Below, in pieces: positions 1 through 64,000 of a stretch of DNA of 64,000 nt. The position numbers were made by a program, and so were the translations under genes. Position 1 is the stretch's first letter, and each line of letters starts with the position of its first letter. Location: positions 1 through 64,000 of IMG/VR virus record IMGVR_UViG_3300045988_130114; one strand, 5' to 3'. Below the pieces are notes generated by a model. The model did not search any database. It was not told where the DNA came from and saw nothing but the letters and a program-made list of their open reading frames with translations. This stretch comes from a virus.

Positions 1-2
1 CC

Positions 3-350
3 GGTAATCCCAACACTCCGGTCGATACCCTTGTCGAACTGTCGAAAGATAGCGAATGTGATGTCCGCCGCAGTGCCGCTGGCAATCCCAACACCCCGGG
101 GTATACGCCATCCGATGAAGAGTTCATAATCACAGAGACCTATGTAGTCATCAAGGGTACAAATCATTTATGGTACAAGCATAATTACCCAAACGTTGCT
201 CCGTTTTATACATGCGGTTGTTTCTGCGGTTCTCGTGAGCAACTGATTTCAAGAATTTACTCAATTGATAATCTTTCCATCGATCCTGCTGTAAGAATGA
301 GGATTTTGAACGTTTTAGACCGTAAATTTGAAGAAATATTCGGAAGATGA
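3..350 (+). CDS. 3' end of a gene truncated by the window edge; LRV (leucine-rich-repeat-variant)-like repeats
   Basis: Open frame from nt 3 to TGA 348-350 (absent from ORF track because it has no start in the window). The translation carries two GNPNTP..VRRSAA-type units typical of LRV/HEAT-like repeats. Confidence 0.45.
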   Translation, partial: GNPNTPVDTLVELSKDSECDVRRSAAGNPNTPGYTPSDEEFIITETYVVIKGTNHLWYKHNYPNVAPFYTCGCFCGSREQLISRIYSIDNLSIDPAVRMRILNVLDRKFEEIFGR

Positions 351-414
351 TTTATTGCTAACAGAGCTCTTGTTAATCCTTGAAAAACAGGGATTAACGT
401 AAAACAAAATAGAT

Positions 415-630
415 ATGAAAAAGATAGTTGGAAAAATACATATTTATAAGGTATTACCACCTTATAAGAATTGGTATAGCATCATGACTGATGATGGGTT
501 AAATCGTAGTAATATCATAGTTGTTGGCAAAAAGCAATTATTGAAAGTCGCTTTAGCATTAATTATCATGGTGCTATTTAATAAAGGGGCTATTTTGAAC
601 AAATTCAAAACAAAATCAAGAAATGAATAA
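415..630 (+). CDS. hypothetical small protein
   Basis: ORF track; 8-nt overlap (ATGAATAA) with the next ORF suggests coupling; no motif recognised. Confidence 0.35.
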   Translation: MKKIVGKIHIYKVLPPYKNWYSIMTDDGLNRSNIIVVGKKQLLKVALALIIMVLFNKGAILNKFKTKSRNE

Positions 631-820
631 GATTAAGATAAAAGGATTATCCGATAAACGGTATGCAATGTCTGAATTGGTTGCCGATGCTTATCGGCTC
701 AATTCTAACAAAATCTCCATTTTGGCTGCAACTGTTGAACTTTTAGCAAAAGGTACTCAACATCAAAAGGATGCAGAAGAGATTATAAAAGGGTGTTATC
801 CACAATATTACAATGATTAG
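623..820 (+). CDS. hypothetical protein
   Basis: ORF track, ATG start, co-oriented with neighbours. Confidence 0.4.
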   Translation: MNKIKIKGLSDKRYAMSELVADAYRLNSNKISILAATVELLAKGTQHQKDAEEIIKGCYPQYYND

Positions 821-905
821 TAACAGTCAGAAACGGAATATTATAACTTTGGTCCCTTTTCAAATCTTGCAGAACAAGCGGTAAAACGGTCTGACGCACT
901 TCTGA

Positions 906-1088
906 ATGAGTTGTCAACGAATAAATAATCAAAACAAAGTGATGAAGAAAAGAAATACAAAAAAAGGAGAGTTTATATGTCGTAGACAAAAGCCCTCTGA
1001 TAAGTCTTTTTCTCTCAAAGAATGCTACCGGCTTAACGGCTGGAAATATGAAGAACCTGGGAAGAGAAAAAATAACCTCAAATATTAA
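906..1088 (+). CDS. hypothetical basic protein
   Basis: ORF track only; K/R-rich; fills an otherwise empty 290-nt gap. Confidence 0.25.
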   Translation: MSCQRINNQNKVMKKRNTKKGEFICRRQKPSDKSFSLKECYRLNGWKYEEPGKRKNNLKY

Positions 1089-1108
1089 TAATTTAATTTT
1101 TTTACATT

Positions 1109-1483
1109 ATGAATGAAATTTATTGGATGACCGTAGTTGGTAACCTGTCCACTGCGTTTATGGTCGTATGGATTGTAGCTTTGATAGTTATCGTTACCAT
1201 GCTGTTTGCTCTGCTGGTAACGGAAGGTGATATGATAGAAGATGAGGGTGGAAAACACAATTTTTTTAAATGGTTGAAACGCTTTGTTGTCTGTGGTGTA
1301 ATAGCAGCGATGGCGAGTATTTTCATTCCATCGACTAAAGAAATGCTTCTTATCTATGGTGTCGGTGGCACGATTGACTATATCAAGACGAATGATACGG
1401 CAAAGCAGCTTCCGGACAAGTGTATCAAAGCGCTTGACCGTTTTGCAGATAAATATATTGACGAACCTGAAAAAGACAAATAA
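1109..1483 (+). CDS. membrane protein (two predicted TM helices)
   Basis: Hydrophobic segments VVGNLSTAFMVVWIVALIVIVTMLFALLV and FVVCGVIAAMASIFI. Confidence 0.55.
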   Translation: MNEIYWMTVVGNLSTAFMVVWIVALIVIVTMLFALLVTEGDMIEDEGGKHNFFKWLKRFVVCGVIAAMASIFIPSTKEMLLIYGVGGTIDYIKTNDTAKQLPDKCIKALDRFADKYIDEPEKDK

Positions 1484-1485
1484 TT

Positions 1486-2103
1486 ATGGGAATGCACACA
1501 TGGTTTGAATGTAAAATCCGTTACGAGAAAGTAATGGAAAACGGAATGCAGAAGAAAGTGACGGAACCTTATCTGGTAGATGCACTCAGCTTTACAGAAG
1601 CAGAAGCACGTATTATCGAGGAGATGACTCCATTTATCACAGGAGAATTTACAGTATCGGACATCAAACGTGCCAACTATAGCGAACTTTTCCCCAGCGA
1701 TGAAGAAAGCGCTGACCGCTGGTTTAAGTGCAAACTGATCTTTATCACCCTTGACGAGAAAAGCGGTGCCGAGAAAAAGACTTCTACCCAAGTGTTGGTT
1801 CAGGCTTCCGACTTGCGCGACGCAGTGAAGAAACTGGACGAGGGCATGAAAGGAACCATGGCAGATTATCAGATCGGCATGGTAGCTGAAACTCCTATTG
1901 TAGACGTATTCCCTTATGAAGTCAAAGGGGAAAGTAATGTAACAGAAGATAAAGAGGTAGTTCGTTTTATTAATAAGTTCCCTGAAGGGCAATGTACCGA
2001 AACTACAGTAGGTGGCAAACCGATTATTGTTGATAAAACTGGTGGTAAAACAAAAGTAATCCCTAACAATAAATCAGATACTAATGAAGGAGATCAACAG
2101 TGA
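1486..2103 (+). CDS. conserved Bacteroidota phage protein, DUF4494-like
   Basis: N-terminus HTWFECKIRYEKVMENGMQKKVTEPYLVDALSFTEAEARIIEEM recalled as the DUF4494 signature; family assignment from memory only. Confidence 0.55.
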   Translation: MGMHTWFECKIRYEKVMENGMQKKVTEPYLVDALSFTEAEARIIEEMTPFITGEFTVSDIKRANYSELFPSDEESADRWFKCKLIFITLDEKSGAEKKTSTQVLVQASDLRDAVKKLDEGMKGTMADYQIGMVAETPIVDVFPYEVKGESNVTEDKEVVRFINKFPEGQCTETTVGGKPIIVDKTGGKTKVIPNNKSDTNEGDQQ

Positions 2104-2201
2104 AGAATATTTGCCAGATTGGGAGATAATTGAAGGTTGATACAACAGAGAGGAAGGATGAATATTACTCGTTCCTCTCTATAATAGTTAAAGTAAAATA
2201 T

Positions 2202-3029
2202 ATGGCAACAGATTTAATCTTATCTAAAGAAAGTAGCGAAAGCGAAATCAATGCGTATTTCAATGTAGTGTTAAAGTTATCACAATCTGATAACGAGTTC
2301 CCAATCAACCTTGATGAGGTGTGGCCTTTGGTTTACTCTGAAAAGAGTAAGGCGGTAAGAGCTTTAAAGGAAACATATATTGAGAATGTGGATTATATTC
2401 CACTCGCCCAAAATGGCGAACGGTGTGAGGATGGTAAATTCAATGGAAGTAACAGAATTGACTACAAACTTACTGTATCTTGTATGGAGTTCTTCATCGC
2501 CCGCAAGGTCAGACCGGTATTTGAGGTTTATCGCCAAGTATTTCACCAAAGCGTCTGGAAAGTAATCGAAAACCAGAACAAACCCAAACGTGAACCATCA
2601 CTAACAACTAAAGTCCGCGTTGGTCTTGAATGGGTAAAAGGTGTAAGTGAAGTGCTTAACTTGAATGATTCTTCCAAACTATCTCTAATTAGCAAGGTTG
2701 CTGCACCTCTTGGACTTCCTACTCCGGATTATATCCAGTCACATGGTATCCTCAAATCCGCTACTGAATTACTCAAAGAAGCGGGTTTGTCCATCAGCGC
2801 ACAGGCATTTAATCAAAGAGCGATTCAGAAAGGTATCTTGTGTGATATGAAAAGGAAATCATCAAAAGGTAAAGATAAGCATTTCAAATCCATAACCGAA
2901 TCCGGGCTTGCGTATGGTGAGAACCAAGTCAACCCTAATAATACCAAAGAAACACAGCCGCTTTGGTATGAAGAGAAATTCAATGAGTTATTGATGTTGC
3001 TTGATTTTAAACTTGCTAGGGTATTATGA
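2202..3029 (+). CDS. AntA/AntB-like antirepressor-type DNA-binding protein
   Basis: ATG at 2202 preferred over the TTG at 2130. The pattern NLDEVW..(x)..DYKLTVSCMEFFIARKVRPVFEVYRQVF resembles the AntA domain. Confidence 0.5.
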   Translation: MATDLILSKESSESEINAYFNVVLKLSQSDNEFPINLDEVWPLVYSEKSKAVRALKETYIENVDYIPLAQNGERCEDGKFNGSNRIDYKLTVSCMEFFIARKVRPVFEVYRQVFHQSVWKVIENQNKPKREPSLTTKVRVGLEWVKGVSEVLNLNDSSKLSLISKVAAPLGLPTPDYIQSHGILKSATELLKEAGLSISAQAFNQRAIQKGILCDMKRKSSKGKDKHFKSITESGLAYGENQVNPNNTKETQPLWYEEKFNELLMLLDFKLARVL

Positions 3030-3433
3030 CATACGAAGAAATGAAAGCTAAATATTGCGGAACCAATATTCGCAGAAAGCCAAAAAGTGAAGAACATAAT
3101 ATACAAGCATCTTGTGTTAAATGGTTTCGCAACCAATACCCCCAATTAAGAAACATCTTATTTGCTGTTCCTAACGCAGCAAGAAGAAGTGCTAGAAACG
3201 GGGAATACATGAAAGAAGAAGGGATGCTTTCGGGAGTTGCAGATCTGATACTTCTTAAAAGTAATCGTTTCTACGGTGCTTTGTGTATAGAAATGAAAAA
3301 GCCAGGTGAGTACCAAAGACCGGTACAAAAAGAATGGCAAAAGGAATGCGAGGCGGCTGGAAACAAATATGTCGTTGTCCGGTCTTTGGAGGAATTTATA
3401 GAAGTTGTGAATGGTTACTTAGCAGAAATATAA
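3026..3433 (+). CDS. VRR-NUC domain nuclease
   Basis: PD-(D/E)xK signature GVADLILL...ALCIEMKKPG..QKEW, about 135 aa, typical VRR-NUC size; 4-nt overlap with the upstream gene. Confidence 0.85.
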   Translation: MTYEEMKAKYCGTNIRRKPKSEEHNIQASCVKWFRNQYPQLRNILFAVPNAARRSARNGEYMKEEGMLSGVADLILLKSNRFYGALCIEMKKPGEYQRPVQKEWQKECEAAGNKYVVVRSLEEFIEVVNGYLAEI

Positions 3434-3438
3434 ATATT

Positions 3439-4092
3439 ATGGAAACGGAATTATTTAAAAACAAGACAATGAGTTCGCTTGAGATTGCCGAACTTACAAG
3501 CAAACAACACGCCCATGTTATGCGTGATATTCGCAATCTATTATCACAAGGAGTAGCCGAATCCAATTTTGGATTGGCGGAATATTCGGATAATCAAGGG
3601 AAACCAAGACCATGTTTCAATCTCACCAAGAAAGGTTGTCTGATCCTCGCATCCGGCTACGACGCAGTACTCCGTGAAAAAATTATTGATCGCTGGGAAT
3701 CCCTCGAAACAGGTAAGGCTGAACCTATGGCTAAACAGTCTCTTACTCCTTCCGAGCTTATTCTCCAACTTGCGCAATTCAACGTTGAGAATGAACGTAA
3801 GATGAAGGCTTTGGAAAGCAAGCAGGAACAAATGCAAGCGGAGATTGAGGAAATCAAGCAGCGTACTACCACGGACCTGCACCAATCCACAATCGTAGCC
3901 TACATATCAAGAAACAGTATCAAACTGGATGTCTCACGCTACGGAGCGATGGGACGGAAAGCGTCAGCTCTCTGCAAGAAACGCGGTGTTGAGCCGACAA
4001 AAATCCATGATGTCCGTTGGGGAACAGTGAAAGTTTACCCCGATGAGATACTTGATGTTGTTTTTGGAATGGGGATTTCAAATATAAACTAA
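3439..4092 (+). CDS. Rha-family phage regulatory protein
   Basis: ATG 3439. MSSLEIAELTSKQHAHVMRDIRNLL matches the Phage_pRha N-terminal motif. The C-terminal module is shared with 8511-8915. Confidence 0.75.
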   Translation: METELFKNKTMSSLEIAELTSKQHAHVMRDIRNLLSQGVAESNFGLAEYSDNQGKPRPCFNLTKKGCLILASGYDAVLREKIIDRWESLETGKAEPMAKQSLTPSELILQLAQFNVENERKMKALESKQEQMQAEIEEIKQRTTTDLHQSTIVAYISRNSIKLDVSRYGAMGRKASALCKKRGVEPTKIHDVRWGTVKVYPDEILDVVFGMGISNIN

Positions 4093-4103
4093 TAAATAGA
4101 AAA

Positions 4104-4364
4104 ATGAAGAAATACGAATATAGAACATTTCTACTTCGTCCTATGGACGATGGTTATAGGCATAATTATCAAGAATACACTACTGATAAACTCAATGTTT
4201 TAGGTAGCCAAGGTTGGGAAGTTGTATCAGAACTATCGTCAAGTTATGATGGCATAATGCTATTGTTGAAAAAAGAAATATTGGATGAAAGAATAGAATC
4301 GAATATCGTTCCTCGTTCCTTTTCTGGGTTTCATAAGTCTTCTGATAATGATGAAACCGAATGA
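4104..4364 (+). CDS. DUF4177-like small protein
   Basis: KYEYRTF...LNVLGSQGWEVVS...LLLKKE pattern. Confidence 0.4.
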   Translation: MKKYEYRTFLLRPMDDGYRHNYQEYTTDKLNVLGSQGWEVVSELSSSYDGIMLLLKKEILDERIESNIVPRSFSGFHKSSDNDETE

Positions 4365-4510
4365 GTTGCAAGAATGGCATAAGCTATCAGAAAAGCTTGT
4401 TGCATTTACGAGTAATTGTAGTGAAGATATAAAACCTTACATCGTTGGACAATTGCAGGCTTTGTTAGAAATATTGTCTGCGCAAATTGATTTTGAAAAA
4501 TAATCATATC

Positions 4511-5269
4511 ATGAGAAAGAAAGCAGAAATTAAAAAGTACGATGCTAACGTATTAGATACGATTGGCAAGGACGGTGATCTGTTGTCACTTACTGATTTG
4601 TGGAAAATTGCAGGCTCACCAAAAAGCAAAAATCCCAACGATTGGCTTAGACAAGATATTGCATCTGAATTAGTTAATACGGTATCCGGGATTTTAAATA
4701 CGGTTTCAAACCGTATTATAAAAACAAAGCGCGGTAAATTAGGTGGTTCGTATGCCCATAGACAAATAGCTCTTGCTTATGCAAAATATCTTGACCCTGC
4801 GCTTCATGTATTAGTCAATGAGGTTTTCTTTCAAAGAATAGAAGAAGAAAAGAACCCCGATTTGATAGGTCAACGATATATTAAAGCTTATAAGAAAAGA
4901 GGCAAAGACAACAAATGGATTTCTGAAAGACTAAAATCAATAGATTCACGTAACGAATTTACCAAGACGCTTGCCGCTCATGGAGTGACAGGAGAAGGTT
5001 ACAGAAATTGCACAAACGCAATATACGAGCCCTTGTACGGTGGTACGGCATCGGTCGTTCGTGAAAAGAAAGGTTTAATCAAAGGTCAAAGCGTTCGTGA
5101 TAATATGTCTCGTGTAGAACTTGCCGCTGTTGGACTTGCTGAAGCGCTCGCTTCCGATGAAATAGACAAAAAAGATATACGAGGTAATGGTAAGTGTGAA
5201 GTTGCTAGCAGAAGGGCATCACGCTCTGTTGCAAATGCTCTGATAGATCATAAGAAATATATTATATGA
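4511..5269 (+). CDS. KilA-N domain DNA-binding protein
   Basis: ATG 4511. LSLTDLWKIAGSP..NDWLRQD...GGSYAHRQIALAYAKYLDPALHVLV fits the KilA-N fold motif. Confidence 0.65.
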   Translation: MRKKAEIKKYDANVLDTIGKDGDLLSLTDLWKIAGSPKSKNPNDWLRQDIASELVNTVSGILNTVSNRIIKTKRGKLGGSYAHRQIALAYAKYLDPALHVLVNEVFFQRIEEEKNPDLIGQRYIKAYKKRGKDNKWISERLKSIDSRNEFTKTLAAHGVTGEGYRNCTNAIYEPLYGGTASVVREKKGLIKGQSVRDNMSRVELAAVGLAEALASDEIDKKDIRGNGKCEVASRRASRSVANALIDHKKYII

Positions 5270-5406
5270 TTATCATCCACAAAACCATGTACGAATATTA
5301 AACTAATAATAAGCCTGTGTCGATTGGCTCAACTCCTATTATCGGCAAATCGTTCTTTGACATTTTGTTTTCAGCTTTTAATCTTCCTTATATTGCATAA
5401 CTGCAA

Positions 5407-5437
5407 TAAAAAAGCGTCACTCTACATGACGCTTTTC
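5407..5437. terminator. bidirectional intrinsic terminator between convergent operons
   Basis: 7-bp stem AGCGTCA/TGACGCT (5413-5419 / 5427-5433) flanked by an A-run on the left and a T-run on the right. Confidence 0.55.
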
Positions 5438-5463
5438 TATTACAAATTTAGTATTATTGATTA

Positions 5464-5568
5464 TCAAAGGCTGTTAAGCCATTTTTTACCAGACTTGGTA
5501 TTAAGCCAAATAGCTATTCCAGCCCCTACGGCGCTAGTAAACATGAATATTATCGTTAATCCGTTCAT
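5464..5568 (-). CDS. 34-aa single-TM micro-protein (paralogue B)
   Basis: Hand translation MNGLTIIFMFTSAVGAGIAIWLNTKSGKKWLNSL*; below the ORF-track size cut-off; paralogous to 5575-5679. Confidence 0.45.
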   Translation of the reverse strand: MNGLTIIFMFTSAVGAGIAIWLNTKSGKKWLNSL

Positions 5569-5574
5569 AATATT

Positions 5575-5679
5575 CTATAAATTCTTGATCCATTTCTTCC
5601 CGGATGGAGTTTCGGTATAAATCAAGAATAGCACCGCTATAACAGCCAACACAACAAATACAAATATTCCTGCATTCAT
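5575..5679 (-). CDS. 34-aa single-TM micro-protein (paralogue A)
   Basis: Hand translation MNAGIFVFVVLAVIAVLFLIYTETPSGKKWIKNL*; starts 7 nt after the stop of 5686-5931. Confidence 0.45.
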   Translation of the reverse strand: MNAGIFVFVVLAVIAVLFLIYTETPSGKKWIKNL

Positions 5680-5685
5680 ATCAAT

Positions 5686-5931
5686 TCATTTTAATAAGTT
5701 GTTTCCAATTTTCGCCCATGAATAAGCTAATATACAACCAACAAGTAACATGATTAAAAGTTTTAAGTTTATAACGCTACCTTGAAAAAATAGCACCATA
5801 CCACCAAGAACCAAAGCTGTATATGTTAATTGTGAAAGATTAAAGAAATACCCTGCAAGCTTTTCCCGCCTGGTCTTGTCTTTCTCCTTTCCTTCTCTTT
5901 TTTCTTCTTGTCTTTCGCTCCAGCTACCCAT
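5686..5931 (-). CDS. small membrane protein (charged N-terminus, two TM helices)
   Basis: ORF track; EEKREGKEKDKTRREK followed by two hydrophobic helices. Confidence 0.55.
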   Translation of the reverse strand: MGSWSERQEEKREGKEKDKTRREKLAGYFFNLSQLTYTALVLGGMVLFFQGSVINLKLLIMLLVGCILAYSWAKIGNNLLK

Positions 5932-6052
5932 GTTATACTGTTATATGTGTATCACAATGCAAAGTTAGCAATTCCATTTGAGAATTAAGTCACAAAATAG
6001 TTAAAAGAAAATGTTAGGTGTTGGTTGTATAGTCACTTTTAAAAATTATTAT

Positions 6053-6060
6053 TATATTTG
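6053..6060 (+). promoter_or_regulatory. Bacteroides-type -7 box TATATTTG
   Basis: Matches TAnnTTTG in the divergent intergenic region upstream of the Bro-N gene. Confidence 0.35.
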
Positions 6061-6209
6061 CCATGCGTTGGGTTGTACTTATTAAAATTAGAATTAATCA
6101 GAGGATTAAGATATAGAAAGCTGTGTAGGTCACAACCCCCTGCATGGCTTTCGCCTTTTTATCTCCGCATGAAGAAGTGCGGTACGTCCTCGAACGAAAA
6201 GACATTATT

Positions 6210-6911
6210 ATGGACAACATTCAGATTTTTAAGAATGAATCGTTTGGTGAAGTGCGAGTAGCCGGAACAAGTGAAGAACCATTATTCTGCTTGGCAGATG
6301 TTTGTAAAGTGCTTGAGTTAGGAAATCCCAGTCAAGTAAAAACAAGACTTTGTGGTGAGGTCATTACTAATGAGGTCATCCCGGACTCTCTTGGTAGACA
6401 ACAAGAAATGATTTTTATTAATGAAGACGGTTTGTATGACGTAATACTTGATAGTCGTAAGCCACAGGCTAAAACTTTCCGTAAATGGGTAACTAGTGAA
6501 ATCCTTCCTTCAATCCGCAAGCATGGCATATATGCTACCGACAATGTTATTGACCAGATATTGAATAATCCGGATTTCGGCATTGAACTTCTCACTAAGC
6601 TAAAAGAAGAACGGTCGGCACGCATTGAAGCAGAGAAACAGGTAGCAGTACTAACTCATGTCAATAAAACCTATACATGTACGGAAGTTGCTAAAGAATT
6701 GGGGCTTAAATCGGCAATTGAACTTAACAACCGTTTAAAAGAACTTGGCGTACAATACAAAGTTAATCAGACGTGGGTGCCATATACTAAATACGCTACT
6801 CTTGGCTGGTTTGATATAAAGCAAGAGGTTGCTGACAATGGGCATATTATCTACCATAGAAAGATTACCGGAATTGGTAGACAAGGTATCATTAATCTTA
6901 TTAATTCTTAG
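6210..6911 (+). CDS. BRO-N / KilAC (ANT) antirepressor
   Basis: ATG 6210. IQIFKNESFGEVRV...PLFCLADVCKVLEL..(Bro-N) and QAKTFRKWVTSEILPSIRKHGIY, then a KilAC-like C-terminus. Confidence 0.8.
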   Translation: MDNIQIFKNESFGEVRVAGTSEEPLFCLADVCKVLELGNPSQVKTRLCGEVITNEVIPDSLGRQQEMIFINEDGLYDVILDSRKPQAKTFRKWVTSEILPSIRKHGIYATDNVIDQILNNPDFGIELLTKLKEERSARIEAEKQVAVLTHVNKTYTCTEVAKELGLKSAIELNNRLKELGVQYKVNQTWVPYTKYATLGWFDIKQEVADNGHIIYHRKITGIGRQGIINLINS

Positions 6912-6949
6912 CTGATATAAATAAAGGGATGCATTTGCATCCCTTATAT

Positions 6950-7279
6950 TCATCTATACATCGCGGTGCAGCTTATAAATAAGGCTATAATAGACACGAT
7001 AAGAGAAAGTATCCCGGCTATTACTCCGATAACAGTCCAGTTGATAGGGTTTCGTAAATTGGGATTCTCACAAAGGTAGTGTTTTCCTTCATCGGTGGTT
7101 TTGGCATCTTCTACTGCTCCACCTTCCAGATATGCGGCTTTTACTAGTCCTTTCCTTTCAAGTGATCGTACGGACAAGTTGTAGACGTGCAAAGGAAATA
7201 CACAAGGGCACTGACCGTTGAACTTATCAACGATCCTAAGTGTCTCTTTTTCCTCCTTAGTGAGTTTTATTCGTTTCAT
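6950..7279 (-). CDS. tail-anchored membrane protein, last gene of the repressor operon
   Basis: C-terminal TM INWTVIGVIAGILSLIVSIIALFI; 4-nt overlap with the upstream gene. Confidence 0.55.
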   Translation of the reverse strand: MKRIKLTKEEKETLRIVDKFNGQCPCVFPLHVYNLSVRSLERKGLVKAAYLEGGAVEDAKTTDEGKHYLCENPNLRNPINWTVIGVIAGILSLIVSIIALFISCTAMYR

Positions 7280-7701
7280 AGATTTACTTTTAATTCTATT
7301 CCTGCTAAATCAAAATATATGTTCTGAAGTTGATTCAGATATTCTATTTGCTTAAAAACTCTGTTAGAGCGCATTACTCCATAGAAGTTAGTACGAGTAT
7401 TATATAATATCCAGAAATCTTCTATAGTCAATAATCGTTGTTCTTTTATTTGGAATTCATAATACTCGACATTAAATCCGCACTTTAACAGCAATCCTTC
7501 TGTGAGAGAAATAGGTTCTACCGTAGAAATAGGAACTTCGCCGTAAAAAGTCCCACCATTTACATGACATTCCAGGTACAAGGAATTAAGACTAATGGCA
7601 TGTACTTTGCATATAGTACCTGCAGGTATTTCAACTCCTACGTACTGGTAATCTTTCGATAGCTTTACATAGTTGCCTAACCTTAGTTCTTTTGTATCCA
7701 T
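7276..7701 (-). CDS. hypothetical soluble protein, second gene of the repressor operon
   Basis: ORF track; starts 14 nt downstream of the repressor stop; no motif recognised. Confidence 0.55.
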   Translation of the reverse strand: MDTKELRLGNYVKLSKDYQYVGVEIPAGTICKVHAISLNSLYLECHVNGGTFYGEVPISTVEPISLTEGLLLKCGFNVEYYEFQIKEQRLLTIEDFWILYNTRTNFYGVMRSNRVFKQIEYLNQLQNIYFDLAGIELKVNL

Positions 7702-7715
7702 AGCTTGCTATTGTC

Positions 7716-8000
7716 CTATCTGGTTTCTGGCTTTAGTTCAACATTCACGCTAACAGGGAACTCGTTTCCGCAGTGTGGGCATTTTACAGAATGGGCGTTT
7801 GAGGGAAGCTGCACTTCTTCTGGGGACGCGAATAGCTGCCACATGGGGACGTTGAGGGCGGTGGCTATTTTTTCAAGTGTAGCAGTTGTCAATGATTCAG
7901 CTGCAACCATTTGTCTAACAGCAGATAGGCTTACATTCATTTTATCTGCCAATTCTTGTTGTGTGTAATGTTTCTCTTTTAAAAGTTCCTTTATTCTCAT
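7716..8000 (-). CDS. XRE-family HTH repressor (CI/Cro-like) with C-terminal CxxC zinc-ribbon-like tail
   Basis: YTQQELADKMNVSLSAVRQMV..ATLEKIATALNVP is a classic HTH_3 motif; CPHCGNEF at the C-terminus; divergent from the 8172 operon. Confidence 0.8.
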   Translation of the reverse strand: MRIKELLKEKHYTQQELADKMNVSLSAVRQMVAAESLTTATLEKIATALNVPMWQLFASPEEVQLPSNAHSVKCPHCGNEFPVSVNVELKPETR

Positions 8001-8044
8001 AATTATCTTTTTGATTTCAAAAATACAGATTATTTATGAAGAAT

Positions 8045-8058
8045 ACAGTATATACTGT
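8045..8058. promoter_or_regulatory. operator-like perfect palindrome ACAGTATATACTGT
   Basis: 14-bp perfect inverted repeat in the divergent repressor / early intergenic region. Confidence 0.5.
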
Positions 8059-8108
8059 GTTAATTTATGCAAAAGAAATGGTATATTATGACTGTTTTAT
8101 TTGGTGAT

Positions 8109-8126
8109 ATGCAGTAAATACTGCAT
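8109..8126. promoter_or_regulatory. operator-like palindrome ATGCAGTAaaTACTGCAT
   Basis: 8+8-bp inverted repeat sharing the CAGTA-N2-TACTG core with 8045-8058; abuts a TCTTTG -7-like box. Confidence 0.5.
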
Positions 8127-8171
8127 CTTTGCATCAAATAAAAGAACTAATAATAATTAACTCCTAAATAT

Positions 8172-8483
8172 ATGAAACGCTACAATTTATCAGAGATAAT
8201 GAAAAACGCTCACAGATCGTATAAGTATTCAGGCAAGAAGCAAGGCAAGACCTTCGGTGAATGTTTAAAGTCAGCATGGAGACTTGCCAAACTTCAATCT
8301 AACTTCACGGTAGAAGCGGTAAAAGAAAGAACTGATAAATACCTAGCAGAAAGACACGAAGCGATGAGCAAAACAGCTAAAGCTGCAATGCACGAAGGAT
8401 ACAATAACAAGAACATACCGGTATCGGCTTATTACAATGTAAATAGTACTGGTAGATTCGGTTCGCGCTACGTAGGTGATTGA
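8172..8483 (+). CDS. hypothetical protein
   Basis: ORF track; first gene of the rightward early operon. Confidence 0.5.
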   Translation: MKRYNLSEIMKNAHRSYKYSGKKQGKTFGECLKSAWRLAKLQSNFTVEAVKERTDKYLAERHEAMSKTAKAAMHEGYNNKNIPVSAYYNVNSTGRFGSRYVGD

Positions 8484-8510
8484 TTATTTGAATATTAAAT
8501 ATATAGAGTA

Positions 8511-8915
8511 ATGGACAATATTTTGAACTCAACCGTTGAAATGAGTCAAGCCGAGCTGATTCTTCAGTTGGCCAAGACAAATGTAGAACAGGAGAAAAGG
8601 CTTAAATTGACAGAACAAAGATTAGCTGCACTTGAAGATAGCGTAAAGAAATTATCTTCAAAGTGTATCGGTAACTATGGATGTTCAACGATGTCATCGT
8701 ATATCCAGAGGTACAAATTGCCGATCTATGTGAGTGACATTTCGAAGCTTAGTAATGATGCTGCACGCTTATGTAGGAAAAGGGGGTATCCTGTCAACAA
8801 GGTAAATATTGAGCGTTTCGGTACAATCAATGTTTATCCGGACTTCATTCTCCACGAACTACTGGATGACTATATAAGAACTACACAGCGTCTAAATGGA
8901 AGTATAATGGGATAA
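8511..8915 (+). CDS. hypothetical protein sharing the C-terminal module of the Rha protein
   Basis: ELILQLAKTNVEQEKRL and CRKRGYPVNKVNIERFGTINVYPDFIL parallel ELILQLAQFNVENERKM and CKKRGVEPTKIHDVRWGTVKVYPDEIL of 3439-4092. Confidence 0.55.
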   Translation: MDNILNSTVEMSQAELILQLAKTNVEQEKRLKLTEQRLAALEDSVKKLSSKCIGNYGCSTMSSYIQRYKLPIYVSDISKLSNDAARLCRKRGYPVNKVNIERFGTINVYPDFILHELLDDYIRTTQRLNGSIMG

Positions 8916-8934
8916 TAATATAAACTATAGAGCA

Positions 8935-9135
8935 ATGATTAAGGTAGATATAAAACAGTACATGGCTATGTTAAGCTCATTCACCGAATGTGCGCAATAT
9001 AGATCCGAATGTTACCGGTTAGAAGCTGAAAACGAAAAGTTGAGATCCAAGCTGTTAGATAGCTTAAAGGTTTCTCGTTCTCCCCGTAATCAGGTCGACT
9101 ACTTTGATTATGGTAGCCGAATGGGAGCTAACTAA
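8935..9135 (+). CDS. hypothetical protein
   Basis: ORF track. Confidence 0.4.
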   Translation: MIKVDIKQYMAMLSSFTECAQYRSECYRLEAENEKLRSKLLDSLKVSRSPRNQVDYFDYGSRMGAN

Positions 9136-9191
9136 GTATGAAAGTTGTGTCAGGGATTCGTCCTAGCACTTTAAGTTGATGCCAATCGACG

Positions 9192-9225
9192 CAGTGACAA
9201 TCTGAAAAATGGTTGTCACTGTTTT
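9192..9225 (+). terminator. intrinsic terminator
   Basis: 9-bp stem CAGTGACAA/TTGTCACTG (9192-9200 / 9213-9221) followed by TTTT. Confidence 0.5.
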
Positions 9226-9341
9226 ACCGGTTTTAAGTAGTTCTAAGTGAATCATGCAATTTAAAATAACAATATCATCCTTGATTATTCAAGGTAATAT
9301 AGAGTTGAAAATAGTATATAAAACAATTTAATGAAGTAGTA

Positions 9342-9569
9342 ATGAATGGAATATTAATAAATGGAGTTTTCCATGAAGCCATACAGTCAGATACTGCAAG
9401 TTTTAAATGCGATAAATGTTCGTTGAAAGATTTTTGCGAAGAAATTGGTACGTCTACCTTATCTTATTTTCCTCTTTGCGAACATTTGACAAATGATAAA
9501 TTAATGGTATTTGTCAATCGTGGAAATGTTAATATAAAAACAGAAGATGTTACGCAAAGCAAAGTTTAG
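9342..9569 (+). CDS. hypothetical Cys-containing protein
   Basis: ORF track; CDKCSLKDFC motif. Confidence 0.4.
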   Translation: MNGILINGVFHEAIQSDTASFKCDKCSLKDFCEEIGTSTLSYFPLCEHLTNDKLMVFVNRGNVNIKTEDVTQSKV

Positions 9570-9777
9570 AATTGATTTCAAGGCATGGCAGTATGGTGGA
9601 AAAATGATAAAGATGTCTGAGGACTTAACTTTACCATACCGCACTGAAGAAACCAATATGCATAGCTCATCAACTGTATATCGTGCTGCAATGAATGAAA
9701 TACAGGGAATACTTGAAACTGCGATAGAAATAAAACATATCTATTTGCTTACAGAATATGAAGAGATTAATCAATAA
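9547..9777 (+). CDS. hypothetical protein
   Basis: ORF track; start uncertain (alternative ATG near 9601). Confidence 0.35.
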   Translation: MLRKAKFRIDFKAWQYGGKMIKMSEDLTLPYRTEETNMHSSSTVYRAAMNEIQGILETAIEIKHIYLLTEYEEINQ

Positions 9778-9945
9778 TAACGAAGTTATGATGGAAAAAC
9801 TATTAGTATGGAGAATATACTCAACAGCAGATGTATTTGGAGTTAAATTTTTTTTTCTGAAGATGGCAGGAAAAGATTTTCTTCTGCCATGTTGTTCAGG
9901 GGATTGATGGGAAATTATTTGGAATAGCTAATAACTAGAATAGAG

Positions 9946-10422
9946 ATGAGTAAGATTATATTTCTCGACTTTGACGGTGTGATAACCACGGTGAAAAGTA
10001 ACTGGAATCTTGATAAGGAAAAGATGGAACTGGTTAAGCAAATATGTGATGCGACTGGAGCGAAGATAGTAATATCTTCTTCTTGGAGAAGATATACTTT
10101 GGAGCAGACATTAGAACTTATCACAACTAAACAGATTGAGAATGGATTCCAATCTTTTTTATATCCTGAAGATGTTATGGGTATTACTGCAAGAATGTAT
10201 GCTTTTAAGTCCGGTAATAGAGAAACTCATTATGGATTATACCGAGGAGTTGAGATAGAACAATGGTTGTCAGAGCATAAGGATGTAACCAATTATGTAA
10301 TCCTTGATGATGATTCAGATATGTTGCTTTCTCAAAAGAAGCATTTCATAAAAACTCATGCTTTACGTGGAATATCCAAGCGTGATGTAAAAAGGGCTAT
10401 TAATATATTAACTAAAACATGA
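9946..10422 (+). CDS. HAD-superfamily phosphatase-like protein
   Basis: Motif I FLDFDGVI and motif IV VILDDDSD. Confidence 0.6.
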   Translation: MSKIIFLDFDGVITTVKSNWNLDKEKMELVKQICDATGAKIVISSSWRRYTLEQTLELITTKQIENGFQSFLYPEDVMGITARMYAFKSGNRETHYGLYRGVEIEQWLSEHKDVTNYVILDDDSDMLLSQKKHFIKTHALRGISKRDVKRAINILTKT

Positions 10423-10428
10423 ATAGGT

Positions 10429-10713
10429 ATGAAAGAACCTTTTACTGTAGAACAAGTCAAGAAGATGTATTTTTCGCAATTTGATGAAATTTCTTGGTAT
10501 ATAGAGCATGATAAATTTAAAGTTAATTCTATTCGTCGATGCCTTAAGGAAAATGAGAAATGTTATTTGGGCAATTTATTAGAGACAGCTAAACGTTATT
10601 TTTCTGGCAGTTTGCGAGATTTCCAAAAATGTGGGATTAATACTGTTGAGATAAAAAAAGAATGGGAGAAAGTGATTGATGAAATCCAAAAAGAAATTGT
10701 CAACAATTTGTAA
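10429..10713 (+). CDS. hypothetical protein
   Basis: ORF track. Confidence 0.45.
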   Translation: MKEPFTVEQVKKMYFSQFDEISWYIEHDKFKVNSIRRCLKENEKCYLGNLLETAKRYFSGSLRDFQKCGINTVEIKKEWEKVIDEIQKEIVNNL

Positions 10714-10723
10714 TTATTTAGAA

Positions 10724-10864
10724 ATGAGTAAATTAAAACGCCTACAATACGGTTACTTTCTGATAAAAGGGATAAACCTAAAGGAAGTAATGATAGAGAA
10801 TAGATTTTATAGAAGATATATCGACCATTTAGGAAGACTATCTAAAAATCACTTACCTTTTTAA
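10724..10864 (+). CDS. hypothetical small protein
   Basis: Internal ATG of ORF 10676-10864, lying just after the upstream stop. Confidence 0.25.
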   Translation: MSKLKRLQYGYFLIKGINLKEVMIENRFYRRYIDHLGRLSKNHLPF

Positions 10865-10886
10865 TTAATTAGTAACCAGAATAGAT

Positions 10887-11210
10887 ATGAAGAAAATTGA
10901 ATTTTACCCAGGAATCAATCTTGATAAAGCATATCAAGAATTGCAGGACAATGCACCATGTTATGGTGAATTTAACGAGAAAACGTTGTATTCTACTGAT
11001 TCTCTCGATGACGTGTATGTCAAAGTGACTGGCAAGTCAAAAGTAGAGCATGATGAATATATTCGCAAAATACGCGAAGAGTATGAACGTAAAGAGGCGG
11101 AATTTAAGGCTAAGATTCCGAAATTAACCGAAGATTATAAAAACGTGCAAGAGGTATTATTCCGGAAGAGTATTTGGAGTTATGGAATGAAATACTTCCT
11201 ATCAGACTGA
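10887..11210 (+). CDS. hypothetical protein, N-terminal part of an apparently split gene
   Basis: ORF track; the tail after the A5 run at 11139-11143 looks like out-of-frame sequence. Confidence 0.45.
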   Translation: MKKIEFYPGINLDKAYQELQDNAPCYGEFNEKTLYSTDSLDDVYVKVTGKSKVEHDEYIRKIREEYERKEAEFKAKIPKLTEDYKNVQEVLFRKSIWSYGMKYFLSD

Positions 11211-11434
11211 ATGATCTCTATCATGGCATGGAACTTGACTGCTGGTTAGAATTAGTCGCAGTATTGAATGATACCTCTAAGAAAGAACTGGAAAGATTTG
11301 AAATATGCCGGTCTTTATTCACCAGGCAAGGTCATAGCGGAATGAGTGCAGGTCTTGTTTTTAATGGCCTGAAGTGTTTTCATCCATTAGGGGAAGCGTT
11401 AGTATCATATATTAAAGATCCTATAAAAGTATAA
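11174..11434 (+). CDS. hypothetical protein, C-terminal part of an apparently split gene
   Basis: This frame is open from 11141; it reads KRARGIIPEEYLELWNEILP and continues naturally from ...TEDYK. Confidence 0.45.
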   Translation: MELWNEILPIRLNDLYHGMELDCWLELVAVLNDTSKKELERFEICRSLFTRQGHSGMSAGLVFNGLKCFHPLGEALVSYIKDPIKV

Positions 11435-11441
11435 TGCCAGT

Positions 11442-11783
11442 ATGGAAGAAAGCAAAAGAATTGGCGAAATCACTCTCGGATATGGAAGTGAATCCGCAAG
11501 AAAGGTAGAAATCAAAGATATGGTCCGGTGTGAATTTGCAGATCACAGACTTGTTACCATTGCACATACAGATGAAGATGCTTACTTATTATCGGTAGAA
11601 GATCCTCAAAGTACCGGCCGTGCTTCCCAAACTAATATGTATTTGACAGAAGGTAGTGCTGTTGCCCTTCTTTATACTCATATCCTATATCTGGAACATA
11701 ACGGAATAGATGTAAATGAGTTATTCAAGAAATACATACTTGATGACCAAGAAATCAAATACGAATTTTCACCTAAAGATTAA
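11442..11783 (+). CDS. hypothetical protein
   Basis: ORF track. Confidence 0.5.
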   Translation: MEESKRIGEITLGYGSESARKVEIKDMVRCEFADHRLVTIAHTDEDAYLLSVEDPQSTGRASQTNMYLTEGSAVALLYTHILYLEHNGIDVNELFKKYILDDQEIKYEFSPKD

Positions 11784-11795
11784 TATTATATCATT

Positions 11796-12239
11796 ATGGA
11801 AATAAACTGTAAATACTGCCCTAAAAATGATGGTACAGGTGCGTGCAATATAGACAATTGTCCTCTGCCTCCTATTATACAGGAAATAGAAGAAATGCAG
11901 TCGTTTCTTGAAACAACAGCTAGTGACAATCCTAAAGAACTTATAGATCGATTGACTGATATAAATGTATACCTTGCAAGAAGTGGAAAACTTCTAGCTG
12001 ATGCAAAAGCGTACCAAGATCAAGTGACTGCAAATGTATATTCACAGCACATGGAATTCATATCACGGGTTCCGGCTACTGTTGCAATTAAGTTTGTTTC
12101 AGCTCAAAGTGTGACTGCTAATCAGTTAGTTGTATGGCTAGATCGCATAAATCGAACTCTTGTTCACGCTGGAGATAACATACGTACTCAGATATCTTTT
12201 GCAAAGCAGGATTTGGCATTACAAAGGAAAGGATATTAG
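11796..12239 (+). CDS. hypothetical protein (N-terminal Cys cluster)
   Basis: ORF track; CKYCPKNDGTGACNIDNC. Confidence 0.5.
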   Translation: MEINCKYCPKNDGTGACNIDNCPLPPIIQEIEEMQSFLETTASDNPKELIDRLTDINVYLARSGKLLADAKAYQDQVTANVYSQHMEFISRVPATVAIKFVSAQSVTANQLVVWLDRINRTLVHAGDNIRTQISFAKQDLALQRKGY

Positions 12240-12289
12240 AAAAAATGTTAATCACGGAAAAATAACTGTTCAAAAGTGACATTAGAAAT

Positions 12290-12309
12290 GTTATTTATTT
12301 GTAGCTTTA
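12290..12309 (+). promoter_or_regulatory. phage promoter motif, early/middle variant (..TTTGTAGCTTTA + CACC)
   Basis: Related to the 19-nt GTCAYTTTTnnTAnnTTTG motif; upstream AAAAGTGACA box at 12272-12281. Confidence 0.4.
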
Positions 12310-12467
12310 CACCGTGAAAAGAATAGATGCGATTGGTGGAACTCTCGTATAACAAAGATATAGGTCAGCTCTGTATGAGTAGTTGTTTCCGAGTTCCACA
12401 AATAGAAACAATGAAAATATAGAGCTTCTTTTATAACCAACCATGAATGGGGTAAATGTAGCTATAA

Positions 12468-12809
12468 ATGAGTATGATACAATCTAAAAAGCAGAACATT
12501 GATTATTTCCCTAAATGGAAACCTCAAATGGGAACATTGGGAATGCTTTCTAACATTTCAGAAAAAGTTAGATATAAAGCCTTAAGAAATTCATCAAGTG
12601 CCTTTATAAAGCGAATGGATGTAAGAAGTATGATATTCTCAAGAGATGGATATAAATGTGTCATCTGCGGTTCTTCTGATGACTTACAAATTGACCATAT
12701 ACATTCTGTATATTCCGTGATTAAAGGAAAATTTCCGATTGAAAAATTAAACACAATAGAAAATTTGAGGACATTATGTAGGCATTGTAACGCATCAAAA
12801 ATACCTTAA
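12468..12809 (+). CDS. HNH endonuclease
   Basis: CVICGSSDDLQIDHIHS....NLRTLCRHCNASK. Confidence 0.85.
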   Translation: MSMIQSKKQNIDYFPKWKPQMGTLGMLSNISEKVRYKALRNSSSAFIKRMDVRSMIFSRDGYKCVICGSSDDLQIDHIHSVYSVIKGKFPIEKLNTIENLRTLCRHCNASKIP

Positions 12810-12810
12810 A

Positions 12811-13845
12811 ATGGGAAGGAATAAGAAGATCGGTCTTGATTATTTCCCTTTTGATGTTGACTTTTTTCAGGACATAAAAATAAGAAAACTAATCAAGTAC
12901 CAGCGTGGCAAGGCCGTCACTGTATATGCTCTCCTGCTTTGTCTTATCTATAAGAATGGGTATTACATGTTGTGGGACGAAGAGTTGCCCTTCATATTAT
13001 CGGAACAAACCGGTTTTGAAGAAGCGTATATACAGGAGGTCGTCAGATGTTGCCTGGCACTAGGGTTGTTTTCTAAAGAACTCTTTGATAAGGAAAAAGT
13101 TCTCACTTCAATCGGAATACAAGAACGCTATAAACGAATATGTGATGATTGCAGAAGAAAGTGTGAATTTTCAGAGTTTAACCTTATTTCTTCCGAAGAA
13201 AAGCGTATTTCTTCCGAAGAAAAGCCGATAACTTCCGAAGAAAGTACACAAAGTAAAGTAAAGGAAAGTAAAGAGAATATTATTATTCCCCCCACACCCC
13301 CCAAGGGGGTTGAGGATTTAGAAAAAGTTATTTCTGAAAAAGATCATGCTTTGAATGAGGCTTTAGCTAAGATCAAGGAACTTGAAAAACAAAGTTCTCA
13401 AAACAAACCTGCAAAGCCCAAGCGGTCCAATGGACTAAATGCTAACGCTCGCAAAGCCTTTGAGGAGCATTTCAGAAACACTTTTGGCGAAGAATATTAC
13501 TGGACTGCCAAAGATGCCGGCAATATGTCCCAGTTACTTCGTAAGCTAACATTTTCACGGGAACAAAGACAGATGCCCGTTGATGATGCCTCTGTGTTGT
13601 ACGCTCTCCAAGTATTCCTCACGTCCGTCAAGGATAGTTGGTTGCTGGATAACTTTAGCGTAGCTAATATTAACTCGAAGTATAACGAAATCGTTTCTAA
13701 AGCAAAAAATGGAAATTCTGGAACAGGAGCTATCGGATCGTCTACAACAGGTTCAACAGAAAAATTCGTTTGCAGCAAAGCTGAAAAAGGAGCAGATCGG
13801 GAATCTGATAGAGCGCCACAGAAAGACTATTCTTCAAGATTTTGA
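12811..13845 (+). CDS. replisome organizer / DnaD-like initiator (DUF4373-type N-terminus)
   Basis: GLDYFPFDVDFFQDIKIRKLIKYQRGKAVTVYALLLCLIYKNGYY matches the Lin1244/DUF4373 N-terminal pattern; followed by the helicase-loader gene. Confidence 0.7.
   Translation: MGRNKKIGLDYFPFDVDFFQDIKIRKLIKYQRGKAVTVYALLLCLIYKNGYYMLWDEELPFILSEQTGFEEAYIQEVVRCCLALGLFSKELFDKEKVLTSIGIQERYKRICDDCRRKCEFSEFNLISSEEKRISSEEKPITSEESTQSKVKESKENIIIPPTPPKGVEDLEKVISEKDHALNEALAKIKELEKQSSQNKPAKPKRSNGLNANARKAFEEHFRNTFGEEYYWTAKDAGNMSQLLRKLTFSREQRQMPVDDASVLYALQVFLTSVKDSWLLDNFSVANINSKYNEIVSKAKNGNSGTGAIGSSTTGSTEKFVCSKAEKGADRESDRAPQKDYSSRF
13186..13245. repeat. 2.9 x 21-bp tandem repeat (ATTTCTTCCGAAGAAAAGCGT) inside the initiator gene
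   Basis: Direct reading: units at 13186-13206, 13207-13227 and 13228-13245; they encode ISSEEKR/ISSEEKP/ITSEES. Confidence 0.85.
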
Positions 13846-14497
13846 ATATGATTTGACGAATCCCAATGAGTTTTATGCCCATCGTGATTTTATCAAGTAT
13901 ATCGGGAATAACTATATGGGGCGTGAGTTCAGAGAGTTTGAAGTAGACGAAAACAACTCGAAAGTGTTGTCTTTCCTGCTTTACTACTTCAATGGATGCC
14001 GATATGCAGAACAGGTTTTCCCAGATGAAGATTATAAAATCCATAAAAACCTGCTACTTGTCGGAGAACCCGGTACTGGTAAAACGATGCTGATGCAGAT
14101 TTTTTCTGATTATTTACGATTGACTCATAATCCGAATACTTTTGAAAATCTATCGGTTACTCAAATGATGAACTATTACAAGATGAATGGTCATATTGAC
14201 CGACATACGTTCAATGAAGGACAATCGAAAGGATTTAAACCGGAACCGTTTAATATCTGTTTAAACGATATTGGGCTGGAAACAGAGAATCAGAAAAGTT
14301 ATGGCACTAGTCTTAACAGTGTGATAGATGAATTTTTATATGCAAGATATGAGATTTATCAGCAATTTGGTAAAATGTACCACATAACGAGTAATCTTGA
14401 TGCAGAAGAATTTAAAAAACGTTTTGCTGATCGACTTGTTGACCGGTTTAAGAGTTTTAATCTCATTCCCCTTACAGGGAATAGTAGAAGGAAGTAA
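13709..14497 (+). CDS. DnaC/IstB-like AAA+ helicase loader
   Basis: Walker A LLLVGEPGTGKTML; follows the initiator gene; overlaps its 3' end by 137 nt. Confidence 0.7.
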   Translation: MEILEQELSDRLQQVQQKNSFAAKLKKEQIGNLIERHRKTILQDFEYDLTNPNEFYAHRDFIKYIGNNYMGREFREFEVDENNSKVLSFLLYYFNGCRYAEQVFPDEDYKIHKNLLLVGEPGTGKTMLMQIFSDYLRLTHNPNTFENLSVTQMMNYYKMNGHIDRHTFNEGQSKGFKPEPFNICLNDIGLETENQKSYGTSLNSVIDEFLYARYEIYQQFGKMYHITSNLDAEEFKKRFADRLVDRFKSFNLIPLTGNSRRK

Positions 14498-14611
14498 TTG
14501 ATTATTAACAGGTTAATTAATTATAATGCCTTGCAAATAAGGAAAGTAACGTTTGTTTACAAGCTGCAAAATAAGTAACTTTATACCTGTAAATCAAAAA
14601 TTATATAAGTT

Positions 14612-14962
14612 ATGAAATCAAGCAACATTAAACGTTTAAAAAACTGTTCTTATTTTAAGGGATTTATTTATAAAGTTTATAGCCCCAATAAACCAAAAAG
14701 TTTTGATGACGAACTGTCGGCTATGGATTTTGCTAGTAAATTAAATGCTCCTTGTCGAGTAATTATTGCAGTCCAATTAACTTTTGATTCTATAAGTCAA
14801 AAAGAAGCATTCCTTATCGCTAATCAAGATTTAAGAAGTGATATTGTAAAGTCATCTAATTCTAGTCTTGAAGTCGATTGTTCCAACGCTTTATTTCTTT
14901 ATGGGAAAATAGTAAATGCAATGTCTGGATTTAAGACTAAGTCAATGTTTGTAAATAAATAA
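14612..14962 (+). CDS. hypothetical protein
   Basis: ORF track; TAACTTTA -7-like box at 14574-14581. Confidence 0.45.
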   Translation: MKSSNIKRLKNCSYFKGFIYKVYSPNKPKSFDDELSAMDFASKLNAPCRVIIAVQLTFDSISQKEAFLIANQDLRSDIVKSSNSSLEVDCSNALFLYGKIVNAMSGFKTKSMFVNK

Positions 14963-14975
14963 AAACATAAGAGCA

Positions 14976-15119
14976 ATGAAAACAATTAGAAAATTAACAA
15001 AAAAAGAAGTGGTACTCAACAGGCTTACTCAATCTATTCTTATGCCTGTTATCTACCTACTAAATCACAAAACCAATAACCGAACAGATGATGATCCAAG
15101 GTTATCCAGTAATTTGTAA
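14976..15119 (+). CDS. hypothetical 47-aa protein (possibly the N-terminal part of a split gene)
   Basis: Hand translation MKTIRKLTKKEVVLNRL...; the AGAGCAATG start context is shared with several other genes here. Confidence 0.3.
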   Translation: MKTIRKLTKKEVVLNRLTQSILMPVIYLLNHKTNNRTDDDPRLSSNL

Positions 15120-15270
15120 CGGTATTCATTATCAGGGAAGATACCTGAAACCAATATGTAAACGCTGCGAGTTATATACAAAAGCAAAGCAGCCATTTCA
15201 TAAGTCATGGCGCATAAGTGGAATTGAAAAATGTATAATCAACTATGTTAGTAGGAACAACAAATCTTAA
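15088..15270 (+). CDS. hypothetical Cys-containing protein
   Basis: ORF track; the frame is open from 15064. Confidence 0.3.
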   Translation: MMIQGYPVICNGIHYQGRYLKPICKRCELYTKAKQPFHKSWRISGIEKCIINYVSRNNKS

Positions 15271-15631
15271 TACGACTCTCAACCTGACGTATGTGTTGAC
15301 AGATGTCGTAGAAACTCTTCTCCTTGACATGAGAAGTGAAATGAAAAAACAGGGCTATGATTTGCGTTACGATGCCAAGCACAATTTCAACACGGCGATA
15401 GCAGCTATACGCCGGCTGAAGCAAGATGTAGACAAGACCCAGCTTTCTACTCAGGAGAACTTCGGAAACGACTCAGACTGTCTCCTTGCCTTCATCAAGC
15501 TGCTGATAGATCGCTGCGGTGACGACGACAAGAAGATGTTCGCGTTCTACAACTACATCAAAAGTTATCCTTCGCAGCTAGAGCTTGAGCTGTCTGACGA
15601 GAAGAGTGTATTTGCGCATATTTTTAATTGA
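15245..15631 (+). CDS. hypothetical protein
   Basis: ORF track. Confidence 0.5.
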   Translation: MLVGTTNLNTTLNLTYVLTDVVETLLLDMRSEMKKQGYDLRYDAKHNFNTAIAAIRRLKQDVDKTQLSTQENFGNDSDCLLAFIKLLIDRCGDDDKKMFAFYNYIKSYPSQLELELSDEKSVFAHIFN

Positions 15632-15644
15632 TAACAAATCAATA

Positions 15645-16130
15645 ATGAACAAAAAAATAATACTTGACGCTTGTTGTGGAAGCCGAATGTTTTGGTTTGA
15701 CAAGAAGAATCCATACGTTCTCTTTCAAGATATTCGTGATGCCGAATATGTTTTATGTGATGGTCGTAAGTTGGAAGTTCATCCTGATGTGGTTGCCGAC
15801 TTTACAGCAATGCCATATTCGGACAGTTCTTTTAAACTTGTAGTCTTTGATCCTCCACACCTTGATAATGCAAATGAGGGTGCATATATGGCTCAAAAAT
15901 ATGGAACGCTTCGACGGTTTAAATGGCAGGAAGATATAAAGAGGGGATTCAGCGAATGTATGCGAGTGCTTGAACCGAACGGAATACTGATTTTTAAATG
16001 GAACGAAACTCGTATTCCTGTAAGACGGATATTGGAGATAATCAATGAGCGGCCGTTATTCGGGCATAAGTCTGGAAAGGCATCTAAAACTCATTGGATG
16101 TGCTTTATGAAATTACCAATTAACGAATAA
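15645..16130 (+). CDS. SAM-dependent DNA methyltransferase (N6A/N4C type)
   Basis: ATG 15645; motif I ILDACCGSRMF and motif IV VVFDPPH. Confidence 0.7.
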   Translation: MNKKIILDACCGSRMFWFDKKNPYVLFQDIRDAEYVLCDGRKLEVHPDVVADFTAMPYSDSSFKLVVFDPPHLDNANEGAYMAQKYGTLRRFKWQEDIKRGFSECMRVLEPNGILIFKWNETRIPVRRILEIINERPLFGHKSGKASKTHWMCFMKLPINE

Positions 16131-16140
16131 CACTATAGAT

Positions 16141-16476
16141 ATGAGTGAAACCGAAATTTTGAAAGATCGAATAGAGAGCTTACAAGCTGCTCTTGTTGCA
16201 AAGGAAGAAACTCACAAAATAGAGATCTGTAAGCTAATAGAAATAGATTTGAATGATACTGTGAGTGTAGAATTAACAGAATGGGGAGCCACATATCTTA
16301 ATGCGACGAATGCATTTAAGAAAATTGCTACTCCGCAGAAATGCCATTATAAGACTGACTATAAAGCGGGTGATTGTTTACAAAACCAACTTTGGCAGTT
16401 AATATTGGAGTTTAAAGATGGGATTAGGTTTGATAAAGAGAAGGCTTTTAATAAGTTGACAAAAGTAATTAATTAA
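16141..16476 (+). CDS. hypothetical protein
   Basis: ORF track. Confidence 0.5.
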   Translation: MSETEILKDRIESLQAALVAKEETHKIEICKLIEIDLNDTVSVELTEWGATYLNATNAFKKIATPQKCHYKTDYKAGDCLQNQLWQLILEFKDGIRFDKEKAFNKLTKVIN

Positions 16477-16489
16477 TAACAATTAAAGT

Positions 16490-16645
16490 ATGAGCGAAAT
16501 AGAATATATAGAACAACCAAAAGCGATAGCTAAACTTGTTCATAAGTCGACCAAATCTATTATTCCAGTTTACAAACCATTAAATTGGTTTCAAAGACTA
16601 ATGATAAGATGGTGTTTTGGGTTTAAATATGAAAGGATTAACTAA
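16490..16645 (+). CDS. hypothetical 51-aa protein
   Basis: Hand translation MSEIEYIEQPKAIAKLVHK...; below the ORF-track cut-off. Confidence 0.3.
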   Translation: MSEIEYIEQPKAIAKLVHKSTKSIIPVYKPLNWFQRLMIRWCFGFKYERIN

Positions 16646-16841
16646 TAACAATAGAGGTATGAATAAAATAAAGAACCGTAGGCTTGCTCTACGAGCCTAT
16701 AAAATCAGAGTCAAACAATACCCTTACAATAAGCCATTGATTGATAGAAACAATCTAGCTTTTGTTCGTAAGGAAAATGACGGAAACCGATGTGATTGTT
16801 TCGGGCATTGGCGTAACTATTGGAATACAAGACCATTTTAA
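16617..16841 (+). CDS. hypothetical basic protein
   Basis: ORF track; start uncertain. Confidence 0.3.
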   Translation: MGLNMKGLTNNNRGMNKIKNRRLALRAYKIRVKQYPYNKPLIDRNNLAFVRKENDGNRCDCFGHWRNYWNTRPF

Positions 16842-16866
16842 TCATAACTAACTAGAAAGAAATCAA

Positions 16867-17343
16867 ATGAAAATATTAGTAAGTTTTTCCGGTGGTAAGG
16901 ATTCGCAAGCCTGCTTGATCCAAGCTGCCAAACAATACGGAACCGATAAGATAGAAGCGGTATTCTGCGATACAGGCTGGGAACATCCCGATACCTATCA
17001 GCATATAACAGACGTTTGCACACAGATGGGCGTTAAATTGACAACGCTAAAATCAAAGTATGACTTCGTTTCTTTAGCAGTCTATAAAAAGCGGTTTCCC
17101 TCTACAAAAGCGAGATTTTGCACAGAAGAATTAAAGATGAAACCTATGATTGATTATGTGCTATCCCTAAAGGATAGTTGCATTATCATTCAAGGGATCA
17201 GGGCGTCTGAAAGTGCATCACGAGCAAAGATGGAGCCTGAATGTATGTACTTTAAAGAGTATTTCAAGAGAGTTCAGTATGTAGATAAAAAAGGGAGAGT
17301 TAAAGAGAAATGGGCGCAAGCTACCGTAGAAAAGAGGTCTTAG
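16867..17343 (+). CDS. PAPS-reductase/DndC-like PP-loop protein, N-terminal part (gene split)
   Basis: PP-loop SFSGGKDSQ, RFCTEELK, GIRASESASR. Confidence 0.7.
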   Translation: MKILVSFSGGKDSQACLIQAAKQYGTDKIEAVFCDTGWEHPDTYQHITDVCTQMGVKLTTLKSKYDFVSLAVYKKRFPSTKARFCTEELKMKPMIDYVLSLKDSCIIIQGIRASESASRAKMEPECMYFKEYFKRVQYVDKKGRVKEKWAQATVEKRS

Positions 17344-17747
17344 AGTGGTGTAAACAATTTGATGCGTCTGTTAGTCGTCCCATTTTTGATAAATCGGCTC
17401 AATGGGTGATTGATTGCATACTCGATGCTGGGCAGCAACCAAATCCATTATACAGAAAGGGGTGTTCCCGCGTTGGCTGTTATCCTTGCATCATGTGTCG
17501 GCAAATGGAAGTTGTCATATTGATGAAAGACGAACCAATGAAAATACGGCTGTTAGATGCTGAACATAAAATTGGAAGATCTTTTTTCTCTCCTGACTAC
17601 ATCCCTAAATATGCTTGTGCAAATGGTAAATATCCAATGGTTGAAGATGTGTTTAGGTATATAAGTGATAAAAATGCGACATTGGATATGTTCGAGCCTG
17701 AAGGCGGTTATGCTTGTATGAGCCTATTTCATGGGCTTTGCGAATAG
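17310..17747 (+). CDS. PAPS-reductase/DndC-like protein, C-terminal part (gene split)
   Basis: RPIFDKSAQWVIDCI...NPLYRKGCSRVGCYPC is the C-terminal PAPS_reduct signature; 34-nt overlap in the -1 frame relative to 16867-17343. Confidence 0.65.
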   Translation: MGASYRRKEVLEWCKQFDASVSRPIFDKSAQWVIDCILDAGQQPNPLYRKGCSRVGCYPCIMCRQMEVVILMKDEPMKIRLLDAEHKIGRSFFSPDYIPKYACANGKYPMVEDVFRYISDKNATLDMFEPEGGYACMSLFHGLCE

Positions 17748-17781
17748 AAGTTTAATTCAAAACAAAACAGAAAGGAATTAA

Positions 17782-18627
17782 ATGAAGATGCAATCTAAGA
17801 TAGATTATTCCATAGCCTTACTTCGTAAATGCGAACAGATGGCACTTGATTATGACCCGGAGGATGGCTTTTACTTAGCGTTCTCCGGTGGCAAGGATAG
17901 CCAAGTCCTTTATCACCTTGCGAAGATGGCAGGAGTAAAATTTAAGGCTCACATGAACCTTACGAGCATCGATCCACCCGAAGTTATCCGCTTTGTAAAA
18001 CGGAACTACCCGGATGTGGAATTGATTAAACCAAAGATGTCTATCTATGATATGGCTTTAAAAAAACACTTATTACCTACAAGAACAATCCGTTGGTGTT
18101 GCGCTGAATATAAAGAGATGTCCGGTGCTGGCAAGGTTACCTTGATTGGCATTAGAAAAGCAGAAAGCGTCCGGCGCTCTAAGCGTGAAGAGATTGAAAT
18201 AAGCGGTCACAAATTTAGCGGCAACTTCGACCAATTCTCTGAACACAAAGAAAAGATGGTTACTTGCGTGGGAGGAAAGGATAAGATACTTGTTTCTCCG
18301 ATAATTCACTGGACTGATAGGGACGTATGGCAGTTTTTGAATGGGAATAGCATAGAGCATTGCTCGTTGTATGATGAAGGCTATAAGCGCATCGGATGTA
18401 TTCTCTGCCCAATGTCTAACTATAAGCAGAAGTTAAAAGATTATCAGCGCTTCCCCCATGTGAAACGTAAATGGATTCAGACCATACAAAAGTTGATTGA
18501 TGCCGAATATGTCAACCACAACTTTACCGATGCAGAGTTTGGCTTTTATTGGTGGATAAGCGATAAAGGTTTTGACCAATATTATGCAGACGAAGTACTG
18601 CAACAGAAAATAGAGTTTAACGTATAA
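17782..18627 (+). CDS. PAPS-reductase/DndC-like PP-loop protein (intact paralogue)
   Basis: AFSGGKDSQ, RWCCAEYK, GIRKAESVRR, SPIIHWTDRDVWQFL, YKRIGCILCP. Confidence 0.85.
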   Translation: MKMQSKIDYSIALLRKCEQMALDYDPEDGFYLAFSGGKDSQVLYHLAKMAGVKFKAHMNLTSIDPPEVIRFVKRNYPDVELIKPKMSIYDMALKKHLLPTRTIRWCCAEYKEMSGAGKVTLIGIRKAESVRRSKREEIEISGHKFSGNFDQFSEHKEKMVTCVGGKDKILVSPIIHWTDRDVWQFLNGNSIEHCSLYDEGYKRIGCILCPMSNYKQKLKDYQRFPHVKRKWIQTIQKLIDAEYVNHNFTDAEFGFYWWISDKGFDQYYADEVLQQKIEFNV

Positions 18628-18638
18628 CTAATTAAGAA

Positions 18639-18857
18639 ATGAACAAAATAACAATTGAGATAACCGCTACAGGATGGACAACTACTGTAAGCATCAACGG
18701 TGAAACTTTTAGTGAGAAGTTTGAACGAACTTTCACAGGTGCAAAAAGCGTAGAAGGTAATTTGGAAGGAGTAGAACAGATTCCTGATGAAGTGATAGAT
18801 GCCATTCAATCAAGTGCTTATTATGATTGCATGGCTGCTCTTAGAGATATCGAATAA
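18639..18857 (+). CDS. hypothetical protein
   Basis: ORF track. Confidence 0.45.
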   Translation: MNKITIEITATGWTTTVSINGETFSEKFERTFTGAKSVEGNLEGVEQIPDEVIDAIQSSAYYDCMAALRDIE

Positions 18858-18886
18858 CTATCAAAAATTAAGAAAGGAACTAAAGT

Positions 18887-19096
18887 ATGACACAAGAAAA
18901 ATTCATTGCATTGTCAAAGGAAAAGGTTGCAAAATTGAATAAAGGTTCAAAAGAAGCGGAAGAAGCATGGAGAGCCGGATATCTGTATTTAGCAGAACAG
19001 CTACGCATCAGTTTCAATAACAAGACACAACTTTACTTTTTAGAAGAAGTAGAAGAAATCGTCGAGGATTCTTACGAACTTGATGAATTTGAATAA
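18887..19096 (+). CDS. hypothetical acidic protein
   Basis: ORF track; C-terminus EEVEEIVEDSYELDEFE. Confidence 0.45.
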   Translation: MTQEKFIALSKEKVAKLNKGSKEAEEAWRAGYLYLAEQLRISFNNKTQLYFLEEVEEIVEDSYELDEFE

Positions 19097-19113
19097 CGTA
19101 TAATAATACGGAT

Positions 19114-19488
19114 ATGGACAAAAAAAAAGATATAACAAAGAGATATACAAAAATGGCATCAACCATTGAAGATGCTAAAATATACGATGGTCGCGGAACG
19201 TATGATTTATATGAGTGTGAAAAATGTGGTCGTAATAAAATTACCACATACGCAGACAAAGGTGTTACTCCCTTTATTATTGGATGTAGTTGTGGTGGGT
19301 TAATGCAACATACAAGGTCCTTTAAGAATGTGCCGGATTACATTCGAGTATTTAGGTGGAAAAGACCTACACTTGAACAGACAATGAAGCTATCTAAAGG
19401 GATGATGGAACATGTTCTTAATGGAGGGCTGGTATTAGATATAGATGATGAAGATTTAGAAGAAAGGAGGAAATATGAAGAATATTAA
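19114..19488 (+). CDS. zinc-ribbon protein
   Basis: CEKCG...GCSCGG. Confidence 0.5.
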   Translation: MDKKKDITKRYTKMASTIEDAKIYDGRGTYDLYECEKCGRNKITTYADKGVTPFIIGCSCGGLMQHTRSFKNVPDYIRVFRWKRPTLEQTMKLSKGMMEHVLNGGLVLDIDDEDLEERRKYEEY

Positions 19489-19705
19489 AGATTTAACAAT
19501 CAAAGTAACTTATCGAGTTGGACTTGGAAATGTTGAAGTCCCTGATGAAGTTTATAATGAATTAGCTAAAGCCTATGATGAAGGTGGTGATGTACCTGAA
19601 TGGGATGATGAGCTTGAAAACGCAAAAGAATGGCTTAGTGATAATATTCGAGAAGCGGATGCAATGGAATGGGAATATGAGATTGATGATTTTCAAAATG
19701 AATAA
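19475..19705 (+). CDS. hypothetical strongly acidic 76-aa protein
   Basis: ORF track; D/E-rich throughout. Confidence 0.5.
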   Translation: MKNIKDLTIKVTYRVGLGNVEVPDEVYNELAKAYDEGGDVPEWDDELENAKEWLSDNIREADAMEWEYEIDDFQNE

Positions 19706-19720
19706 TTAAAAAAATAAATT

Positions 19721-19816
19721 ATGAAACAGACATTAGAAGAAGCAGCTATACAAGGAGCTCAAGGATATAATATAGTTAAAAGAATATTTATAAATCCGGA
19801 TGGAGGAACAGCATGA
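19721..19816 (+). CDS. hypothetical 31-aa protein
   Basis: Hand translation MKQTLEEAAIQGAQGYNIVKRIFINPDGGTA*; ATGA overlap with the DUF551 gene. Confidence 0.3.
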   Translation: MKQTLEEAAIQGAQGYNIVKRIFINPDGGTA

Positions 19817-20166
19817 GAATAAAGAATAAACGAACAGGTGCTATGTATCAATCTGACACACTTGTAAAATCGTCAAGCGGATTTTTCTGGGATAAGAAAA
19901 ACCAGATGGGGGCTATAAATTTACTTTTTACCGAAGATGATAGTTGGGAGGAAGAATCAGTGACTCCGTGGATCAGCGTAAAGAACAGGTTACCGCAAAC
20001 AGATGATGACCTGTACATAGTGCTTGATGTTAGGATGAATCCTCCCGGATGTGGAGTGTGTGATTTTAATCCTAAGACAGAGACTTGGATTGACTATGGT
20101 GGCAATATTGTGCGCCCTACCCATTGGATGCCAATTCCTCCTCTTGAATCAAATGATAACGAATAA
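19813..20166 (+). CDS. DUF551-domain protein
   Basis: WISVKNRLPQTDDDLYIVL....THWMPIPP. Confidence 0.6.
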   Translation: MRIKNKRTGAMYQSDTLVKSSSGFFWDKKNQMGAINLLFTEDDSWEEESVTPWISVKNRLPQTDDDLYIVLDVRMNPPGCGVCDFNPKTETWIDYGGNIVRPTHWMPIPPLESNDNE

Positions 20167-20187
20167 CAATAGAGAAAGGAACTAACT

Positions 20188-20481
20188 ATGGGATTTACAA
20201 CACCATGTTTTATTAGAAAAAACACTGAAAGATTAAGAGAGTCTTTGAAACGTTTAGGGATTAGACCACTTCTTTCTAATGAAAGATTAAATGCTATTGG
20301 AGACAACATTAAAGTATATCATGGGAGAGAAGCCGTTTTCTCTTGCTCCTATTCGCAGGAATTATATGGACATTTTCTTGATTGCGGGACAAATGAAAAT
20401 TTATTTCTTGCTATTGCCGCATTAAGAGATGACACAGACCATAAAATACCTTCAACATGTGGCACGAGACAGACCATATGA
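20188..20481 (+). CDS. hypothetical protein
   Basis: ORF track. Confidence 0.45.
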   Translation: MGFTTPCFIRKNTERLRESLKRLGIRPLLSNERLNAIGDNIKVYHGREAVFSCSYSQELYGHFLDCGTNENLFLAIAALRDDTDHKIPSTCGTRQTI

Positions 20482-20554
20482 TGAAATGTAACAAGGTTGA
20501 GACAATAAAATCATCAAATTAGATAAATTTATGACTAAAAGTGACACTTTATAT

Positions 20555-20573
20555 GTCATATTTTGTATCTTTA
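20555..20573 (+). promoter_or_regulatory. phage promoter motif GTCATATTTTGTATCTTTA (+CACC)
   Basis: Same 19-nt register as the late motif; AAAAGTGACA box at 20537-20546. Confidence 0.45.
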
Positions 20574-20597
20574 CACCATAAAAATAAAAAAAGAGCA

Positions 20598-21002
20598 ATG
20601 AAAATTTACACAAGTTATTTCGGTAATAGCCGAAAATTAAAAGAAGCAGGAATTAAAATTATTTGCGTAGCTATTGGACGGCCAAGATTTATTAGTGGAG
20701 TACCACAAATGGTTAATGTGGCTCCAACAAGGTATATGATAAGTGCCGCATGTTCCCATGATGAGTATCTTAGATTATACAACAATATTCTTGAAAGTCA
20801 AGATGCGAAGAAGGTGGTGGAGCAAATAAAGACATTAAGTGATGGCCAAGATGTTGCTCTATGCTGCTATGAGAAACCAGGTGATTTCTGCCATCGCCAC
20901 ATACTTGCAAAATGGCTTACCGAAAAGACTGGCATTGAAATCAAAGAGTTTGGAGTTGTTGAAAAGAAAGAACCTAAGTATGAACAAGCAAGTTTGTTCT
21001 AA
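20598..21002 (+). CDS. DUF488-like protein
   Basis: ATG 20598; C-terminal ALCCYEKPGDFCHRHILAKWL resembles the DUF488 C..CHR motif. Confidence 0.4.
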   Translation: MKIYTSYFGNSRKLKEAGIKIICVAIGRPRFISGVPQMVNVAPTRYMISAACSHDEYLRLYNNILESQDAKKVVEQIKTLSDGQDVALCCYEKPGDFCHRHILAKWLTEKTGIEIKEFGVVEKKEPKYEQASLF

Positions 21003-21088
21003 AGATATGTGTGAGGCTTTTTATGGTTATGGATACACACGTCAATTGAAAACGGAAACCATTGGCAGCTTGGAATAGACAAGCAAAA

Positions 21089-21161
21089 GGTTGAATGGCG
21101 AAGTGATTAACGCAACGGTCCGCAAAACCGTTATTCGTGGGTTTGAATCCCACTTCAACCT
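21089..21161 (+). tRNA. tRNA-Cys(GCA)-like, deviant
   Basis: Hand-folded cloverleaf: acceptor GGTTGAA/TTCAACC, anticodon stem ACGGT/ACCGT, loop CCGCAAA, T arm GTGGG-TTTGAAT-CCCAC, discriminator U73. Deviations: C33, no GG in the D loop, T at position 56. Confidence 0.65.
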
Positions 21162-21237
21162 CAAAGATAGAAATAACAACCGAAGTACAAGGCGATACTG
21201 TGGATTTTCTAATAAACGTTTTACAGACAGCCATATT

Positions 21238-21308
21238 GCGGAAATAGCTCATTGGTCAGAGCGTTGGCATTCCAGCCAAAGAGTGGGGTTCGATTCCCTG
21301 TTTCCGCT
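21238..21308 (+). tRNA. tRNA-Gly(UCC)-like with a 6-nt anticodon loop
   Basis: Acceptor GCGGAAA/TTTCCGC (C2:G71, G3:C70, U73), D arm GCTC-ATTGGTCA-GAGC, T loop TTCGATT. The anticodon stem TTGGC/GCCAA encloses only ATTCCA. Confidence 0.65.
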
Positions 21309-21425
21309 CGAATGTCGTTCAAGCTGGCTGGTTGATTGGTATTATGGTAGATGTGCATAGTTCGATTTTATGCGTTACTCTGGTATCGGTCAATCTTACA
21401 GCGTGGGAAGACATGCAAATTTGTT

Positions 21426-21592
21426 GGTGGTATGGCGTAATTGGTATACGCTAATCAAGATGTAAGGTGCAAAATTCCAGGATAACCGTTAATAACCAAA
21501 CCGGAAACCTGCGAGACATCTTAGGAATGACTGAATTAAAAATCAGAAAGCCGCAAAAACTCCACCTGCAGGTTCGAATCCTGCTGCCACCA
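21426..21592 (+). ncRNA. 167-nt RNA closed by tRNA acceptor, D and T arms with about 95 nt of extra internal sequence
   Basis: Acceptor GGTGGTA/TGCCACC, TG, D arm GCGT-AATTGGTAT-ACGC, T arm GCAGG-TTCGAAT-CCTGC; internal 7-bp helix AAGATGT/ACATCTT (21457-63 / 21516-22). Confidence 0.5.
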
Positions 21593-21596
21593 CTAA

Positions 21597-21785
21597 GAGA
21601 TAAAATGGTCATAGGGCGCTAAGACTAAATGAACGGAAATTCTAAGTGTACATAAGAATGGATGTCATCAAGACCGGTGCTGTTAGTAACAGGTTGAGTA
21701 GTTTAAAGATCGTAGGATAGCCAATCTACGGACGAAAGCGAGAAAGCAGACGATACTTGTGCAGGTTCGACTCCTGCTTATCTCT
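21597..21785 (+). ncRNA. 189-nt RNA closed by a tRNA-like acceptor stem and canonical T arm
   Basis: GAGATAA/TTATCTC (7/7 bp) next to T arm GCAGG-TTCGACT-CCTGC; internal hairpins at 21607-26, 21680-92 and 21711-30; no normal-length tRNA fits. Confidence 0.4.
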
Positions 21786-21894
21786 CAATGAAGAAATGGT
21801 TGATTTTGTATTTAAGCCTTCCTGGAATACGCCAGGAGGGCATTAAATCTAAATTAGTGTATGAAGTCATACATAACTTGTAAAATATACTGAT

Positions 21895-23196
21895 ATGTTC
21901 CAAGGAACGACACCACCTGAAGTAAAACTGCTCCTTCAAGATATAATGAAAGGCGTAGAAAAGAAAGATGTTTTTATCGGATGTTCCGGTAATTTCACGA
22001 CCGACAAAATTATGTCCAACATGGGATATACTGTACATTCCAATGATGTAAGCCTATATTCTAAGCTAATTTCTGATCTGCTGCTTGACACAAATACAGA
22101 TATTGAAGTTGTAAATCCTGAATTACGTCTGGTTTTTGATACTTGGAAAGATACAAGATATAAAAATCTTGTTCAGGTAATGTTTGCCATGAGAGTATCA
22201 GGCTTTCATCAAAGAAAGAATGATTATCAGGAGGAAATGTTCAATTCGTTTATAGAGCAGGCTGACATTTATTATCACAATACCATATCGAAATTAGAAA
22301 AGGGTGCTTTGAATTTTAATATAAGCAGTTTCTTTTATGGCGATTTTTTTGACTTCCTAAAAAGTAAAAAAGGTAAGGGGATAGGTATTGCTTTTCCTCC
22401 CACTTATAAAGGAGGATATGAGAAGATGTTTAGCTATGTAGAAGATAGTTTTAGATATGTTCATGCTCCCTATAATGTATTTGACCCCAAAGAAGGTGGG
22501 GTGATGTTTAAATGTCTTCTTGAGAATGATGAAAACATCATCTATTCTGATAGATATTTCCAGGAAATAAACGACTTCCTTGTTGGTAAGATAAACTTGG
22601 GGCCTGGTAAGAATCCGATATACACTTATTCTAGTGTAAAGCGGGATAAGCATTATTACATTGAACGTGATAAAAATATAAAGCCATCATGTATTCATAT
22701 TTTGCCAATGGATTATGAATTTACAGATAGCACAGAAATATCAGCAAAGATATGCCCAGTTAGTGATGTGAACTACTATAAAGCATTTTACATGGCAAAT
22801 AAGGTTAACTATACAACTGGTGGGGACTTGGGATTGGTATTCATGGCTGATGGAAAAGCGTTCGGTTTTTCTTCTTTTAGCAAAAAACTTTCTACTCTTG
22901 AGCAGATTTTTATGCGAAGCGATTTTGTTGTAAACTCAAATACTCAGAGATTGAGTAAATTATTGATCATGCTTGTTAAGTCTCATAATGTAAGAATGCT
23001 GATTGCCCGAAAAATGGCTAACTACTACGATGGAGTGAAGACTACCGTGTACACAACAAGCCCAATTTCAATGAAATATAGAGGAGTATTTGATTTAGAA
23101 CGCCGAGATGAAGGCAAGCTAATGTATTCTGCTAATTTTTTAGATGATTCATTAAAGGATTTATATAGATTATGGTTGAAAAAATACAAGAAGTGA
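21895..23196 (+). CDS. methyltransferase-like protein (weak call)
   Basis: 433 aa; VFIGCSGNF (motif I-like) and AFPPTYKGGYE (DPPY-like); overlaps the ParB-like gene. Confidence 0.4.
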   Translation: MFQGTTPPEVKLLLQDIMKGVEKKDVFIGCSGNFTTDKIMSNMGYTVHSNDVSLYSKLISDLLLDTNTDIEVVNPELRLVFDTWKDTRYKNLVQVMFAMRVSGFHQRKNDYQEEMFNSFIEQADIYYHNTISKLEKGALNFNISSFFYGDFFDFLKSKKGKGIGIAFPPTYKGGYEKMFSYVEDSFRYVHAPYNVFDPKEGGVMFKCLLENDENIIYSDRYFQEINDFLVGKINLGPGKNPIYTYSSVKRDKHYYIERDKNIKPSCIHILPMDYEFTDSTEISAKICPVSDVNYYKAFYMANKVNYTTGGDLGLVFMADGKAFGFSSFSKKLSTLEQIFMRSDFVVNSNTQRLSKLLIMLVKSHNVRMLIARKMANYYDGVKTTVYTTSPISMKYRGVFDLERRDEGKLMYSANFLDDSLKDLYRLWLKKYKK

Positions 23197-23936
23197 AAGA
23201 TGTTCATCTTATTCAGGGGAAACTGGATGATGTAAACAAGTTGATTGCTCCATATAAGTTAGCATATGTAAGCCCTATAAACGATTGTGTTCCGTTGGAG
23301 AAGAATGCTCACTATATGGAAAAAAGCACACTAGATAGACTAACAGCAAATGTGGCTGAAGACGGTTTTTTATCTCAGCTCCCGTTTGCAATGAAACGAA
23401 ATGACGGTAAATATCTCATTTTGTCGGGAAATCATCGCTTAAAAGCTGCTATTAAAGCTAAGTTGGAATATATTCTAATCTTGTATATTGAAGAGGTTGA
23501 TAAAGATAAGCAGATTGCCTATGTGCTTAGTCATAATGCTTTAGTAGGCAAAGATGATGCTCAGATGCTTAAGGAGATTTATAGCGAGATGCGCACTATT
23601 GAAGCAAGAGAGTTTCCTGGTCTTAACGGCATTCAATTTATTGATACGGATAAGATTCCCACGGTCTCTATTAATGATGGGGATATAGAGCTTACCGAAA
23701 TGAAGTTCTTGTTTACTGAAAGCAGGAGCAATGATGTCAAAGCTGTTCTAGCGGAACTAGAAAAACAGAAAATATCTGCAAATAGTTCGATAGTTGTCGG
23801 CTCCTATGAAGAATTTATTAAGGTAGCTACAGAGGTTAAGAAAAAATTTAATATAAAAAGTAATACGGTGGCTTTTGCACGTATGATTGATATTTGCAAA
23901 GCCTTTTTGCTTGAACTGAAAGAAGAGGAGGTATAA
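23172..23936 (+). CDS. ParB/Srx-fold nuclease-like protein
   Basis: YLILSGNHRLKAAIKA (GxHR motif). Confidence 0.7.
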   Translation: MVEKIQEVKDVHLIQGKLDDVNKLIAPYKLAYVSPINDCVPLEKNAHYMEKSTLDRLTANVAEDGFLSQLPFAMKRNDGKYLILSGNHRLKAAIKAKLEYILILYIEEVDKDKQIAYVLSHNALVGKDDAQMLKEIYSEMRTIEAREFPGLNGIQFIDTDKIPTVSINDGDIELTEMKFLFTESRSNDVKAVLAELEKQKISANSSIVVGSYEEFIKVATEVKKKFNIKSNTVAFARMIDICKAFLLELKEEEV

Positions 23937-23937
23937 T

Positions 23938-24429
23938 ATGGCAGGGAGAGGTAGGCCCAAAATGGAGATTTCTCTTTATGATAAATATATAAAAGGGAAG
24001 GAAGATCTTATTATAGCAGACTGTAGGAATGGGGCTGACAATAAAGGTTTATGTGTGCGTCTTGGAATAGGACTTACTACGTTCAAAAGTATACTAAAGA
24101 AACATCCTGAAGTTATAGATTTGTTGAAGGAAGGTAAAGACGAAGCCGACATGAAGGTAGAGAGTGCTCTATATAAACGAGCTATTGGCTATGATATTGA
24201 GGAAACTACAACTGAGGTGAAAATAGGAGAGGATGGATCTGGTCAAACGACTGTGGTAAAGAAAACGAAAAAGCATGTCGCGGGAGATACAACAGCACAA
24301 ATATTTTGGTTAAAAAATCGTAGACCAAATGAATGGAAAGATAAACAAGATGTAAATGTTACTAATGATGATTGGGTAGATGCTTTAAAATCATTAACCA
24401 GTTCATATAAGAATGGTGACAAAGGATGA
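23938..24429 (+). CDS. terS: terminase small subunit
   Basis: ALYKRAIGY...TTAQIFWLKNRRPNEWKDKQ; immediately upstream of, and overlapping, the large subunit. Confidence 0.8.
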   Translation: MAGRGRPKMEISLYDKYIKGKEDLIIADCRNGADNKGLCVRLGIGLTTFKSILKKHPEVIDLLKEGKDEADMKVESALYKRAIGYDIEETTTEVKIGEDGSGQTTVVKKTKKHVAGDTTAQIFWLKNRRPNEWKDKQDVNVTNDDWVDALKSLTSSYKNGDKG

Positions 24430-25954
24430 AAAAAAGAAACTCATAAGTGAAATTATAGCGTATTGGTCGAAGGATTGGAATAAATTTGTCCGTGATGCAT
24501 TATGCGCAAGATTAGATCGTGAGCAGCAAGCTATTATTGAGTCTGTCCAACATAACCCCATGACTGCTGTTGCAAGTGGAACTGCTCGTGGAAAAGATTT
24601 TGTTGCGGCCTGTGCTTCGTTGTGTTTTATGTATCTTACTCCTAGATTTAATGAAAAAGGTGTGCTTGTTGGGAATACCAAGGTGGCCATGACAGCACCA
24701 ACAGGGAGGCAAGTGAAAAATATTATGACTCCTGAAATCAGAAGGTTGATTCGTGCAGCAAGGGCAAAGTTTCCTTTTTGTTGTCCAGGCAGATTGGTTG
24801 CTGATGACATAAGAACGGATTATGAAGAATGGTTTTTGACAGGATTTAAAGCAAATGACAACGCAACTGAATCATGGTCGGGATTTCATGCAGCAAATAC
24901 CATGTTTGTTATCACGGAGGCATCAGGTATATCCGAAATTGTTTATAATGCGATAGAAGGTAACTTACAGGGAAATTCTCGGATGCTCATAGTGTTTAAT
25001 CCTAATATTACTACTGGATATGCATCTAGAGCCATGAAATCAGAACGTTTTGCTAAGTTTAGGCTTAGTTCTCTTAATGCGGAGAATGTGGTAAAAAAAC
25101 AAGTTATAATTCCAGGTCAAGTAGATTATGAATGGGTAAAAGACAAAGTAATAAATTGGTGCTCTCCCATTCAGCAAACGGACTTTAATGAGGGAGAAGG
25201 CGATTTCAAATGGGAAGGTAGCCTATACCGACCTAATGATTTATTTCGAGTTAAGGTACTTGGTATGTTCCCAAAAGTTTCTGAAGATGTACTTATACCT
25301 TATGAATGGATAGAGATAGCAAACAGGAATTGGCAAGAATTACAAGCAAACGGTTTCATTCCTGTTAAATCTTGCAAGTTAGGGGTTGACGTTGCCGGTA
25401 TGGGACGAGACAATAGTGTGCTTTGTCCGAGATATGGAAACTATATTACTCAATTTGAAGTGCATCAATCTGCTGGACGTGCGGATCACATGCATGTAGT
25501 AGGTATGACAATACCATATTTAAAGAAGAAGGGAGCAAAAGCATTTATTGATACGATAGGAGAGGGTGCAGGTGTCTATTCTCGTTTGTTGGAGGAAGAA
25601 TTTACAAATGCTTTTTCATGTAAATATTCAGAAGGTGCGGATGGATTGCATGATATTACCGGAGAATATGAATTTGCCAATATGCGAGCATATTTGTATT
25701 GGGCTTTGCGTGATTGGCTCAATCCTAAAAATGGATTTGGTGCAGCTTTACCCCCATGTGATCAGTTGATGGAAGAAGCGACTGAAACTAAATGGAAGTT
25801 TCTTAGTAATGGAAAGATTATCATTGAGGCTAAAGAAGACATCAAAAAACGTATCAAGCGTTCTCCTGACTATATGGATGCATTAGCGAATACATTCTAT
25901 CCTAGGGATTACAGCTTTATTAGCGATGAAGAGCTGCTCAAAGATTTTTTGTAG
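24413..25954 (+). CDS. terL: terminase large subunit
   Basis: 513 aa; ATPase-like ASGTARGKDF and nuclease-half motifs LGVDVAGMGRD / IDTIGEGAG; position before the portal. Confidence 0.85.
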   Translation: MVTKDEKKKLISEIIAYWSKDWNKFVRDALCARLDREQQAIIESVQHNPMTAVASGTARGKDFVAACASLCFMYLTPRFNEKGVLVGNTKVAMTAPTGRQVKNIMTPEIRRLIRAARAKFPFCCPGRLVADDIRTDYEEWFLTGFKANDNATESWSGFHAANTMFVITEASGISEIVYNAIEGNLQGNSRMLIVFNPNITTGYASRAMKSERFAKFRLSSLNAENVVKKQVIIPGQVDYEWVKDKVINWCSPIQQTDFNEGEGDFKWEGSLYRPNDLFRVKVLGMFPKVSEDVLIPYEWIEIANRNWQELQANGFIPVKSCKLGVDVAGMGRDNSVLCPRYGNYITQFEVHQSAGRADHMHVVGMTIPYLKKKGAKAFIDTIGEGAGVYSRLLEEEFTNAFSCKYSEGADGLHDITGEYEFANMRAYLYWALRDWLNPKNGFGAALPPCDQLMEEATETKWKFLSNGKIIIEAKEDIKKRIKRSPDYMDALANTFYPRDYSFISDEELLKDFL

Positions 25955-25958
25955 TTGT

Positions 25959-25977
25959 GTTTCTTTTAGTACCTTTG
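25959..25977 (+). promoter_or_regulatory. phage promoter motif GTTTCTTTTAGTACCTTTG
   Basis: Same 19-nt register as the late motif, ending in TAccTTTG. Confidence 0.4.
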
Positions 25978-25982
25978 TAGCC

Positions 25983-26005
25983 GAAAACACTTCTTTTGTG
26001 TTTTC
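25983..26005 (+). other. RNA hairpin (8-bp stem GAAAACAC/GTGTTTTC)
   Basis: Direct reading; lies right after the promoter-like box and the terL stop. Confidence 0.45.
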
Positions 26006-26191
26006 ATTGCTCTTATGTGTGCTGGCTTGTGAAAGTCGGCACCATTTTTGTTTATAGCAAAAGTTAAATCTTTGGTTATGAGTGTTTTATGACTAAAATA
26101 ATTGTGTAAATATTTGGCTAATCCATTGATAATGAGTATCTTTACAATACTAAAAGAAACCAATATTACTAACAATTAAAATATAAGAGCA

Positions 26192-26476
26192 ATGAAAGCA
26201 ACAGACCTCTTCAATTATAGAAAAGAAGATTTTGAAACTATTGAATCATTCTCAAAGAGAGTATATGAGACAGCAAAGAGATATAGAAGTTCTTTGCACT
26301 TTACACCACAAGAAAGCTATCACGTACTAACTATACTTGCGAAATATTATAATGAGAACGTGTCTGACATCCTTTCTGCTATAAGAGACATTGAATTTAG
26401 ATGTGCTTCAAAGAAATACAGAATACAGTGGGTAAAGTGTTTAGCAGACCATTATTTGGTAATAGATAAAAGATAA
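26192..26476 (+). CDS. hypothetical protein
   Basis: ORF track; AGAGCAATG start context. Confidence 0.5.
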   Translation: MKATDLFNYRKEDFETIESFSKRVYETAKRYRSSLHFTPQESYHVLTILAKYYNENVSDILSAIRDIEFRCASKKYRIQWVKCLADHYLVIDKR

Positions 26477-26485
26477 GTTTAACCA

Positions 26486-26503
26486 GCAGGGCGAAAGCCC
26501 TGC
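26486..26503 (+). terminator. GC-rich GNRA-tetraloop hairpin (GCAGGGC-GAAA-GCCCTGC)
   Basis: 7-bp perfect stem; no T tract, so terminator function is uncertain. Confidence 0.3.
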
Positions 26504-26518
26504 GCAATATACACAATT

Positions 26519-26683
26519 ATGAAAACAGATTGGACAATAACAGTGATGAATCCCAAAACAAGACGTGTAACAACTGAACGAATCCTCGGAACAGAGGAAA
26601 ACCTTGCAGAATATGTGAGAACAATGGCTGAATCAGAATGGTTGATAATATCAATAAACAATACATTTGTTGAACTAAAATAA
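26519..26683 (+). CDS. hypothetical 54-aa protein
   Basis: Hand translation MKTDWTITVMNPKTRRVTTERILGTEENLAEYVRTMAESEWLIISINNTFVELK*. Confidence 0.35.
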   Translation: MKTDWTITVMNPKTRRVTTERILGTEENLAEYVRTMAESEWLIISINNTFVELK

Positions 26684-26801
26684 TAAGATTATGGACAAGA
26701 AAGAAATACAAGCAGCCTTTTGTCAAAGGGTAAACGACATCTATATGAAGCTAACAAGCGACTATAATAAAAATAGATATTGACAAAGAATACTAATATT
26801 T

Positions 26802-26825
26802 ACACCTAGGTGTACACCTGGGTGT
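26802..26825. repeat. two abutting 12-bp palindromes ACACCTAGGTGT / ACACCTGGGTGT
   Basis: Direct reading; the first is a perfect palindrome, the second differs at one position. Confidence 0.8.
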
Positions 26826-26934
26826 AGGCTTGTTTTGTTTATTCTTTTGCACCTTTATCTCATTCGAGGTAGCGGTTTTCTTTTTCTATCATGGCAGGAA
26901 TCGAAAACCTAAATGAAGCCAGTAGTTATGTATA

Positions 26935-27066
26935 ATGAAGGAAGAGATAACCTTTGAAGCTATGCCTAAAGCAATAGCATACCTCATCACCAAAGTAGAG
27001 GATTTAGAGAAAGTTCTATTAGAAAAGAATGAAGCACCATCTGCACCAGTAGATAAATGGCGATAA
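26935..27066 (+). pseudogene. truncated N-terminal fragment of a Bacteroides excisionase-type HTH_17 protein
   Basis: MKEEITFEAMPKAIAYLITKVEDLEKVLLEK...DKWR* stops exactly where the HTH normally begins in this family (recalled architecture). Confidence 0.4.
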
Positions 27067-27135
27067 ATTTACATCTGATGAAATAGTGGGTATTAAAGCT
27101 AAATTACAAAATTAGATACTCTTAAAGCGGCATTT

Positions 27136-27185
27136 AATAGCACTTAGTAGACACAAATAAAGTGGCTATTAAGTGCTATTTTTTT
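27136..27185 (+). terminator. intrinsic terminator
   Basis: 11-bp stem AATAGCACTTA/TAAGTGCTATT followed by a T7 run. Confidence 0.6.
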
Positions 27186-27326
27186 GTTTGATATTAGGTT
27201 AATTTTCTTGTTTATGTTTGCATTGTTCTTACAACGGTGATAGTTGGTAACACCGTTTTGAATGAGCAAATAGGCAGAACCGACCAACGTTCTGCATTAA
27301 GGCTCTTCCATATAAAAACAAGAACA

Positions 27327-27602
27327 ATGGAAGAAAAGATTAATCAGATTTTAGTTTATACCTTATTGGCAGCAAAGAACGTGCTGACATTGGATGATGT
27401 ATCGCTATTAACTGGGCTTAGTAAAAGTCATTTGTATAAACTTACCTGTAATCGTCAAATACCGCACTACAAACCTAATGGAAAACAGTTGTACTTTGAT
27501 CGTACTGAAATAGAAGCATGGATGAAGCAGGGGAAAGTGAATACTATTGATGAAAGTGAACAGATGGCAGCTGTTTATTTAGCAAAGGCTTCAAGGAAGT
27601 AA
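27327..27602 (+). CDS. excisionase/AlpA-like HTH_17 DNA-binding protein
   Basis: ATG 27327; LTLDDVSLLTGLSKSHLYKLTCNRQIPHYKPNGKQLYFDRTEIEAWM. Confidence 0.7.
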   Translation: MEEKINQILVYTLLAAKNVLTLDDVSLLTGLSKSHLYKLTCNRQIPHYKPNGKQLYFDRTEIEAWMKQGKVNTIDESEQMAAVYLAKASRK

Positions 27603-27701
27603 GGAGGTAGGCTATGGAAAAAAAGAAAAAGGGCAGTCTCCACAACCACCCAATTCCATGATGATGAGGCAAAGATAGAAAAAGAAAATGGAATAAACAA
27701 G

Positions 27702-27920
27702 GTGTACAATAATAAAGACGATTATTATTTTGATAGTTGTTCTTTTCATCCGATTGGTACATTAGTGGACAGACAAGGACAAGAGATACTAACAGATAGG
27801 TACATTATAAGAGGTAGATATAATGATTTCGTCAAAGAGTTTGATCACAATCCTACCGATCGAGAGATAAACAACGCTTTAGTTTTTAGATTTGGTCTCA
27901 ATTCAGGTTTTTTAATGTAA
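27702..27920 (+). CDS. hypothetical protein
   Basis: ORF track; GTG start. Confidence 0.3.
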   Translation: MYNNKDDYYFDSCSFHPIGTLVDRQGQEILTDRYIIRGRYNDFVKEFDHNPTDREINNALVFRFGLNSGFLM

Positions 27921-28273
27921 TTAATCCAACAGATTTCTGGATATCATAATATACACGATTATGAAAGCAGATTTAGTTTTAATGATTAGCCCCGAATCCC
28001 CACTGATGAAGCAACTGGCAAAGTGTTGGGTAAGTTATGTACTATGTACGACTTCTATACCATAGACAAAAGGTATGTCACGATACGGTATGATAAAACA
28101 AGTCTTGCAGTAGCTTATACGAGTGAAGAAAGATTGAATTTATCCAAGAAATGATAAAAAAATAATCGTAAATACTTTGTCAATCCAAATAATATTACTA
28201 TATTTACATATATAAAAGAACTAATTAATACCCATCGCACGGGCGTGAGACACACGTAGAAACTGTTTTTATT

Positions 28274-28582
28274 ATGGCAACTTACAGAATCATCGCAAAA
28301 ACAAATGGCTACATTGCCAACAGAGACATCCAATTTAATGGTAGGACAGAAATAATCGTTGAAAGAGAATTGACTCTAAAAGAGGCTTATAAGATGCTTC
28401 TTGATATGTTCAATGAAAAGTATGCCGACAACGAAGAAGTAGGATACGCCGCCAACTGGGGTATTGCCGTTATCCGTTCACGCAAGTATGTGGATGGTGC
28501 TACACCTACATTCAGTGATGGTACCCGATCTTTCGATTGGGATGGAAGAAGCTATGTGATTGAAGCAGAAGAAGTAGAATAA
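28274..28582 (+). CDS. hypothetical protein
   Basis: ORF track. Confidence 0.5.
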   Translation: MATYRIIAKTNGYIANRDIQFNGRTEIIVERELTLKEAYKMLLDMFNEKYADNEEVGYAANWGIAVIRSRKYVDGATPTFSDGTRSFDWDGRSYVIEAEEVE

Positions 28583-28627
28583 TAATTAATCTTATAAGCT
28601 GTGCTATCGGCATGACGGGCAAAGAAT

Positions 28628-28810
28628 ATGAAAATATTATATTGCAATAACAGTGAATTACTTGAGATATTTGAAAGTAACAGTATTGAAATGATTTGTA
28701 ATGAAGATATGCAAATTGAAATCTCAGATGAAGATGCTTTAAGAATTGGAACAATCGTAGATAAGTTTGCGCCTGCTGCAAGTGGCGATTATTCAATAGA
28801 AGATAAATAA
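28628..28810 (+). CDS. hypothetical protein
   Basis: ORF track. Confidence 0.4.
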   Translation: MKILYCNNSELLEIFESNSIEMICNEDMQIEISDEDALRIGTIVDKFAPAASGDYSIEDK

Positions 28811-28811
28811 T

Positions 28812-29219
28812 ATGACCAACAGATTTAAATTAGAACATAGTCAAGACCTGCCAAACTGGTGGGTCTTGACTGATATAGAGAACTTGATAGTATGTAAGTT
28901 TAAAGAACACGAGTTCAACGAAACTCAAAGGATTACCATTCTTGATGATAGCAAGTATGCGAACAACTCGAATTGTGCCAACGAAATAGCGCACATCATG
29001 GCAGAGATGGGCGACTATATGTTTTCCCATTGGTATTCGATAGCTTTGCCTACACCAGTATTTGAGTTTCGGCAAGATGATAAAAATGATAGATTATTGC
29101 TTATTCGTAATAAATTTCCAAAGTATACTATTGAGATACAAGATGATTATGATTTAAAGCAATTATCTGATGCCTTAAAAGCATGTGGTGAGTTTGTGAA
29201 AAAGGTATCTAAGCATTAG
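28812..29219 (+). CDS. hypothetical protein
   Basis: ORF track. Confidence 0.5.
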   Translation: MTNRFKLEHSQDLPNWWVLTDIENLIVCKFKEHEFNETQRITILDDSKYANNSNCANEIAHIMAEMGDYMFSHWYSIALPTPVFEFRQDDKNDRLLLIRNKFPKYTIEIQDDYDLKQLSDALKACGEFVKKVSKH

Positions 29220-29255
29220 ATAAAAATAAAGTTACTTAAAAGTCGCATTATTATA

Positions 29256-29274
29256 GTCACTTTTATTATATTTG
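29256..29274 (+). promoter_or_regulatory. late promoter motif GTCACTTTTATTATATTTG
   Basis: One of four copies in an identical 19-nt register, ending in the Bacteroides -7 box TAnnTTTG; AAAAGTCGCA box at 29238-29247. Confidence 0.55.
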
Positions 29275-29312
29275 CACCGTAGCATTTGATGCTAACGTGC
29301 TCCTTCACGTTT

Positions 29313-29343
29313 CCGGATAGTGCGTATTGTGCTATCCGGTTTT
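29313..29343 (+). terminator. terminator/attenuator-like hairpin in the portal leader
   Basis: 8-bp stem CCGGATAG/CTATCCGG followed by TTTT, between the promoter motif and the portal ATG. Confidence 0.45.
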
Positions 29344-29375
29344 GGGGGGAGTATTTATATATGTTCAACTAATCA

Positions 29376-29393
29376 CCGTATGAAGAAGTACGG
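29376..29393 (+). promoter_or_regulatory. conserved leader hairpin CCGTA-TGAAGAAG-TACGG(AAC)
   Basis: Same hairpin type as at 33198, 41129 and 45753. Confidence 0.5.
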
Positions 29394-29401
29394 AACAGCC
29401 T

Positions 29402-30802
29402 ATGGACGAAATTACCGCTATCTTAGACAATACCCGGCCCGTTGATAATATTATCAACGATTTAAAAGAAAAGTCTGTAACAGTCCCATCATGGGATAAA
29501 CTTCTCAAAGACTACGAACCTACAGAGCATGAGATTGTATCTGACACAGTTACTCGTAAAGACAAAGTCCGTTCTAATGGAGATACAGAGAGAGCTTCGC
29601 GTATCTATATAGGGCTTGAAAAACTTCTCACCAAGCGAATGACTGAATTCATGTTCGCTATTCCGGTTAAACGTGTATATCATAACATAGAAGATAATGA
29701 AACCCGCCAAAGTATTGTGAAAGCAATTGAAGCGATATATAAGTATGCTCGTATTGATAGTGAAAATATTAAGCGAGGCAATGCTTACTTTGCTTCATGT
29801 GAAGTGTTCACCATTTGGTACACGGTCGAGAGTCCCAACACTCTATATGGCTTTAAAAGTAAATATAAGCTAAAATGCAAAACTTATTCACCAATGGACG
29901 GTGTTAGGTTATATCCTTTACTTGATGAACTTGGTGATATGATCGCAATGTCTTTTGAGTACACTAGAAAGGTGAAAAATGAAGAAGTTACTTTCTTTGA
30001 AACATACACGTCAAACATCCATTATAAATGGAAACAACAGGGAAACGGCTGGGAATTAGTAAAATTAGAACCGGTCGTTATTATGAAAATCCCTGGAGTC
30101 TACACCTATCGTCCTGTTCCCATTTATCACGGTCTTTCCTATATCAGAAAAGAAATCGAATATACTCTGTCACGTAATAGCGATGTCATCGCATATAATT
30201 CCGCTCCTATCTTAAAAATAGCTGGTGGCATGAAAGGAGGAGAAGATAAAGGAGAAAGCCGTAGAGTTTACCGCGTAGAACAAAACGGGGATGTGTCTTA
30301 TGTTTCATGGGCGCAATCTATCGAGGCGTTAAAATACCATGTAGACACCCTTGTTAAACTGTTCTGGTCACAATCCCAAATGCCGGATATTTCCTTTGAA
30401 AACATGAAGTCTCTTGGCAATATTGGATTTGATGCAAGGCAGACTTTACTTACTGACGCTCATTTAAAGGTTGGAGATGAAAGTGGTGCATGGATAGAAA
30501 CGTTTGAACGTGAATGTAGCGTAATCAGAGCTTTCTTGAAAATGATGAATGTTTCTTGGAAAGATGAAGTAGATAATGTTGAGGTTGAGCATGTCATAAC
30601 TCCGTTTATTCAAAATGATGAAAAGTCAGAAATAGAAAAGTGGGTTACGGCAAGTGGCGGAAAGGCAGTTGTCAGCCAATTAGAAGCCATCAAAAACTTA
30701 GGTATCTCTACTGATCCACAAGAAACTCTTTCCCAAATTCAAAAAGAAGATGCAGAGGCTTCCAAAAGCAGGATAAGCAATATATTCGAACAATCGGAAT
30801 AA
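29402..30802 (+). CDS. portal protein
   Basis: 466 aa; first large gene of the head module after the terminase; call based on size and position, no sharp motif. Confidence 0.6.
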   Translation: MDEITAILDNTRPVDNIINDLKEKSVTVPSWDKLLKDYEPTEHEIVSDTVTRKDKVRSNGDTERASRIYIGLEKLLTKRMTEFMFAIPVKRVYHNIEDNETRQSIVKAIEAIYKYARIDSENIKRGNAYFASCEVFTIWYTVESPNTLYGFKSKYKLKCKTYSPMDGVRLYPLLDELGDMIAMSFEYTRKVKNEEVTFFETYTSNIHYKWKQQGNGWELVKLEPVVIMKIPGVYTYRPVPIYHGLSYIRKEIEYTLSRNSDVIAYNSAPILKIAGGMKGGEDKGESRRVYRVEQNGDVSYVSWAQSIEALKYHVDTLVKLFWSQSQMPDISFENMKSLGNIGFDARQTLLTDAHLKVGDESGAWIETFERECSVIRAFLKMMNVSWKDEVDNVEVEHVITPFIQNDEKSEIEKWVTASGGKAVVSQLEAIKNLGISTDPQETLSQIQKEDAEASKSRISNIFEQSE

Positions 30803-30822
30803 CAATCTAAAATATAAATATT

Positions 30823-31113
30823 ATGGCAAAAACTGATGTACTAAAATTTAGTAAAGAAAAACAGGGTTATTCCTGTGAATTTATTTCTGTTGGTAAATGT
30901 GCAATACAGATAGACAGAGAAAAAAATGGGACGCTTATTATATACGCAAAGATAGAAGGAATGGAGTATGCACTATTGTACCAATACTCTTCCACTCAAT
31001 TTAATGACAATGTTATTTTTGAGCTTGACGTACAAAAGGGGCTGTCCGTCAAAATAGTAAGTGAGGTAGGCGTCATGAGTGCAAAAATGGCTTATGAAGA
31101 TGAAGGTTTATAG
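30823..31113 (+). CDS. hypothetical protein
   Basis: ORF track. Confidence 0.5.
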   Translation: MAKTDVLKFSKEKQGYSCEFISVGKCAIQIDREKNGTLIIYAKIEGMEYALLYQYSSTQFNDNVIFELDVQKGLSVKIVSEVGVMSAKMAYEDEGL

Positions 31114-31187
31114 CCTATCTGCCAAGTTGTAGAAAAGGTTTAGACTGCGTAAGTATATGTTTGTGCAGCTGGCTTAAATTAAATATA

Positions 31188-31535
31188 ATGAAGAAAAGAA
31201 TATCAAATTGGCTTATTAGATTGGCAGAGAAGATCAATCCACAAGAACGATTGAGGAGTATTGAAAGGATTGATAATTACGAAGCCAAGAAGTTAGGCAT
31301 CTGTCTTGTCCGTACTAAAAAAGAAATCAAGGATTATCGTAAGAAGATGAAACTTGACGAAGGTTGGTCTAATCGGGAATCAGATGAAATGCTTATCAAA
31401 GAAGTAAAAAATGAAGTCCGCCAATCGATTATAAACTCTATCATTCAAAGAGGGTTGATAGAATATTATGTTGAAAAAGTCGGTGACGCACTTCATGTTA
31501 CCGGTGAAATCAAAGTATATATCAAGAAAGAATAG
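31188..31535 (+). CDS. hypothetical protein
   Basis: ATG 31188 within ORF 31161-31535. Confidence 0.45.
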   Translation: MKKRISNWLIRLAEKINPQERLRSIERIDNYEAKKLGICLVRTKKEIKDYRKKMKLDEGWSNRESDEMLIKEVKNEVRQSIINSIIQRGLIEYYVEKVGDALHVTGEIKVYIKKE

Positions 31536-31536
31536 T

Positions 31537-31899
31537 ATGAAAGTTCCAATAGATAATATAACTTTTGCTGAAAGTGAATATCATCGTGGAAATAAGATTT
31601 GGAAAGCCCAAACACTCTACGACTTTGCAAAAGCAAAAGAATACCCAGTGCTTAATATGCCACTATGGAATATAGACCTTACCGCTGAGCCATTTGAGTG
31701 TAATCAGCTTCATAGTTTCATTTTCCAATGCAAAAGAGTGAATCAATGTTCTCTTAAATACCCTATTATTCTTGATGAAGTAGGTCAAATTGCTGATGGC
31801 TATCATCGTTTATGCAAAGCTATATTAGAGGGTAAGGAAACAATTAAAGCTATTCGGTTATTGGAAATGCCGGCACCTGATAGAATTTTGGAGGAATAA
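31537..31899 (+). CDS. ParB/Srx-like domain protein
   Basis: ATG 31537; ILDEVGQIADGYHRLCKAI (DGxHR motif). Confidence 0.55.
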   Translation: MKVPIDNITFAESEYHRGNKIWKAQTLYDFAKAKEYPVLNMPLWNIDLTAEPFECNQLHSFIFQCKRVNQCSLKYPIILDEVGQIADGYHRLCKAILEGKETIKAIRLLEMPAPDRILEE

Positions 31900-32025
31900 A
31901 TATGAAAAAACATGCAAAAGTCATTACAGTGGAATATGTGGTTCAAGATTGTCCGATCTATGGTAAGATTATTGTAAAACATCATCTATATCCACAGACA
32001 GCAAAGATAAAAAGTATATGAAATA

Positions 32026-33063
32026 ATGGCAAAGCCTAAGATTCCAAATCAGAAAAAGAAGTATCAAGAACTCAACGAGAGATTAAGCAGATATGTATCC
32101 CTCGTTGAGCAAATATACGATACACTGAATTTGGAAGCAGCCAAGGCTGTTTCACGCACTCAATATTCCTCCGATAGTGATAAACCGTTTAAATGGTCTG
32201 ACTATCCTCAAACTAAAAAACAAATTGACGACATACAAAGACATTTCGTAGAAGATATAAACGCAATTATCTATCGCGGTACGACCGAAGAATGGAAAAA
32301 TAGTAATGAAGCACAGGATTTGATAGCAAACAGAGTATTAAAAGCATATAACGCACAAGTTGATAGAGAGAAATATAAAGTCTTGTATCAAACAAATTCA
32401 GATGCTCTGAAAGCATTCCAGAGTCGAAAAGATAAAGGGCTCAATATATCTGCAAAACTTTGGCAGCAATCTATGATCTACAAAGAAGAATTGGAGGCTG
32501 CAATCTCATGCGCTATTAAAAAAGGAACTAGTGCTGTTACGTTGAGTAAGCAAATAAGCAAGTATTTACTTAATTTTCCATCACTGCAAAAAGATTATAA
32601 AAGCAAATATGGAAGTGCGGAACATATACAAGATTGTGAGTACAGATCTATTCGTTTAGCCCGTTCAGAAATAAACATGGCTTATAGAACAGCCGAAAAT
32701 GAACGTTGGAAGCAGATGGATTTTGTCGTAGGATACGAAATAAAATTGAGCTCATCACATCATAGTCGTATGCCTCATGGAGACATTTGTGATACTCTTG
32801 CAGGTAAATATCCAAAAGATTTCACATGGACAGGATGGCACCCGAATGACTTATGTTATAAAGTTCCTATCCTCAAAACAGAAGAAGAATTCTGGGAATG
32901 GGATGGGCGTAGTGATTCCACAACTGAAAGCGTGAATGAAGTCAAGGATGTGCCGGATGCATTCAAACAGTGGGTTGGCACAAATTCGAAACGCATAGTA
33001 GACGCAAAGAAGAAAGGCACTTTGCCATATTTTTTAAAGGATAACCCGTTATATCTTAAATAA
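32026..33063 (+). CDS. head morphogenesis protein (Mu F / SPP1 gp7-like)
   Basis: 345 aa downstream of the portal; SSHHSRMPHGDICD..GWHPNDLC Cys/His cluster typical of the family. Confidence 0.5.
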   Translation: MAKPKIPNQKKKYQELNERLSRYVSLVEQIYDTLNLEAAKAVSRTQYSSDSDKPFKWSDYPQTKKQIDDIQRHFVEDINAIIYRGTTEEWKNSNEAQDLIANRVLKAYNAQVDREKYKVLYQTNSDALKAFQSRKDKGLNISAKLWQQSMIYKEELEAAISCAIKKGTSAVTLSKQISKYLLNFPSLQKDYKSKYGSAEHIQDCEYRSIRLARSEINMAYRTAENERWKQMDFVVGYEIKLSSSHHSRMPHGDICDTLAGKYPKDFTWTGWHPNDLCYKVPILKTEEEFWEWDGRSDSTTESVNEVKDVPDAFKQWVGTNSKRIVDAKKKGTLPYFLKDNPLYLK

Positions 33064-33170
33064 TAACCACTGAGATGCAATTACACTTAGTTTCACGGCA
33101 CAAGGTACAAGATTACTGCTGTTCGTGAGTTTATTATGATAGTTTAACATGAAAAGTGGCATTTTTTAAT

Positions 33171-33189
33171 GTCACTTTTATTACCTTTG
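33171..33189 (+). promoter_or_regulatory. late promoter motif GTCACTTTTATTACCTTTG
   Basis: Identical register to 29256; forms the palindrome AAAAGTGGCA-N8-TGTCACTTTT with 33152-33161. Confidence 0.55.
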
Positions 33190-33197
33190 TATCAGAT

Positions 33198-33215
33198 GCG
33201 TATGAAGACGTACGC
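33198..33215 (+). promoter_or_regulatory. conserved leader hairpin GCGTA-TGAAGACG-TACGC
   Basis: Direct reading, 9 nt after the -7 box. Confidence 0.5.
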
Positions 33216-33325
33216 CACAGAACTTGTCGTAAAGACTCATTGCTCTAATGTTTAGTAAAGTTCTAGCGAATAGTCTGCTGGTATACGTGCTATGCAGGCT
33301 ATTTTAGTAACTAAAACATTGTACA

Positions 33326-34045
33326 ATGGACAGAAAACAGCAAGTTTTTTTGAAACTGAAACCTAAAACGAAGGCGTTGGGGTTCAGTCAAAAGGAGCTA
33401 AAGGGTATCGCTGCTCAGATTGCCGATAACCTTACCTCCGCAGAAGATGCCTCAGATGAAGACGTAAATGCCGAAATCGATAAAGAGATTGAAGCTGCAC
33501 TACGTTACTTACCTTTCGGCCAGTCACAGGCCAATCGCTTGCTTGATGAATGGAAGAAAAATCACCCTGAAACAGATGACGACGACAACGATGACGATGA
33601 TGACGACGACGGATCTTCGAACAATCAAAGACGTCAAACTGGTTCAAATACCAAAAATCCCAAAAACAGAGGAAAGAATGATGATACTCCGGAATGGGCT
33701 AAAGGTTTGGTTCAGACAGTACAAACACTGAATGACGAAATCGCAGCATTGAAAGGTGAAAAAGTTACCACTACACGTAAAGAAAAGCTTGAATCCTTAT
33801 TGAAAGACGCTGGTACATTCGGCACTCGTACCTTGAAATCCTTCAATAAGATGAAGTTTGAGAACGATGAAGAGTTTGAAGAATTCTATTCCGAAGTTGA
33901 GGAAGATTTGAGATCTTACAACCAGGAGCGTGCCGACGCGGGACTTTCTAGTTTAGGTAATCCTCCAGGTGCAGGAAGTAAGAAGCAAAAAAAAGATGAA
34001 TTATTAACCGATGAAGAGGTCATAGCAATAGCTAATGGTCTTTAA
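33326..34045 (+). CDS. scaffolding protein (putative)
   Basis: Coiled, highly charged 239-aa protein with a poly-Asp run, upstream of the capsid gene. Confidence 0.5.
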   Translation: MDRKQQVFLKLKPKTKALGFSQKELKGIAAQIADNLTSAEDASDEDVNAEIDKEIEAALRYLPFGQSQANRLLDEWKKNHPETDDDDNDDDDDDDGSSNNQRRQTGSNTKNPKNRGKNDDTPEWAKGLVQTVQTLNDEIAALKGEKVTTTRKEKLESLLKDAGTFGTRTLKSFNKMKFENDEEFEEFYSEVEEDLRSYNQERADAGLSSLGNPPGAGSKKQKKDELLTDEEVIAIANGL

Positions 34046-34062
34046 TCAAAAGCAAATTAAAA

Positions 34063-34464
34063 ATGGGCGCAAAAGCTGATTTAGTAAACGAACAAGAAAC
34101 AATCTTAACCGGAATGGATTCGATTGTTATTCGTAACTATTTAGGCGGAATTATGAATGGTCGGACGCTAGATATGACTGGATTTAAACAGTCTGTGATC
34201 AAAGCTGGGCACATTGTTATCCGCAATACAGAAAACGATACTTATAAGCCAATGCCTGTTAATTCAGCAGGTACAGCCTACGAATCATTGCCAGGAAATC
34301 ATGAATATGTTGGTGTTGTTGTTTGTTCCAAGCCTGCCGACAAACCATTCGTTGGTATCATGTATGCTGGCGAAGTGAATGACGTGGCAAGTCCTTATCC
34401 TATTGACAGCATCAAGGCTGCATTAAAAACGGCATTGCCACAACTAACTTTTTTACACGATTAA
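34063..34464 (+). CDS. head decoration or accessory protein (putative)
   Basis: Position between the scaffold and the major capsid gene. Confidence 0.35.
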   Translation: MGAKADLVNEQETILTGMDSIVIRNYLGGIMNGRTLDMTGFKQSVIKAGHIVIRNTENDTYKPMPVNSAGTAYESLPGNHEYVGVVVCSKPADKPFVGIMYAGEVNDVASPYPIDSIKAALKTALPQLTFLHD

Positions 34465-34477
34465 AAGGAGGTGAAAG

Positions 34478-35815
34478 ATGAATGAATCATTATTTATTGA
34501 ATTTGTAAGAAGAATATGGCCTAAATTGAGTCTATATGTGAAAGAAAAGATCAATGGAACAAACAAGAATTTGACCTATCTTCACAAAACGATGCTTACT
34601 AAGGTATATTCTCCTGATCAAAAATGGGAAGGCACATCTGCTAATACTACATATGTAGCTGCTGATATGGTAGCTATGGACTCTCCGCTTTCACCTAAAA
34701 AGCGAGATTCTATCGCACGGTCAAACGGGGAATTGCCTAAGATCGGAATTAAAAAGATTCTAAGAGAGACTCAAATTAATGCCATCAACATTATGAGAGC
34801 TCATTTATCCAATGCCAGCACGGATGCAGCTAAGAAATCTGTCCTTAACCGCATAATCACTCGCATGTTAGACGATGGAACGGCTTGCTCTATTGGTATT
34901 GATGAGAGAAATGAAGCAAATTTCCTTACAGGACTCTCCGATGGCATCATCATTGTTGAGGGTGATGATGATAAAAATACTGGTATAGGTCTTCGTATTG
35001 ATTATGGTTATTTGCCAGAACATAGCTTTGGTGTTGTTACTACTGGTGAAGTTACAGGAGATGATATTGAAAGAGTTATAAGTAAAGCTAACGATGATGA
35101 TAACAGTATTTCAGTTATTATGCTGGCTTTATCTACATATAACAAAATGCGTCAGTCTCAATGGGCTAAAGAACTAGCTGCAAATTATCGAGGTCAAACC
35201 TTTGATAATGATACTAAGCTGCCTGTACCTACTTCTACATTATTTGATGAAGCGTTCTCTGACCAATATAACGGTATCTCATTCCTGAAAATTGACCGTT
35301 CAGTAACTTATGAAAAGAACGGTAAAAGGGTATCTTATAAACCGTGGAATGCGAATAAATTGATATTTCTCCCTTCTGCTGATAATGTAGGTTCTTTTGT
35401 ATGGGGAACTTTGGCTGAAGCGACTAATCCTGTTAATGGAGTTGAATATACTACCGTTGATGAATACAAGTTGATTAGCCGTTACTCTAAGACAGATCCG
35501 TTACAGGAATTTACAAACGGACAGGCTATTTGCTTACCGGTTATCGAAAATGTAGATCAAATCTACTCTTTGGATATTCTAGAAGCTCAAGAGGTAAATA
35601 CCACAGAAGAAGAAAAAGATACTTCTGACGTTAAGATTACAATCTGGGGAGCAACTTACAAAAAGCCGGAGTTTGTGACGGAATATAACAAGATTGCAGG
35701 CAAGAATCTGACTTCTACTGTTTCTGATGACAAACTCATTGCAGCAGTCAACAGATTGAACGATGCAGACGAAGAAGCATTGAAAAAGGCCGTTGAATCT
35801 CATAAAGCATCGTAA
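34478..35815 (+). CDS. major capsid protein (putative)
   Basis: 445 aa; position after the scaffold; call based on size and synteny only. Confidence 0.6.
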   Translation: MNESLFIEFVRRIWPKLSLYVKEKINGTNKNLTYLHKTMLTKVYSPDQKWEGTSANTTYVAADMVAMDSPLSPKKRDSIARSNGELPKIGIKKILRETQINAINIMRAHLSNASTDAAKKSVLNRIITRMLDDGTACSIGIDERNEANFLTGLSDGIIIVEGDDDKNTGIGLRIDYGYLPEHSFGVVTTGEVTGDDIERVISKANDDDNSISVIMLALSTYNKMRQSQWAKELAANYRGQTFDNDTKLPVPTSTLFDEAFSDQYNGISFLKIDRSVTYEKNGKRVSYKPWNANKLIFLPSADNVGSFVWGTLAEATNPVNGVEYTTVDEYKLISRYSKTDPLQEFTNGQAICLPVIENVDQIYSLDILEAQEVNTTEEEKDTSDVKITIWGATYKKPEFVTEYNKIAGKNLTSTVSDDKLIAAVNRLNDADEEALKKAVESHKAS

Positions 35816-35818
35816 GCA

Positions 35819-36157
35819 ATGAAGACAATTCAGCAAGCTCTCATAGACGAAATACATTATCCTATTCCAATGGGTTTTGTAGAGAATGTAATGATCAAAC
35901 GTAAACTCAATGGATACGATGAGTTTAGCTGTGATATAGCTCATTCTAACGAATATCAGGGTGCATTGGCTGATTGTCTTTGGTCTTTGATTCAGGCTAT
36001 CAATTTCTCTGAGGCAGACAAGTCCTTTGGGGCTTTGTCCGATAAAGATAAAGAACGTATATTATTACGTGTTAACTCCATCTACAATACTATTGGTGAG
36101 CCTTCGGTAGAACTGGAGGCAAAACCAATGGTATATGTAGGAGATTGTTTGTTGTAG
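35819..36157 (+). CDS. head-tail connector/adaptor (putative)
   Basis: Synteny and size. Confidence 0.4.
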   Translation: MKTIQQALIDEIHYPIPMGFVENVMIKRKLNGYDEFSCDIAHSNEYQGALADCLWSLIQAINFSEADKSFGALSDKDKERILLRVNSIYNTIGEPSVELEAKPMVYVGDCLL

Positions 36158-36158
36158 T

Positions 36159-36485
36159 ATGGCAGTAATAAATAGAAATCCACACCGTTTACAATACTTA
36201 GTAGCTGTTCCTGGCTATGAAGATGAAAATGGAAATTATCATCCAGGTTCATCTGAATGGAAAGGCTCAATTCCTTGTGATGCCGTGCCTTCTGGGAAGG
36301 CGGAAGAAAGAGAGTTTGAGGATGGTGTTGTAAGAAGCTATTCATATACGGTATGTCTTCCAAGCAATTGTCAAACCTTTACTATTGGTGACAGGGTTAA
36401 GATAAGTCTTCTCGGAGGAATTGAAAGGGAATTTGAAGTAAAAGGTTTCCATCGTTACCAACTTCAGTGCAAAATTTGGGTTTAG
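36159..36485 (+). CDS. head closure protein (putative)
   Basis: Synteny and size. Confidence 0.4.
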   Translation: MAVINRNPHRLQYLVAVPGYEDENGNYHPGSSEWKGSIPCDAVPSGKAEEREFEDGVVRSYSYTVCLPSNCQTFTIGDRVKISLLGGIEREFEVKGFHRYQLQCKIWV

Positions 36486-36489
36486 TATT

Positions 36490-36951
36490 ATGGGCATAAG
36501 AATGACTACCAAGCTGGATGAAATTCATAAGGTTCTTATGAAAGAAGCAAATCGGGTTGAAAGGCTAACAATACGCGCTTTGTCTTACCTTGGGGAACAA
36601 TGCGTTTCAAGAGTACGTAATAGAGGTGGTAATAAAAGTTGGTACGACCAGTCCGGTAACCTGCGCAGCTCAGTTGGCTATGTAATAGCTTATAACGGTA
36701 GTATTATCCAATACTCAGACTTTAATCAGATAAAGCAAGGCTCGGAAGGCGTAACTGTAGGTAAAAAGTTGGCAGAGGAACTTGTTAAGAGGTATTCCAG
36801 TGACTATGTACTTGTTATAGTTGCTGGAATGAACTATGCTGAATATGTGGAAAGGAAGGATAATAAGGACGTACTTGCATCAACGGAATTATGGGCAATA
36901 GACCAGGTTCCCAAGATGCTTGAGAAACTAAAAAGACAGATTGCTAAATGA
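36490..36951 (+). CDS. HK97 gp10-like neck/tail component
   Basis: GNLRSSVGY ... MNYAEYVE pattern. Confidence 0.5.
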   Translation: MGIRMTTKLDEIHKVLMKEANRVERLTIRALSYLGEQCVSRVRNRGGNKSWYDQSGNLRSSVGYVIAYNGSIIQYSDFNQIKQGSEGVTVGKKLAEELVKRYSSDYVLVIVAGMNYAEYVERKDNKDVLASTELWAIDQVPKMLEKLKRQIAK

Positions 36952-37370
36952 AATCGGACATTGAAATAGCTAAGTTTGTCTATCACAAAATTAAGGGCAC
37001 AGACCTTGAAAGGAATGTTACCGGCAAATTAAGTGATAGAGGAAGACCAAACAAGTCAGACAAAGAGGATATTGTTATATCTGTACTTGCCAATGAAGGA
37101 TGTGGCCAAATCCAAAGAGCTTATGTTAATGTCAATGTGTATGTCCGTGATCTATGGAATTCGGAAACAAAGGCGTGGGAAAAAGATACTCTACGCGTAG
37201 GTAAGCTGTGTGAATTATGCAAATTCCTTATCTCCATACGAAAAGATGAATACCACACAACCCCATCAAAATGTAGCCAAAAAACCAGTCCTACAAATAC
37301 ACCTTTTGAGGACGGACATACAGAACATTTCATTAATAACAAACTGTACATTGAGATAAATAACGAATAA
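36948..37370 (+). CDS. tail completion/terminator protein (putative)
   Basis: Synteny; 4-nt overlap with the upstream gene. Confidence 0.4.
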   Translation: MKSDIEIAKFVYHKIKGTDLERNVTGKLSDRGRPNKSDKEDIVISVLANEGCGQIQRAYVNVNVYVRDLWNSETKAWEKDTLRVGKLCELCKFLISIRKDEYHTTPSKCSQKTSPTNTPFEDGHTEHFINNKLYIEINNE

Positions 37371-37399
37371 GTATTAACTATATTAAGTGATATAGAACT

Positions 37400-37951
37400 A
37401 TGGCAGTAATCGGATGGGGTAAACCCCGAATTTTCGTAAAAGACTTGGATGCTTCTTCGCCCAAATGGGAAGAGCTTCCTACACCCGTGGAAGATTCCAC
37501 ACAGTTGACAACAACAAAAGGCGACAAACAAGAAGCCAAAATTGAAGGTGGAGAAAATGAAGATGTCAAGTATGGTAAAAACACCTATGCCCTTGTACTC
37601 AACATACGTGCAGCAAAAGGCCGCAAAAGACCTATCAACGACAGTGATGGCGTAGTTGCTCACAATTATGCTGTTGCACTACAACCGGAAGATCCCGAAG
37701 TTCCTGGATTTTGTATGGAAAAGACAACAGTGTCAGTTGAAGATACGTTTACTAGTGCAGATGGTGGTGTGTGGGCATATACATTTGACGCTTTAAAATA
37801 TGCCGCTGAAAAGAAACAAGTTCAATGGGGTAAAATTATTGTTACTCCTACAACAGGATCATCTATTACAAAAATAGAGTGTGACCCGGACGACGAAGAT
37901 GGTGATGGAGATAAGTTTGAAGTCGCCCCCAATTCCGGCTTAGGCGGATAA
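37400..37951 (+). CDS. major tail protein (putative)
   Basis: Synteny: last gene before the chaperone / tape-measure block; followed by a strong hairpin at 37979-38001. Confidence 0.5.
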   Translation: MAVIGWGKPRIFVKDLDASSPKWEELPTPVEDSTQLTTTKGDKQEAKIEGGENEDVKYGKNTYALVLNIRAAKGRKRPINDSDGVVAHNYAVALQPEDPEVPGFCMEKTTVSVEDTFTSADGGVWAYTFDALKYAAEKKQVQWGKIIVTPTTGSSITKIECDPDDEDGDGDKFEVAPNSGLGG

Positions 37952-38005
37952 TTTACAATAGATATAGTTTAAACCTTTGTGCATCTGCTTTATAGATGCA
38001 CACTT

Positions 38006-38077
38006 GCGGATTAAGCACACACAGGCGTGCGTCGCTCTACCAGAGTGAAGGGGATGGTGCAGGTCCATCAGTCCGCT
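38006..38077 (+). ncRNA. tRNA-like cloverleaf (nominal anticodon ACC) with a degenerate T loop
   Basis: Hand fold, all four stems paired: acceptor GCGGATT/AGTCCGC, D GCAC/GTGC (loop ACACAGGC), anticodon TCGCT/AGTGA (loop CTACCAG), T GATGG/CCATC (loop TGCAGGT). Confidence 0.55.
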
Positions 38078-38151
38078 CTAGGCTTTTTGTTCGAATCTGA
38101 AATAGGTGGTCTGTGAAGATAGCCAATTTGTTTTCTAAAAGGTAATAGTAT

Positions 38152-38868
38152 ATGATTGAAGATCGAAAAATAATAGAAATGAATATTGCTGATACCATAA
38201 TGGAAAGGCCATACGGTTTTCGGGTTAATAAGCGACATTTTTATCTATATCCAATAACATTAGGTAAAACATATCTACTTTCAAGGCTCATTGAAAGCCT
38301 TGATATGAAGGCTGATATTATTAAAGCAAACCCATATATGGAAGCATTAAGATTATGCCAAGAAAAAAAAGAGACTGTTTGCCAGCTATTATCTTACCAT
38401 ACGCTCAACAAGAAAGAAGAACTATTTAATAACAGAATTGTAAATAGTAGATGCCAGTTTTTGAGGAAAAATCTTTCAAATGAGGAAATGGCGCAACTTC
38501 TCGTTATGGTTCTTACTAAAGATAACACGGATGAGTTTATCAAATATTTCGGAATTGACCGGGAACGTAAAGAACTAGCTAAAGTTTCAATGATAAAAAA
38601 CAAGAAAGGCAATTCCATCACTTTTTGCGGTAAAAGCGTATTTGGTTCTCTAATATTACCAGCATGTGAAAAACTCAACATGACTCCACAGCAGATTGTA
38701 TGGGAAATTAGTTTTTCATTTCTTCAAATGTTGATGGCAGATGCTATTACTTCCGTATATCTTACTGACGAAGAAAAGAAAGAAGCCCGTATTTCCAATG
38801 ACAGGACATTTGTCAATGCAGACGACCCGAAAAATATGGAAAAGATAAAAGCTATGAGATGGGACTAA
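38152..38868 (+). CDS. tail assembly chaperone (putative)
   Basis: Position between the major tail gene and the tape measure; no motif recognised. Confidence 0.35.
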   Translation: MIEDRKIIEMNIADTIMERPYGFRVNKRHFYLYPITLGKTYLLSRLIESLDMKADIIKANPYMEALRLCQEKKETVCQLLSYHTLNKKEELFNNRIVNSRCQFLRKNLSNEEMAQLLVMVLTKDNTDEFIKYFGIDRERKELAKVSMIKNKKGNSITFCGKSVFGSLILPACEKLNMTPQQIVWEISFSFLQMLMADAITSVYLTDEEKKEARISNDRTFVNADDPKNMEKIKAMRWD

Positions 38869-38977
38869 ATACGACAAATAGAACAAAAGCTAGAAATAAA
38901 AGGTAAAAAAATCACGAGGGTTATACAAAAACTCCCGTGATTTATCGGTGAAATAGAACAATTATATAATCATCTAA

Positions 38978-39850
38978 TTAGGAAACTATTTCTCCAGTAT
39001 CCTTATTTAATATCAGATGGTATTTCTTTTTTTCTCCTATTTTAGTAGTGGCTTCAATGTCTAATATTACGTTATCTCCATCTAATGAATATGTGGATTT
39101 GTTGACTCTTATCTCTTCATCGGTGATGGGGACCTGCCAAATTAGATATTTATCATATCTATACATTGAAATGTCAACACACACAACCATATTGTCATAG
39201 ATGTATACCATATTATTGTAAGATATAGGTATGTAATTATTCCTTTCAATTTCTTTAACCCATCTTTCAGCGCCTGGATCATTATTCCCAATCGTCTGCT
39301 TTAAATCACTATCCAATACTCCAATTTCATAAATTCCTGTTCTTGCAGTTTTATAAATGGCAATGTATTCTCCATACCAATCTGCTATTGCTTCCGGATA
39401 GAAGATCGTTTCTTCAAAACCAGAATAATATTCTTTGTCAAAATATTCTTTTTCAACAACCTTCCCATCTTTTATTTTCAAGATAAATTTATGTGGGTGA
39501 TAAGCTATATCTGCGTATAAACTTACCAATATATAGAGATAATCATCCTTTTTCAAGGCACTTTGAAGGAAACACCCTTTGACTATGTATTCTCTCTTAT
39601 CTCCAAACCCAAGATCATGGGTATAATTTTCTGCTTTATCTTTGATGGTAAACACCTTGTTCCCTGATTCATCAATAGCCTCTATATAGTAATCTCCTTC
39701 AAAGATATAAGCTTGTAGTTTTAGATCATCTATCGGGATAGCACTATCGATTTGGTATTTTGGAAGATCTGGTTCATCTATAGGACTTTCATTTGAACTA
39801 CAACTTGTTAATAGAATTATTGCTATGATAAAAAATGAAATCTTCTTCAT
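38978..39850 (-). CDS. lipoprotein
   Basis: Signal peptide plus lipobox MKKISFFIIAIILLTSC; counter-oriented and AT-rich. Confidence 0.7.
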   Translation of the reverse strand: MKKISFFIIAIILLTSCSSNESPIDEPDLPKYQIDSAIPIDDLKLQAYIFEGDYYIEAIDESGNKVFTIKDKAENYTHDLGFGDKREYIVKGCFLQSALKKDDYLYILVSLYADIAYHPHKFILKIKDGKVVEKEYFDKEYYSGFEETIFYPEAIADWYGEYIAIYKTARTGIYEIGVLDSDLKQTIGNNDPGAERWVKEIERNNYIPISYNNMVYIYDNMVVCVDISMYRYDKYLIWQVPITDEEIRVNKSTYSLDGDNVILDIEATTKIGEKKKYHLILNKDTGEIVS

Positions 39851-39863
39851 AATTTGTTGGTTA

Positions 39864-40985
39864 TTATTCTCTCATTGCTATTTTAAGCGATTCTTCAAGT
39901 CTATCCGCATATTTGAATATGTCATCTATGCTATCAATTTGAATCCAGTCGCAACTTTTGTAGTTATCTACTGGTATTCCTATTTGCTTCTTCCTAGTTC
40001 CAATAGAAATACGACATATCCAATACCATTGGCTGTTGTCTAAGCTTATAACGAAGTAACTTTTATAGTCTGTATAGGTGATTCGTGAAGCATCTACATT
40101 ACGTCTAAGTATGCTTCTCACAATGTTATAAGCATCCATTTCCTCTTGTGTAGTGACTATCCCTGCTTCCTTGTCCATATAAACTACTCCTTCAGGTAGT
40201 TTGTTTTCTGCATTTTCTTTGGGGAGATTAGCTAAATTACTAGAAAAATTAGTTGTGTCTTCGACCTGTTCGTCATTTTTCATTGCTGTATTAAGCCTTT
40301 CAGCTATGATATCATTTATTACAATAGACATTGACTTTTTTACAAGTGGGGTAAACATTTCAACTACCTTTTGTGTGATTTGCCCAGTTGTATATATTTG
40401 TTTTGCAAAGAATCTAACAAAATCAGATGTAGGAGATTGTATTTCTTTGTTGAAAATTTCCTTTATTTCCGTTGTGTATTTTAATTCATTTGCTGTGCTA
40501 AGAACATTGTCTTCATTGTAATAAGATTTGTGGAACTTTTTTAGTTGTTCTATGTCTGCATCAGATAGATCTAGCATATTTACAACTAAGAATGGCCTTT
40601 CATCCATGATATTAACCTTCTCCAAATCAGTATAGAAACGGTATTCTATGCCATTGGTGAGAACTCCAAAGCGAGACTTAGAAGCTACGAAATATTTTTG
40701 TAGTTGGGTGTCATGCAGATTCAAGTCCTGCTTGCAATGCTTACACTCTATAAGAAGTATCGGGTTTTCGTCCTTCATTATAGCATAGTCAATCTTTTCT
40801 CCCTTTTTTCTGATTAAGTCACAGTCCATTTCCGGAACAACTTCGAAAGGATTAAAGACGTCATACCCTAAAGAAGCTATCAATGGCATTATGAAAGCAT
40901 TTTTTGTGGCTTCTTCTGTAGATATGCTATCTTTTTGTTTTTTTATGCGGTCTGACAGTTGTAAAATTTGATCCTTGAAATCCAT
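39864..40985 (-). CDS. HsdR-N-type (type I restriction R-subunit N-terminal domain) PD-(D/E)xK nuclease-like protein
   Basis: TEEATKNAFIMPLIASLGYDVF...KIDYAIMKDENPILLIECK....FGVLTNGIEYRFY. Confidence 0.75.
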   Translation of the reverse strand: MDFKDQILQLSDRIKKQKDSISTEEATKNAFIMPLIASLGYDVFNPFEVVPEMDCDLIRKKGEKIDYAIMKDENPILLIECKHCKQDLNLHDTQLQKYFVASKSRFGVLTNGIEYRFYTDLEKVNIMDERPFLVVNMLDLSDADIEQLKKFHKSYYNEDNVLSTANELKYTTEIKEIFNKEIQSPTSDFVRFFAKQIYTTGQITQKVVEMFTPLVKKSMSIVINDIIAERLNTAMKNDEQVEDTTNFSSNLANLPKENAENKLPEGVVYMDKEAGIVTTQEEMDAYNIVRSILRRNVDASRITYTDYKSYFVISLDNSQWYWICRISIGTRKKQIGIPVDNYKSCDWIQIDSIDDIFKYADRLEESLKIAMRE

Positions 40986-41104
40986 ATTTTTACAGTTTTA
41001 CAATAACGTTTGTACAAATGTATTTTATATAACAATACAAACAAAATTAAAGATAAAAAAATAATGTATTAAATATGTTTTTCTTATAATGGTGGACTAA
41101 CTGC

Positions 41105-41123
41105 GTCATTTTTGTTATCTTTG
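41105..41123 (+). promoter_or_regulatory. late promoter motif GTCATTTTTGTTATCTTTG
   Basis: Identical 19-nt register; restarts rightward transcription after the counter-oriented cassette. Confidence 0.55.
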
Positions 41124-41128
41124 TATTG

Positions 41129-41146
41129 CCGTGTAATGTTGCACGG
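41129..41146 (+). promoter_or_regulatory. leader hairpin CCGTG-N8-CACGG(AAC)
   Basis: Direct reading. Confidence 0.45.
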
Positions 41147-41169
41147 AACTATTTCTATCGAAAAGACTT

Positions 41170-44100
41170 ATGGCTGGATTACACTTTGATATCACTGGCG
41201 ATAACTCCAACTTCATACGCAAATTACATGAATGTGAGAATGGAGTAAGAAACACTTCTAAACAAATAGAACAAAGTGGGTTAAGTATTGAAGATCTATT
41301 TAACCGTATGACTAAAGCTGCTGCTGCTTTTGGAGCGGGATTTACAGCGAAAGAGTTGATTTCAAATATTGCTCAAGTTCGCGGTGAGTTTCAACAATTG
41401 GAAGTTGCATTTAAGACAATGCTTGGCAGTGAGGATAAGGCGAATGCCCTCATGCAGCAATTAGTAAAAACGGCTGCTACCACTCCTTTTGACCTTCAAG
41501 GCGTAGCAAATGGAGCTAAACAACTCCTTGCTTATGGGGAAAATGTAGAAAATGTCAATGACGATTTGATACGTTTGGGTAATATTGCTGCTGGTTTATC
41601 CCAACCTCTTGGAGATATCGTTTATCTTTATGGTACTACAATGACCCAAGGTCGTTTATATACACAAGACCTCAATCAGTTCACTGGTCGTGGTATACCT
41701 ATGATTCGCGAACTAGCAAAGCAATTTAATGTTGCGGAAAATAAAGTTAAGGGACTTGTTGAAGCCGGAAAGGTTGGTTTCCCGGAAGTTCAAAAGGTTA
41801 TCATGTCACTTACTAATGAGGGCGGAACGTTCTACAACCTTATGCAAGAACAGTCAAAGACGATTACTGGACAAATCTCTAACATAGAAGATGCTATTGC
41901 TACCATGTTCAACGAGATAGGCAAGGCTAACGAGGGCATCATTAACGATGCTTTATCTGGAGTTTCCTACCTAGTTGAAAACTATGAGAAAGTGGGAAGA
42001 GTACTGTTAGAAATCGTAGGAACCTATGGAGCATATCGCACCGCCCTAATGGTTACAAGTTCTTTGCAAGCTTTACAAGCATCAGGGATTATGGCTTTGA
42101 CAGCAAAAGAAGCTGCTCACTATGGATGGTTAGTCTTAACTAAAAAGGCTCAAGATGCTTTGAATTTATCAATGCTAAAGAACCCGTATGTATTAGCTGC
42201 AGCTGCTGTTGCTGGATTGGCTTATGGCATTTATAAACTTGCTACAGCAGAGACTGAAACAGAAAGAGCCGTTCGCAAAACAAACGAAGCACTTGAAGCA
42301 CAAAAGAATCATTATGAAAGTATAAAGAACAAAGCAAGTGAGCTATCAAATACTTTAAGTAATGAATCCAAATCCACAGAAGAACGTTTCATTGCATATC
42401 GCCAATTACAGCGTTTAATGCCTGAAGTATTCCAAAATATGGATTGGGAAACTGCAAAACGAAAGACAAATGCGGAGCTTATTAAACTTGAGACCGATGA
42501 ACTTTTAAGGCGGCAACGTATTGGCTTAAAGACTAAGGTTGTAATGTCTCAACAAAAAATACAAGGTCTGGAAAACAGTATAATTAAAACTGATAATAGA
42601 GGAGGGTATACGGGGGCATTGAAAGAAGATTTATCTGCTGCAAGAAAAGAACTTGAAATTTATACTAAAGCTTTAGATGATTTTGAGAAAGCAGACGAAC
42701 AAGCTAAAAAGGATGCTAACAAGCCTACTGTCTACAATAAGGAATATTGGGAAGGGAAGAAGAAAGAAGCTGAAGATGCCCGAAATACTTTGGACGTTTC
42801 TAAAAAGAATTCCGATGAATGGAATAAATATACTAAACAAATACAAGAAGCGCAAAAACAAATAGATAAGTATTCGGACTCTAAGACAATCAATAATTAT
42901 AACTCCATCATAGACCAGCAAAAGAAAATCTCCGAACTATTAGACAAGCAAACAACCGAAAGGAAGCGCAAGGAACAAGATCTGGAGAATCAACTTACCC
43001 AGTCTCGTATTGACGCTATGGCAGAGGGAGAAGCCAAGATTCGTGCACAACGTGAATTGGATAACAAGAAGGAGATACAAGACTTAGAACGTCAACGGGA
43101 AGATTATATCCGAACGGAGATCGAGCTTCAGCGAAAGGCTTTTGATGAACAGGAAAATTTGCGGGCGAAGCAGACTAAGTACTATAAGAAGAGAACGTTT
43201 GATCCGTCTACAGTGAAAGTAGATACGGCCGCTTTTGATAAAATTTTGAATAATACTATTCTACGACAAGATATTTATCCTTATCAGGAAGAAATGAAAT
43301 ACTGGAATGAATATCTTAAAGAATATGGTACATTTCAACAAAAAAAAGCTGCCATAAACGAAGAATATAACTTTAAAATCAGTGAAGCTACCACCAAGGG
43401 CGCTAAGAAGTCCTTGGAAAAAGAGAAAGAAAATAAACTGAAGGAAGTTAGCTTTGAAGAACTAAAATCATCTATCAATTTTGCAAACATATTCGGAAAC
43501 CTTGATGCTCAGTCTACCGAGGCACTGGTTAAGATGCGTGATAACCTGAAAGAGGTTATAAATAAAGCAGCTAAAGATATAAAACCTACTGATCTTAAAG
43601 CGTTGCAAGATGCCTTCAAAGAAATTGATCTAAAAATAACAGTACGTAATCCCTTGGGAGAACTGAAAAATAGTGCAGATAATTATCGTAATGCTACATC
43701 TGCGGTAATCAAGGCTCAAGAGGATTTAAATACTGTTATTCAGGGAGGAGAGGTAATAACTAAAGTATATACCGATGAGAACGGAAAATTAACTACTAGA
43801 TTACTGACTCTTACCCAAGCAGAAAATAACTTGGCCGCTGCTCAATCTAACAGACAACAAGCCTTGTCTAAGTTAACTCAAGCGGCAAATTCTATCGGGC
43901 AAAAAGGTATGGAGGTTGTAAATGCTGGCAATGACGTTGTTGGAATGCTTGAAAACTTTGGGGTAAAGGTTCCAGAAGCCATAAGTAAGACTTTGGATGG
44001 TATAGGGCAGGTAATGAGTGGGCTGGAACGAATAGACTTAACCAAACCTTTTAGTGCTATCACAGGTGCAGTTAGCGTTTTGGCAGGCGTTGGGAATACT

Positions 44101-45258
44101 ATTGCCGGATTATTCGGTTTTGGTGGTGCTGACTATTCTCGTTACAATGAAATGGTTGATGAGTATAACAAGTTAAATGAAATATGGGATGAGTTAATTG
44201 ATAAGAAAAAAGAATACATAGATATGTCTTATGGTGATGAAGCGCGTAAAGCAGGAGAGGAAGCCATAGACCTAATTGGAAAGAAACTACAAAGCAATAT
44301 AGAACTAGGTATAGAAAGGCTAAATAGTGGTGCTTCTGCAGGTTCTCATTCTATTGGAGTGAGAATTCGTAAAAGTATGAGCAATGAGGGGTGGAGACAA
44401 TGGGATGAATTTGCTCAATCAATAGGGATAGATCCAGATGCCATTGGCGGAAGGTTAACAGGTTTGTTCAGTTTGACGGCAGAACAATTATCTAAATTGC
44501 AAGAGGATGCTCCTACTTTCTGGGCTAAATTGGATGACGATGTAAAGGGATATTTGCAGGATATAATCGACTGCAACGATGAAATTGAAAATATGAAAGA
44601 GCAACTGAAAGAAACTATGACCGGTGTCTCTTTTGATTCTTTTTATGACAATTTCGTGTCTACTTTATCCGACATGGATAAGGATAGTAAGGATTTTGCA
44701 GATGATTTTGAGAATTATCTTAAAAATGCAATACTTTCTAATCTTATAGCTAATAAGTATAGAAATAAGATAGAGGCCTTGTATGATGACTGGGCGAATA
44801 AATCTGACAGCAATGGAGATGGTATTTTTGATTTAACATCTTCAGAAGCGGATGAGTTGAGAAAAGCGCAACAAGCGTTGGCTGAAGAGATGATCGCAGA
44901 ACGTGATGCTATGGCAGAAGTTTTTGGGTGGACATCTTCTGCTTCTTCTCAGGAATCTTCCAAGAAAGGATTTGCTACAATGTCGCAAGATTCTGCAGAT
45001 GAGTTGAATGGTCGTTTCACAGCCCTTCAGATCGCTGGTGAAGAAATCAAGAATCAAATGATAGCTGTCGTTATGGGGATAAACTCTCTCACAAGTATAT
45101 CGTCTGTTGGAAATGAAGTGCTCAACAACATTTTAACCCAGCATGTCATAACAAATAGTTATTTAGATGATATTGCCAAATATACGAAATTGCTAAATGA
45201 TATAAAGACTGATATATCCGAAGTAAGAATTAATACTAAAGGACTCTCTACTCGCTAA
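41170..45258 (+). CDS. tail tape measure protein
   Basis: 1362 aa; N-terminal TMP core (TTPFDLQGVANGAKQLLAYG...GRLYTQDLNQFTGRGIPM), long coiled-coil centre, hydrophobic segments. Confidence 0.95.
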   Translation: MAGLHFDITGDNSNFIRKLHECENGVRNTSKQIEQSGLSIEDLFNRMTKAAAAFGAGFTAKELISNIAQVRGEFQQLEVAFKTMLGSEDKANALMQQLVKTAATTPFDLQGVANGAKQLLAYGENVENVNDDLIRLGNIAAGLSQPLGDIVYLYGTTMTQGRLYTQDLNQFTGRGIPMIRELAKQFNVAENKVKGLVEAGKVGFPEVQKVIMSLTNEGGTFYNLMQEQSKTITGQISNIEDAIATMFNEIGKANEGIINDALSGVSYLVENYEKVGRVLLEIVGTYGAYRTALMVTSSLQALQASGIMALTAKEAAHYGWLVLTKKAQDALNLSMLKNPYVLAAAAVAGLAYGIYKLATAETETERAVRKTNEALEAQKNHYESIKNKASELSNTLSNESKSTEERFIAYRQLQRLMPEVFQNMDWETAKRKTNAELIKLETDELLRRQRIGLKTKVVMSQQKIQGLENSIIKTDNRGGYTGALKEDLSAARKELEIYTKALDDFEKADEQAKKDANKPTVYNKEYWEGKKKEAEDARNTLDVSKKNSDEWNKYTKQIQEAQKQIDKYSDSKTINNYNSIIDQQKKISELLDKQTTERKRKEQDLENQLTQSRIDAMAEGEAKIRAQRELDNKKEIQDLERQREDYIRTEIELQRKAFDEQENLRAKQTKYYKKRTFDPSTVKVDTAAFDKILNNTILRQDIYPYQEEMKYWNEYLKEYGTFQQKKAAINEEYNFKISEATTKGAKKSLEKEKENKLKEVSFEELKSSINFANIFGNLDAQSTEALVKMRDNLKEVINKAAKDIKPTDLKALQDAFKEIDLKITVRNPLGELKNSADNYRNATSAVIKAQEDLNTVIQGGEVITKVYTDENGKLTTRLLTLTQAENNLAAAQSNRQQALSKLTQAANSIGQKGMEVVNAGNDVVGMLENFGVKVPEAISKTLDGIGQVMSGLERIDLTKPFSAITGAVSVLAGVGNTIAGLFGFGGADYSRYNEMVDEYNKLNEIWDELIDKKKEYIDMSYGDEARKAGEEAIDLIGKKLQSNIELGIERLNSGASAGSHSIGVRIRKSMSNEGWRQWDEFAQSIGIDPDAIGGRLTGLFSLTAEQLSKLQEDAPTFWAKLDDDVKGYLQDIIDCNDEIENMKEQLKETMTGVSFDSFYDNFVSTLSDMDKDSKDFADDFENYLKNAILSNLIANKYRNKIEALYDDWANKSDSNGDGIFDLTSSEADELRKAQQALAEEMIAERDAMAEVFGWTSSASSQESSKKGFATMSQDSADELNGRFTALQIAGEEIKNQMIAVVMGINSLTSISSVGNEVLNNILTQHVITNSYLDDIAKYTKLLNDIKTDISEVRINTKGLSTR

Positions 45259-45283
45259 TTCTAAACTGTAAAATATATATAAT

Positions 45284-45709
45284 ATGCCCAAAGGTGAACT
45301 TTTTATAAACAATAAAGATTCCTATGATAATTGGGGAATCAGTATGGATACATCTTCTTTATCAGCATTGATGACTCCTCCTCCTAATAAAGAGTTTATA
45401 GAGAATAAATCAAGACTAGAACATGGCAAGCGTGTAATAGCCGCTACCCCAAAAGTAGATGAGCGTAGTCTCACCTTAACCATTAATCTCACTGCTAAAA
45501 ATGAAGATGAGTTTTTTGAAAAGTATGATAGCTTCTGTCAGGAATTGGCTACTGGTGTATTAAATATTAGGTCTAAATATCAGCCTAATATAGTTTATCG
45601 CACAATATATCTTTCATGCAATCAATTTACTCAGTTTATGAGGGGAATCGCCCACTTTTCATTAAAGATAGTAGAACCTAATCCTATGGATAGAAATATT
45701 AACGATTAG
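45284..45709 (+). CDS. distal tail protein-like
   Basis: Position immediately after the TMP. Confidence 0.4.
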   Translation: MPKGELFINNKDSYDNWGISMDTSSLSALMTPPPNKEFIENKSRLEHGKRVIAATPKVDERSLTLTINLTAKNEDEFFEKYDSFCQELATGVLNIRSKYQPNIVYRTIYLSCNQFTQFMRGIAHFSLKIVEPNPMDRNIND

Positions 45710-45724
45710 AATAACACTTTTAAT

Positions 45725-45743
45725 GTCATTTTTTGTATTTTTG
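45725..45743 (+). promoter_or_regulatory. late promoter motif GTCATTTTTTGTATTTTTG
   Basis: Identical 19-nt register. Confidence 0.5.
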
Positions 45744-45752
45744 TATCAAACA

Positions 45753-45770
45753 TCGTATGAAGGTATACGA
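45753..45770 (+). promoter_or_regulatory. conserved leader hairpin TCGTAT-GAAGGT-ATACGA(AAC)
   Basis: Direct reading, 5 nt before the ATG at 45776. Confidence 0.5.
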
Positions 45771-45775
45771 AACTT

Positions 45776-48415
45776 ATGATAGACATCAAAGACATATCCG
45801 GCAACATTCGTTTTTCTACTTCTATCAACGAAGGATCAAAGCGGCACTTTCTTCTGATGAAGGAAGACTATATAACTTTGAAGTTTTCTCTTGCAGATCC
45901 TATCTACTTTCAACTAGGAGATGGTATAGATAACGAAATTGGCATGTTTGAGCTTGTAGATTTGTACAAGCCCACCTATAATTCTACGAGCGGTGGTTAT
46001 GATTACGAACTCCGGCTGGACGCCTACTACTGGAAGTGGAAAAACAAGAAGTTTTTCTATACTCCGGAGAGTACCGGTCGCGAGGCGAGCTGGAACCTGA
46101 CAGCCACTCTTGACGTTCATCTTAAAGTCTTCCTTGATAACCTGAAATCACTCGGATACAAATATAGAGAAGAGGATTTTAAATATGAGATTGATACTAC
46201 AGTTGAAAACACCTCCAAGCTCGTTTCATATGATAGCGTAAACCTGATTGATGCTCTTACCCAAATGGCGGAGACATGGGAGTGTGAATGGTGGATAACT
46301 GATAAGACAATTCATTTCGGACGTTGCGAATACAGCTCTCCCGTAGATTTCAAGGCCGGAGATTTGACAGATACTGAGGATGTAAACGTAAGCTCCATGC
46401 AATGTAGCGATAGTCAGACGGTTTTCGCTACTCGTGTTTATGCCTTTGGTTCAACGCGAAACATTCCTTCTACTTACCGTAAGAATCTTATTTTTGATGT
46501 CAAGCAGGCAAACGGTAGGGAAATATCCGATACGGCAAGACCGCTTGATGTAAAGTATTTCCCAAGTCGCGTCGTTCACAAAGAAGAGTATTCGGTAAAG
46601 GAAAGTATAGGTAGTGGCAGTTTTACTGCTTCTTATGTAGAATGGACGCATGACACTGATATCGTAGCTTCGTTACCTGCAGGGGATTATAAGGTTTCAT
46701 CAGGAGATGGCATATCAATTAATGTATCCACAGTTATTCCTTCAATCGGATCAGGACGTTCTTTTCTTCCTGCCGGTGATTATGTTTTGAGGGCATCTTA
46801 TGTCTATAAATTATCTGGTGTAACTAAAGAAGTTTCTATAGGTAATCAAACGGTTACCTTATCCCAAGAGCAGCAGTACGAAGTCTCTGCTGTGTTTGCT
46901 GTCGCTTCTTCTTTGCAGATTGAAGGAAATGCTACTGATTTAAAGATCAGGATATACGCACATGTCCCATCCCGTGAATCCTCTATTCTGAATGATTCTT
47001 TCTCGGCTTATGTTTCGTATGATATAACTCTATTCAAAGGATCGTCAGCAGATGCTACAGTGACCTTTCTTTCCGGACTAAATTCGGGCAAGACATTCTC
47101 CTGTGTATATAATCCGGACCATTTAATCGGTGATTCCGCTAACGTAATACAATTACCTAGCGGAGTAACGGCCTCGCTCGGTGATAGATATACAATTGAC
47201 AACATCATTAAGGGAAAGGTGCCTGACAGCTACTTTAGTAAAGATGACAAGGAGCTTACTTTAAATGGTGTGGTCCAGAAACGTCTTATGCTCCCGGAGG
47301 AAGTTCCTTATGTGGATGCTTACCGTTATAGTCCTATAGGAGAACGTATATACATTGGTGAAACTCATTATGATGACAATAATAATGTGGAGATGTCGCA
47401 GGAAGAAGCTGTAGAGGGAATTGTCATCTTTGAAGATGAACATCCCAAATATGTCGGCACATTATCAAATGTAACATACCGGGAGGAAGATGAACTTGAC
47501 GAGGACGACAATCCAACCGGAGACAAGTATCGTATCTATACGTTCAAGGATGCAGGGTTGAAGAATTTTACAAATGACTTCCGGCTGGACGGAGAAAGTT
47601 TCCGCTTGACCTTTCAGACGGGCAAACTCGCCGGCCTGGACTTTGAGTTACTTCTGCAGGAGAGTGATGATTCCGGTGCCACTTTCGAAATTGTGCGTAA
47701 TGAGGATTACGGCCGTTACCTTCCTGATGACATTTTGTTTCCTGCTGATTCTGACACATATGTTCTTTATGGTTTTGATACGGCTTATGTCTCAGAAGAA
47801 TTGATTCCGGAGGCCGAAGATGAGTTATTGAAAAAGGCAAAAGACTATGTAAAGAAGTCTATGATTGATCCTTCCACCTACGACTGTGATATGGACCCTG
47901 AGTTCATCTATAATAATGGGAATGTTATCACCTATGAGGTGGGAGACAAAGTAAACTTGATCAATAAGGCTTTCTTTCCTAAAAGCAGACAATCCAGAAT
48001 AATTGGTTTTGAGTGGCCGCTGGATATTCCTTACGATCATCCAATTTATACGGTTGGAGAGACTGCCTCATATTCGCGTATAGGCGAGATAGAGAGCAAA
48101 CTTGATTCTCTTACATACAAGGGACAGGCATATACCGGTTCTGTGTCAGGAAGTGGAGGAACGAGTATATATCTCATTGGTTTGAATGACAAGACTGTTC
48201 CTACGGATCGCAATACATTTTCGGCAAAAAGAATTATTGATGAGATTGAACGTCGCTCCCTTAGCAGCATTGAAGATGACAAAGCAGAAGGATTGATAAC
48301 TTTCGGTAAGGGATTTGTGTCGGAAGGATTTTCTGCAGCTAACGGTGGCCTTGTAGTTCGTGGCGGAGAATTGATAGAAGAAGTTGAAGATTCATTGATT
48401 GAAGAATTAGAATAA
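45776..48415 (+). CDS. tail tip / baseplate hub protein (Tal-like, putative)
   Basis: 879 aa, second gene after the TMP. Confidence 0.5.
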   Translation: MIDIKDISGNIRFSTSINEGSKRHFLLMKEDYITLKFSLADPIYFQLGDGIDNEIGMFELVDLYKPTYNSTSGGYDYELRLDAYYWKWKNKKFFYTPESTGREASWNLTATLDVHLKVFLDNLKSLGYKYREEDFKYEIDTTVENTSKLVSYDSVNLIDALTQMAETWECEWWITDKTIHFGRCEYSSPVDFKAGDLTDTEDVNVSSMQCSDSQTVFATRVYAFGSTRNIPSTYRKNLIFDVKQANGREISDTARPLDVKYFPSRVVHKEEYSVKESIGSGSFTASYVEWTHDTDIVASLPAGDYKVSSGDGISINVSTVIPSIGSGRSFLPAGDYVLRASYVYKLSGVTKEVSIGNQTVTLSQEQQYEVSAVFAVASSLQIEGNATDLKIRIYAHVPSRESSILNDSFSAYVSYDITLFKGSSADATVTFLSGLNSGKTFSCVYNPDHLIGDSANVIQLPSGVTASLGDRYTIDNIIKGKVPDSYFSKDDKELTLNGVVQKRLMLPEEVPYVDAYRYSPIGERIYIGETHYDDNNNVEMSQEEAVEGIVIFEDEHPKYVGTLSNVTYREEDELDEDDNPTGDKYRIYTFKDAGLKNFTNDFRLDGESFRLTFQTGKLAGLDFELLLQESDDSGATFEIVRNEDYGRYLPDDILFPADSDTYVLYGFDTAYVSEELIPEAEDELLKKAKDYVKKSMIDPSTYDCDMDPEFIYNNGNVITYEVGDKVNLINKAFFPKSRQSRIIGFEWPLDIPYDHPIYTVGETASYSRIGEIESKLDSLTYKGQAYTGSVSGSGGTSIYLIGLNDKTVPTDRNTFSAKRIIDEIERRSLSSIEDDKAEGLITFGKGFVSEGFSAANGGLVVRGGELIEEVEDSLIEELE

Positions 48416-48416
48416 T

Positions 48417-51400
48417 ATGGCAATACTAAGTAACGGTAAGTTCTACGGATTTCTTTGTTCTGTGAAAGCGACAGGACGTAAGTTGTCGAACGGCGTAAAG
48501 GAATACGTCGAAGACTTCGTGTCCGGATTTGCCGGTCATGGATGGAAGCTGTGGGAGTATATCAAGGGCAAATGGAAGCTGGAGATAGACAGTCTTGTTG
48601 TTCGCGAGACAATGGTCGTTTTTGAGCTTCTTATTCAGAAGATCCGCGCGGTGAAGGGTGCACTGGGTATCACTCAGGCATGCGGCCGTATAAAGACTGC
48701 CACGCTGGATGAGTCCGGACAAAACTGGCTGGTCACCATAGAGGATGAGATGTCTTTTGTCGCACACGATTTCATCCGGTGCCAGGATTGGACGAATGGT
48801 ACCCTTAAAGGCTATTGGGTCGAGATATCCGAAATACGCAAGATTGACGGTGTTGATACAATCGTCATACCTGTCAGTGAGTTCACCGGCGGTATAGGTT
48901 ACACAGACGGCATGGAGGCTGTTGATCCGGCATTGTCGGGTATGACTACTCCGGCTGTCAGTGATGAGATTGTCCAGTTCGGTAACTCGAAGGATGTAAA
49001 TCGTCAGAGTGCGATCTATCTGCATGCCGATGAAGGTGGACAGCCTGCAATCGATATTCTGTTTGGTATCAACAGCAAAAGTTTTGCCGGTTGTACGAAA
49101 ATCCGTATGGGCGGTGATATTCCCGGAACAGACGGGCTTAAGGGTTTCTATTGCGAAAATGGTATGATCAAAGGTACAGACTCTAAAGGGCATGTCGTTT
49201 ACTGTATCTATCCGGACGGTACTGCTGAGTTTGGAGACGGATCAGCCCGATTTGCTACAGATAGATCAGGTCACATAGCCGGAGGTGCCATTTCGTGGTA
49301 TTGGGACGCATCGAAAAAAAAATATGTGTGCTCCATGAAGGGAGTGGTTCTAACGTGGGATAATCTGGACGAGGAAGCAAAGGAGAATCTAAAGGGCGAA
49401 CCGGGTAAAGATGGACAGCCCGGTACGGATGGCAAACCGGGTACTGACGGTAAAGACGGTACAAGCCTCATTTTTATGGGGGAATTCTCTTCTGCTCCGG
49501 CAAATCCTCAGAACGGATACTGGTATCGTAATACTACCGACAAGAAATGCTACGTATACCAGGATGGCGCATGGTATGTGATGACTGAGGATGGAAAGAA
49601 TGGTCTTGACGGCGAAGGAAGTATTTCTGCTGATCTTGACGATGAAATGCAGTCTGTAGCTTGCTCTCTGGACGGGACAGTGGTATTCGGTTTGCCCATC
49701 ACAACAACATTCTCTATGTTCTACGGAACAACCGAGCTTCCTCTTGATTCTCTTTCTGTAGGTAGCATTACAGGCGTGACAGCAACGGCTGATCGTAGCA
49801 CGGGGATAGTTAAGGTTACAGCTATTACTGCTACGGTGGCTGATGTAATTCGTATACCCATAACGGGACGGGTAACATACAAAGGTTCTCAATATGAACG
49901 TACCCTGCATTTATCGATAAACAAAGTGAAGCCGGGGGAGAATGGAGAGAATGGGACCGACGGAACAAATGGTCAGAACGCGGTCATTTACTCGCTTCAG
50001 CCATCGACCAATATCATAAAGAGAGATGCTGACGGGAACAGTGATGTCTCGAATATATCCTGCCGGGTAATGAAGACCGACGGAGCTTCTACTGTCGTAT
50101 CCTCTCTGCCGGTTGGCTACTCAATGGATTATATTATAGACTCAGGGAATGCGACTAGCTATACTCCGGATAAGCAAATATCCGTCTCCGGGATAACAGA
50201 TAAGATACAGTTCCGGCTTTACAATGAAACATCGGGAGTAGTACTGATCGACCGCGAAACGATTGCTGTTGTCTCAGACGGGAAGAAGGGGCTTGACGGT
50301 ATAAATGGTGAAGATGGTAAAGACGGGCTCAGTATTACGTGGAAAGGGGATTTATCAAGCGCTCCTGCCAATCCTCAAAAAAACTGGGCTTATCGCAATA
50401 CCAGTAATGGTATCGTCTATATCTATAACGGCACCGCTTGGGAGTTGATGGTTGCGGACGGTCAGGACGGAACAGATGGTACTGACGGCACGGATGGCCT
50501 GAGTGTTTTCATTACATACCATGACAGCGAAGATGAGCCATCCCGTCCGACCGGAAGCGGGACAAGCGGAGGATGGCATACTAACGCTACAAAAGATGTT
50601 GTCTGGATTTCTCAGAAGGTCGCTTCAAGCGCTTCTTCCGGCACATGGGGTGATCCTATACGATTCAAGGGATTGCCGGGAAAATATACGGAACTACGGT
50701 ATAAGTATGCTTTCGGAAAGCCTGCTACGCCTACCGGTACAAATCCGGCAGGATGGTCCCTTTCTCCGGATCGGGAGGATATTACCTTCTCGTATTCGGG
50801 TAACTTTACAAAAGACGGTGATTACTATGTCTCTCCATCTCCTACATCTCATTCCTCGACATACAAGCAAAGGGTGTCATTTACGACAAGAAGAGCTAAT
50901 CAGATGATACATATAGAGATTGATGTATCATCCGAGCAGAACTACGACAAAGGTATCGTAGAAGCCCTTGATACATCATATAGCAGTTCCAACGAACATG
51001 CCTGGGAGGGAAGTGGAGTAACCAATGCGGTGGTGGATATTGCAGTGCCTACAGCCGGCAGTCACTTTGTTGAAATTGTATACACGAAAGACAGCAGCAC
51101 AAGTAATAACGAGGACAGAGTCAAGTTCCGTATGCTCGATCCTACTACCTGTTGGTATTCCACCGCAGTGATTGATAGTAAAACAACTCCTTCCTGGAGC
51201 GAACCTGTCATATTCCCAACGGACTCCAAGACCGAGGAGCAGGTTTACCTGCTTGCAAAGTCTAAGCGTAATGTTATTGACCTCCCGACATCCAACGAAT
51301 ACGTTAACGAATACATTGGTGATGCTTCTGAATACAGTAGCTCAAAATTCTATTCGGCAGGTAACATAGTAAAATACAATAATGTATACAAGGTAGCTAT

Positions 51401-52631
51401 TCAGGCGCATTCGGGGATTGCTCCGACCAATGAAGCATACTGGGAAGATGTGCTATGGTGGGTGGATAATCCTCGTGGCGCATCGGAAACTTATCCTTAT
51501 GAGTACACTTGTGAACGTACTCTACAGGATGGAAAGTGGGGAGAGTATAAGAATTATCACCTGTTTGGGCATTACGGGAAGGACGGCGAACCGGGAGAGG
51601 ATGCAAATCTCCTTCCCTGGGTAGAAGATTGGAACAATAATAAAACAGAAATAGGTGGAGAATACCTTATTTCACCTAAGATATTTTCTGGAACCAAGGA
51701 TAGCAGTGGGAAACTGACCGGTATTGCATTAGGAAGAGATTGTATTACAGTCGATGGAGAGAAAAGAACGGGAATCTTTGCTCTTGTGGGTGGAAATATT
51801 GTATTTAAACTTGACCCAATATCCGAAGAGTATGAGTTTCAGGGTAGTGTGGTGGCAGATTCAATTACAATGAAAGATTTTGCACATCTTTCACAGGCTA
51901 TATTTAAAGGAGACTTTATGTTCTCTCAACAAGGAATAGATGCTGATGGGAATCCAACCTCCAATTATCAAGAATTTAATCAGGAAAATCCGCAGGGTGG
52001 GAATTTTAAACCTAATCTGGCATTCAATCTTAAAACAGGGGATCAATATTCGAATGGGGGACATGTATATGGATTTGCGACCAATACTCCTATACAAGCT
52101 AATGGTACTTCAGTAGATCCCGACAAGGTTGCTTACAGTAAAGTGAACATATTATTTAGCGGAACTTCTTCCTTGCGTTTGCCTAATGATAAGAAGTTTG
52201 ATGGAGTTGAATTCACAATTGTAAGTACTGCTTCCCGATCATTTGATGGTAGTGCAAATATTTATAGGGAAGGTGGAGGAGATACTAATTACTCAGCTAC
52301 AGGTATACACTACAAAGGTGTAGAAATTAGGACGTGCTATATGAGATCGGAAGGGTCATTTATAAGGTTGATCGCTCATTGGAACGGTTCTAAATTAAAA
52401 TATTACGTAGTCGGTCATAGTGATAATTTTGTCATGATTGAGCCTATTTTAAACACTCAAGGAGCAAGTGCAACACTGGGTATATGGTTTGTAGATCGAG
52501 TTTATACATCAAGTACTAGCATGCGAGTCTATTATAACGATATTAATTTATTCTTATTTATGCTCAACGTGTATAGTGGAAAAGACGCTCCTAATACTGG
52601 TGGTTTAAACTTTACTTCTCCAAGTAGTTGA
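48417..52631 (+). CDS. large tail fibre with collagen-like G-X-Y segments
   Basis: 1404 aa; five G-X-Y runs; repeated SAPANPQ..W.YRNT..Y.Y.G..W module. Confidence 0.85.
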   Translation: MAILSNGKFYGFLCSVKATGRKLSNGVKEYVEDFVSGFAGHGWKLWEYIKGKWKLEIDSLVVRETMVVFELLIQKIRAVKGALGITQACGRIKTATLDESGQNWLVTIEDEMSFVAHDFIRCQDWTNGTLKGYWVEISEIRKIDGVDTIVIPVSEFTGGIGYTDGMEAVDPALSGMTTPAVSDEIVQFGNSKDVNRQSAIYLHADEGGQPAIDILFGINSKSFAGCTKIRMGGDIPGTDGLKGFYCENGMIKGTDSKGHVVYCIYPDGTAEFGDGSARFATDRSGHIAGGAISWYWDASKKKYVCSMKGVVLTWDNLDEEAKENLKGEPGKDGQPGTDGKPGTDGKDGTSLIFMGEFSSAPANPQNGYWYRNTTDKKCYVYQDGAWYVMTEDGKNGLDGEGSISADLDDEMQSVACSLDGTVVFGLPITTTFSMFYGTTELPLDSLSVGSITGVTATADRSTGIVKVTAITATVADVIRIPITGRVTYKGSQYERTLHLSINKVKPGENGENGTDGTNGQNAVIYSLQPSTNIIKRDADGNSDVSNISCRVMKTDGASTVVSSLPVGYSMDYIIDSGNATSYTPDKQISVSGITDKIQFRLYNETSGVVLIDRETIAVVSDGKKGLDGINGEDGKDGLSITWKGDLSSAPANPQKNWAYRNTSNGIVYIYNGTAWELMVADGQDGTDGTDGTDGLSVFITYHDSEDEPSRPTGSGTSGGWHTNATKDVVWISQKVASSASSGTWGDPIRFKGLPGKYTELRYKYAFGKPATPTGTNPAGWSLSPDREDITFSYSGNFTKDGDYYVSPSPTSHSSTYKQRVSFTTRRANQMIHIEIDVSSEQNYDKGIVEALDTSYSSSNEHAWEGSGVTNAVVDIAVPTAGSHFVEIVYTKDSSTSNNEDRVKFRMLDPTTCWYSTAVIDSKTTPSWSEPVIFPTDSKTEEQVYLLAKSKRNVIDLPTSNEYVNEYIGDASEYSSSKFYSAGNIVKYNNVYKVAIQAHSGIAPTNEAYWEDVLWWVDNPRGASETYPYEYTCERTLQDGKWGEYKNYHLFGHYGKDGEPGEDANLLPWVEDWNNNKTEIGGEYLISPKIFSGTKDSSGKLTGIALGRDCITVDGEKRTGIFALVGGNIVFKLDPISEEYEFQGSVVADSITMKDFAHLSQAIFKGDFMFSQQGIDADGNPTSNYQEFNQENPQGGNFKPNLAFNLKTGDQYSNGGHVYGFATNTPIQANGTSVDPDKVAYSKVNILFSGTSSLRLPNDKKFDGVEFTIVSTASRSFDGSANIYREGGGDTNYSATGIHYKGVEIRTCYMRSEGSFIRLIAHWNGSKLKYYVVGHSDNFVMIEPILNTQGASATLGIWFVDRVYTSSTSMRVYYNDINLFLFMLNVYSGKDAPNTGGLNFTSPSS
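49395..49463 (+). repeat. collagen-like G-X-Y run (GEPGKDGQPGTDGKPGTDGKDGT)
   Basis: Direct translation. Confidence 0.9.
49935..49979 (+). repeat. collagen-like G-X-Y run (GENGENGTDGTNGQN)
   Basis: Direct translation. Confidence 0.85.
50289..50327 (+). repeat. collagen-like G-X-Y run (GLDGINGEDGKDG)
   Basis: Direct translation. Confidence 0.85.
50460..50498 (+). repeat. collagen-like G-X-Y run (GQDGTDGTDGTDG)
   Basis: Direct translation. Confidence 0.85.
51576..51599 (+). repeat. short collagen-like run (GKDGEPGE) at the composition break
   Basis: Direct translation. Confidence 0.7.
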
Positions 52632-52673
52632 GTTTTGTTCAATGTATAACAACAAAGAATCAAGATAATATAT

Positions 52674-52970
52674 ATGCGAGCAAAAGGTACAATAATCAAG
52701 TTGGCAATCTCCATCGACCTCCCTTCAGGACTGACGATGGATGATGTGGACTTCCAATGCCGCTTCTTTGTCTTCTCCGCCTCACAGGTGATAGAGAAGT
52801 CTCAGATGGTACGCATTAATGAGAACAGCTACAGCTGCTATGTTGACACTAAGATTATCGGATCGGGGGAAATCTGGCTGGAGACTACGGCTTACCTTCC
52901 TGATTCCGACTATGAAGGCGGAACAAGAGTAGAGGTAGATAAGATGAATACCGGTATAAAGACAGTGTAA
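52674..52970 (+). CDS. hypothetical tail-associated protein
   Basis: ORF track. Confidence 0.5.
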   Translation: MRAKGTIIKLAISIDLPSGLTMDDVDFQCRFFVFSASQVIEKSQMVRINENSYSCYVDTKIIGSGEIWLETTAYLPDSDYEGGTRVEVDKMNTGIKTV

Positions 52971-52971
52971 A

Positions 52972-53220
52972 ATGGGATGTATATCTGTACATATCGAGGC
53001 TGTCAAGGGCATTGGAAATGTCTCGGCCAAAGCTGATGAGATGAAGGTTTCCGCTTCGGCAACGGGCATGAAGGTGTCGATAGGGGTTGTCTGTGATGTT
53101 GGTAAACAGGCTTATCTAAAAGTTGACCCTGATTACATATGGCTGGTGCCTTCGAACAACTTTGAGGATAACGTCGATGTGTTGTCCAATGTGGTATGGC
53201 ATGCTGTGCAGGAAGAATGA
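52972..53220 (+). CDS. hypothetical tail-associated protein
   Basis: ORF track. Confidence 0.45.
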   Translation: MGCISVHIEAVKGIGNVSAKADEMKVSASATGMKVSIGVVCDVGKQAYLKVDPDYIWLVPSNNFEDNVDVLSNVVWHAVQEE

Positions 53221-53260
53221 TATAGTTAATTGATTTGTTTTATTTAAATTTTGTATTATT

Positions 53261-53869
53261 ATGGCAAAACCTAGTTGGTTAAAATTAAATCCGTCTACCG
53301 GATCAGGTAACGGGACAATTGCAAATAGCGCAGACGCTCACACTGGGCGTACTGCTCGTACAGGAACAGTAACGGTGACCGGTGTCGGTGTATCCACTCC
53401 TTCGACCTATAAGGTAACTCAGTCACCGAAGTCTGAGTTTGCTTCCTTTGATAATGGTTCTGAGATGTCTGCTCCTAAAACAGCAGGAACAGTGACCGTC
53501 GAGGGTAAAACAAACTCTTCGAAATTGACGTTTGCGTGGGCGGGAAGCGTAACAGATGTTACCTTGCCTGCAAAGTATAGCGCGAATGGAACGCAGATTA
53601 ACAATGCGGCTACTATTACCGGTGACCCGGGAGCTACTGCGGAATTTCCTTTCTCTATCGAGTTGGAGTTTCCTAAAAACGATACTATCGAAGAGGTCGT
53701 TAGAACCTTAAAGGTGACGGCCAATGGCGGACAGGCTGCTCAGATTGCTATCAAACAGGCTGCCGGTGATGCTACATTGTCTGTTTCTCCGGCGGAAATT
53801 ACTATTCCTCAGAGTGGATCTGCTGTATCCGTCAATGTTACGTCTAACACTTCTTGGACTGCCGCATAA
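53261..53869 (+). CDS. BACON-like Ig-domain protein (two domains)
   Basis: SWLKLNPSTGSGNGTIANSADAHTGRTARTGTVTVTG....YKVTQ and a second LSVSPAEITIPQSGSAVSVNVTSNTSW unit. Confidence 0.6.
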   Translation: MAKPSWLKLNPSTGSGNGTIANSADAHTGRTARTGTVTVTGVGVSTPSTYKVTQSPKSEFASFDNGSEMSAPKTAGTVTVEGKTNSSKLTFAWAGSVTDVTLPAKYSANGTQINNAATITGDPGATAEFPFSIELEFPKNDTIEEVVRTLKVTANGGQAAQIAIKQAAGDATLSVSPAEITIPQSGSAVSVNVTSNTSWTAA

Positions 53870-54141
53870 TGAGCATGCAAATTCCTTGGAAAGAAGGAGA
53901 AGGCAACATCGTTATCACTCCCGGTTCAAATGGAACCGCAAGCGTGTCAAGCGATGTTGCCAACGAAGGACTTGACAGGGAGCAGACTGTTGTGTTTAGG
54001 ACAACTAATAGTGGAGTACAGGCATCTGTCTCCACTACCATCTCCCAAATAGGCAAGAGACAGGCATTTGCTGTTGCTGAAGGACGTTTCTTGTTGTCAG
54101 ATGGAAGTACGTTTAATGTGATTAAAAAAGAGTTTGCATGA
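53869..54141 (+). CDS. BACON-like Ig-domain protein
   Basis: TAATG overlap start; WKEGEGNIVIT...SSDVANEGLDREQTVVFRT....ISQIG. Confidence 0.5.
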   Translation: MSMQIPWKEGEGNIVITPGSNGTASVSSDVANEGLDREQTVVFRTTNSGVQASVSTTISQIGKRQAFAVAEGRFLLSDGSTFNVIKKEFA

Positions 54142-54539
54142 GTGATTATAATAGCGGATTTACAGGGGATAGAGTTGTAGAATTGCTGAACATGATTCCC
54201 GACTTGGCAAAGGCAGACTTGTCTAACGCTATGACTGTATCCTTGGGCATGAACGGATATGCTAAGTTTAATAATGGTTTATTGATTCAGTGGGGATACA
54301 AGTCAAGCTCAAGCAACGACACCTATGTGTATTTACCACTATCATTTTATAATACCAGTTATGTTCCTGTGATTACCTACTACGAACCGGGCAGCGGTAT
54401 GAATGTTGTTTCTGGTTTTATAATATCGGTAGGTACAAACCTTTTTAGAATGCGTAGTAGATATACCGTTGGGGATAGTAATGGTACTGGCGCGGGAACT
54501 AATCCTTTTTATTGGATAGCCGTTGGGCGTTGGAAATAA
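54138..54539 (+). CDS. tail-fibre tip domain protein (gp53-like C-terminal domain)
   Basis: NGLLIQWGY....VYLPLSF pattern. Confidence 0.5.
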   Translation: MSDYNSGFTGDRVVELLNMIPDLAKADLSNAMTVSLGMNGYAKFNNGLLIQWGYKSSSSNDTYVYLPLSFYNTSYVPVITYYEPGSGMNVVSGFIISVGTNLFRMRSRYTVGDSNGTGAGTNPFYWIAVGRWK

Positions 54540-54547
54540 ATAATATT

Positions 54548-55081
54548 ATGGCAAAATATTGGAAACAAGGATTCTACGATGAGCCACAAGAAGGTTCAGT
54601 AGAGATAACGGAAGAATACTGGCAGGAGTTGCTGGACGGTCAGTCATCCGGAAAGGAAATAAGGGAGAACGAAAGCGGCTATCCCGTATTGGTTGATCAT
54701 GAGTATACCCTTGATGAACTAAAAGAGATGAAGATAGCGGATATTAATGCTTATGACAAGTCAGACGCTGTGAATTCATTCACTCTCTCCGGAAAGAGAA
54801 TGTGGCTTACCAAAGAGGACCGCGTAGGTCTTGTTAACTCAATCAATATTGAGAAGCAGGCCGGAAGACTGGATACCGTTTTATGGTTTGATGCGGTAAA
54901 GTATACGATACCTGTTTCAAGTGCTCTCCTTATGCTGAACTCATTAGAGTTATATGCTCTTGATTGCTATAATGTGACGCAGCAGCATATTGCTTTCGTT
55001 CGGGGATTGCAGACGGGAGAGGAAGTCGAGTCTTACAACTACAAGACCGGTTATCCGAATAAACTAGAGTTTTCATTATAA
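54548..55081 (+). CDS. DUF4376-like tail-fibre assembly/chaperone-like protein
   Basis: ATG 54548; LDELKEMKIADINAYDKSDAVNSFTLSGKRMWL pattern. Confidence 0.5.
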   Translation: MAKYWKQGFYDEPQEGSVEITEEYWQELLDGQSSGKEIRENESGYPVLVDHEYTLDELKEMKIADINAYDKSDAVNSFTLSGKRMWLTKEDRVGLVNSINIEKQAGRLDTVLWFDAVKYTIPVSSALLMLNSLELYALDCYNVTQQHIAFVRGLQTGEEVESYNYKTGYPNKLEFSL

Positions 55082-55093
55082 ACAGATAAAACT

Positions 55094-55591
55094 ATGATTT
55101 TGGCAATACTATCATTATTGGTTTTCGCATCTTATGTTGGTGTGATGATTTACAAGACAAAGGGTATCCCTTATTCTATTTCCGATACCTATTACATTCT
55201 GAGTAACAGGTATTGGTTCGGTATATGCATGATTCTCCCGTCTTTGTTGTTGCTTCCGGCCGCATTGGATGCAAGTACAGAAAACAGTCAGTTCCTGATC
55301 TTTCTTTCTGTAGCCGGAATGATTGTATTGGGAGTATCCCCGAATTTTAAAGGAGCACACAAGAAAGCTCATATAGCCGGCGCGGTGATGTCGCTTGTAT
55401 TCTCCCAAATATGGGTAGGATGCAATTCGTGGTATTGGCTGCTGCTATGGGCTGCATTTCTGATCTACGCGATAACGTTTGTAGTCAAGAATTGGTCCGG
55501 AAACCTTATATGGGACCTGACGGCATGCAAATCGATGTTCTGGATTGAGTTAATTTCATTGCTAACCGTTTACTTGACTTGTTTGCTATGA
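55094..55591 (+). CDS. polytopic membrane protein (4-5 TM)
   Basis: Hydrophobicity; upstream of the holin with an ATGA overlap. Confidence 0.5.
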   Translation: MILAILSLLVFASYVGVMIYKTKGIPYSISDTYYILSNRYWFGICMILPSLLLLPAALDASTENSQFLIFLSVAGMIVLGVSPNFKGAHKKAHIAGAVMSLVFSQIWVGCNSWYWLLLWAAFLIYAITFVVKNWSGNLIWDLTACKSMFWIELISLLTVYLTCLL

Positions 55592-56040
55592 AGGAAGCTA
55601 TAGTACATACAACTACAGGCGGATTTGCGGCAATCGCTACCGCATTTGTTTCCGAGTCATTGCAGAATATGATTCCGTGGCTGATTGTATCATGCGCGGT
55701 AATCCTTTGTGATCTTCTCTTCGGTGTCAGAAAAAGTATGCTAATGGGTGAAAAAGTCAGATTCTCTCGTGCAATTCGCGCTACTATGGGAAAGATGGTT
55801 ACTTATTTTGCTTTTGTCTGCATGGTCTGCATGATCACTGTGGCAAGTCATAGCGAATATCCTATCGATGTATATTCCTGCTTATTGGTATGCTTTATTG
55901 AAGGGTGTTCGATTGTCGGCAATATATTGAAACCAAAGGGGATCAATATAAATGTAATTGGAGCTTTGGGAGTCTTTGGAAAGAAGGTGTTCAAGGTTGA
56001 TAAAGAAGATGTGAAGGAGATTATAGAAAAGGAGAAGTAA
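55588..56040 (+). CDS. holin (phage_holin_4_1-like)
   Basis: ATG 55588; multi-TM; LCDLLFGVRKS and FIEGCSIVGNILK motifs. Confidence 0.65.
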   Translation: MKEAIVHTTTGGFAAIATAFVSESLQNMIPWLIVSCAVILCDLLFGVRKSMLMGEKVRFSRAIRATMGKMVTYFAFVCMVCMITVASHSEYPIDVYSCLLVCFIEGCSIVGNILKPKGININVIGALGVFGKKVFKVDKEDVKEIIEKEK

Positions 56041-56048
56041 GTATGAAT

Positions 56049-56501
56049 TTATACACTATTATTTATGTTCTTCCCTTTTTGCTTTTTATCATACTCTATG
56101 CATTTGCGGAGAATAAGCCCAAAAATGGCAAAAGGAGTGTAAAGAATCGCAGAAGCTTGAAGAAACGTAGTTAAAGCATGTTCATATCCTAGGATGTAAT
56201 CTGAAGGAGATATAAGTAATTTAGACGATGTCACTAATATGGGAAGAATTAGTATAAAGGCTTCTAGTTTGTATCTTCTTTTTGATATAGAAGAACATAG
56301 ACATAACCATATAAAAGAAAAGTAAATGGATAATATAGAAGAAGTTGCCGTAAATATGATTTGCAAATATACATCGAGAGATTTAAACTCTGGTATATAT
56401 AAATACAAAATAGAAAAGCATAGTGGCAGTTGTATGCAAAATCCTGTAAATACATTCTTTTGTTCAGCGTTATAGCTTTTTATTAATTCTGAAATATCCA
56501 T
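56049..56501 (-). CDS. counter-oriented polytopic membrane protein
   Basis: ORF track; about 4 TM; very AT-rich; inserted between the holin and the endolysin. Confidence 0.55.
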   Translation of the reverse strand: MDISELIKSYNAEQKNVFTGFCIQLPLCFSILYLYIPEFKSLDVYLQIIFTATSSILSIYFSFIWLCLCSSISKRRYKLEAFILILPILVTSSKLLISPSDYILGYEHALTTFLQASAILYTPFAIFGLILRKCIEYDKKQKGKNINNSV

Positions 56502-56545
56502 AGGTGTATCATTTTTTGCAAAAGTAATAAATTATAAAATAGAAA

Positions 56546-56815
56546 ATGAATATGATAAATAAAATCAGCGCACTAGCCGGCAAGCTTCTATCCATGATAG
56601 GCATAGACGGCATGGTCCACATTATAGTATGCCAGAATTTGGTTATGTGGCTATCAAAATATATTCCGCTATGGTTAGCGGTCGCTATAACCGTTGCGAT
56701 CTTTATTCTGAAGGAAATATACGACAAGTATTGTAAGAAAAGCGAGTTTTCCATCAAGGATATTATCTGTGATTGCGGAGGTTTGGCGTTGGGAGTATTA
56801 ACATTAATTTTATAG
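56546..56815 (+). CDS. small membrane protein (lysis-associated?)
   Basis: Three hydrophobic segments; directly upstream of the endolysin. Confidence 0.45.
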   Translation: MNMINKISALAGKLLSMIGIDGMVHIIVCQNLVMWLSKYIPLWLAVAITVAIFILKEIYDKYCKKSEFSIKDIICDCGGLALGVLTLIL

Positions 56816-56827
56816 GAGGAAACATAT

Positions 56828-57346
56828 ATGGCAGATGTGAAGAAATTGGCACCGTTTATTCTAAAATGGGAAGGCGGTTTCGTTAATGATCCGGATGATT
56901 TGGGAGGTGCTACTAATATGGGTGTAACAATCGCTACCTATGAGGCGTATTGTAGAAAGAAAGGCTATCCTAAACCGACTATAGAGAGACTAAAGAATCT
57001 TTCCAAGGAGGAATGGACAGAGATATTGAAAACTATGTACTGGGATAGATGGAAGGCAGACGAGATCAAGTCTCAGTCGGTCGCTAATATTTTAGTTGAT
57101 TGGATATGGGCCTCCGGTATTCATGGTATCAAGATTCCGCAGGAATTGGTTGGTGTAATGCCGGACGGAATTGTCGGACCAAAAACTATAGCGGCAGTTA
57201 ATTCTAAGAATCCACGCGAGTTATTCGATCGTATCAAGATTGCCCGCTTCGATTTTATAGAAGATATCTGCCGGAAGCGTCCCGCAAACAACAAGTTCAA
57301 ACGCGGATGGTTGAACAGAGTTAACGATATCAAATTTGAATCATAA
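56828..57346 (+). CDS. endolysin, GH108 muramidase with PG-binding domain
   Basis: [24 protein letters not shown] is the GH108 signature; C-terminal DGIVGPKT is PG_binding_3-like. Confidence 0.9.
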
Positions 57347-57363
57347 TAAGAGGAGGAACAATC

Positions 57364-57645
57364 ATGAAATCAACAGTTATAACCTTCACAAAGGGTGAGA
57401 AGAATTATGTAAGCGATGCCGTTCAGGTAAATTCTGCGGAAGTAGGATTGCAGATTACATTTGAAAAAGGCGGTAAACTTTGGGTGTATATAAGCTATGA
57501 CGGGCAGAATTACTCTTCAGTGGACAGCAGAAACTACACAAAAGACTTTGCTCGTTCGATTGTCGGTTGTATCCCTGGACAGTATCTCAAAATCGAATGT
57601 GAAACAGAACCGGTAAAGGCTTCTATCTTTGAATCGGAAGAATAA
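57364..57645 (+). CDS. hypothetical protein
   Basis: ORF track; overlaps the next start. Confidence 0.5.
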   Translation: MKSTVITFTKGEKNYVSDAVQVNSAEVGLQITFEKGGKLWVYISYDGQNYSSVDSRNYTKDFARSIVGCIPGQYLKIECETEPVKASIFESEE

Positions 57646-60182
57646 TGGACGCAATAGGATTAAATCCAATTAAGCTTGATGCGATAGGGCTTGATCCTAT
57701 TCGCATGAATGCGATACGCTTAGGAGTTCCGGGAGCTTCTTCCGGTTCCGCCCGTCCCTACATCGACCCCGACTTGCTCAAGCACGTCAAGATGGCCATC
57801 TCCACCTGGGGCAAGTCCAACGACGACCCCGACCGGGCAATCTTGAAGGACTTGTCCGGCAACGGGAACGACATGCGCCTGCTGAACTTCGGATTTGCAG
57901 AGGGCAGTGGATATGGGCTGTATGGAACTGATTTTACTACTTATCAAACTGTTCCTGCCTCTGTAGAAGTTGTTAGAACACATAATAAACTATCTGCTAC
58001 AAATCATGGCATTATAGGTCATATGATTATCTATAAAACCATTGAAGATTCTTCTAGTTATCCGGATACTCCTGCTTTTAAAATAAAAGTTACTAATTTA
58101 ACTAGCGAATTAAGATACTTTTATGTTAGTGAGACCAATACGGCTATCAGAACTTCAATTGCTATTACTTCTGATGGAGTGTATGATTTGCCTGAATCTA
58201 AGAATACATTATTTAATGGCACAGAACCTATTAATATTGGATTCTCAACATCCGCCGGCGGTTCTGTTACTATCGAGCAACTCCCCGACTTCGAAGGCTG
58301 GCTATGTACAGACGGAGTAGACGACATAATCGAGTCCGTCAAGCCCGTCTCTGAGATGTTGGAGGGTAGCAATGAGATTACGGTGGTGAGTATTATTCAT
58401 CAGATATCAACTCCAAATACCAATAATTATACTAATGTAATTAGAACTAAAGCTGATTCTTATGGTGTTTCTATCGCAGTAGGGAAAGATGTAAGCAATG
58501 GTAAAACAGGAATATATGGATATACGGTAAAAGAAGGTAGTGCTACTATTATTAATTCAATATTAGGAGATAAAGCTGATTATACCCTTAGATACAACAA
58601 TATTAATGCAAATATTGATTCTAAATTTTTTGTACAGGGTTGGTATCTTAATGGAAGTTACAGAGAATTATCTCAGATCGCTTACGCCGGAGGCTTCATC
58701 GCCAACAAAGTCCTGACCACCGACGAAATCAATCAGATCATCTCCTATTTCAACTTGGACCGTCCGGGACAGATTATCAAGCCTCAGTTGTACTACAACA
58801 TCAAGAAGCAGGGTATCACAAACGAGAACCACGCAGAGTTCAACGATCAGTTGATTGACTTTGTAGGAGGTCACAACATTCAGCTAAACAATATCGGCTG
58901 GGAAGGAGAGAGTGGTATCAATAGCTATCCTGTAATTTTCGGTGTTAATAAGACTTGGAATGCTCAAGGTAGTAAAGAGGATGATAAATATTATATTTAT
59001 ACTAGTAGTGCTAATAAGTATAATATTACACAAATTAAAATTAGTAGTTCTTTATTTTATAGTTATATAAAAAGGAATGGAGAGTTAACTAGTGATAATA
59101 AAGATATACCATCTTTTAAACTTAAAGTAACTGGATTAGACTATGATAAATTTTACTTAGCTTATTATTATTTAAAATCATCAGATGTAGAAGTTAAGAA
59201 TGTTACTAATATTACTTCTGATGGAATTTATGAATTGCCTAAATCGTTTGCTAGTGACGGAAGTTTAACTGAAACTAATTCTTACATAGGATTAAGTTTT
59301 ATTAGAAAATCAGCTAATATTCCTGATGTAGTAAAAAATGTAAATGTTACCATCGAAGTCCTCCCCACCATCGAACACGCTCTCAGCCTAGACGGAATCA
59401 ACGACTTCGGCAAGGTAACCGGTCTCCCTGTTTTGAAGGACTATACGGTAGTGGCTCTTCGTAAATGGTTATATGGTGATTCTGTAACAAGTACTGAAAC
59501 TGGCTCTATTGTTTCTAAATGTAAAGTTGGTAATAACGGTGCTTTTATTTTAGAACAGACGTTTAATCGAAATCCTTCTCGCTCTAGCACCTTTTCTTTT
59601 GGCACAATTAACTCGTTGATGAGTAACGATAAGTTGAACGAAGAATCATTTACTTATCAAACTAAATATAGTTATAACGGGGAGACTATAGTATCTGGTT
59701 CCGGTGTTGATGGTGACTCCATGTGGCTAGGAACGATTAGAGACGGTGATGCTCGTTTCTCTAAACTTGCATTATGGTCTCTCATGCTCTTCCCCTACAG
59801 TCTCTCCGAGTTCCTGTTGGAACGCCAACTGAGAAAGTACAAGGCAGGAACGCTATATCCGGATATGATTGAGTTCAGACCGATTGTAAAGAGTAACATC
59901 CCTTACTCTTCAATCTCCTACTCAGTTAATCCAGGAGAATACATTGTCGAAGGTAGCGCAGTAACTATCACCATAACCTTGTCAAATGCTTCTGATAAAC
60001 TGGTCGGTGTATCATCCAACGCCATCAGCGACATATCCACCTCTGGAGACAATGGTGTCTATGAAGTAACCGGAAAGGTCGCCAAGTCTCCTCAGAAGAT
60101 CAGCATAGTTATCTCCAGCTACTTGACAATGTTAGGTAACGAGACTTTAATTTCGAATAAAAAATTAATTAAAAACGAATAA
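57645..60182 (+). CDS. internally duplicated LamG/ConA-like lectin-fold protein (receptor-binding candidate)
   Basis: Two homologous halves (PAFKIKVTNL/PSFKLKVTGL; ITSDGVYDLPESK/ITSDGIYELPKSF; VTIEQLPDFEGWLCTDGVDD/VTIEVLPTIEHALSLDGIND). Confidence 0.75.
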   Translation: MDAIGLNPIKLDAIGLDPIRMNAIRLGVPGASSGSARPYIDPDLLKHVKMAISTWGKSNDDPDRAILKDLSGNGNDMRLLNFGFAEGSGYGLYGTDFTTYQTVPASVEVVRTHNKLSATNHGIIGHMIIYKTIEDSSSYPDTPAFKIKVTNLTSELRYFYVSETNTAIRTSIAITSDGVYDLPESKNTLFNGTEPINIGFSTSAGGSVTIEQLPDFEGWLCTDGVDDIIESVKPVSEMLEGSNEITVVSIIHQISTPNTNNYTNVIRTKADSYGVSIAVGKDVSNGKTGIYGYTVKEGSATIINSILGDKADYTLRYNNINANIDSKFFVQGWYLNGSYRELSQIAYAGGFIANKVLTTDEINQIISYFNLDRPGQIIKPQLYYNIKKQGITNENHAEFNDQLIDFVGGHNIQLNNIGWEGESGINSYPVIFGVNKTWNAQGSKEDDKYYIYTSSANKYNITQIKISSSLFYSYIKRNGELTSDNKDIPSFKLKVTGLDYDKFYLAYYYLKSSDVEVKNVTNITSDGIYELPKSFASDGSLTETNSYIGLSFIRKSANIPDVVKNVNVTIEVLPTIEHALSLDGINDFGKVTGLPVLKDYTVVALRKWLYGDSVTSTETGSIVSKCKVGNNGAFILEQTFNRNPSRSSTFSFGTINSLMSNDKLNEESFTYQTKYSYNGETIVSGSGVDGDSMWLGTIRDGDARFSKLALWSLMLFPYSLSEFLLERQLRKYKAGTLYPDMIEFRPIVKSNIPYSSISYSVNPGEYIVEGSAVTITITLSNASDKLVGVSSNAISDISTSGDNGVYEVTGKVAKSPQKISIVISSYLTMLGNETLISNKKLIKNE
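57648..57731 (+). repeat. 2.8 x 30-nt tandem repeat encoding DAIGLNPIKL/DAIGLDPIRM/NAIRLGVPG
   Basis: Direct reading at the 5' end of the gene. Confidence 0.75.
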
Positions 60183-60183
60183 T

Positions 60184-61824
60184 ATGGAAAAGATATTTGA
60201 TATAGCAAAGGACTCCGAAAAGTCGTGGGGAGTCATTGCGCAAGGGATAGATGGGAATTTTGAGGAGTTAAGCCTCAAAGTGGACGGAACGCGGAGGATT
60301 ACTGGTAAGGATTTCTATAATGGACTGTATGAGTATGGAACCGGTATCAAGGATAGCAGGTATAATGTTGTATGTGGCCCATTGAAAATTTCTGTAGGAG
60401 AAAAAATAAACATTGTTCCTTCTGGTACAACAAAAATGGGAGCAAGAATATTCGACAGCGAGAATCTCACCAATGCGACTACGTTGAAGAATACAATTGA
60501 TATATTATCAGAATACGAATATATTTCAGAATTTGACGGATATATTCTTTTTAGCGCAAACGACACAAGAGGTGTTGTTATTTCTGCTGAAACATGCACA
60601 GTTTCAATTTCGCTTGTCAACAATTTAACAGATAAGATAAACGACAAGATTGAAAAGTTAGAAGAAGAAGTTTCAAATTTAGATATTAATATATGTTGCA
60701 CTCCATTTTCTCACGTAAATACGACGATAGTAAACGATTGCCAGCATAGCGATTCGTATGAATTGTCAAACGGAGAAATTGACGCAACAAACAAACTGCT
60801 TTGGAATCATTCGTTGCATATAAACAACGGAAATGTTGTGTTTAAGATAAATCCTATTAACCTTGTTGACAATGTTTTATCGTTAAAGATGATGATAAAT
60901 AGCATTGCATCAAGCGAAAAAAGCGTAGAGGTTAAGATATATAACAACACAGAGTCAAACAATTACTATGTTTATGAATTGATGCGGGCAAACGTCAACA
61001 CTGTATATGGCACATGGCGTGAATACACAATACCATCACTTGCGTATTGGTATAAAAATGGAAATTCTGTCAATCTAGAGAGTATCGACAGAATATCTAT
61101 CAGTGGAGTTAATTGCGATTTTAATGTACAGTATGTAGGAATTAAGTCAAATAGACTGAAAAAAGGTATTGTGACATTTACATTTGACGACGGCTATAAG
61201 TCACAAGCTCTTGCTATGAAGGCTCTCGCAGAAAGAGGATTGAGCGGAACTATCTTTGCAATAAAGGATACTTTTAGCTATGGCGATGATAGTGAATACC
61301 TCAACTTAAATGGATTTAGAGAAGTTGTTGATAAATATAACGCTGATATAGAGTGTCACGGAGCATCATCATTTGATGATATGTCAGACGATAATGAATT
61401 GGCTACGTATATGCAGCAAACGAAACAAATGCTTATTGATAACGGACTTGGAAAGGGAGACTATATGGCATATCCAAATGGATTCCACTCTGATCGAGTT
61501 GTCAACATTGCGAAAAGATTCTTTAAGGCATGCCGAACAATCCAGAATTATATACCGATGGAAACCTATCCCCCGTATGATTTGTATCGAATAAGAGCGT
61601 ACAGTAATATCAAGTCATCAAGTACAGACAAGATTAAACAGCTTATTGACAGGTCTGTAGCTTCTGGGGCATGGCTTATTTTAGTATATCATAAAATTGA
61701 AGATGGAGAAACGGGGATGTATTGCAGCCTTGAGTCATTAGAGGAAGTAATTGACTATGCTGTCAATTCGGGTATTAGGATTATGAACTTTAAGGATGTC
61801 TTTGAATCTGGAGTCGTTATTTAA
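60184..61824 (+). CDS. tail-associated protein with C-terminal NodB/CE4 polysaccharide deacetylase domain
   Basis: GIVTFTFDDGYKSQ (TFDDG motif) and IECHGASSFDD, YPNGFHSDR in the C-terminal 220 aa. Confidence 0.75.
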   Translation: MEKIFDIAKDSEKSWGVIAQGIDGNFEELSLKVDGTRRITGKDFYNGLYEYGTGIKDSRYNVVCGPLKISVGEKINIVPSGTTKMGARIFDSENLTNATTLKNTIDILSEYEYISEFDGYILFSANDTRGVVISAETCTVSISLVNNLTDKINDKIEKLEEEVSNLDINICCTPFSHVNTTIVNDCQHSDSYELSNGEIDATNKLLWNHSLHINNGNVVFKINPINLVDNVLSLKMMINSIASSEKSVEVKIYNNTESNNYYVYELMRANVNTVYGTWREYTIPSLAYWYKNGNSVNLESIDRISISGVNCDFNVQYVGIKSNRLKKGIVTFTFDDGYKSQALAMKALAERGLSGTIFAIKDTFSYGDDSEYLNLNGFREVVDKYNADIECHGASSFDDMSDDNELATYMQQTKQMLIDNGLGKGDYMAYPNGFHSDRVVNIAKRFFKACRTIQNYIPMETYPPYDLYRIRAYSNIKSSSTDKIKQLIDRSVASGAWLILVYHKIEDGETGMYCSLESLEEVIDYAVNSGIRIMNFKDVFESGVVI

Positions 61825-61881
61825 CGTAAGTCAACTACTTAAGATAACTCAATATTAACTGACTTGTTATAAAAAGCAATT

Positions 61882-62154
61882 ATGAAATACACTGTATTCC
61901 CAACAATTGACTTGCAAGAGGTTCCTCAAGAGGAGATAGACAAGCGTAACCTTGTACCTCGCAAGAGCGTAAATGAAAGTAAAACTTTGATGAAATGCCA
62001 GCACTATGCTGAGTTATTTCCTCATAAGATGATTAAGACTATTGCTGATGACGGAACGGAAGAGCTATCTTTTCCTTATCCTACCTATGAAGGCGAAGAG
62101 TTGAATACTTTATTATCCGGTCCGGAGTGGTCATCAAGTGAAAGTATCATATGA
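61882..62154 (+). CDS. hypothetical protein
   Basis: ORF track. Confidence 0.45.
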   Translation: MKYTVFPTIDLQEVPQEEIDKRNLVPRKSVNESKTLMKCQHYAELFPHKMIKTIADDGTEELSFPYPTYEGEELNTLLSGPEWSSSESII

Positions 62155-62615
62155 AATCTCTCCCTTGGATATTAGTCTGCCTGCTTGTATGCGTGGTCGT
62201 GTGGATGCGTTGTAATCCGCACGATCCATCAACGGTGTACATTAAGGGAGATACTGTACGTATCCGGGATACGATAAGAGACACCATTCCCATACCGGTA
62301 AAGGAAACTCTGAAGCGTACCGATACGGTGTATTTGCCGATTATAGTAGATACCACTACCGACAGAACCGTAGAAGGCGATTCGGTTCCGGTACTTATAC
62401 CGATAACAAGCAAGGAGTATAAGACTGATGATTACCGGGCAGTGGTTAGCGGTTATAAGCCCAGCCTTGACTTTATGGAAGTCTACAGAGAAAAGGAAAT
62501 CATTACTCTAAAACCAAAGCAAAAACACTGGGGGCTTGGCCTGCAAGTAGGCTACGGTTATCCAGGTGGATTGTATGTCGGTGGTGGAGTAAGTTATAAT
62601 TTATTTATGTGGTAA
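62151..62615 (+). CDS. N-terminally anchored envelope protein (Gly-rich C-terminus)
   Basis: MKSLPWILVCLLVCVVVW anchor; GLGLQVGYGYPGGLYVGGGVSYN tail; ATGA overlap with the upstream gene. Confidence 0.45.
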   Translation: MKSLPWILVCLLVCVVVWMRCNPHDPSTVYIKGDTVRIRDTIRDTIPIPVKETLKRTDTVYLPIIVDTTTDRTVEGDSVPVLIPITSKEYKTDDYRAVVSGYKPSLDFMEVYREKEIITLKPKQKHWGLGLQVGYGYPGGLYVGGGVSYNLFMW

Positions 62616-62983
62616 TACCGGCACTATCTTCACAGACCGTTTCCGGTATGAAAAGTTTAAGTTGTATTTATATAACAATTTCCATTGGAAAAAGGTTTAT
62701 TAAGAAAGGAGGACAAAATGAGACATTAATTGATTATTAAGCACTAAGTTATCCGGTAAAGTAGAAGGCCGGTTATCATAACAAATGTAACTCTTTTGGG
62801 GGATAGAGTAAAAAAGAACCCCCAACACTGAAAGTTGACGCCAATCGAACTTTTTAGCATACCAAAAGCATACATAGGTAGTGTCGGGGGTATAATATCC
62901 TTAACATTCCTATATATGCTTTTGTTTATTTGGTACTGAGTACGATTGGCAAAGGCAAAAGTACAACAAAAAATTAAATTACT

Positions 62984-63280
62984 ATGTGTAAGTCAGAGAT
63001 TTTTGCCGAGATTCTAAATATTGTTGGGAAAGAAACTGAAGTTTCTACTGAATTGATCCTTTCATCAAGTAAAGTTACTGAAGTTGTTGACGCCCGTTCT
63101 ATTGTAGTATTCTTCCTCACTGAATACGGGCTATATCCTGAACAAATAGCGACTTTGCTTCACAAGACATCCGCTAGTATCCGTTATCTTATATCTACTT
63201 TTGAAAGCCGTAAACTGGCAAACAAAATGATTGCAATATATCTGCAAAATATTCGCAAATCGCTTGAAAATGAGCTCTGA
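62984..63280 (+). CDS. DnaA-C-terminal-like HTH domain protein
   Basis: SSKVTEVVDARSIVVFFLTEYGLYPEQIATLLHKTSASIRYLI resembles the Bac_DnaA_C helix-turn-helix. Confidence 0.45.
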   Translation: MCKSEIFAEILNIVGKETEVSTELILSSSKVTEVVDARSIVVFFLTEYGLYPEQIATLLHKTSASIRYLISTFESRKLANKMIAIYLQNIRKSLENEL

Positions 63281-63349
63281 TTTACCGTATTTCTATTATA
63301 TACTTTTGTGATGCGGTTAATATTGACCGTGTTATAATTGTATATCAAT

Positions 63350-64000
63350 ATGAGTGAAACAAAGACTTACGTTTTCCCGGAGTCAGGCGGGAACGGTGGC
63401 GGTAGTGGAATGATGGCCATGCTGGCTCCTCTATTGCAGCAGAAAGGAATTGATCCGAACTTGTTGGTAGCTATGAATGGCAAGAACAACAATAGCGGCT
63501 TCGGTGGGGAAGGATCATGGTTTATATGGGTGATTTTTTTGTTTTTCCTTATGGGATGGGGAAACAATGGAAATGGATGGGGAAACAATGGCGGCGGCAA
63601 CAACGCAGGCGGAATCCCTAATCTTATCAACAACGATGCAGGAAGGGAGTTGCTTATGAGTGCTATCCAGGGAAATGGTCAGGCTATCAATACGCTGGCT
63701 ACCAATTTGAATTGCTCTGTAGGGCAAATTCAACAGTCTATCAACAGCGTCATGACGCAGATTCAGGGAGTAGGCAACCAAATCGGGATGTCTTCACAGC
63801 AGATTATCAACTCCGTGCAAGCTGGTAACTGTCAAATAGCACAAGCAATCGCAGACTGTTGCTGCAAGACGCAGAATGCTATTACTACGCAAGGCTATGA
63901 AAGTCAGTTGGCTATCTGCAACCAGACTAATACCTTGGTGAACACGGCCAACCAGAACACCCTGTCATTACGTGACGGAGCAACCGCAAATACAAATGCT
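63350..64000 (+). CDS. 5' part of a Gly/Asn-rich membrane protein with Q/N/C-rich coiled C-terminal region (runs off the window)
   Basis: ATG 63350, open to nt 64000 (hand translation); TM SWFIWVIFLFFLMGW; 21-nt duplication GGATGGGGAAACAATGG.. encoding GWGNNGN/GWGNNGG. Confidence 0.55.
   Translation, partial: MSETKTYVFPESGGNGGGSGMMAMLAPLLQQKGIDPNLLVAMNGKNNNSGFGGEGSWFIWVIFLFFLMGWGNNGNGWGNNGGGNNAGGIPNLINNDAGRELLMSAIQGNGQAINTLATNLNCSVGQIQQSINSVMTQIQGVGNQIGMSSQQIINSVQAGNCQIAQAIADCCCKTQNAITTQGYESQLAICNQTNTLVNTANQNTLSLRDGATANTNA

Follow-up and report, generated by a model that had tools for sequence, protein, structure and literature searches.

GC-rich frameworks and exchanged AT-rich cassettes in a mosaic gene of a Bacteroides-phage protein family

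The open reading frame (ORF) at positions 57645..60182 (+ strand, 845 aa) of the window, by which we mean the whole 64-kb stretch of phage DNA analysed here, is a member of a large, unannotated Bacteroides-phage protein family, which forms about 1,350 clusters when grouped at 50% identity and is covered by no Pfam, PHROG or NCBIfam model. We conclude with high confidence that the gene is a combinatorial mosaic whose cassettes are exchanged in the phage population. This exchange runs between genomes and links different phage groups, 25%-GC jumbo myoviruses and crAss-like phages among them. Its GC-rich and AT-rich parts differ at silent sites, and cassette swapping alone is insufficient to explain the GC3-rich frameworks. 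The best explanation overall, which we accept with modest confidence, is an exchanged mosaic lectin-like gene with a recombination-linked GC bias in its frameworks.

A preliminary description of this DNA, which gave the same ORF coordinates, reported a sharp GC/AT mosaic within the gene. The mosaic is real: five GC-rich and four AT-rich blocks alternate, a 100-bp GC profile reproduces the reported block coordinates to within about 20 nt, and the sliding-window GC plot that the description had proposed has step changes (0.62 / 0.28 / 0.56 / 0.25 / 0.47 / 0.21 / 0.54 / 0.33 / 0.48-0.51; whole window 0.379). Local GC dispersion peaks at 56-60 kb, with a standard deviation (sd) of 0.089-0.091 vs 0.035-0.079 in the rest of the window. 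Almost all of the contrast is found at third codon positions, with GC3 in 30-codon windows running from 0.07 to 0.97 and GC1 and GC2 flat. Among the 53 ORFs of the window this one is the strongest GC3 outlier; the sd of its windowed GC3 is 0.239 vs 0.037-0.168 in the 52 others, and, of the windows in all ORFs, it contributes 10 of the 15 that reach a GC3 of at least 0.7 and 12 of the 18 that stay at or below 0.1. Permuting synonymous codons within the gene gave a null sd of 0.087 ± 0.010 (z = 15.6), and none of 2000 permutations reached the observed value. The framework blocks also exceed the GC3 of the phage's own genome (about 0.36).

According to structural models, the protein most likely consists of a tandem pair of ConA/LamG-like jelly-roll scaffolds and a beta domain at the C-terminus, and an optional CBM-like beta-sandwich domain is inserted into each scaffold. 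All blocks lie on the + strand. The N-terminal segment N0 (57645..57734, aa 1-30, GC3 0.33) holds three repeats of about 10 aa (DAIGLNPIKL, DAIGLDPIRM and NAIRLGVPGA), has three alternative types within the family and is probably the virion-attachment end of the protein. Framework G1 (57735..57908, aa 31-88) has a GC3 of 0.84 overall and 0.97 in codons 41-80, a richness that depends on the allele (type A 0.69-0.845, type B 0.29-0.31). It is followed by cassette A1 (57927..58244, aa 95-200, GC3 0.16), an optional inserted domain that is missing in 39 of 62 relatives, by framework G2 (58257..58370, aa 205-242, GC3 0.63), which contains VTIEQLPDFEGWLCTDGVDDII, and by cassette A2 (58377..58649, aa 245-335, GC3 0.15). 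Framework G3 (58656..58910, aa 338-422, GC3 0.66) spans the end of scaffold 1, the linker and the first strands of scaffold 2. Cassette A3 (58926..59330, aa 428-562, GC3 0.10, GC 0.21) is a second optional inserted domain, paralogous to A1 and missing in 15 of 62 relatives, and framework G4 (59340..59444, aa 566-600, GC3 0.63), which contains VTIEVLPTIEHALSLDGINDFGKV, is paralogous to G2. Cassette A4 (59451..59729, aa 603-695, GC3 0.28) assorts independently of every other block (rho about 0). Framework G5 (59742..60179, aa 700-845, GC3 0.49) comprises the end of scaffold 2 (SEFLLERQLRKYKAGTLYPDMIEF) and the C-terminal beta domain; its SEFLLERQLRKYKAGTLYPDMIEF part is the most conserved block and is GC3-rich in nearly all lineages. 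The AT-rich blocks had been described as divergent inserts, and structure prediction had been suggested to see whether they are surface loops. Divergent or optional they are, but A1 and A3 are predicted to be autonomous, optional beta-sandwich domains rather than loops, and A2 and A4 to be the hypervariable cores of scaffolds 1 and 2, respectively. The internal duplication already noticed in the gene holds up, with its halves 33% identical over 109 aa (E 7e-12), the inserts A1 and A3 40% identical over 55 aa (E 2e-11) and DNA repeats spaced by about 1047 nt.

We compared 62 codon-aligned homologues, defining allele types at 85% nucleotide identity. The whole family shares the GC3 pattern (rho 0.95), the frameworks are present in every case, and the proposed correspondence of GC-rich blocks with a conserved framework and of AT-rich blocks with divergent sequence is borne out by the correlations of smoothed GC3 with amino-acid identity (rho 0.78) and with occupancy (rho 0.70). 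Replacement is of the cassette type inferred earlier and is wholesale, with six types plus absence for A1, 14 for A2, 11 plus absence for A3 and 12 for A4; each framework has three to six allele types. Non-adjacent blocks show no correlation in their pairwise distances, indicating that block combinations have been reassorted. All 2052 sharp identity transitions fall at framework edges or inside frameworks and none falls within a cassette, as expected from the suggestion that recombination occurs at the framework. In the homologue alignment that had been called for, the AT-rich blocks are the hypervariable ones, and where one block meets the next, identity drops from 100% to 36-62%. The segments aa 426-575 and approximately aa 98-190 are cleanly present or absent between proteins otherwise 98-100% identical. 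Four-fold synonymous identity is 0.67-0.77 in frameworks vs 0.44-0.61 in cassettes. In the phage population the five frameworks serve as homologous crossover substrates, and the four cassettes between them assort independently, each being replaced wholesale by unrelated alleles.

The preliminary description also called the gene a candidate switching locus, which, if taken to mean a built-in switch, our searches do not support. Such built-in diversification would involve a diversity-generating retroelement (DGR), an invertible shufflon-type segment or silent-cassette gene conversion in the same genome. A conserved scaffold with hypervariable segments does look like a target of these systems, and in the crAss-like relative L237 a reverse-transcriptase gene lies 2.3 kb downstream of the family gene, but we consider this origin very improbable. 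When the gene was compared with the remainder of the 64-kb window by blastn and tblastn, nothing significant emerged, i.e. no second copy of any gene part and no promoterless silent donor cassettes there. Only short, weak inverted repeats were detected, with none flanking the gene, no long ones around the cassettes and no alternative cassettes in the window. Scanning 24 window ORFs revealed neither a reverse transcriptase nor an invertase, and no recombinase was found nearby; neither the template/variable repeat pair with an adjacent reverse transcriptase that marks a DGR target (within the window and the ORFs scanned) nor flanking inverted repeats with a site-specific invertase (at the locus) were detected. 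Moreover, variants differ by the replacement or the presence/absence of whole cassettes, not by substitutions at adenines. We place the shuffling between genomes because the parts of the window examined contain no silent copies, invertase or reverse transcriptase.

The gene nevertheless resembles several well-known diversifying loci. Like Mtd of phage BPP-1, a C-type-lectin-fold DGR target in which a stable scaffold of a phage receptor-binding protein displays hypervariable ligand-binding residues, it combines constancy with variation, but it differs in that we found no template repeat, reverse transcriptase or adenine-directed substitution and in that whole cassettes are replaced. With Neisseria pilE/pilS and Borrelia vlsE it shares variable cassettes on a conserved framework and diversification by recombination; the vls locus is, moreover, markedly GC-richer than its genome, so that both are recombination-active loci that exceed an AT-rich genome in GC. 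In those systems the donors are silent copies in one genome, whereas here they are other phage genomes, with none in the window.

The three antisense ORFs listed earlier (57720-57983, 58121-58372 and 58668-58874) do exist, and two of the three sit in the exactly antiparallel codon frame. They, and in particular those over G1 (57720..57983, - strand) and G3 (58668-58874, - strand), are by-products of high sense GC3; where TTA, CTA and TCA are avoided in the sense frame, no antiparallel stops are expected. We rejected the antisense ORFs as genes, since the antiparallel frame across G1 is open in just 15% of relatives with the G1-A allele and in none with G1-B, and since the antisense peptide is less conserved (0.834) than the sense peptide (0.914). 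The same observations, together with the expected absence of stops, make it extremely improbable that an overlapping function (antisense genes or structured RNA or DNA elements) constrains third positions in the GC-rich blocks, even though antisense ORFs of 68-87 aa cover G1, G2 and G3 and the frameworks show lower synonymous divergence. An Rfam search of 56000-62000 returned nothing above threshold.

The AT-rich cassettes have relatives in AT-rich phages. The jumbo myoviruses DAC23 and DAC16 (25-29% GC, GC3 0-0.15) encode homologues as giant ORFs (about 2,700 aa in DAC23 and 1,690 aa in DAC16) with several tandem modules of the same architecture, and alleles A3-B, A3-F, A3-G/I and A1-F match DAC16/DAC23 at 69-90% nucleotide identity. 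The window's A3 is 87.7% identical to modules of these phages, and the best A3-B member (locus L045) reaches 90.4%. The cassettes would then reflect, at synonymous sites, the composition of the AT-rich phages in which they circulate, each cassette allele perhaps being an old lineage with little recombination.

Extended to the whole gene, provenance alone might account for the mosaic if blocks keep the composition of their source genomes, i.e. if cassettes come from AT-rich phages and frameworks from some GC-rich lineage of phages or hosts outside the sample, the frameworks having spread by recombination through the family and now decaying passively toward the AT-rich composition of their resident genomes. 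Several observations fit this explanation. Composition follows source for AT-rich tracts held in common with DAC phages, including the AT-richer frameworks of L055, the sole family member with a longer DAC-like tract. Coalescence of frameworks is more recent than that of cassettes, and the GC-rich frameworks of DAC16 are about 81-83% synonymous-identical to those of the crAss-like L237 and of L239, which indicates recent import. Young synonymous variants in framework alleles are net S>W (S>W to W>S 43 : 20 among singletons and 47 : 19 among shared variants), a flux that implies an equilibrium GC3 of about 0.4, near the genome average and under the present 0.6 of frameworks. Finally, the same frameworks also occur as AT-rich alleles (G1-B, G5-B, and the L238 and crAss002 blocks).

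We nonetheless consider an origin by provenance alone unlikely. Framework GC3 (0.5-0.97) is higher than in any of the resident genomes sampled (Q-like 0.36, crAss-like L237/L238 0.21-0.26, L239 0.21-0.41, crAss002 0.18, DAC 0.05-0.1), and none of the sampled background genomes has a GC3 above about 0.45. A GC-rich donor should have donated cassettes too, yet the 43 cassette allele types all have a GC3 of 0.32 or less. The five GC3 peaks recur in homologues that are just 38-45% identical, in those sampled backgrounds, and deep lineages keep a high framework GC3 that was not inherited site by site: between L075 and the DAC16/L237/L239 clade, S/W states at synonymous sites are uncorrelated (phi 0.04-0.25; four-fold sites −0.11 to +0.13), although framework GC3 is about 0.5-0.57 in both. 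The G1-A sequences are spread on both sides of their own consensus and not in the star-like pattern of decay, and framework codons (CCC, CTC and few NNG at four-fold sites) are presumably unlike those of typical high-GC bacteria.

Alternatively, synonymous selection might keep framework codons for translational accuracy or speed at residues critical to the structure or for the pace of co-translational folding, favouring NNC, ATC and split-box NNG and leaving the cassettes unselected at an AT-biased mutational equilibrium. Codon classes in the frameworks of the window gene fit this better than they fit a blanket W>S preference, with NNY>C at 0.76, ATC at 0.66, two-fold NNR>G at 0.63 (two-fold G 0.39 genome-wide) and four-fold C at 0.40 (0.17 genome-wide), but no enrichment of four-fold G (0.08 vs 0.15 genome-wide), which is raised in L237 and L239. 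Conserved columns within frameworks also have a higher GC3 than variable ones (0.58 vs 0.45, p = 0.002), and the preference for S-ending codons comes back in independent lineages. Conserved residues in cassettes, however, show no such effect (0.19 vs 0.17, p = 0.77), and identical conserved peptide blocks are coded AT-rich in G1-B (0.30), G5-B, L238 and crAss002. Other conserved or presumably highly expressed genes are unbiased, with no trend of GC3 with conservation in a portal-like control gene (rho 0.0) and an NNY>C value of just 0.30 in ORF 32026-33063 (345 aa). Four-fold sites, at which third-base misreading is silent, are raised too, and the amplitude of 0.07 to 0.97 is far above any accuracy effect of which we know. 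It thus appears improbable that selection on codons produced the contrast.

We tentatively favour a recombination-linked cause of the high framework GC3. Under this recombination-linked reading the GC3-rich state would be a regional property, re-created again and again in recombining segments by a bias that could be either GC-biased heteroduplex repair (resembling GC-biased gene conversion, gBGC) or the preferential spread of GC-rich linker alleles, and lineages that leave the exchange pool would decay toward the resident AT-rich composition. Framework alleles that are common and have recombined widely are also the richest in GC (G1: A 0.76, C 0.52, B 0.30; G2: A 0.60, B 0.53, C 0.43, D 0.39). 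A neighbouring mosaic tail gene has a GC3 trend in the same direction (rho 0.54, z 2.9), as has the adaptor of the downstream gene (0.41 vs 0.29), but the portal-like control has none. The narrower proposition that the frameworks are recombination hot segments with repair or transmission biased toward G/C is possible but doubtful. If it were true, the gene family would preserve, within single genes, a natural record of GC-biased gene conversion, or of selfishly spreading GC-rich 'recombination handles', in bacteriophages, resolved to 100-250 bp across gut-Bacteroides siphoviruses, jumbo myoviruses and crAss-like phages, with non-recombining cassettes meanwhile drifting to an AT-rich mutational equilibrium.

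Recombining genes of bacteria reportedly have higher GC3 (Lassalle et al. 2015, among others), attributed to GC-biased gene conversion. The present gene is similar in that GC3 is raised specifically in recombining segments, whatever the residues or the background, and differs in that the pattern is intragenic, resolved at 100-250 bp, very large in amplitude and found in phages. Neither four-fold G nor the polymorphism data carry the other signatures expected of gBGC, under which all W>S classes should be favoured alike and W>S variants should reach higher frequencies. The W>S share is 0.32 of singletons and 0.29 of shared variants, with no enrichment among older variants (62 genes, low power), and tree-polarised counts are 161 S>W vs 85 W>S, a direction in which parsimony bias also points. 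A simple gBGC reading is weighed down by the four-fold G of 0.08, the S>W-heavy variants, the loss of the GC-rich state in three of the five crAss002 frameworks and a weak junction effect in the downstream gene, where GC3 is 0.41 at the adaptor junction vs 0.29-0.30 in the bodies.

The protein is rather probably a carbohydrate-recognising protein of the receptor-binding or tail-fibre type, a putative assignment suggested by fold, neighbourhood and variability, all of which also suggest that the locus may play a role in host range. Its designation as 'LamG-like' in the preliminary description gains moderate support from structure comparison but none from sequence profiles. The query, six family members and five giant representatives had no Pfam match (including PF13385) at E ≤ 0.1-1, neither the query nor 16 relatives matched PF13385 or another family by HMM, an NCBIfam search gave no match, and phmmer and a family-profile hmmsearch found no sequence match in the PDB, leaving no sequence-profile link to characterised families, Laminin_G_3 included. 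Motifs such as ..SGNGND.., ..DGxDD.. and ..LTTDEI.. recall what we take to be LamG_3 signatures, and we regard them as a lead only. A second AF2 model contains beta-rich scaffolds at pLDDT 55-76. With Foldseek, matches were obtained to viral 'Concanavalin A-like lectin/glucanase' and 'LamG-like jellyroll' proteins (E 1e-7 to 1e-5, probability at least 0.98), to trans-sialidases that carry a lectin domain (probability about 1.0, E 1e-4) and to minor tail and tail fiber proteins; the query comprises several domains, which keeps TM-scores low. The inserts A1 and A3 weakly resemble CBMs. One homologue is annotated 'pentaxin family', and every homologue in cultured phages is annotated 'hypothetical protein'. 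The predicted beta-sandwich scaffolds may thus resemble ConA-like/LamG-like jelly-roll phage proteins (Laminin_G_3, PF13385; pentraxin-like) in structure, but, unlike Laminin_G_3 proteins, this one has no HMM or PDB sequence match, and confidence in the scaffold model is moderate.

Hypervariable specificity segments between conserved ones are familiar from mosaic tail-fibre genes, e.g. the T2/T6-type gp38 adhesins, with hypervariable segments between conserved glycine-rich motifs, the tail fibres of the P2/Mu/lambda family and the antireceptor of S. thermophilus phages, whose VR2 is flanked by collagen-like repeats. The gene shares with these the flanking of hypervariable specificity parts by conserved segments, homologous exchange there among otherwise unrelated phages and a presumed role in host range. 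It differs from them in having no sequence relationship to them, in exchanging whole cassettes of 90-135 aa, two of which are optional autonomous domains, and in having four independently assorting positions in a single gene. We know of no description of a silent-site GC3 excess of frameworks over the resident genome in such tail-fibre systems.

As in receptor-binding genes, hypervariable exchanged distal parts are joined to a conserved attachment part, and the gene lies beside a tail module. Tape-measure, distal-tail and fibre genes occupy 41-53 kb, with a BACON-domain gene and a gene for a gp53-like tail fibre at 53-55 kb; the neighbours include holin and endolysin genes, after which the ORF is placed, outside the main tail block. 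Its downstream partner gene (60184..61824, + strand) is built from a conserved 28-aa N-terminal adaptor (60184-60267; MEKIFDIAKDSEKSWGVIAQGIDGNFEE) and a swappable body. The bodies have 28 distinct starts in 58 loci, and the one in this window has a polysaccharide-deacetylase domain.

The 845-aa ORF at 57645-60182 (+) is present, as are the antisense ORFs, three in number, noted in the preliminary description, and the alternation of GC-rich and AT-rich blocks described within this gene appears in a 100-bp GC profile as step changes at the proposed borders (0.62/0.28/0.56/0.25/0.47/0.21/0.54/0.33/~0.5). Overall GC of the window is 37.9% and local GC dispersion is greatest at 56-60 kb. In 30-codon windows, G+C at third codon positions (GC3) spans 0.07-0.97 along the gene while GC1 and GC2 are nearly flat; the GC/AT contrast is silent, i.e. 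synonymous. The standard deviation of windowed GC3 is 0.239, as compared with 0.037-0.168 in 52 other ORFs. Swapping synonymous codons among positions that share the same amino acid gave a null value of 0.087±0.010, and none of 2000 shuffles (0/2000) reached the observed value (z = 15.6). Therefore, amino-acid composition is excluded as the source of the contrast, in line with the flat GC1 and GC2. Antisense genes were also rejected as the cause of the high GC3, and an Rfam scan of 56-62 kb gave no match above noise, which excludes RNA elements.

The gene can be divided into an N-terminal segment (N0, aa 1-30), five GC-rich conserved framework blocks (G1, aa 31-88; G2, aa 205-242; G3, aa 338-422; G4, aa 566-600; G5, aa 700-845) and four AT-rich cassettes (A1, aa 95-200; A2, aa 245-335; A3, aa 428-562; A4, aa 603-695). 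Framework GC3 peaks at 0.97 within a 38%-GC genome. The proposed internal duplication was confirmed, the two halves of the protein being 33% identical over 109 aa (E 7e-12) and two inserts 40% identical over 55 aa (E 2e-11), and DNA repeats spaced ~1047 nt apart are located in AT-rich parts of the gene. The N-terminus (57645-57734) consists of three ~10-aa repeats (DAIGLNPIKL, DAIGLDPIRM and NAIRLGVPGA), and two other N-terminal types among relatives (MLNRLSLNKLSLNRVDLNRIG.. and MSGGAKGIGLGIDF..) are repeat-like too. These N-terminal types may be lineage-specific virion attachment sequences.

Relatives of the protein form ~7,800 clusters at 90% identity and 1,353 at 50% identity, many of the latter being giant multi-module proteins. 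We aligned the codons of 62 full genes drawn from 72 IMG/VR loci. Along the window gene, GC3 closely follows the family mean (rho 0.95), and across the alignment it is correlated with both amino-acid conservation (rho 0.78) and column occupancy (rho 0.70). With allele types defined at 85% nucleotide identity, the 62 genes carry 6 types of A1 (missing from 39 genes), 14 of A2, 11 of A3 (missing from 15) and 12 of A4, as against just 3-6 types for each framework block, such that the AT-rich blocks are indeed the variable ones. Block combinations reassort freely; the distance between two genes in one block is not correlated with their distance in a non-adjacent block, with rho about 0 for A4 versus all others.

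Identity profiles of individual relatives against the window gene are step-like. In one locus (L007), ~1,080 nt at 100% identity give way to 38-62% across A4, a second (L004) differs solely in A2 and A4, and a third (L006) is without A1, has a different A2 and stays at 100% identity from A3 on. In some proteins, aa 1-425 match at 98-100% identity and are followed directly by aa 576, and A3 is therefore a clean presence/absence module; other relatives are without roughly aa 98-190. All 2,052 of 2,052 sharp identity transitions fall at the edges of or within framework blocks and none inside cassettes, which places recombination at the conserved framework, as had been proposed. Four-fold synonymous identity is higher in framework blocks (0.67-0.77) than in cassettes (0.44-0.61), which marks the cassettes as old alleles and the frameworks as either young or homogenised. 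At the population level, allele types, reassortment and identity profiles support the reading of the gene as a site of cassette exchange.

The idea of a switching locus, in the sense of a built-in switch, did not hold. The gene, whole or in part, has no further copy in the rest of the window, no flanking inverted repeats were found around it and no reverse transcriptase or invertase was seen among the window ORFs scanned. Therefore, the shuffling is between genomes. A DGR, a shufflon and a silent-cassette system were each rejected, their defining features being absent from the window and from the ORFs scanned. Both switching and a role in host range are putative for this gene.

Homologues, almost all annotated as 'hypothetical protein', occur in the B. 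thetaiotaomicron jumbo myoviruses DAC16/19/20/22/23 and SJC03 and in many crAss-like phages, crAss002, which has been cultured, among them. The DAC phages of 'cluster gamma', which are 177-kb myoviruses, have a host range that depends on capsule type (bioRxiv 10.1101/2020.03.04.977157). DAC23 and DAC16 have a GC content of 25-29% and GC3 of 0-0.15, and their homologues are giant ORFs with several tandem scaffold-plus-insert modules. The DAC23 gene (DAC23_162) encodes 2700 aa. In DAC16_162 (2210-7291 of its locus, L076), the first ~800 aa are a full family member with GC3-rich frameworks inside a 25-29% GC genome, and the later modules are uniformly AT-rich.

Allele types of the AT-rich cassettes match these DAC modules at the nucleotide level. 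Type A3-B is up to 90% identical over 405 nt (locus L045), and the A3 copy of the window gene is 87.7% identical; identities are 81% for A3-F, 69% for A3-G and A3-I and 78% for A1-F. Locus L055 carries a longer DAC-like tract, within which the frameworks are AT-richer. The composition of the AT-rich tracts therefore follows their provenance. The cassettes are poorer than the remainder of the phage in every codon class ending in G or C (S), and the equilibrium GC3 implied by young cassette variants (~0.23-0.25) lies near the present value of 0.20. The family is common to three very different virion types, namely siphovirus-like phages, 177-kb myoviruses and Crassvirales, and at least one insert-domain cassette of ~135 aa (405 nt) moves between virion types at ≤90% nucleotide identity.

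Two relatives carry additional features. The crAss-like contig L237 (102.5 kb) has an RVT_1 reverse-transcriptase gene (12452-13477) ~2.3 kb downstream of the family gene and an upstream gene of 2647 aa with weak Laminin_G_3 and sialidase matches; a DGR may be present in this phage. Nothing of the kind was seen among the window ORFs scanned. A distant member on a Bacteroides MAG contig (L075, 5992-9096; 39% identity) has an additional region of BspA-type leucine-rich repeats at its C-terminal end (Pfam LRR_5, E 3.7e-5, below the curated cutoff) and terminates in the family's conserved C-terminal peptide.

Framework GC3 is above every resident composition sampled. Resident GC3 is 0.36 in phages resembling that of the window (flank GC 0.34-0.42), 0.21-0.26 at the crAss-like loci L237 and L238, 0.21-0.41 at the crAss-like locus L239, 0.18 in crAss002 and 0.05-0.1 in DAC phages, and the five GC3 peaks recur within such AT-rich backgrounds, DAC16 included, in homologues just 38-45% identical. 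A second type of G1 (type B), which retains the core motifs at ~53% amino-acid identity to type A, has GC3 of only 0.29-0.31 and synonymous sites that are saturated relative to type A. One G5 type (G5-B), parts of L238 and three of the five framework blocks of crAss002 are AT-rich too. These alleles show that the protein does not need a GC-rich coding sequence.

Inside frameworks, GC3 is higher in conserved than in variable columns (0.58 vs 0.45, p = 0.002), whereas inside cassettes the two do not differ (0.19 vs 0.17, p = 0.77), establishing that the effect is regional rather than per-residue. Selection for accuracy at individual residues was rejected as the main cause because conserved cassette columns show no effect and AT-rich framework alleles exist. 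The lineage of L075 and the clade of DAC16, L237 and L239 each keep framework GC3 near 0.5-0.57, but their agreement in S versus W (A or T) states is 0.52-0.63 where 0.50 is expected (phi 0.04-0.25 overall and -0.11 to +0.13 at four-fold sites). This establishes that GC richness has not been passed down site by site. The idea that lineages converge on a common codon choice so as to preserve homology was rejected, since S/W states are uncorrelated between deep lineages.

The GC-richest framework alleles are the common, widely recombined ones. A neighbouring mosaic tail gene (45776-48415) shows a similar relation between family GC3 and conservation (rho 0.54, z 2.9), with GC3 of 0.45-0.53 in conserved and 0.26-0.37 in variable segments, and the adaptor of the gene downstream of the window gene goes weakly in the same direction; the effect was not seen in a portal-like control gene. 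Two large tail genes (45776-48415 and 48417-52631) have silent-site heterogeneity at z about 3 relative to synonymous shuffles, with GC3 peaks of 0.6-0.72 (e.g. 45956-46100, 47540-47690 and 48489-48780).

GC3 that is elevated, recurrent, regional and associated with recombination fits a force tied to the recombining segments, and a recombination-linked bias is a possible cause of the framework excess, which we tentatively favour over its rivals. Such a force, either a process like GC-biased gene conversion or the preferential spread of GC-rich linkers, would keep re-creating GC richness in frameworks, and lineages leaving the exchange pool would then decay in GC3. Among young variants within framework alleles, S>W changes outnumber W>S changes (43:20 for singletons and 47:19 for shared variants), W>S variants are not enriched among older ones and the implied equilibrium GC3 is ~0.4. 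Tree-based substitution counts are also S>W-heavy, although parsimony bias acts in the same way. Four-fold G is not raised in the frameworks of the window gene (0.08 vs 0.15), where C and two-fold G are raised, which speaks against a blanket GC-biased process; in L237 and L239 it is raised. Unraised four-fold G and S>W-heavy young variants are what synonymous codon selection, or the passive decay of frameworks that arrived as foreign sequence, would predict. We regard each of these two explanations as rather unlikely.

The family protein had no sequence-profile match in Pfam, PHROGs or NCBIfam and none by phmmer/hmmsearch against the PDB. A first AF2 model, from a shallow two-clade alignment, was confident solely for A1 (aa 94-214), A3 (aa 427-575) and the C-terminal domain, all beta-rich. 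In this model the divergent inserts A1 and A3 are predicted to be autonomous beta-sandwich domains and not loops; its Foldseek matches were near noise, with the inserts weakly resembling CBMs. Adding a third clade to the alignment gave a model with mean pLDDT of 62.9 and beta-rich scaffolds at pLDDT 55-76. This second model matched trypanosomal (trans-)sialidases, which bear a ConA-like lectin domain, at a Foldseek probability of about 1.0, as well as botulinum-toxin binding domains and, at E 1e-7 to 1e-5, many viral ConA-like lectin/glucanase, LamG-like jelly-roll, minor tail and tail fiber proteins. The earlier LamG-like label thus found a counterpart in structure comparison of a moderate-confidence model and none in sequence profiles. 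Structure comparison alone supports a predicted place for the protein among ConA/LamG-like folds.

The neighbourhood contains genes for a tape-measure protein, distal tail proteins, a BACON-domain protein, a gp53-like fibre C-terminus, a holin and a GH108 endolysin. Fold, neighbourhood and variability together suggest that the window protein is a putative carbohydrate-recognising receptor-binding protein, and the family probably has a central part in how Bacteroides phages of the human gut recognise their hosts. The downstream gene (60184-61824) begins with a conserved 28-aa N-terminus (60184-60267; MEKIFDIAKDSEKSWGVIAQGIDGNFEE) that, in 58 relatives (loci L001-L070), is followed by bodies of at least 15 unrelated kinds, 399-803 aa long. 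Its body in the window carries a polysaccharide-deacetylase (HfsH-like) domain, and the gene looks like an adaptor-plus-swappable-enzyme tail spike. The BACON-domain ORF (53261-53869, 202 aa), which also matches the viral BACON_2 model, lies within the tail-fibre region and has the highest overall GC (0.478) among ORFs tabulated. BACON domains in tail-fibre regions have been described for crAss-like phages.

Cassette-type mosaicism of receptor-binding proteins is already familiar. Mosaic genes with conserved linkers include gp38, with its hypervariable segments and glycine-rich motifs, the P2/Mu-type fibre mosaics and VR2 of S. thermophilus phages. The window gene shares their architecture but has no sequence relationship to them. 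Unlike in those systems, its units are whole cassettes, two of them optional domains, which assort at four positions in one gene and cross siphovirus-like, jumbo myovirus and crAss-like phages. What is unfamiliar is that the family is large and unannotated, is common to three virion types and has linkers with a silent-site GC excess. Our literature searches returned no description of the gene or of its GC3 pattern, nor a usable list of optimal codons for Bacteroides, and to our knowledge no such excess has been described in linkers of this kind; the nearest parallels are the correlation between recombination and GC3 in bacteria and the GC-rich vls locus of Borrelia. The existence of GC-biased gene conversion outside eukaryotes has long been debated. 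If the excess reflects a recombination-linked bias, such conversion becomes directly testable, with the family as a compact test system that is repeated thousands of times in public metagenomes and has cultured relatives for experiments (DAC phages on B. thetaiotaomicron and crAss002 on B. xylanisolvens). The block map also shows phage engineers where cassettes can be swapped, and GC3 steps could mark exchange junctions from sequence alone.

Elsewhere in the window, the early region (3334-4092, 6144-6911 and 17782-18627) encodes at least two Ant-type anti-repressors, Rha-like regulators and a PAPS-reductase-like protein, which suggests that the phage is temperate or pseudo-temperate. In contrast to these signs, the family gene was found in just 2 of about 185,000 species-representative bacterial genomes, too few for assigning hosts through prophages. 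ARAGORN detected a tRNA-Cys(GCA) at 21089-21162, followed 76 nt later by another tRNA-like gene (21238-21309) whose irregular anticodon loop has a two-base 'tc'. Just upstream of the tape-measure gene, two minus-strand genes (38978-40985), one of which (39864-40985) carries type I restriction enzyme R-subunit N-terminal (HSDR_N) domains, break the plus-strand structural region and could be a moron or a defence/anti-defence insert.
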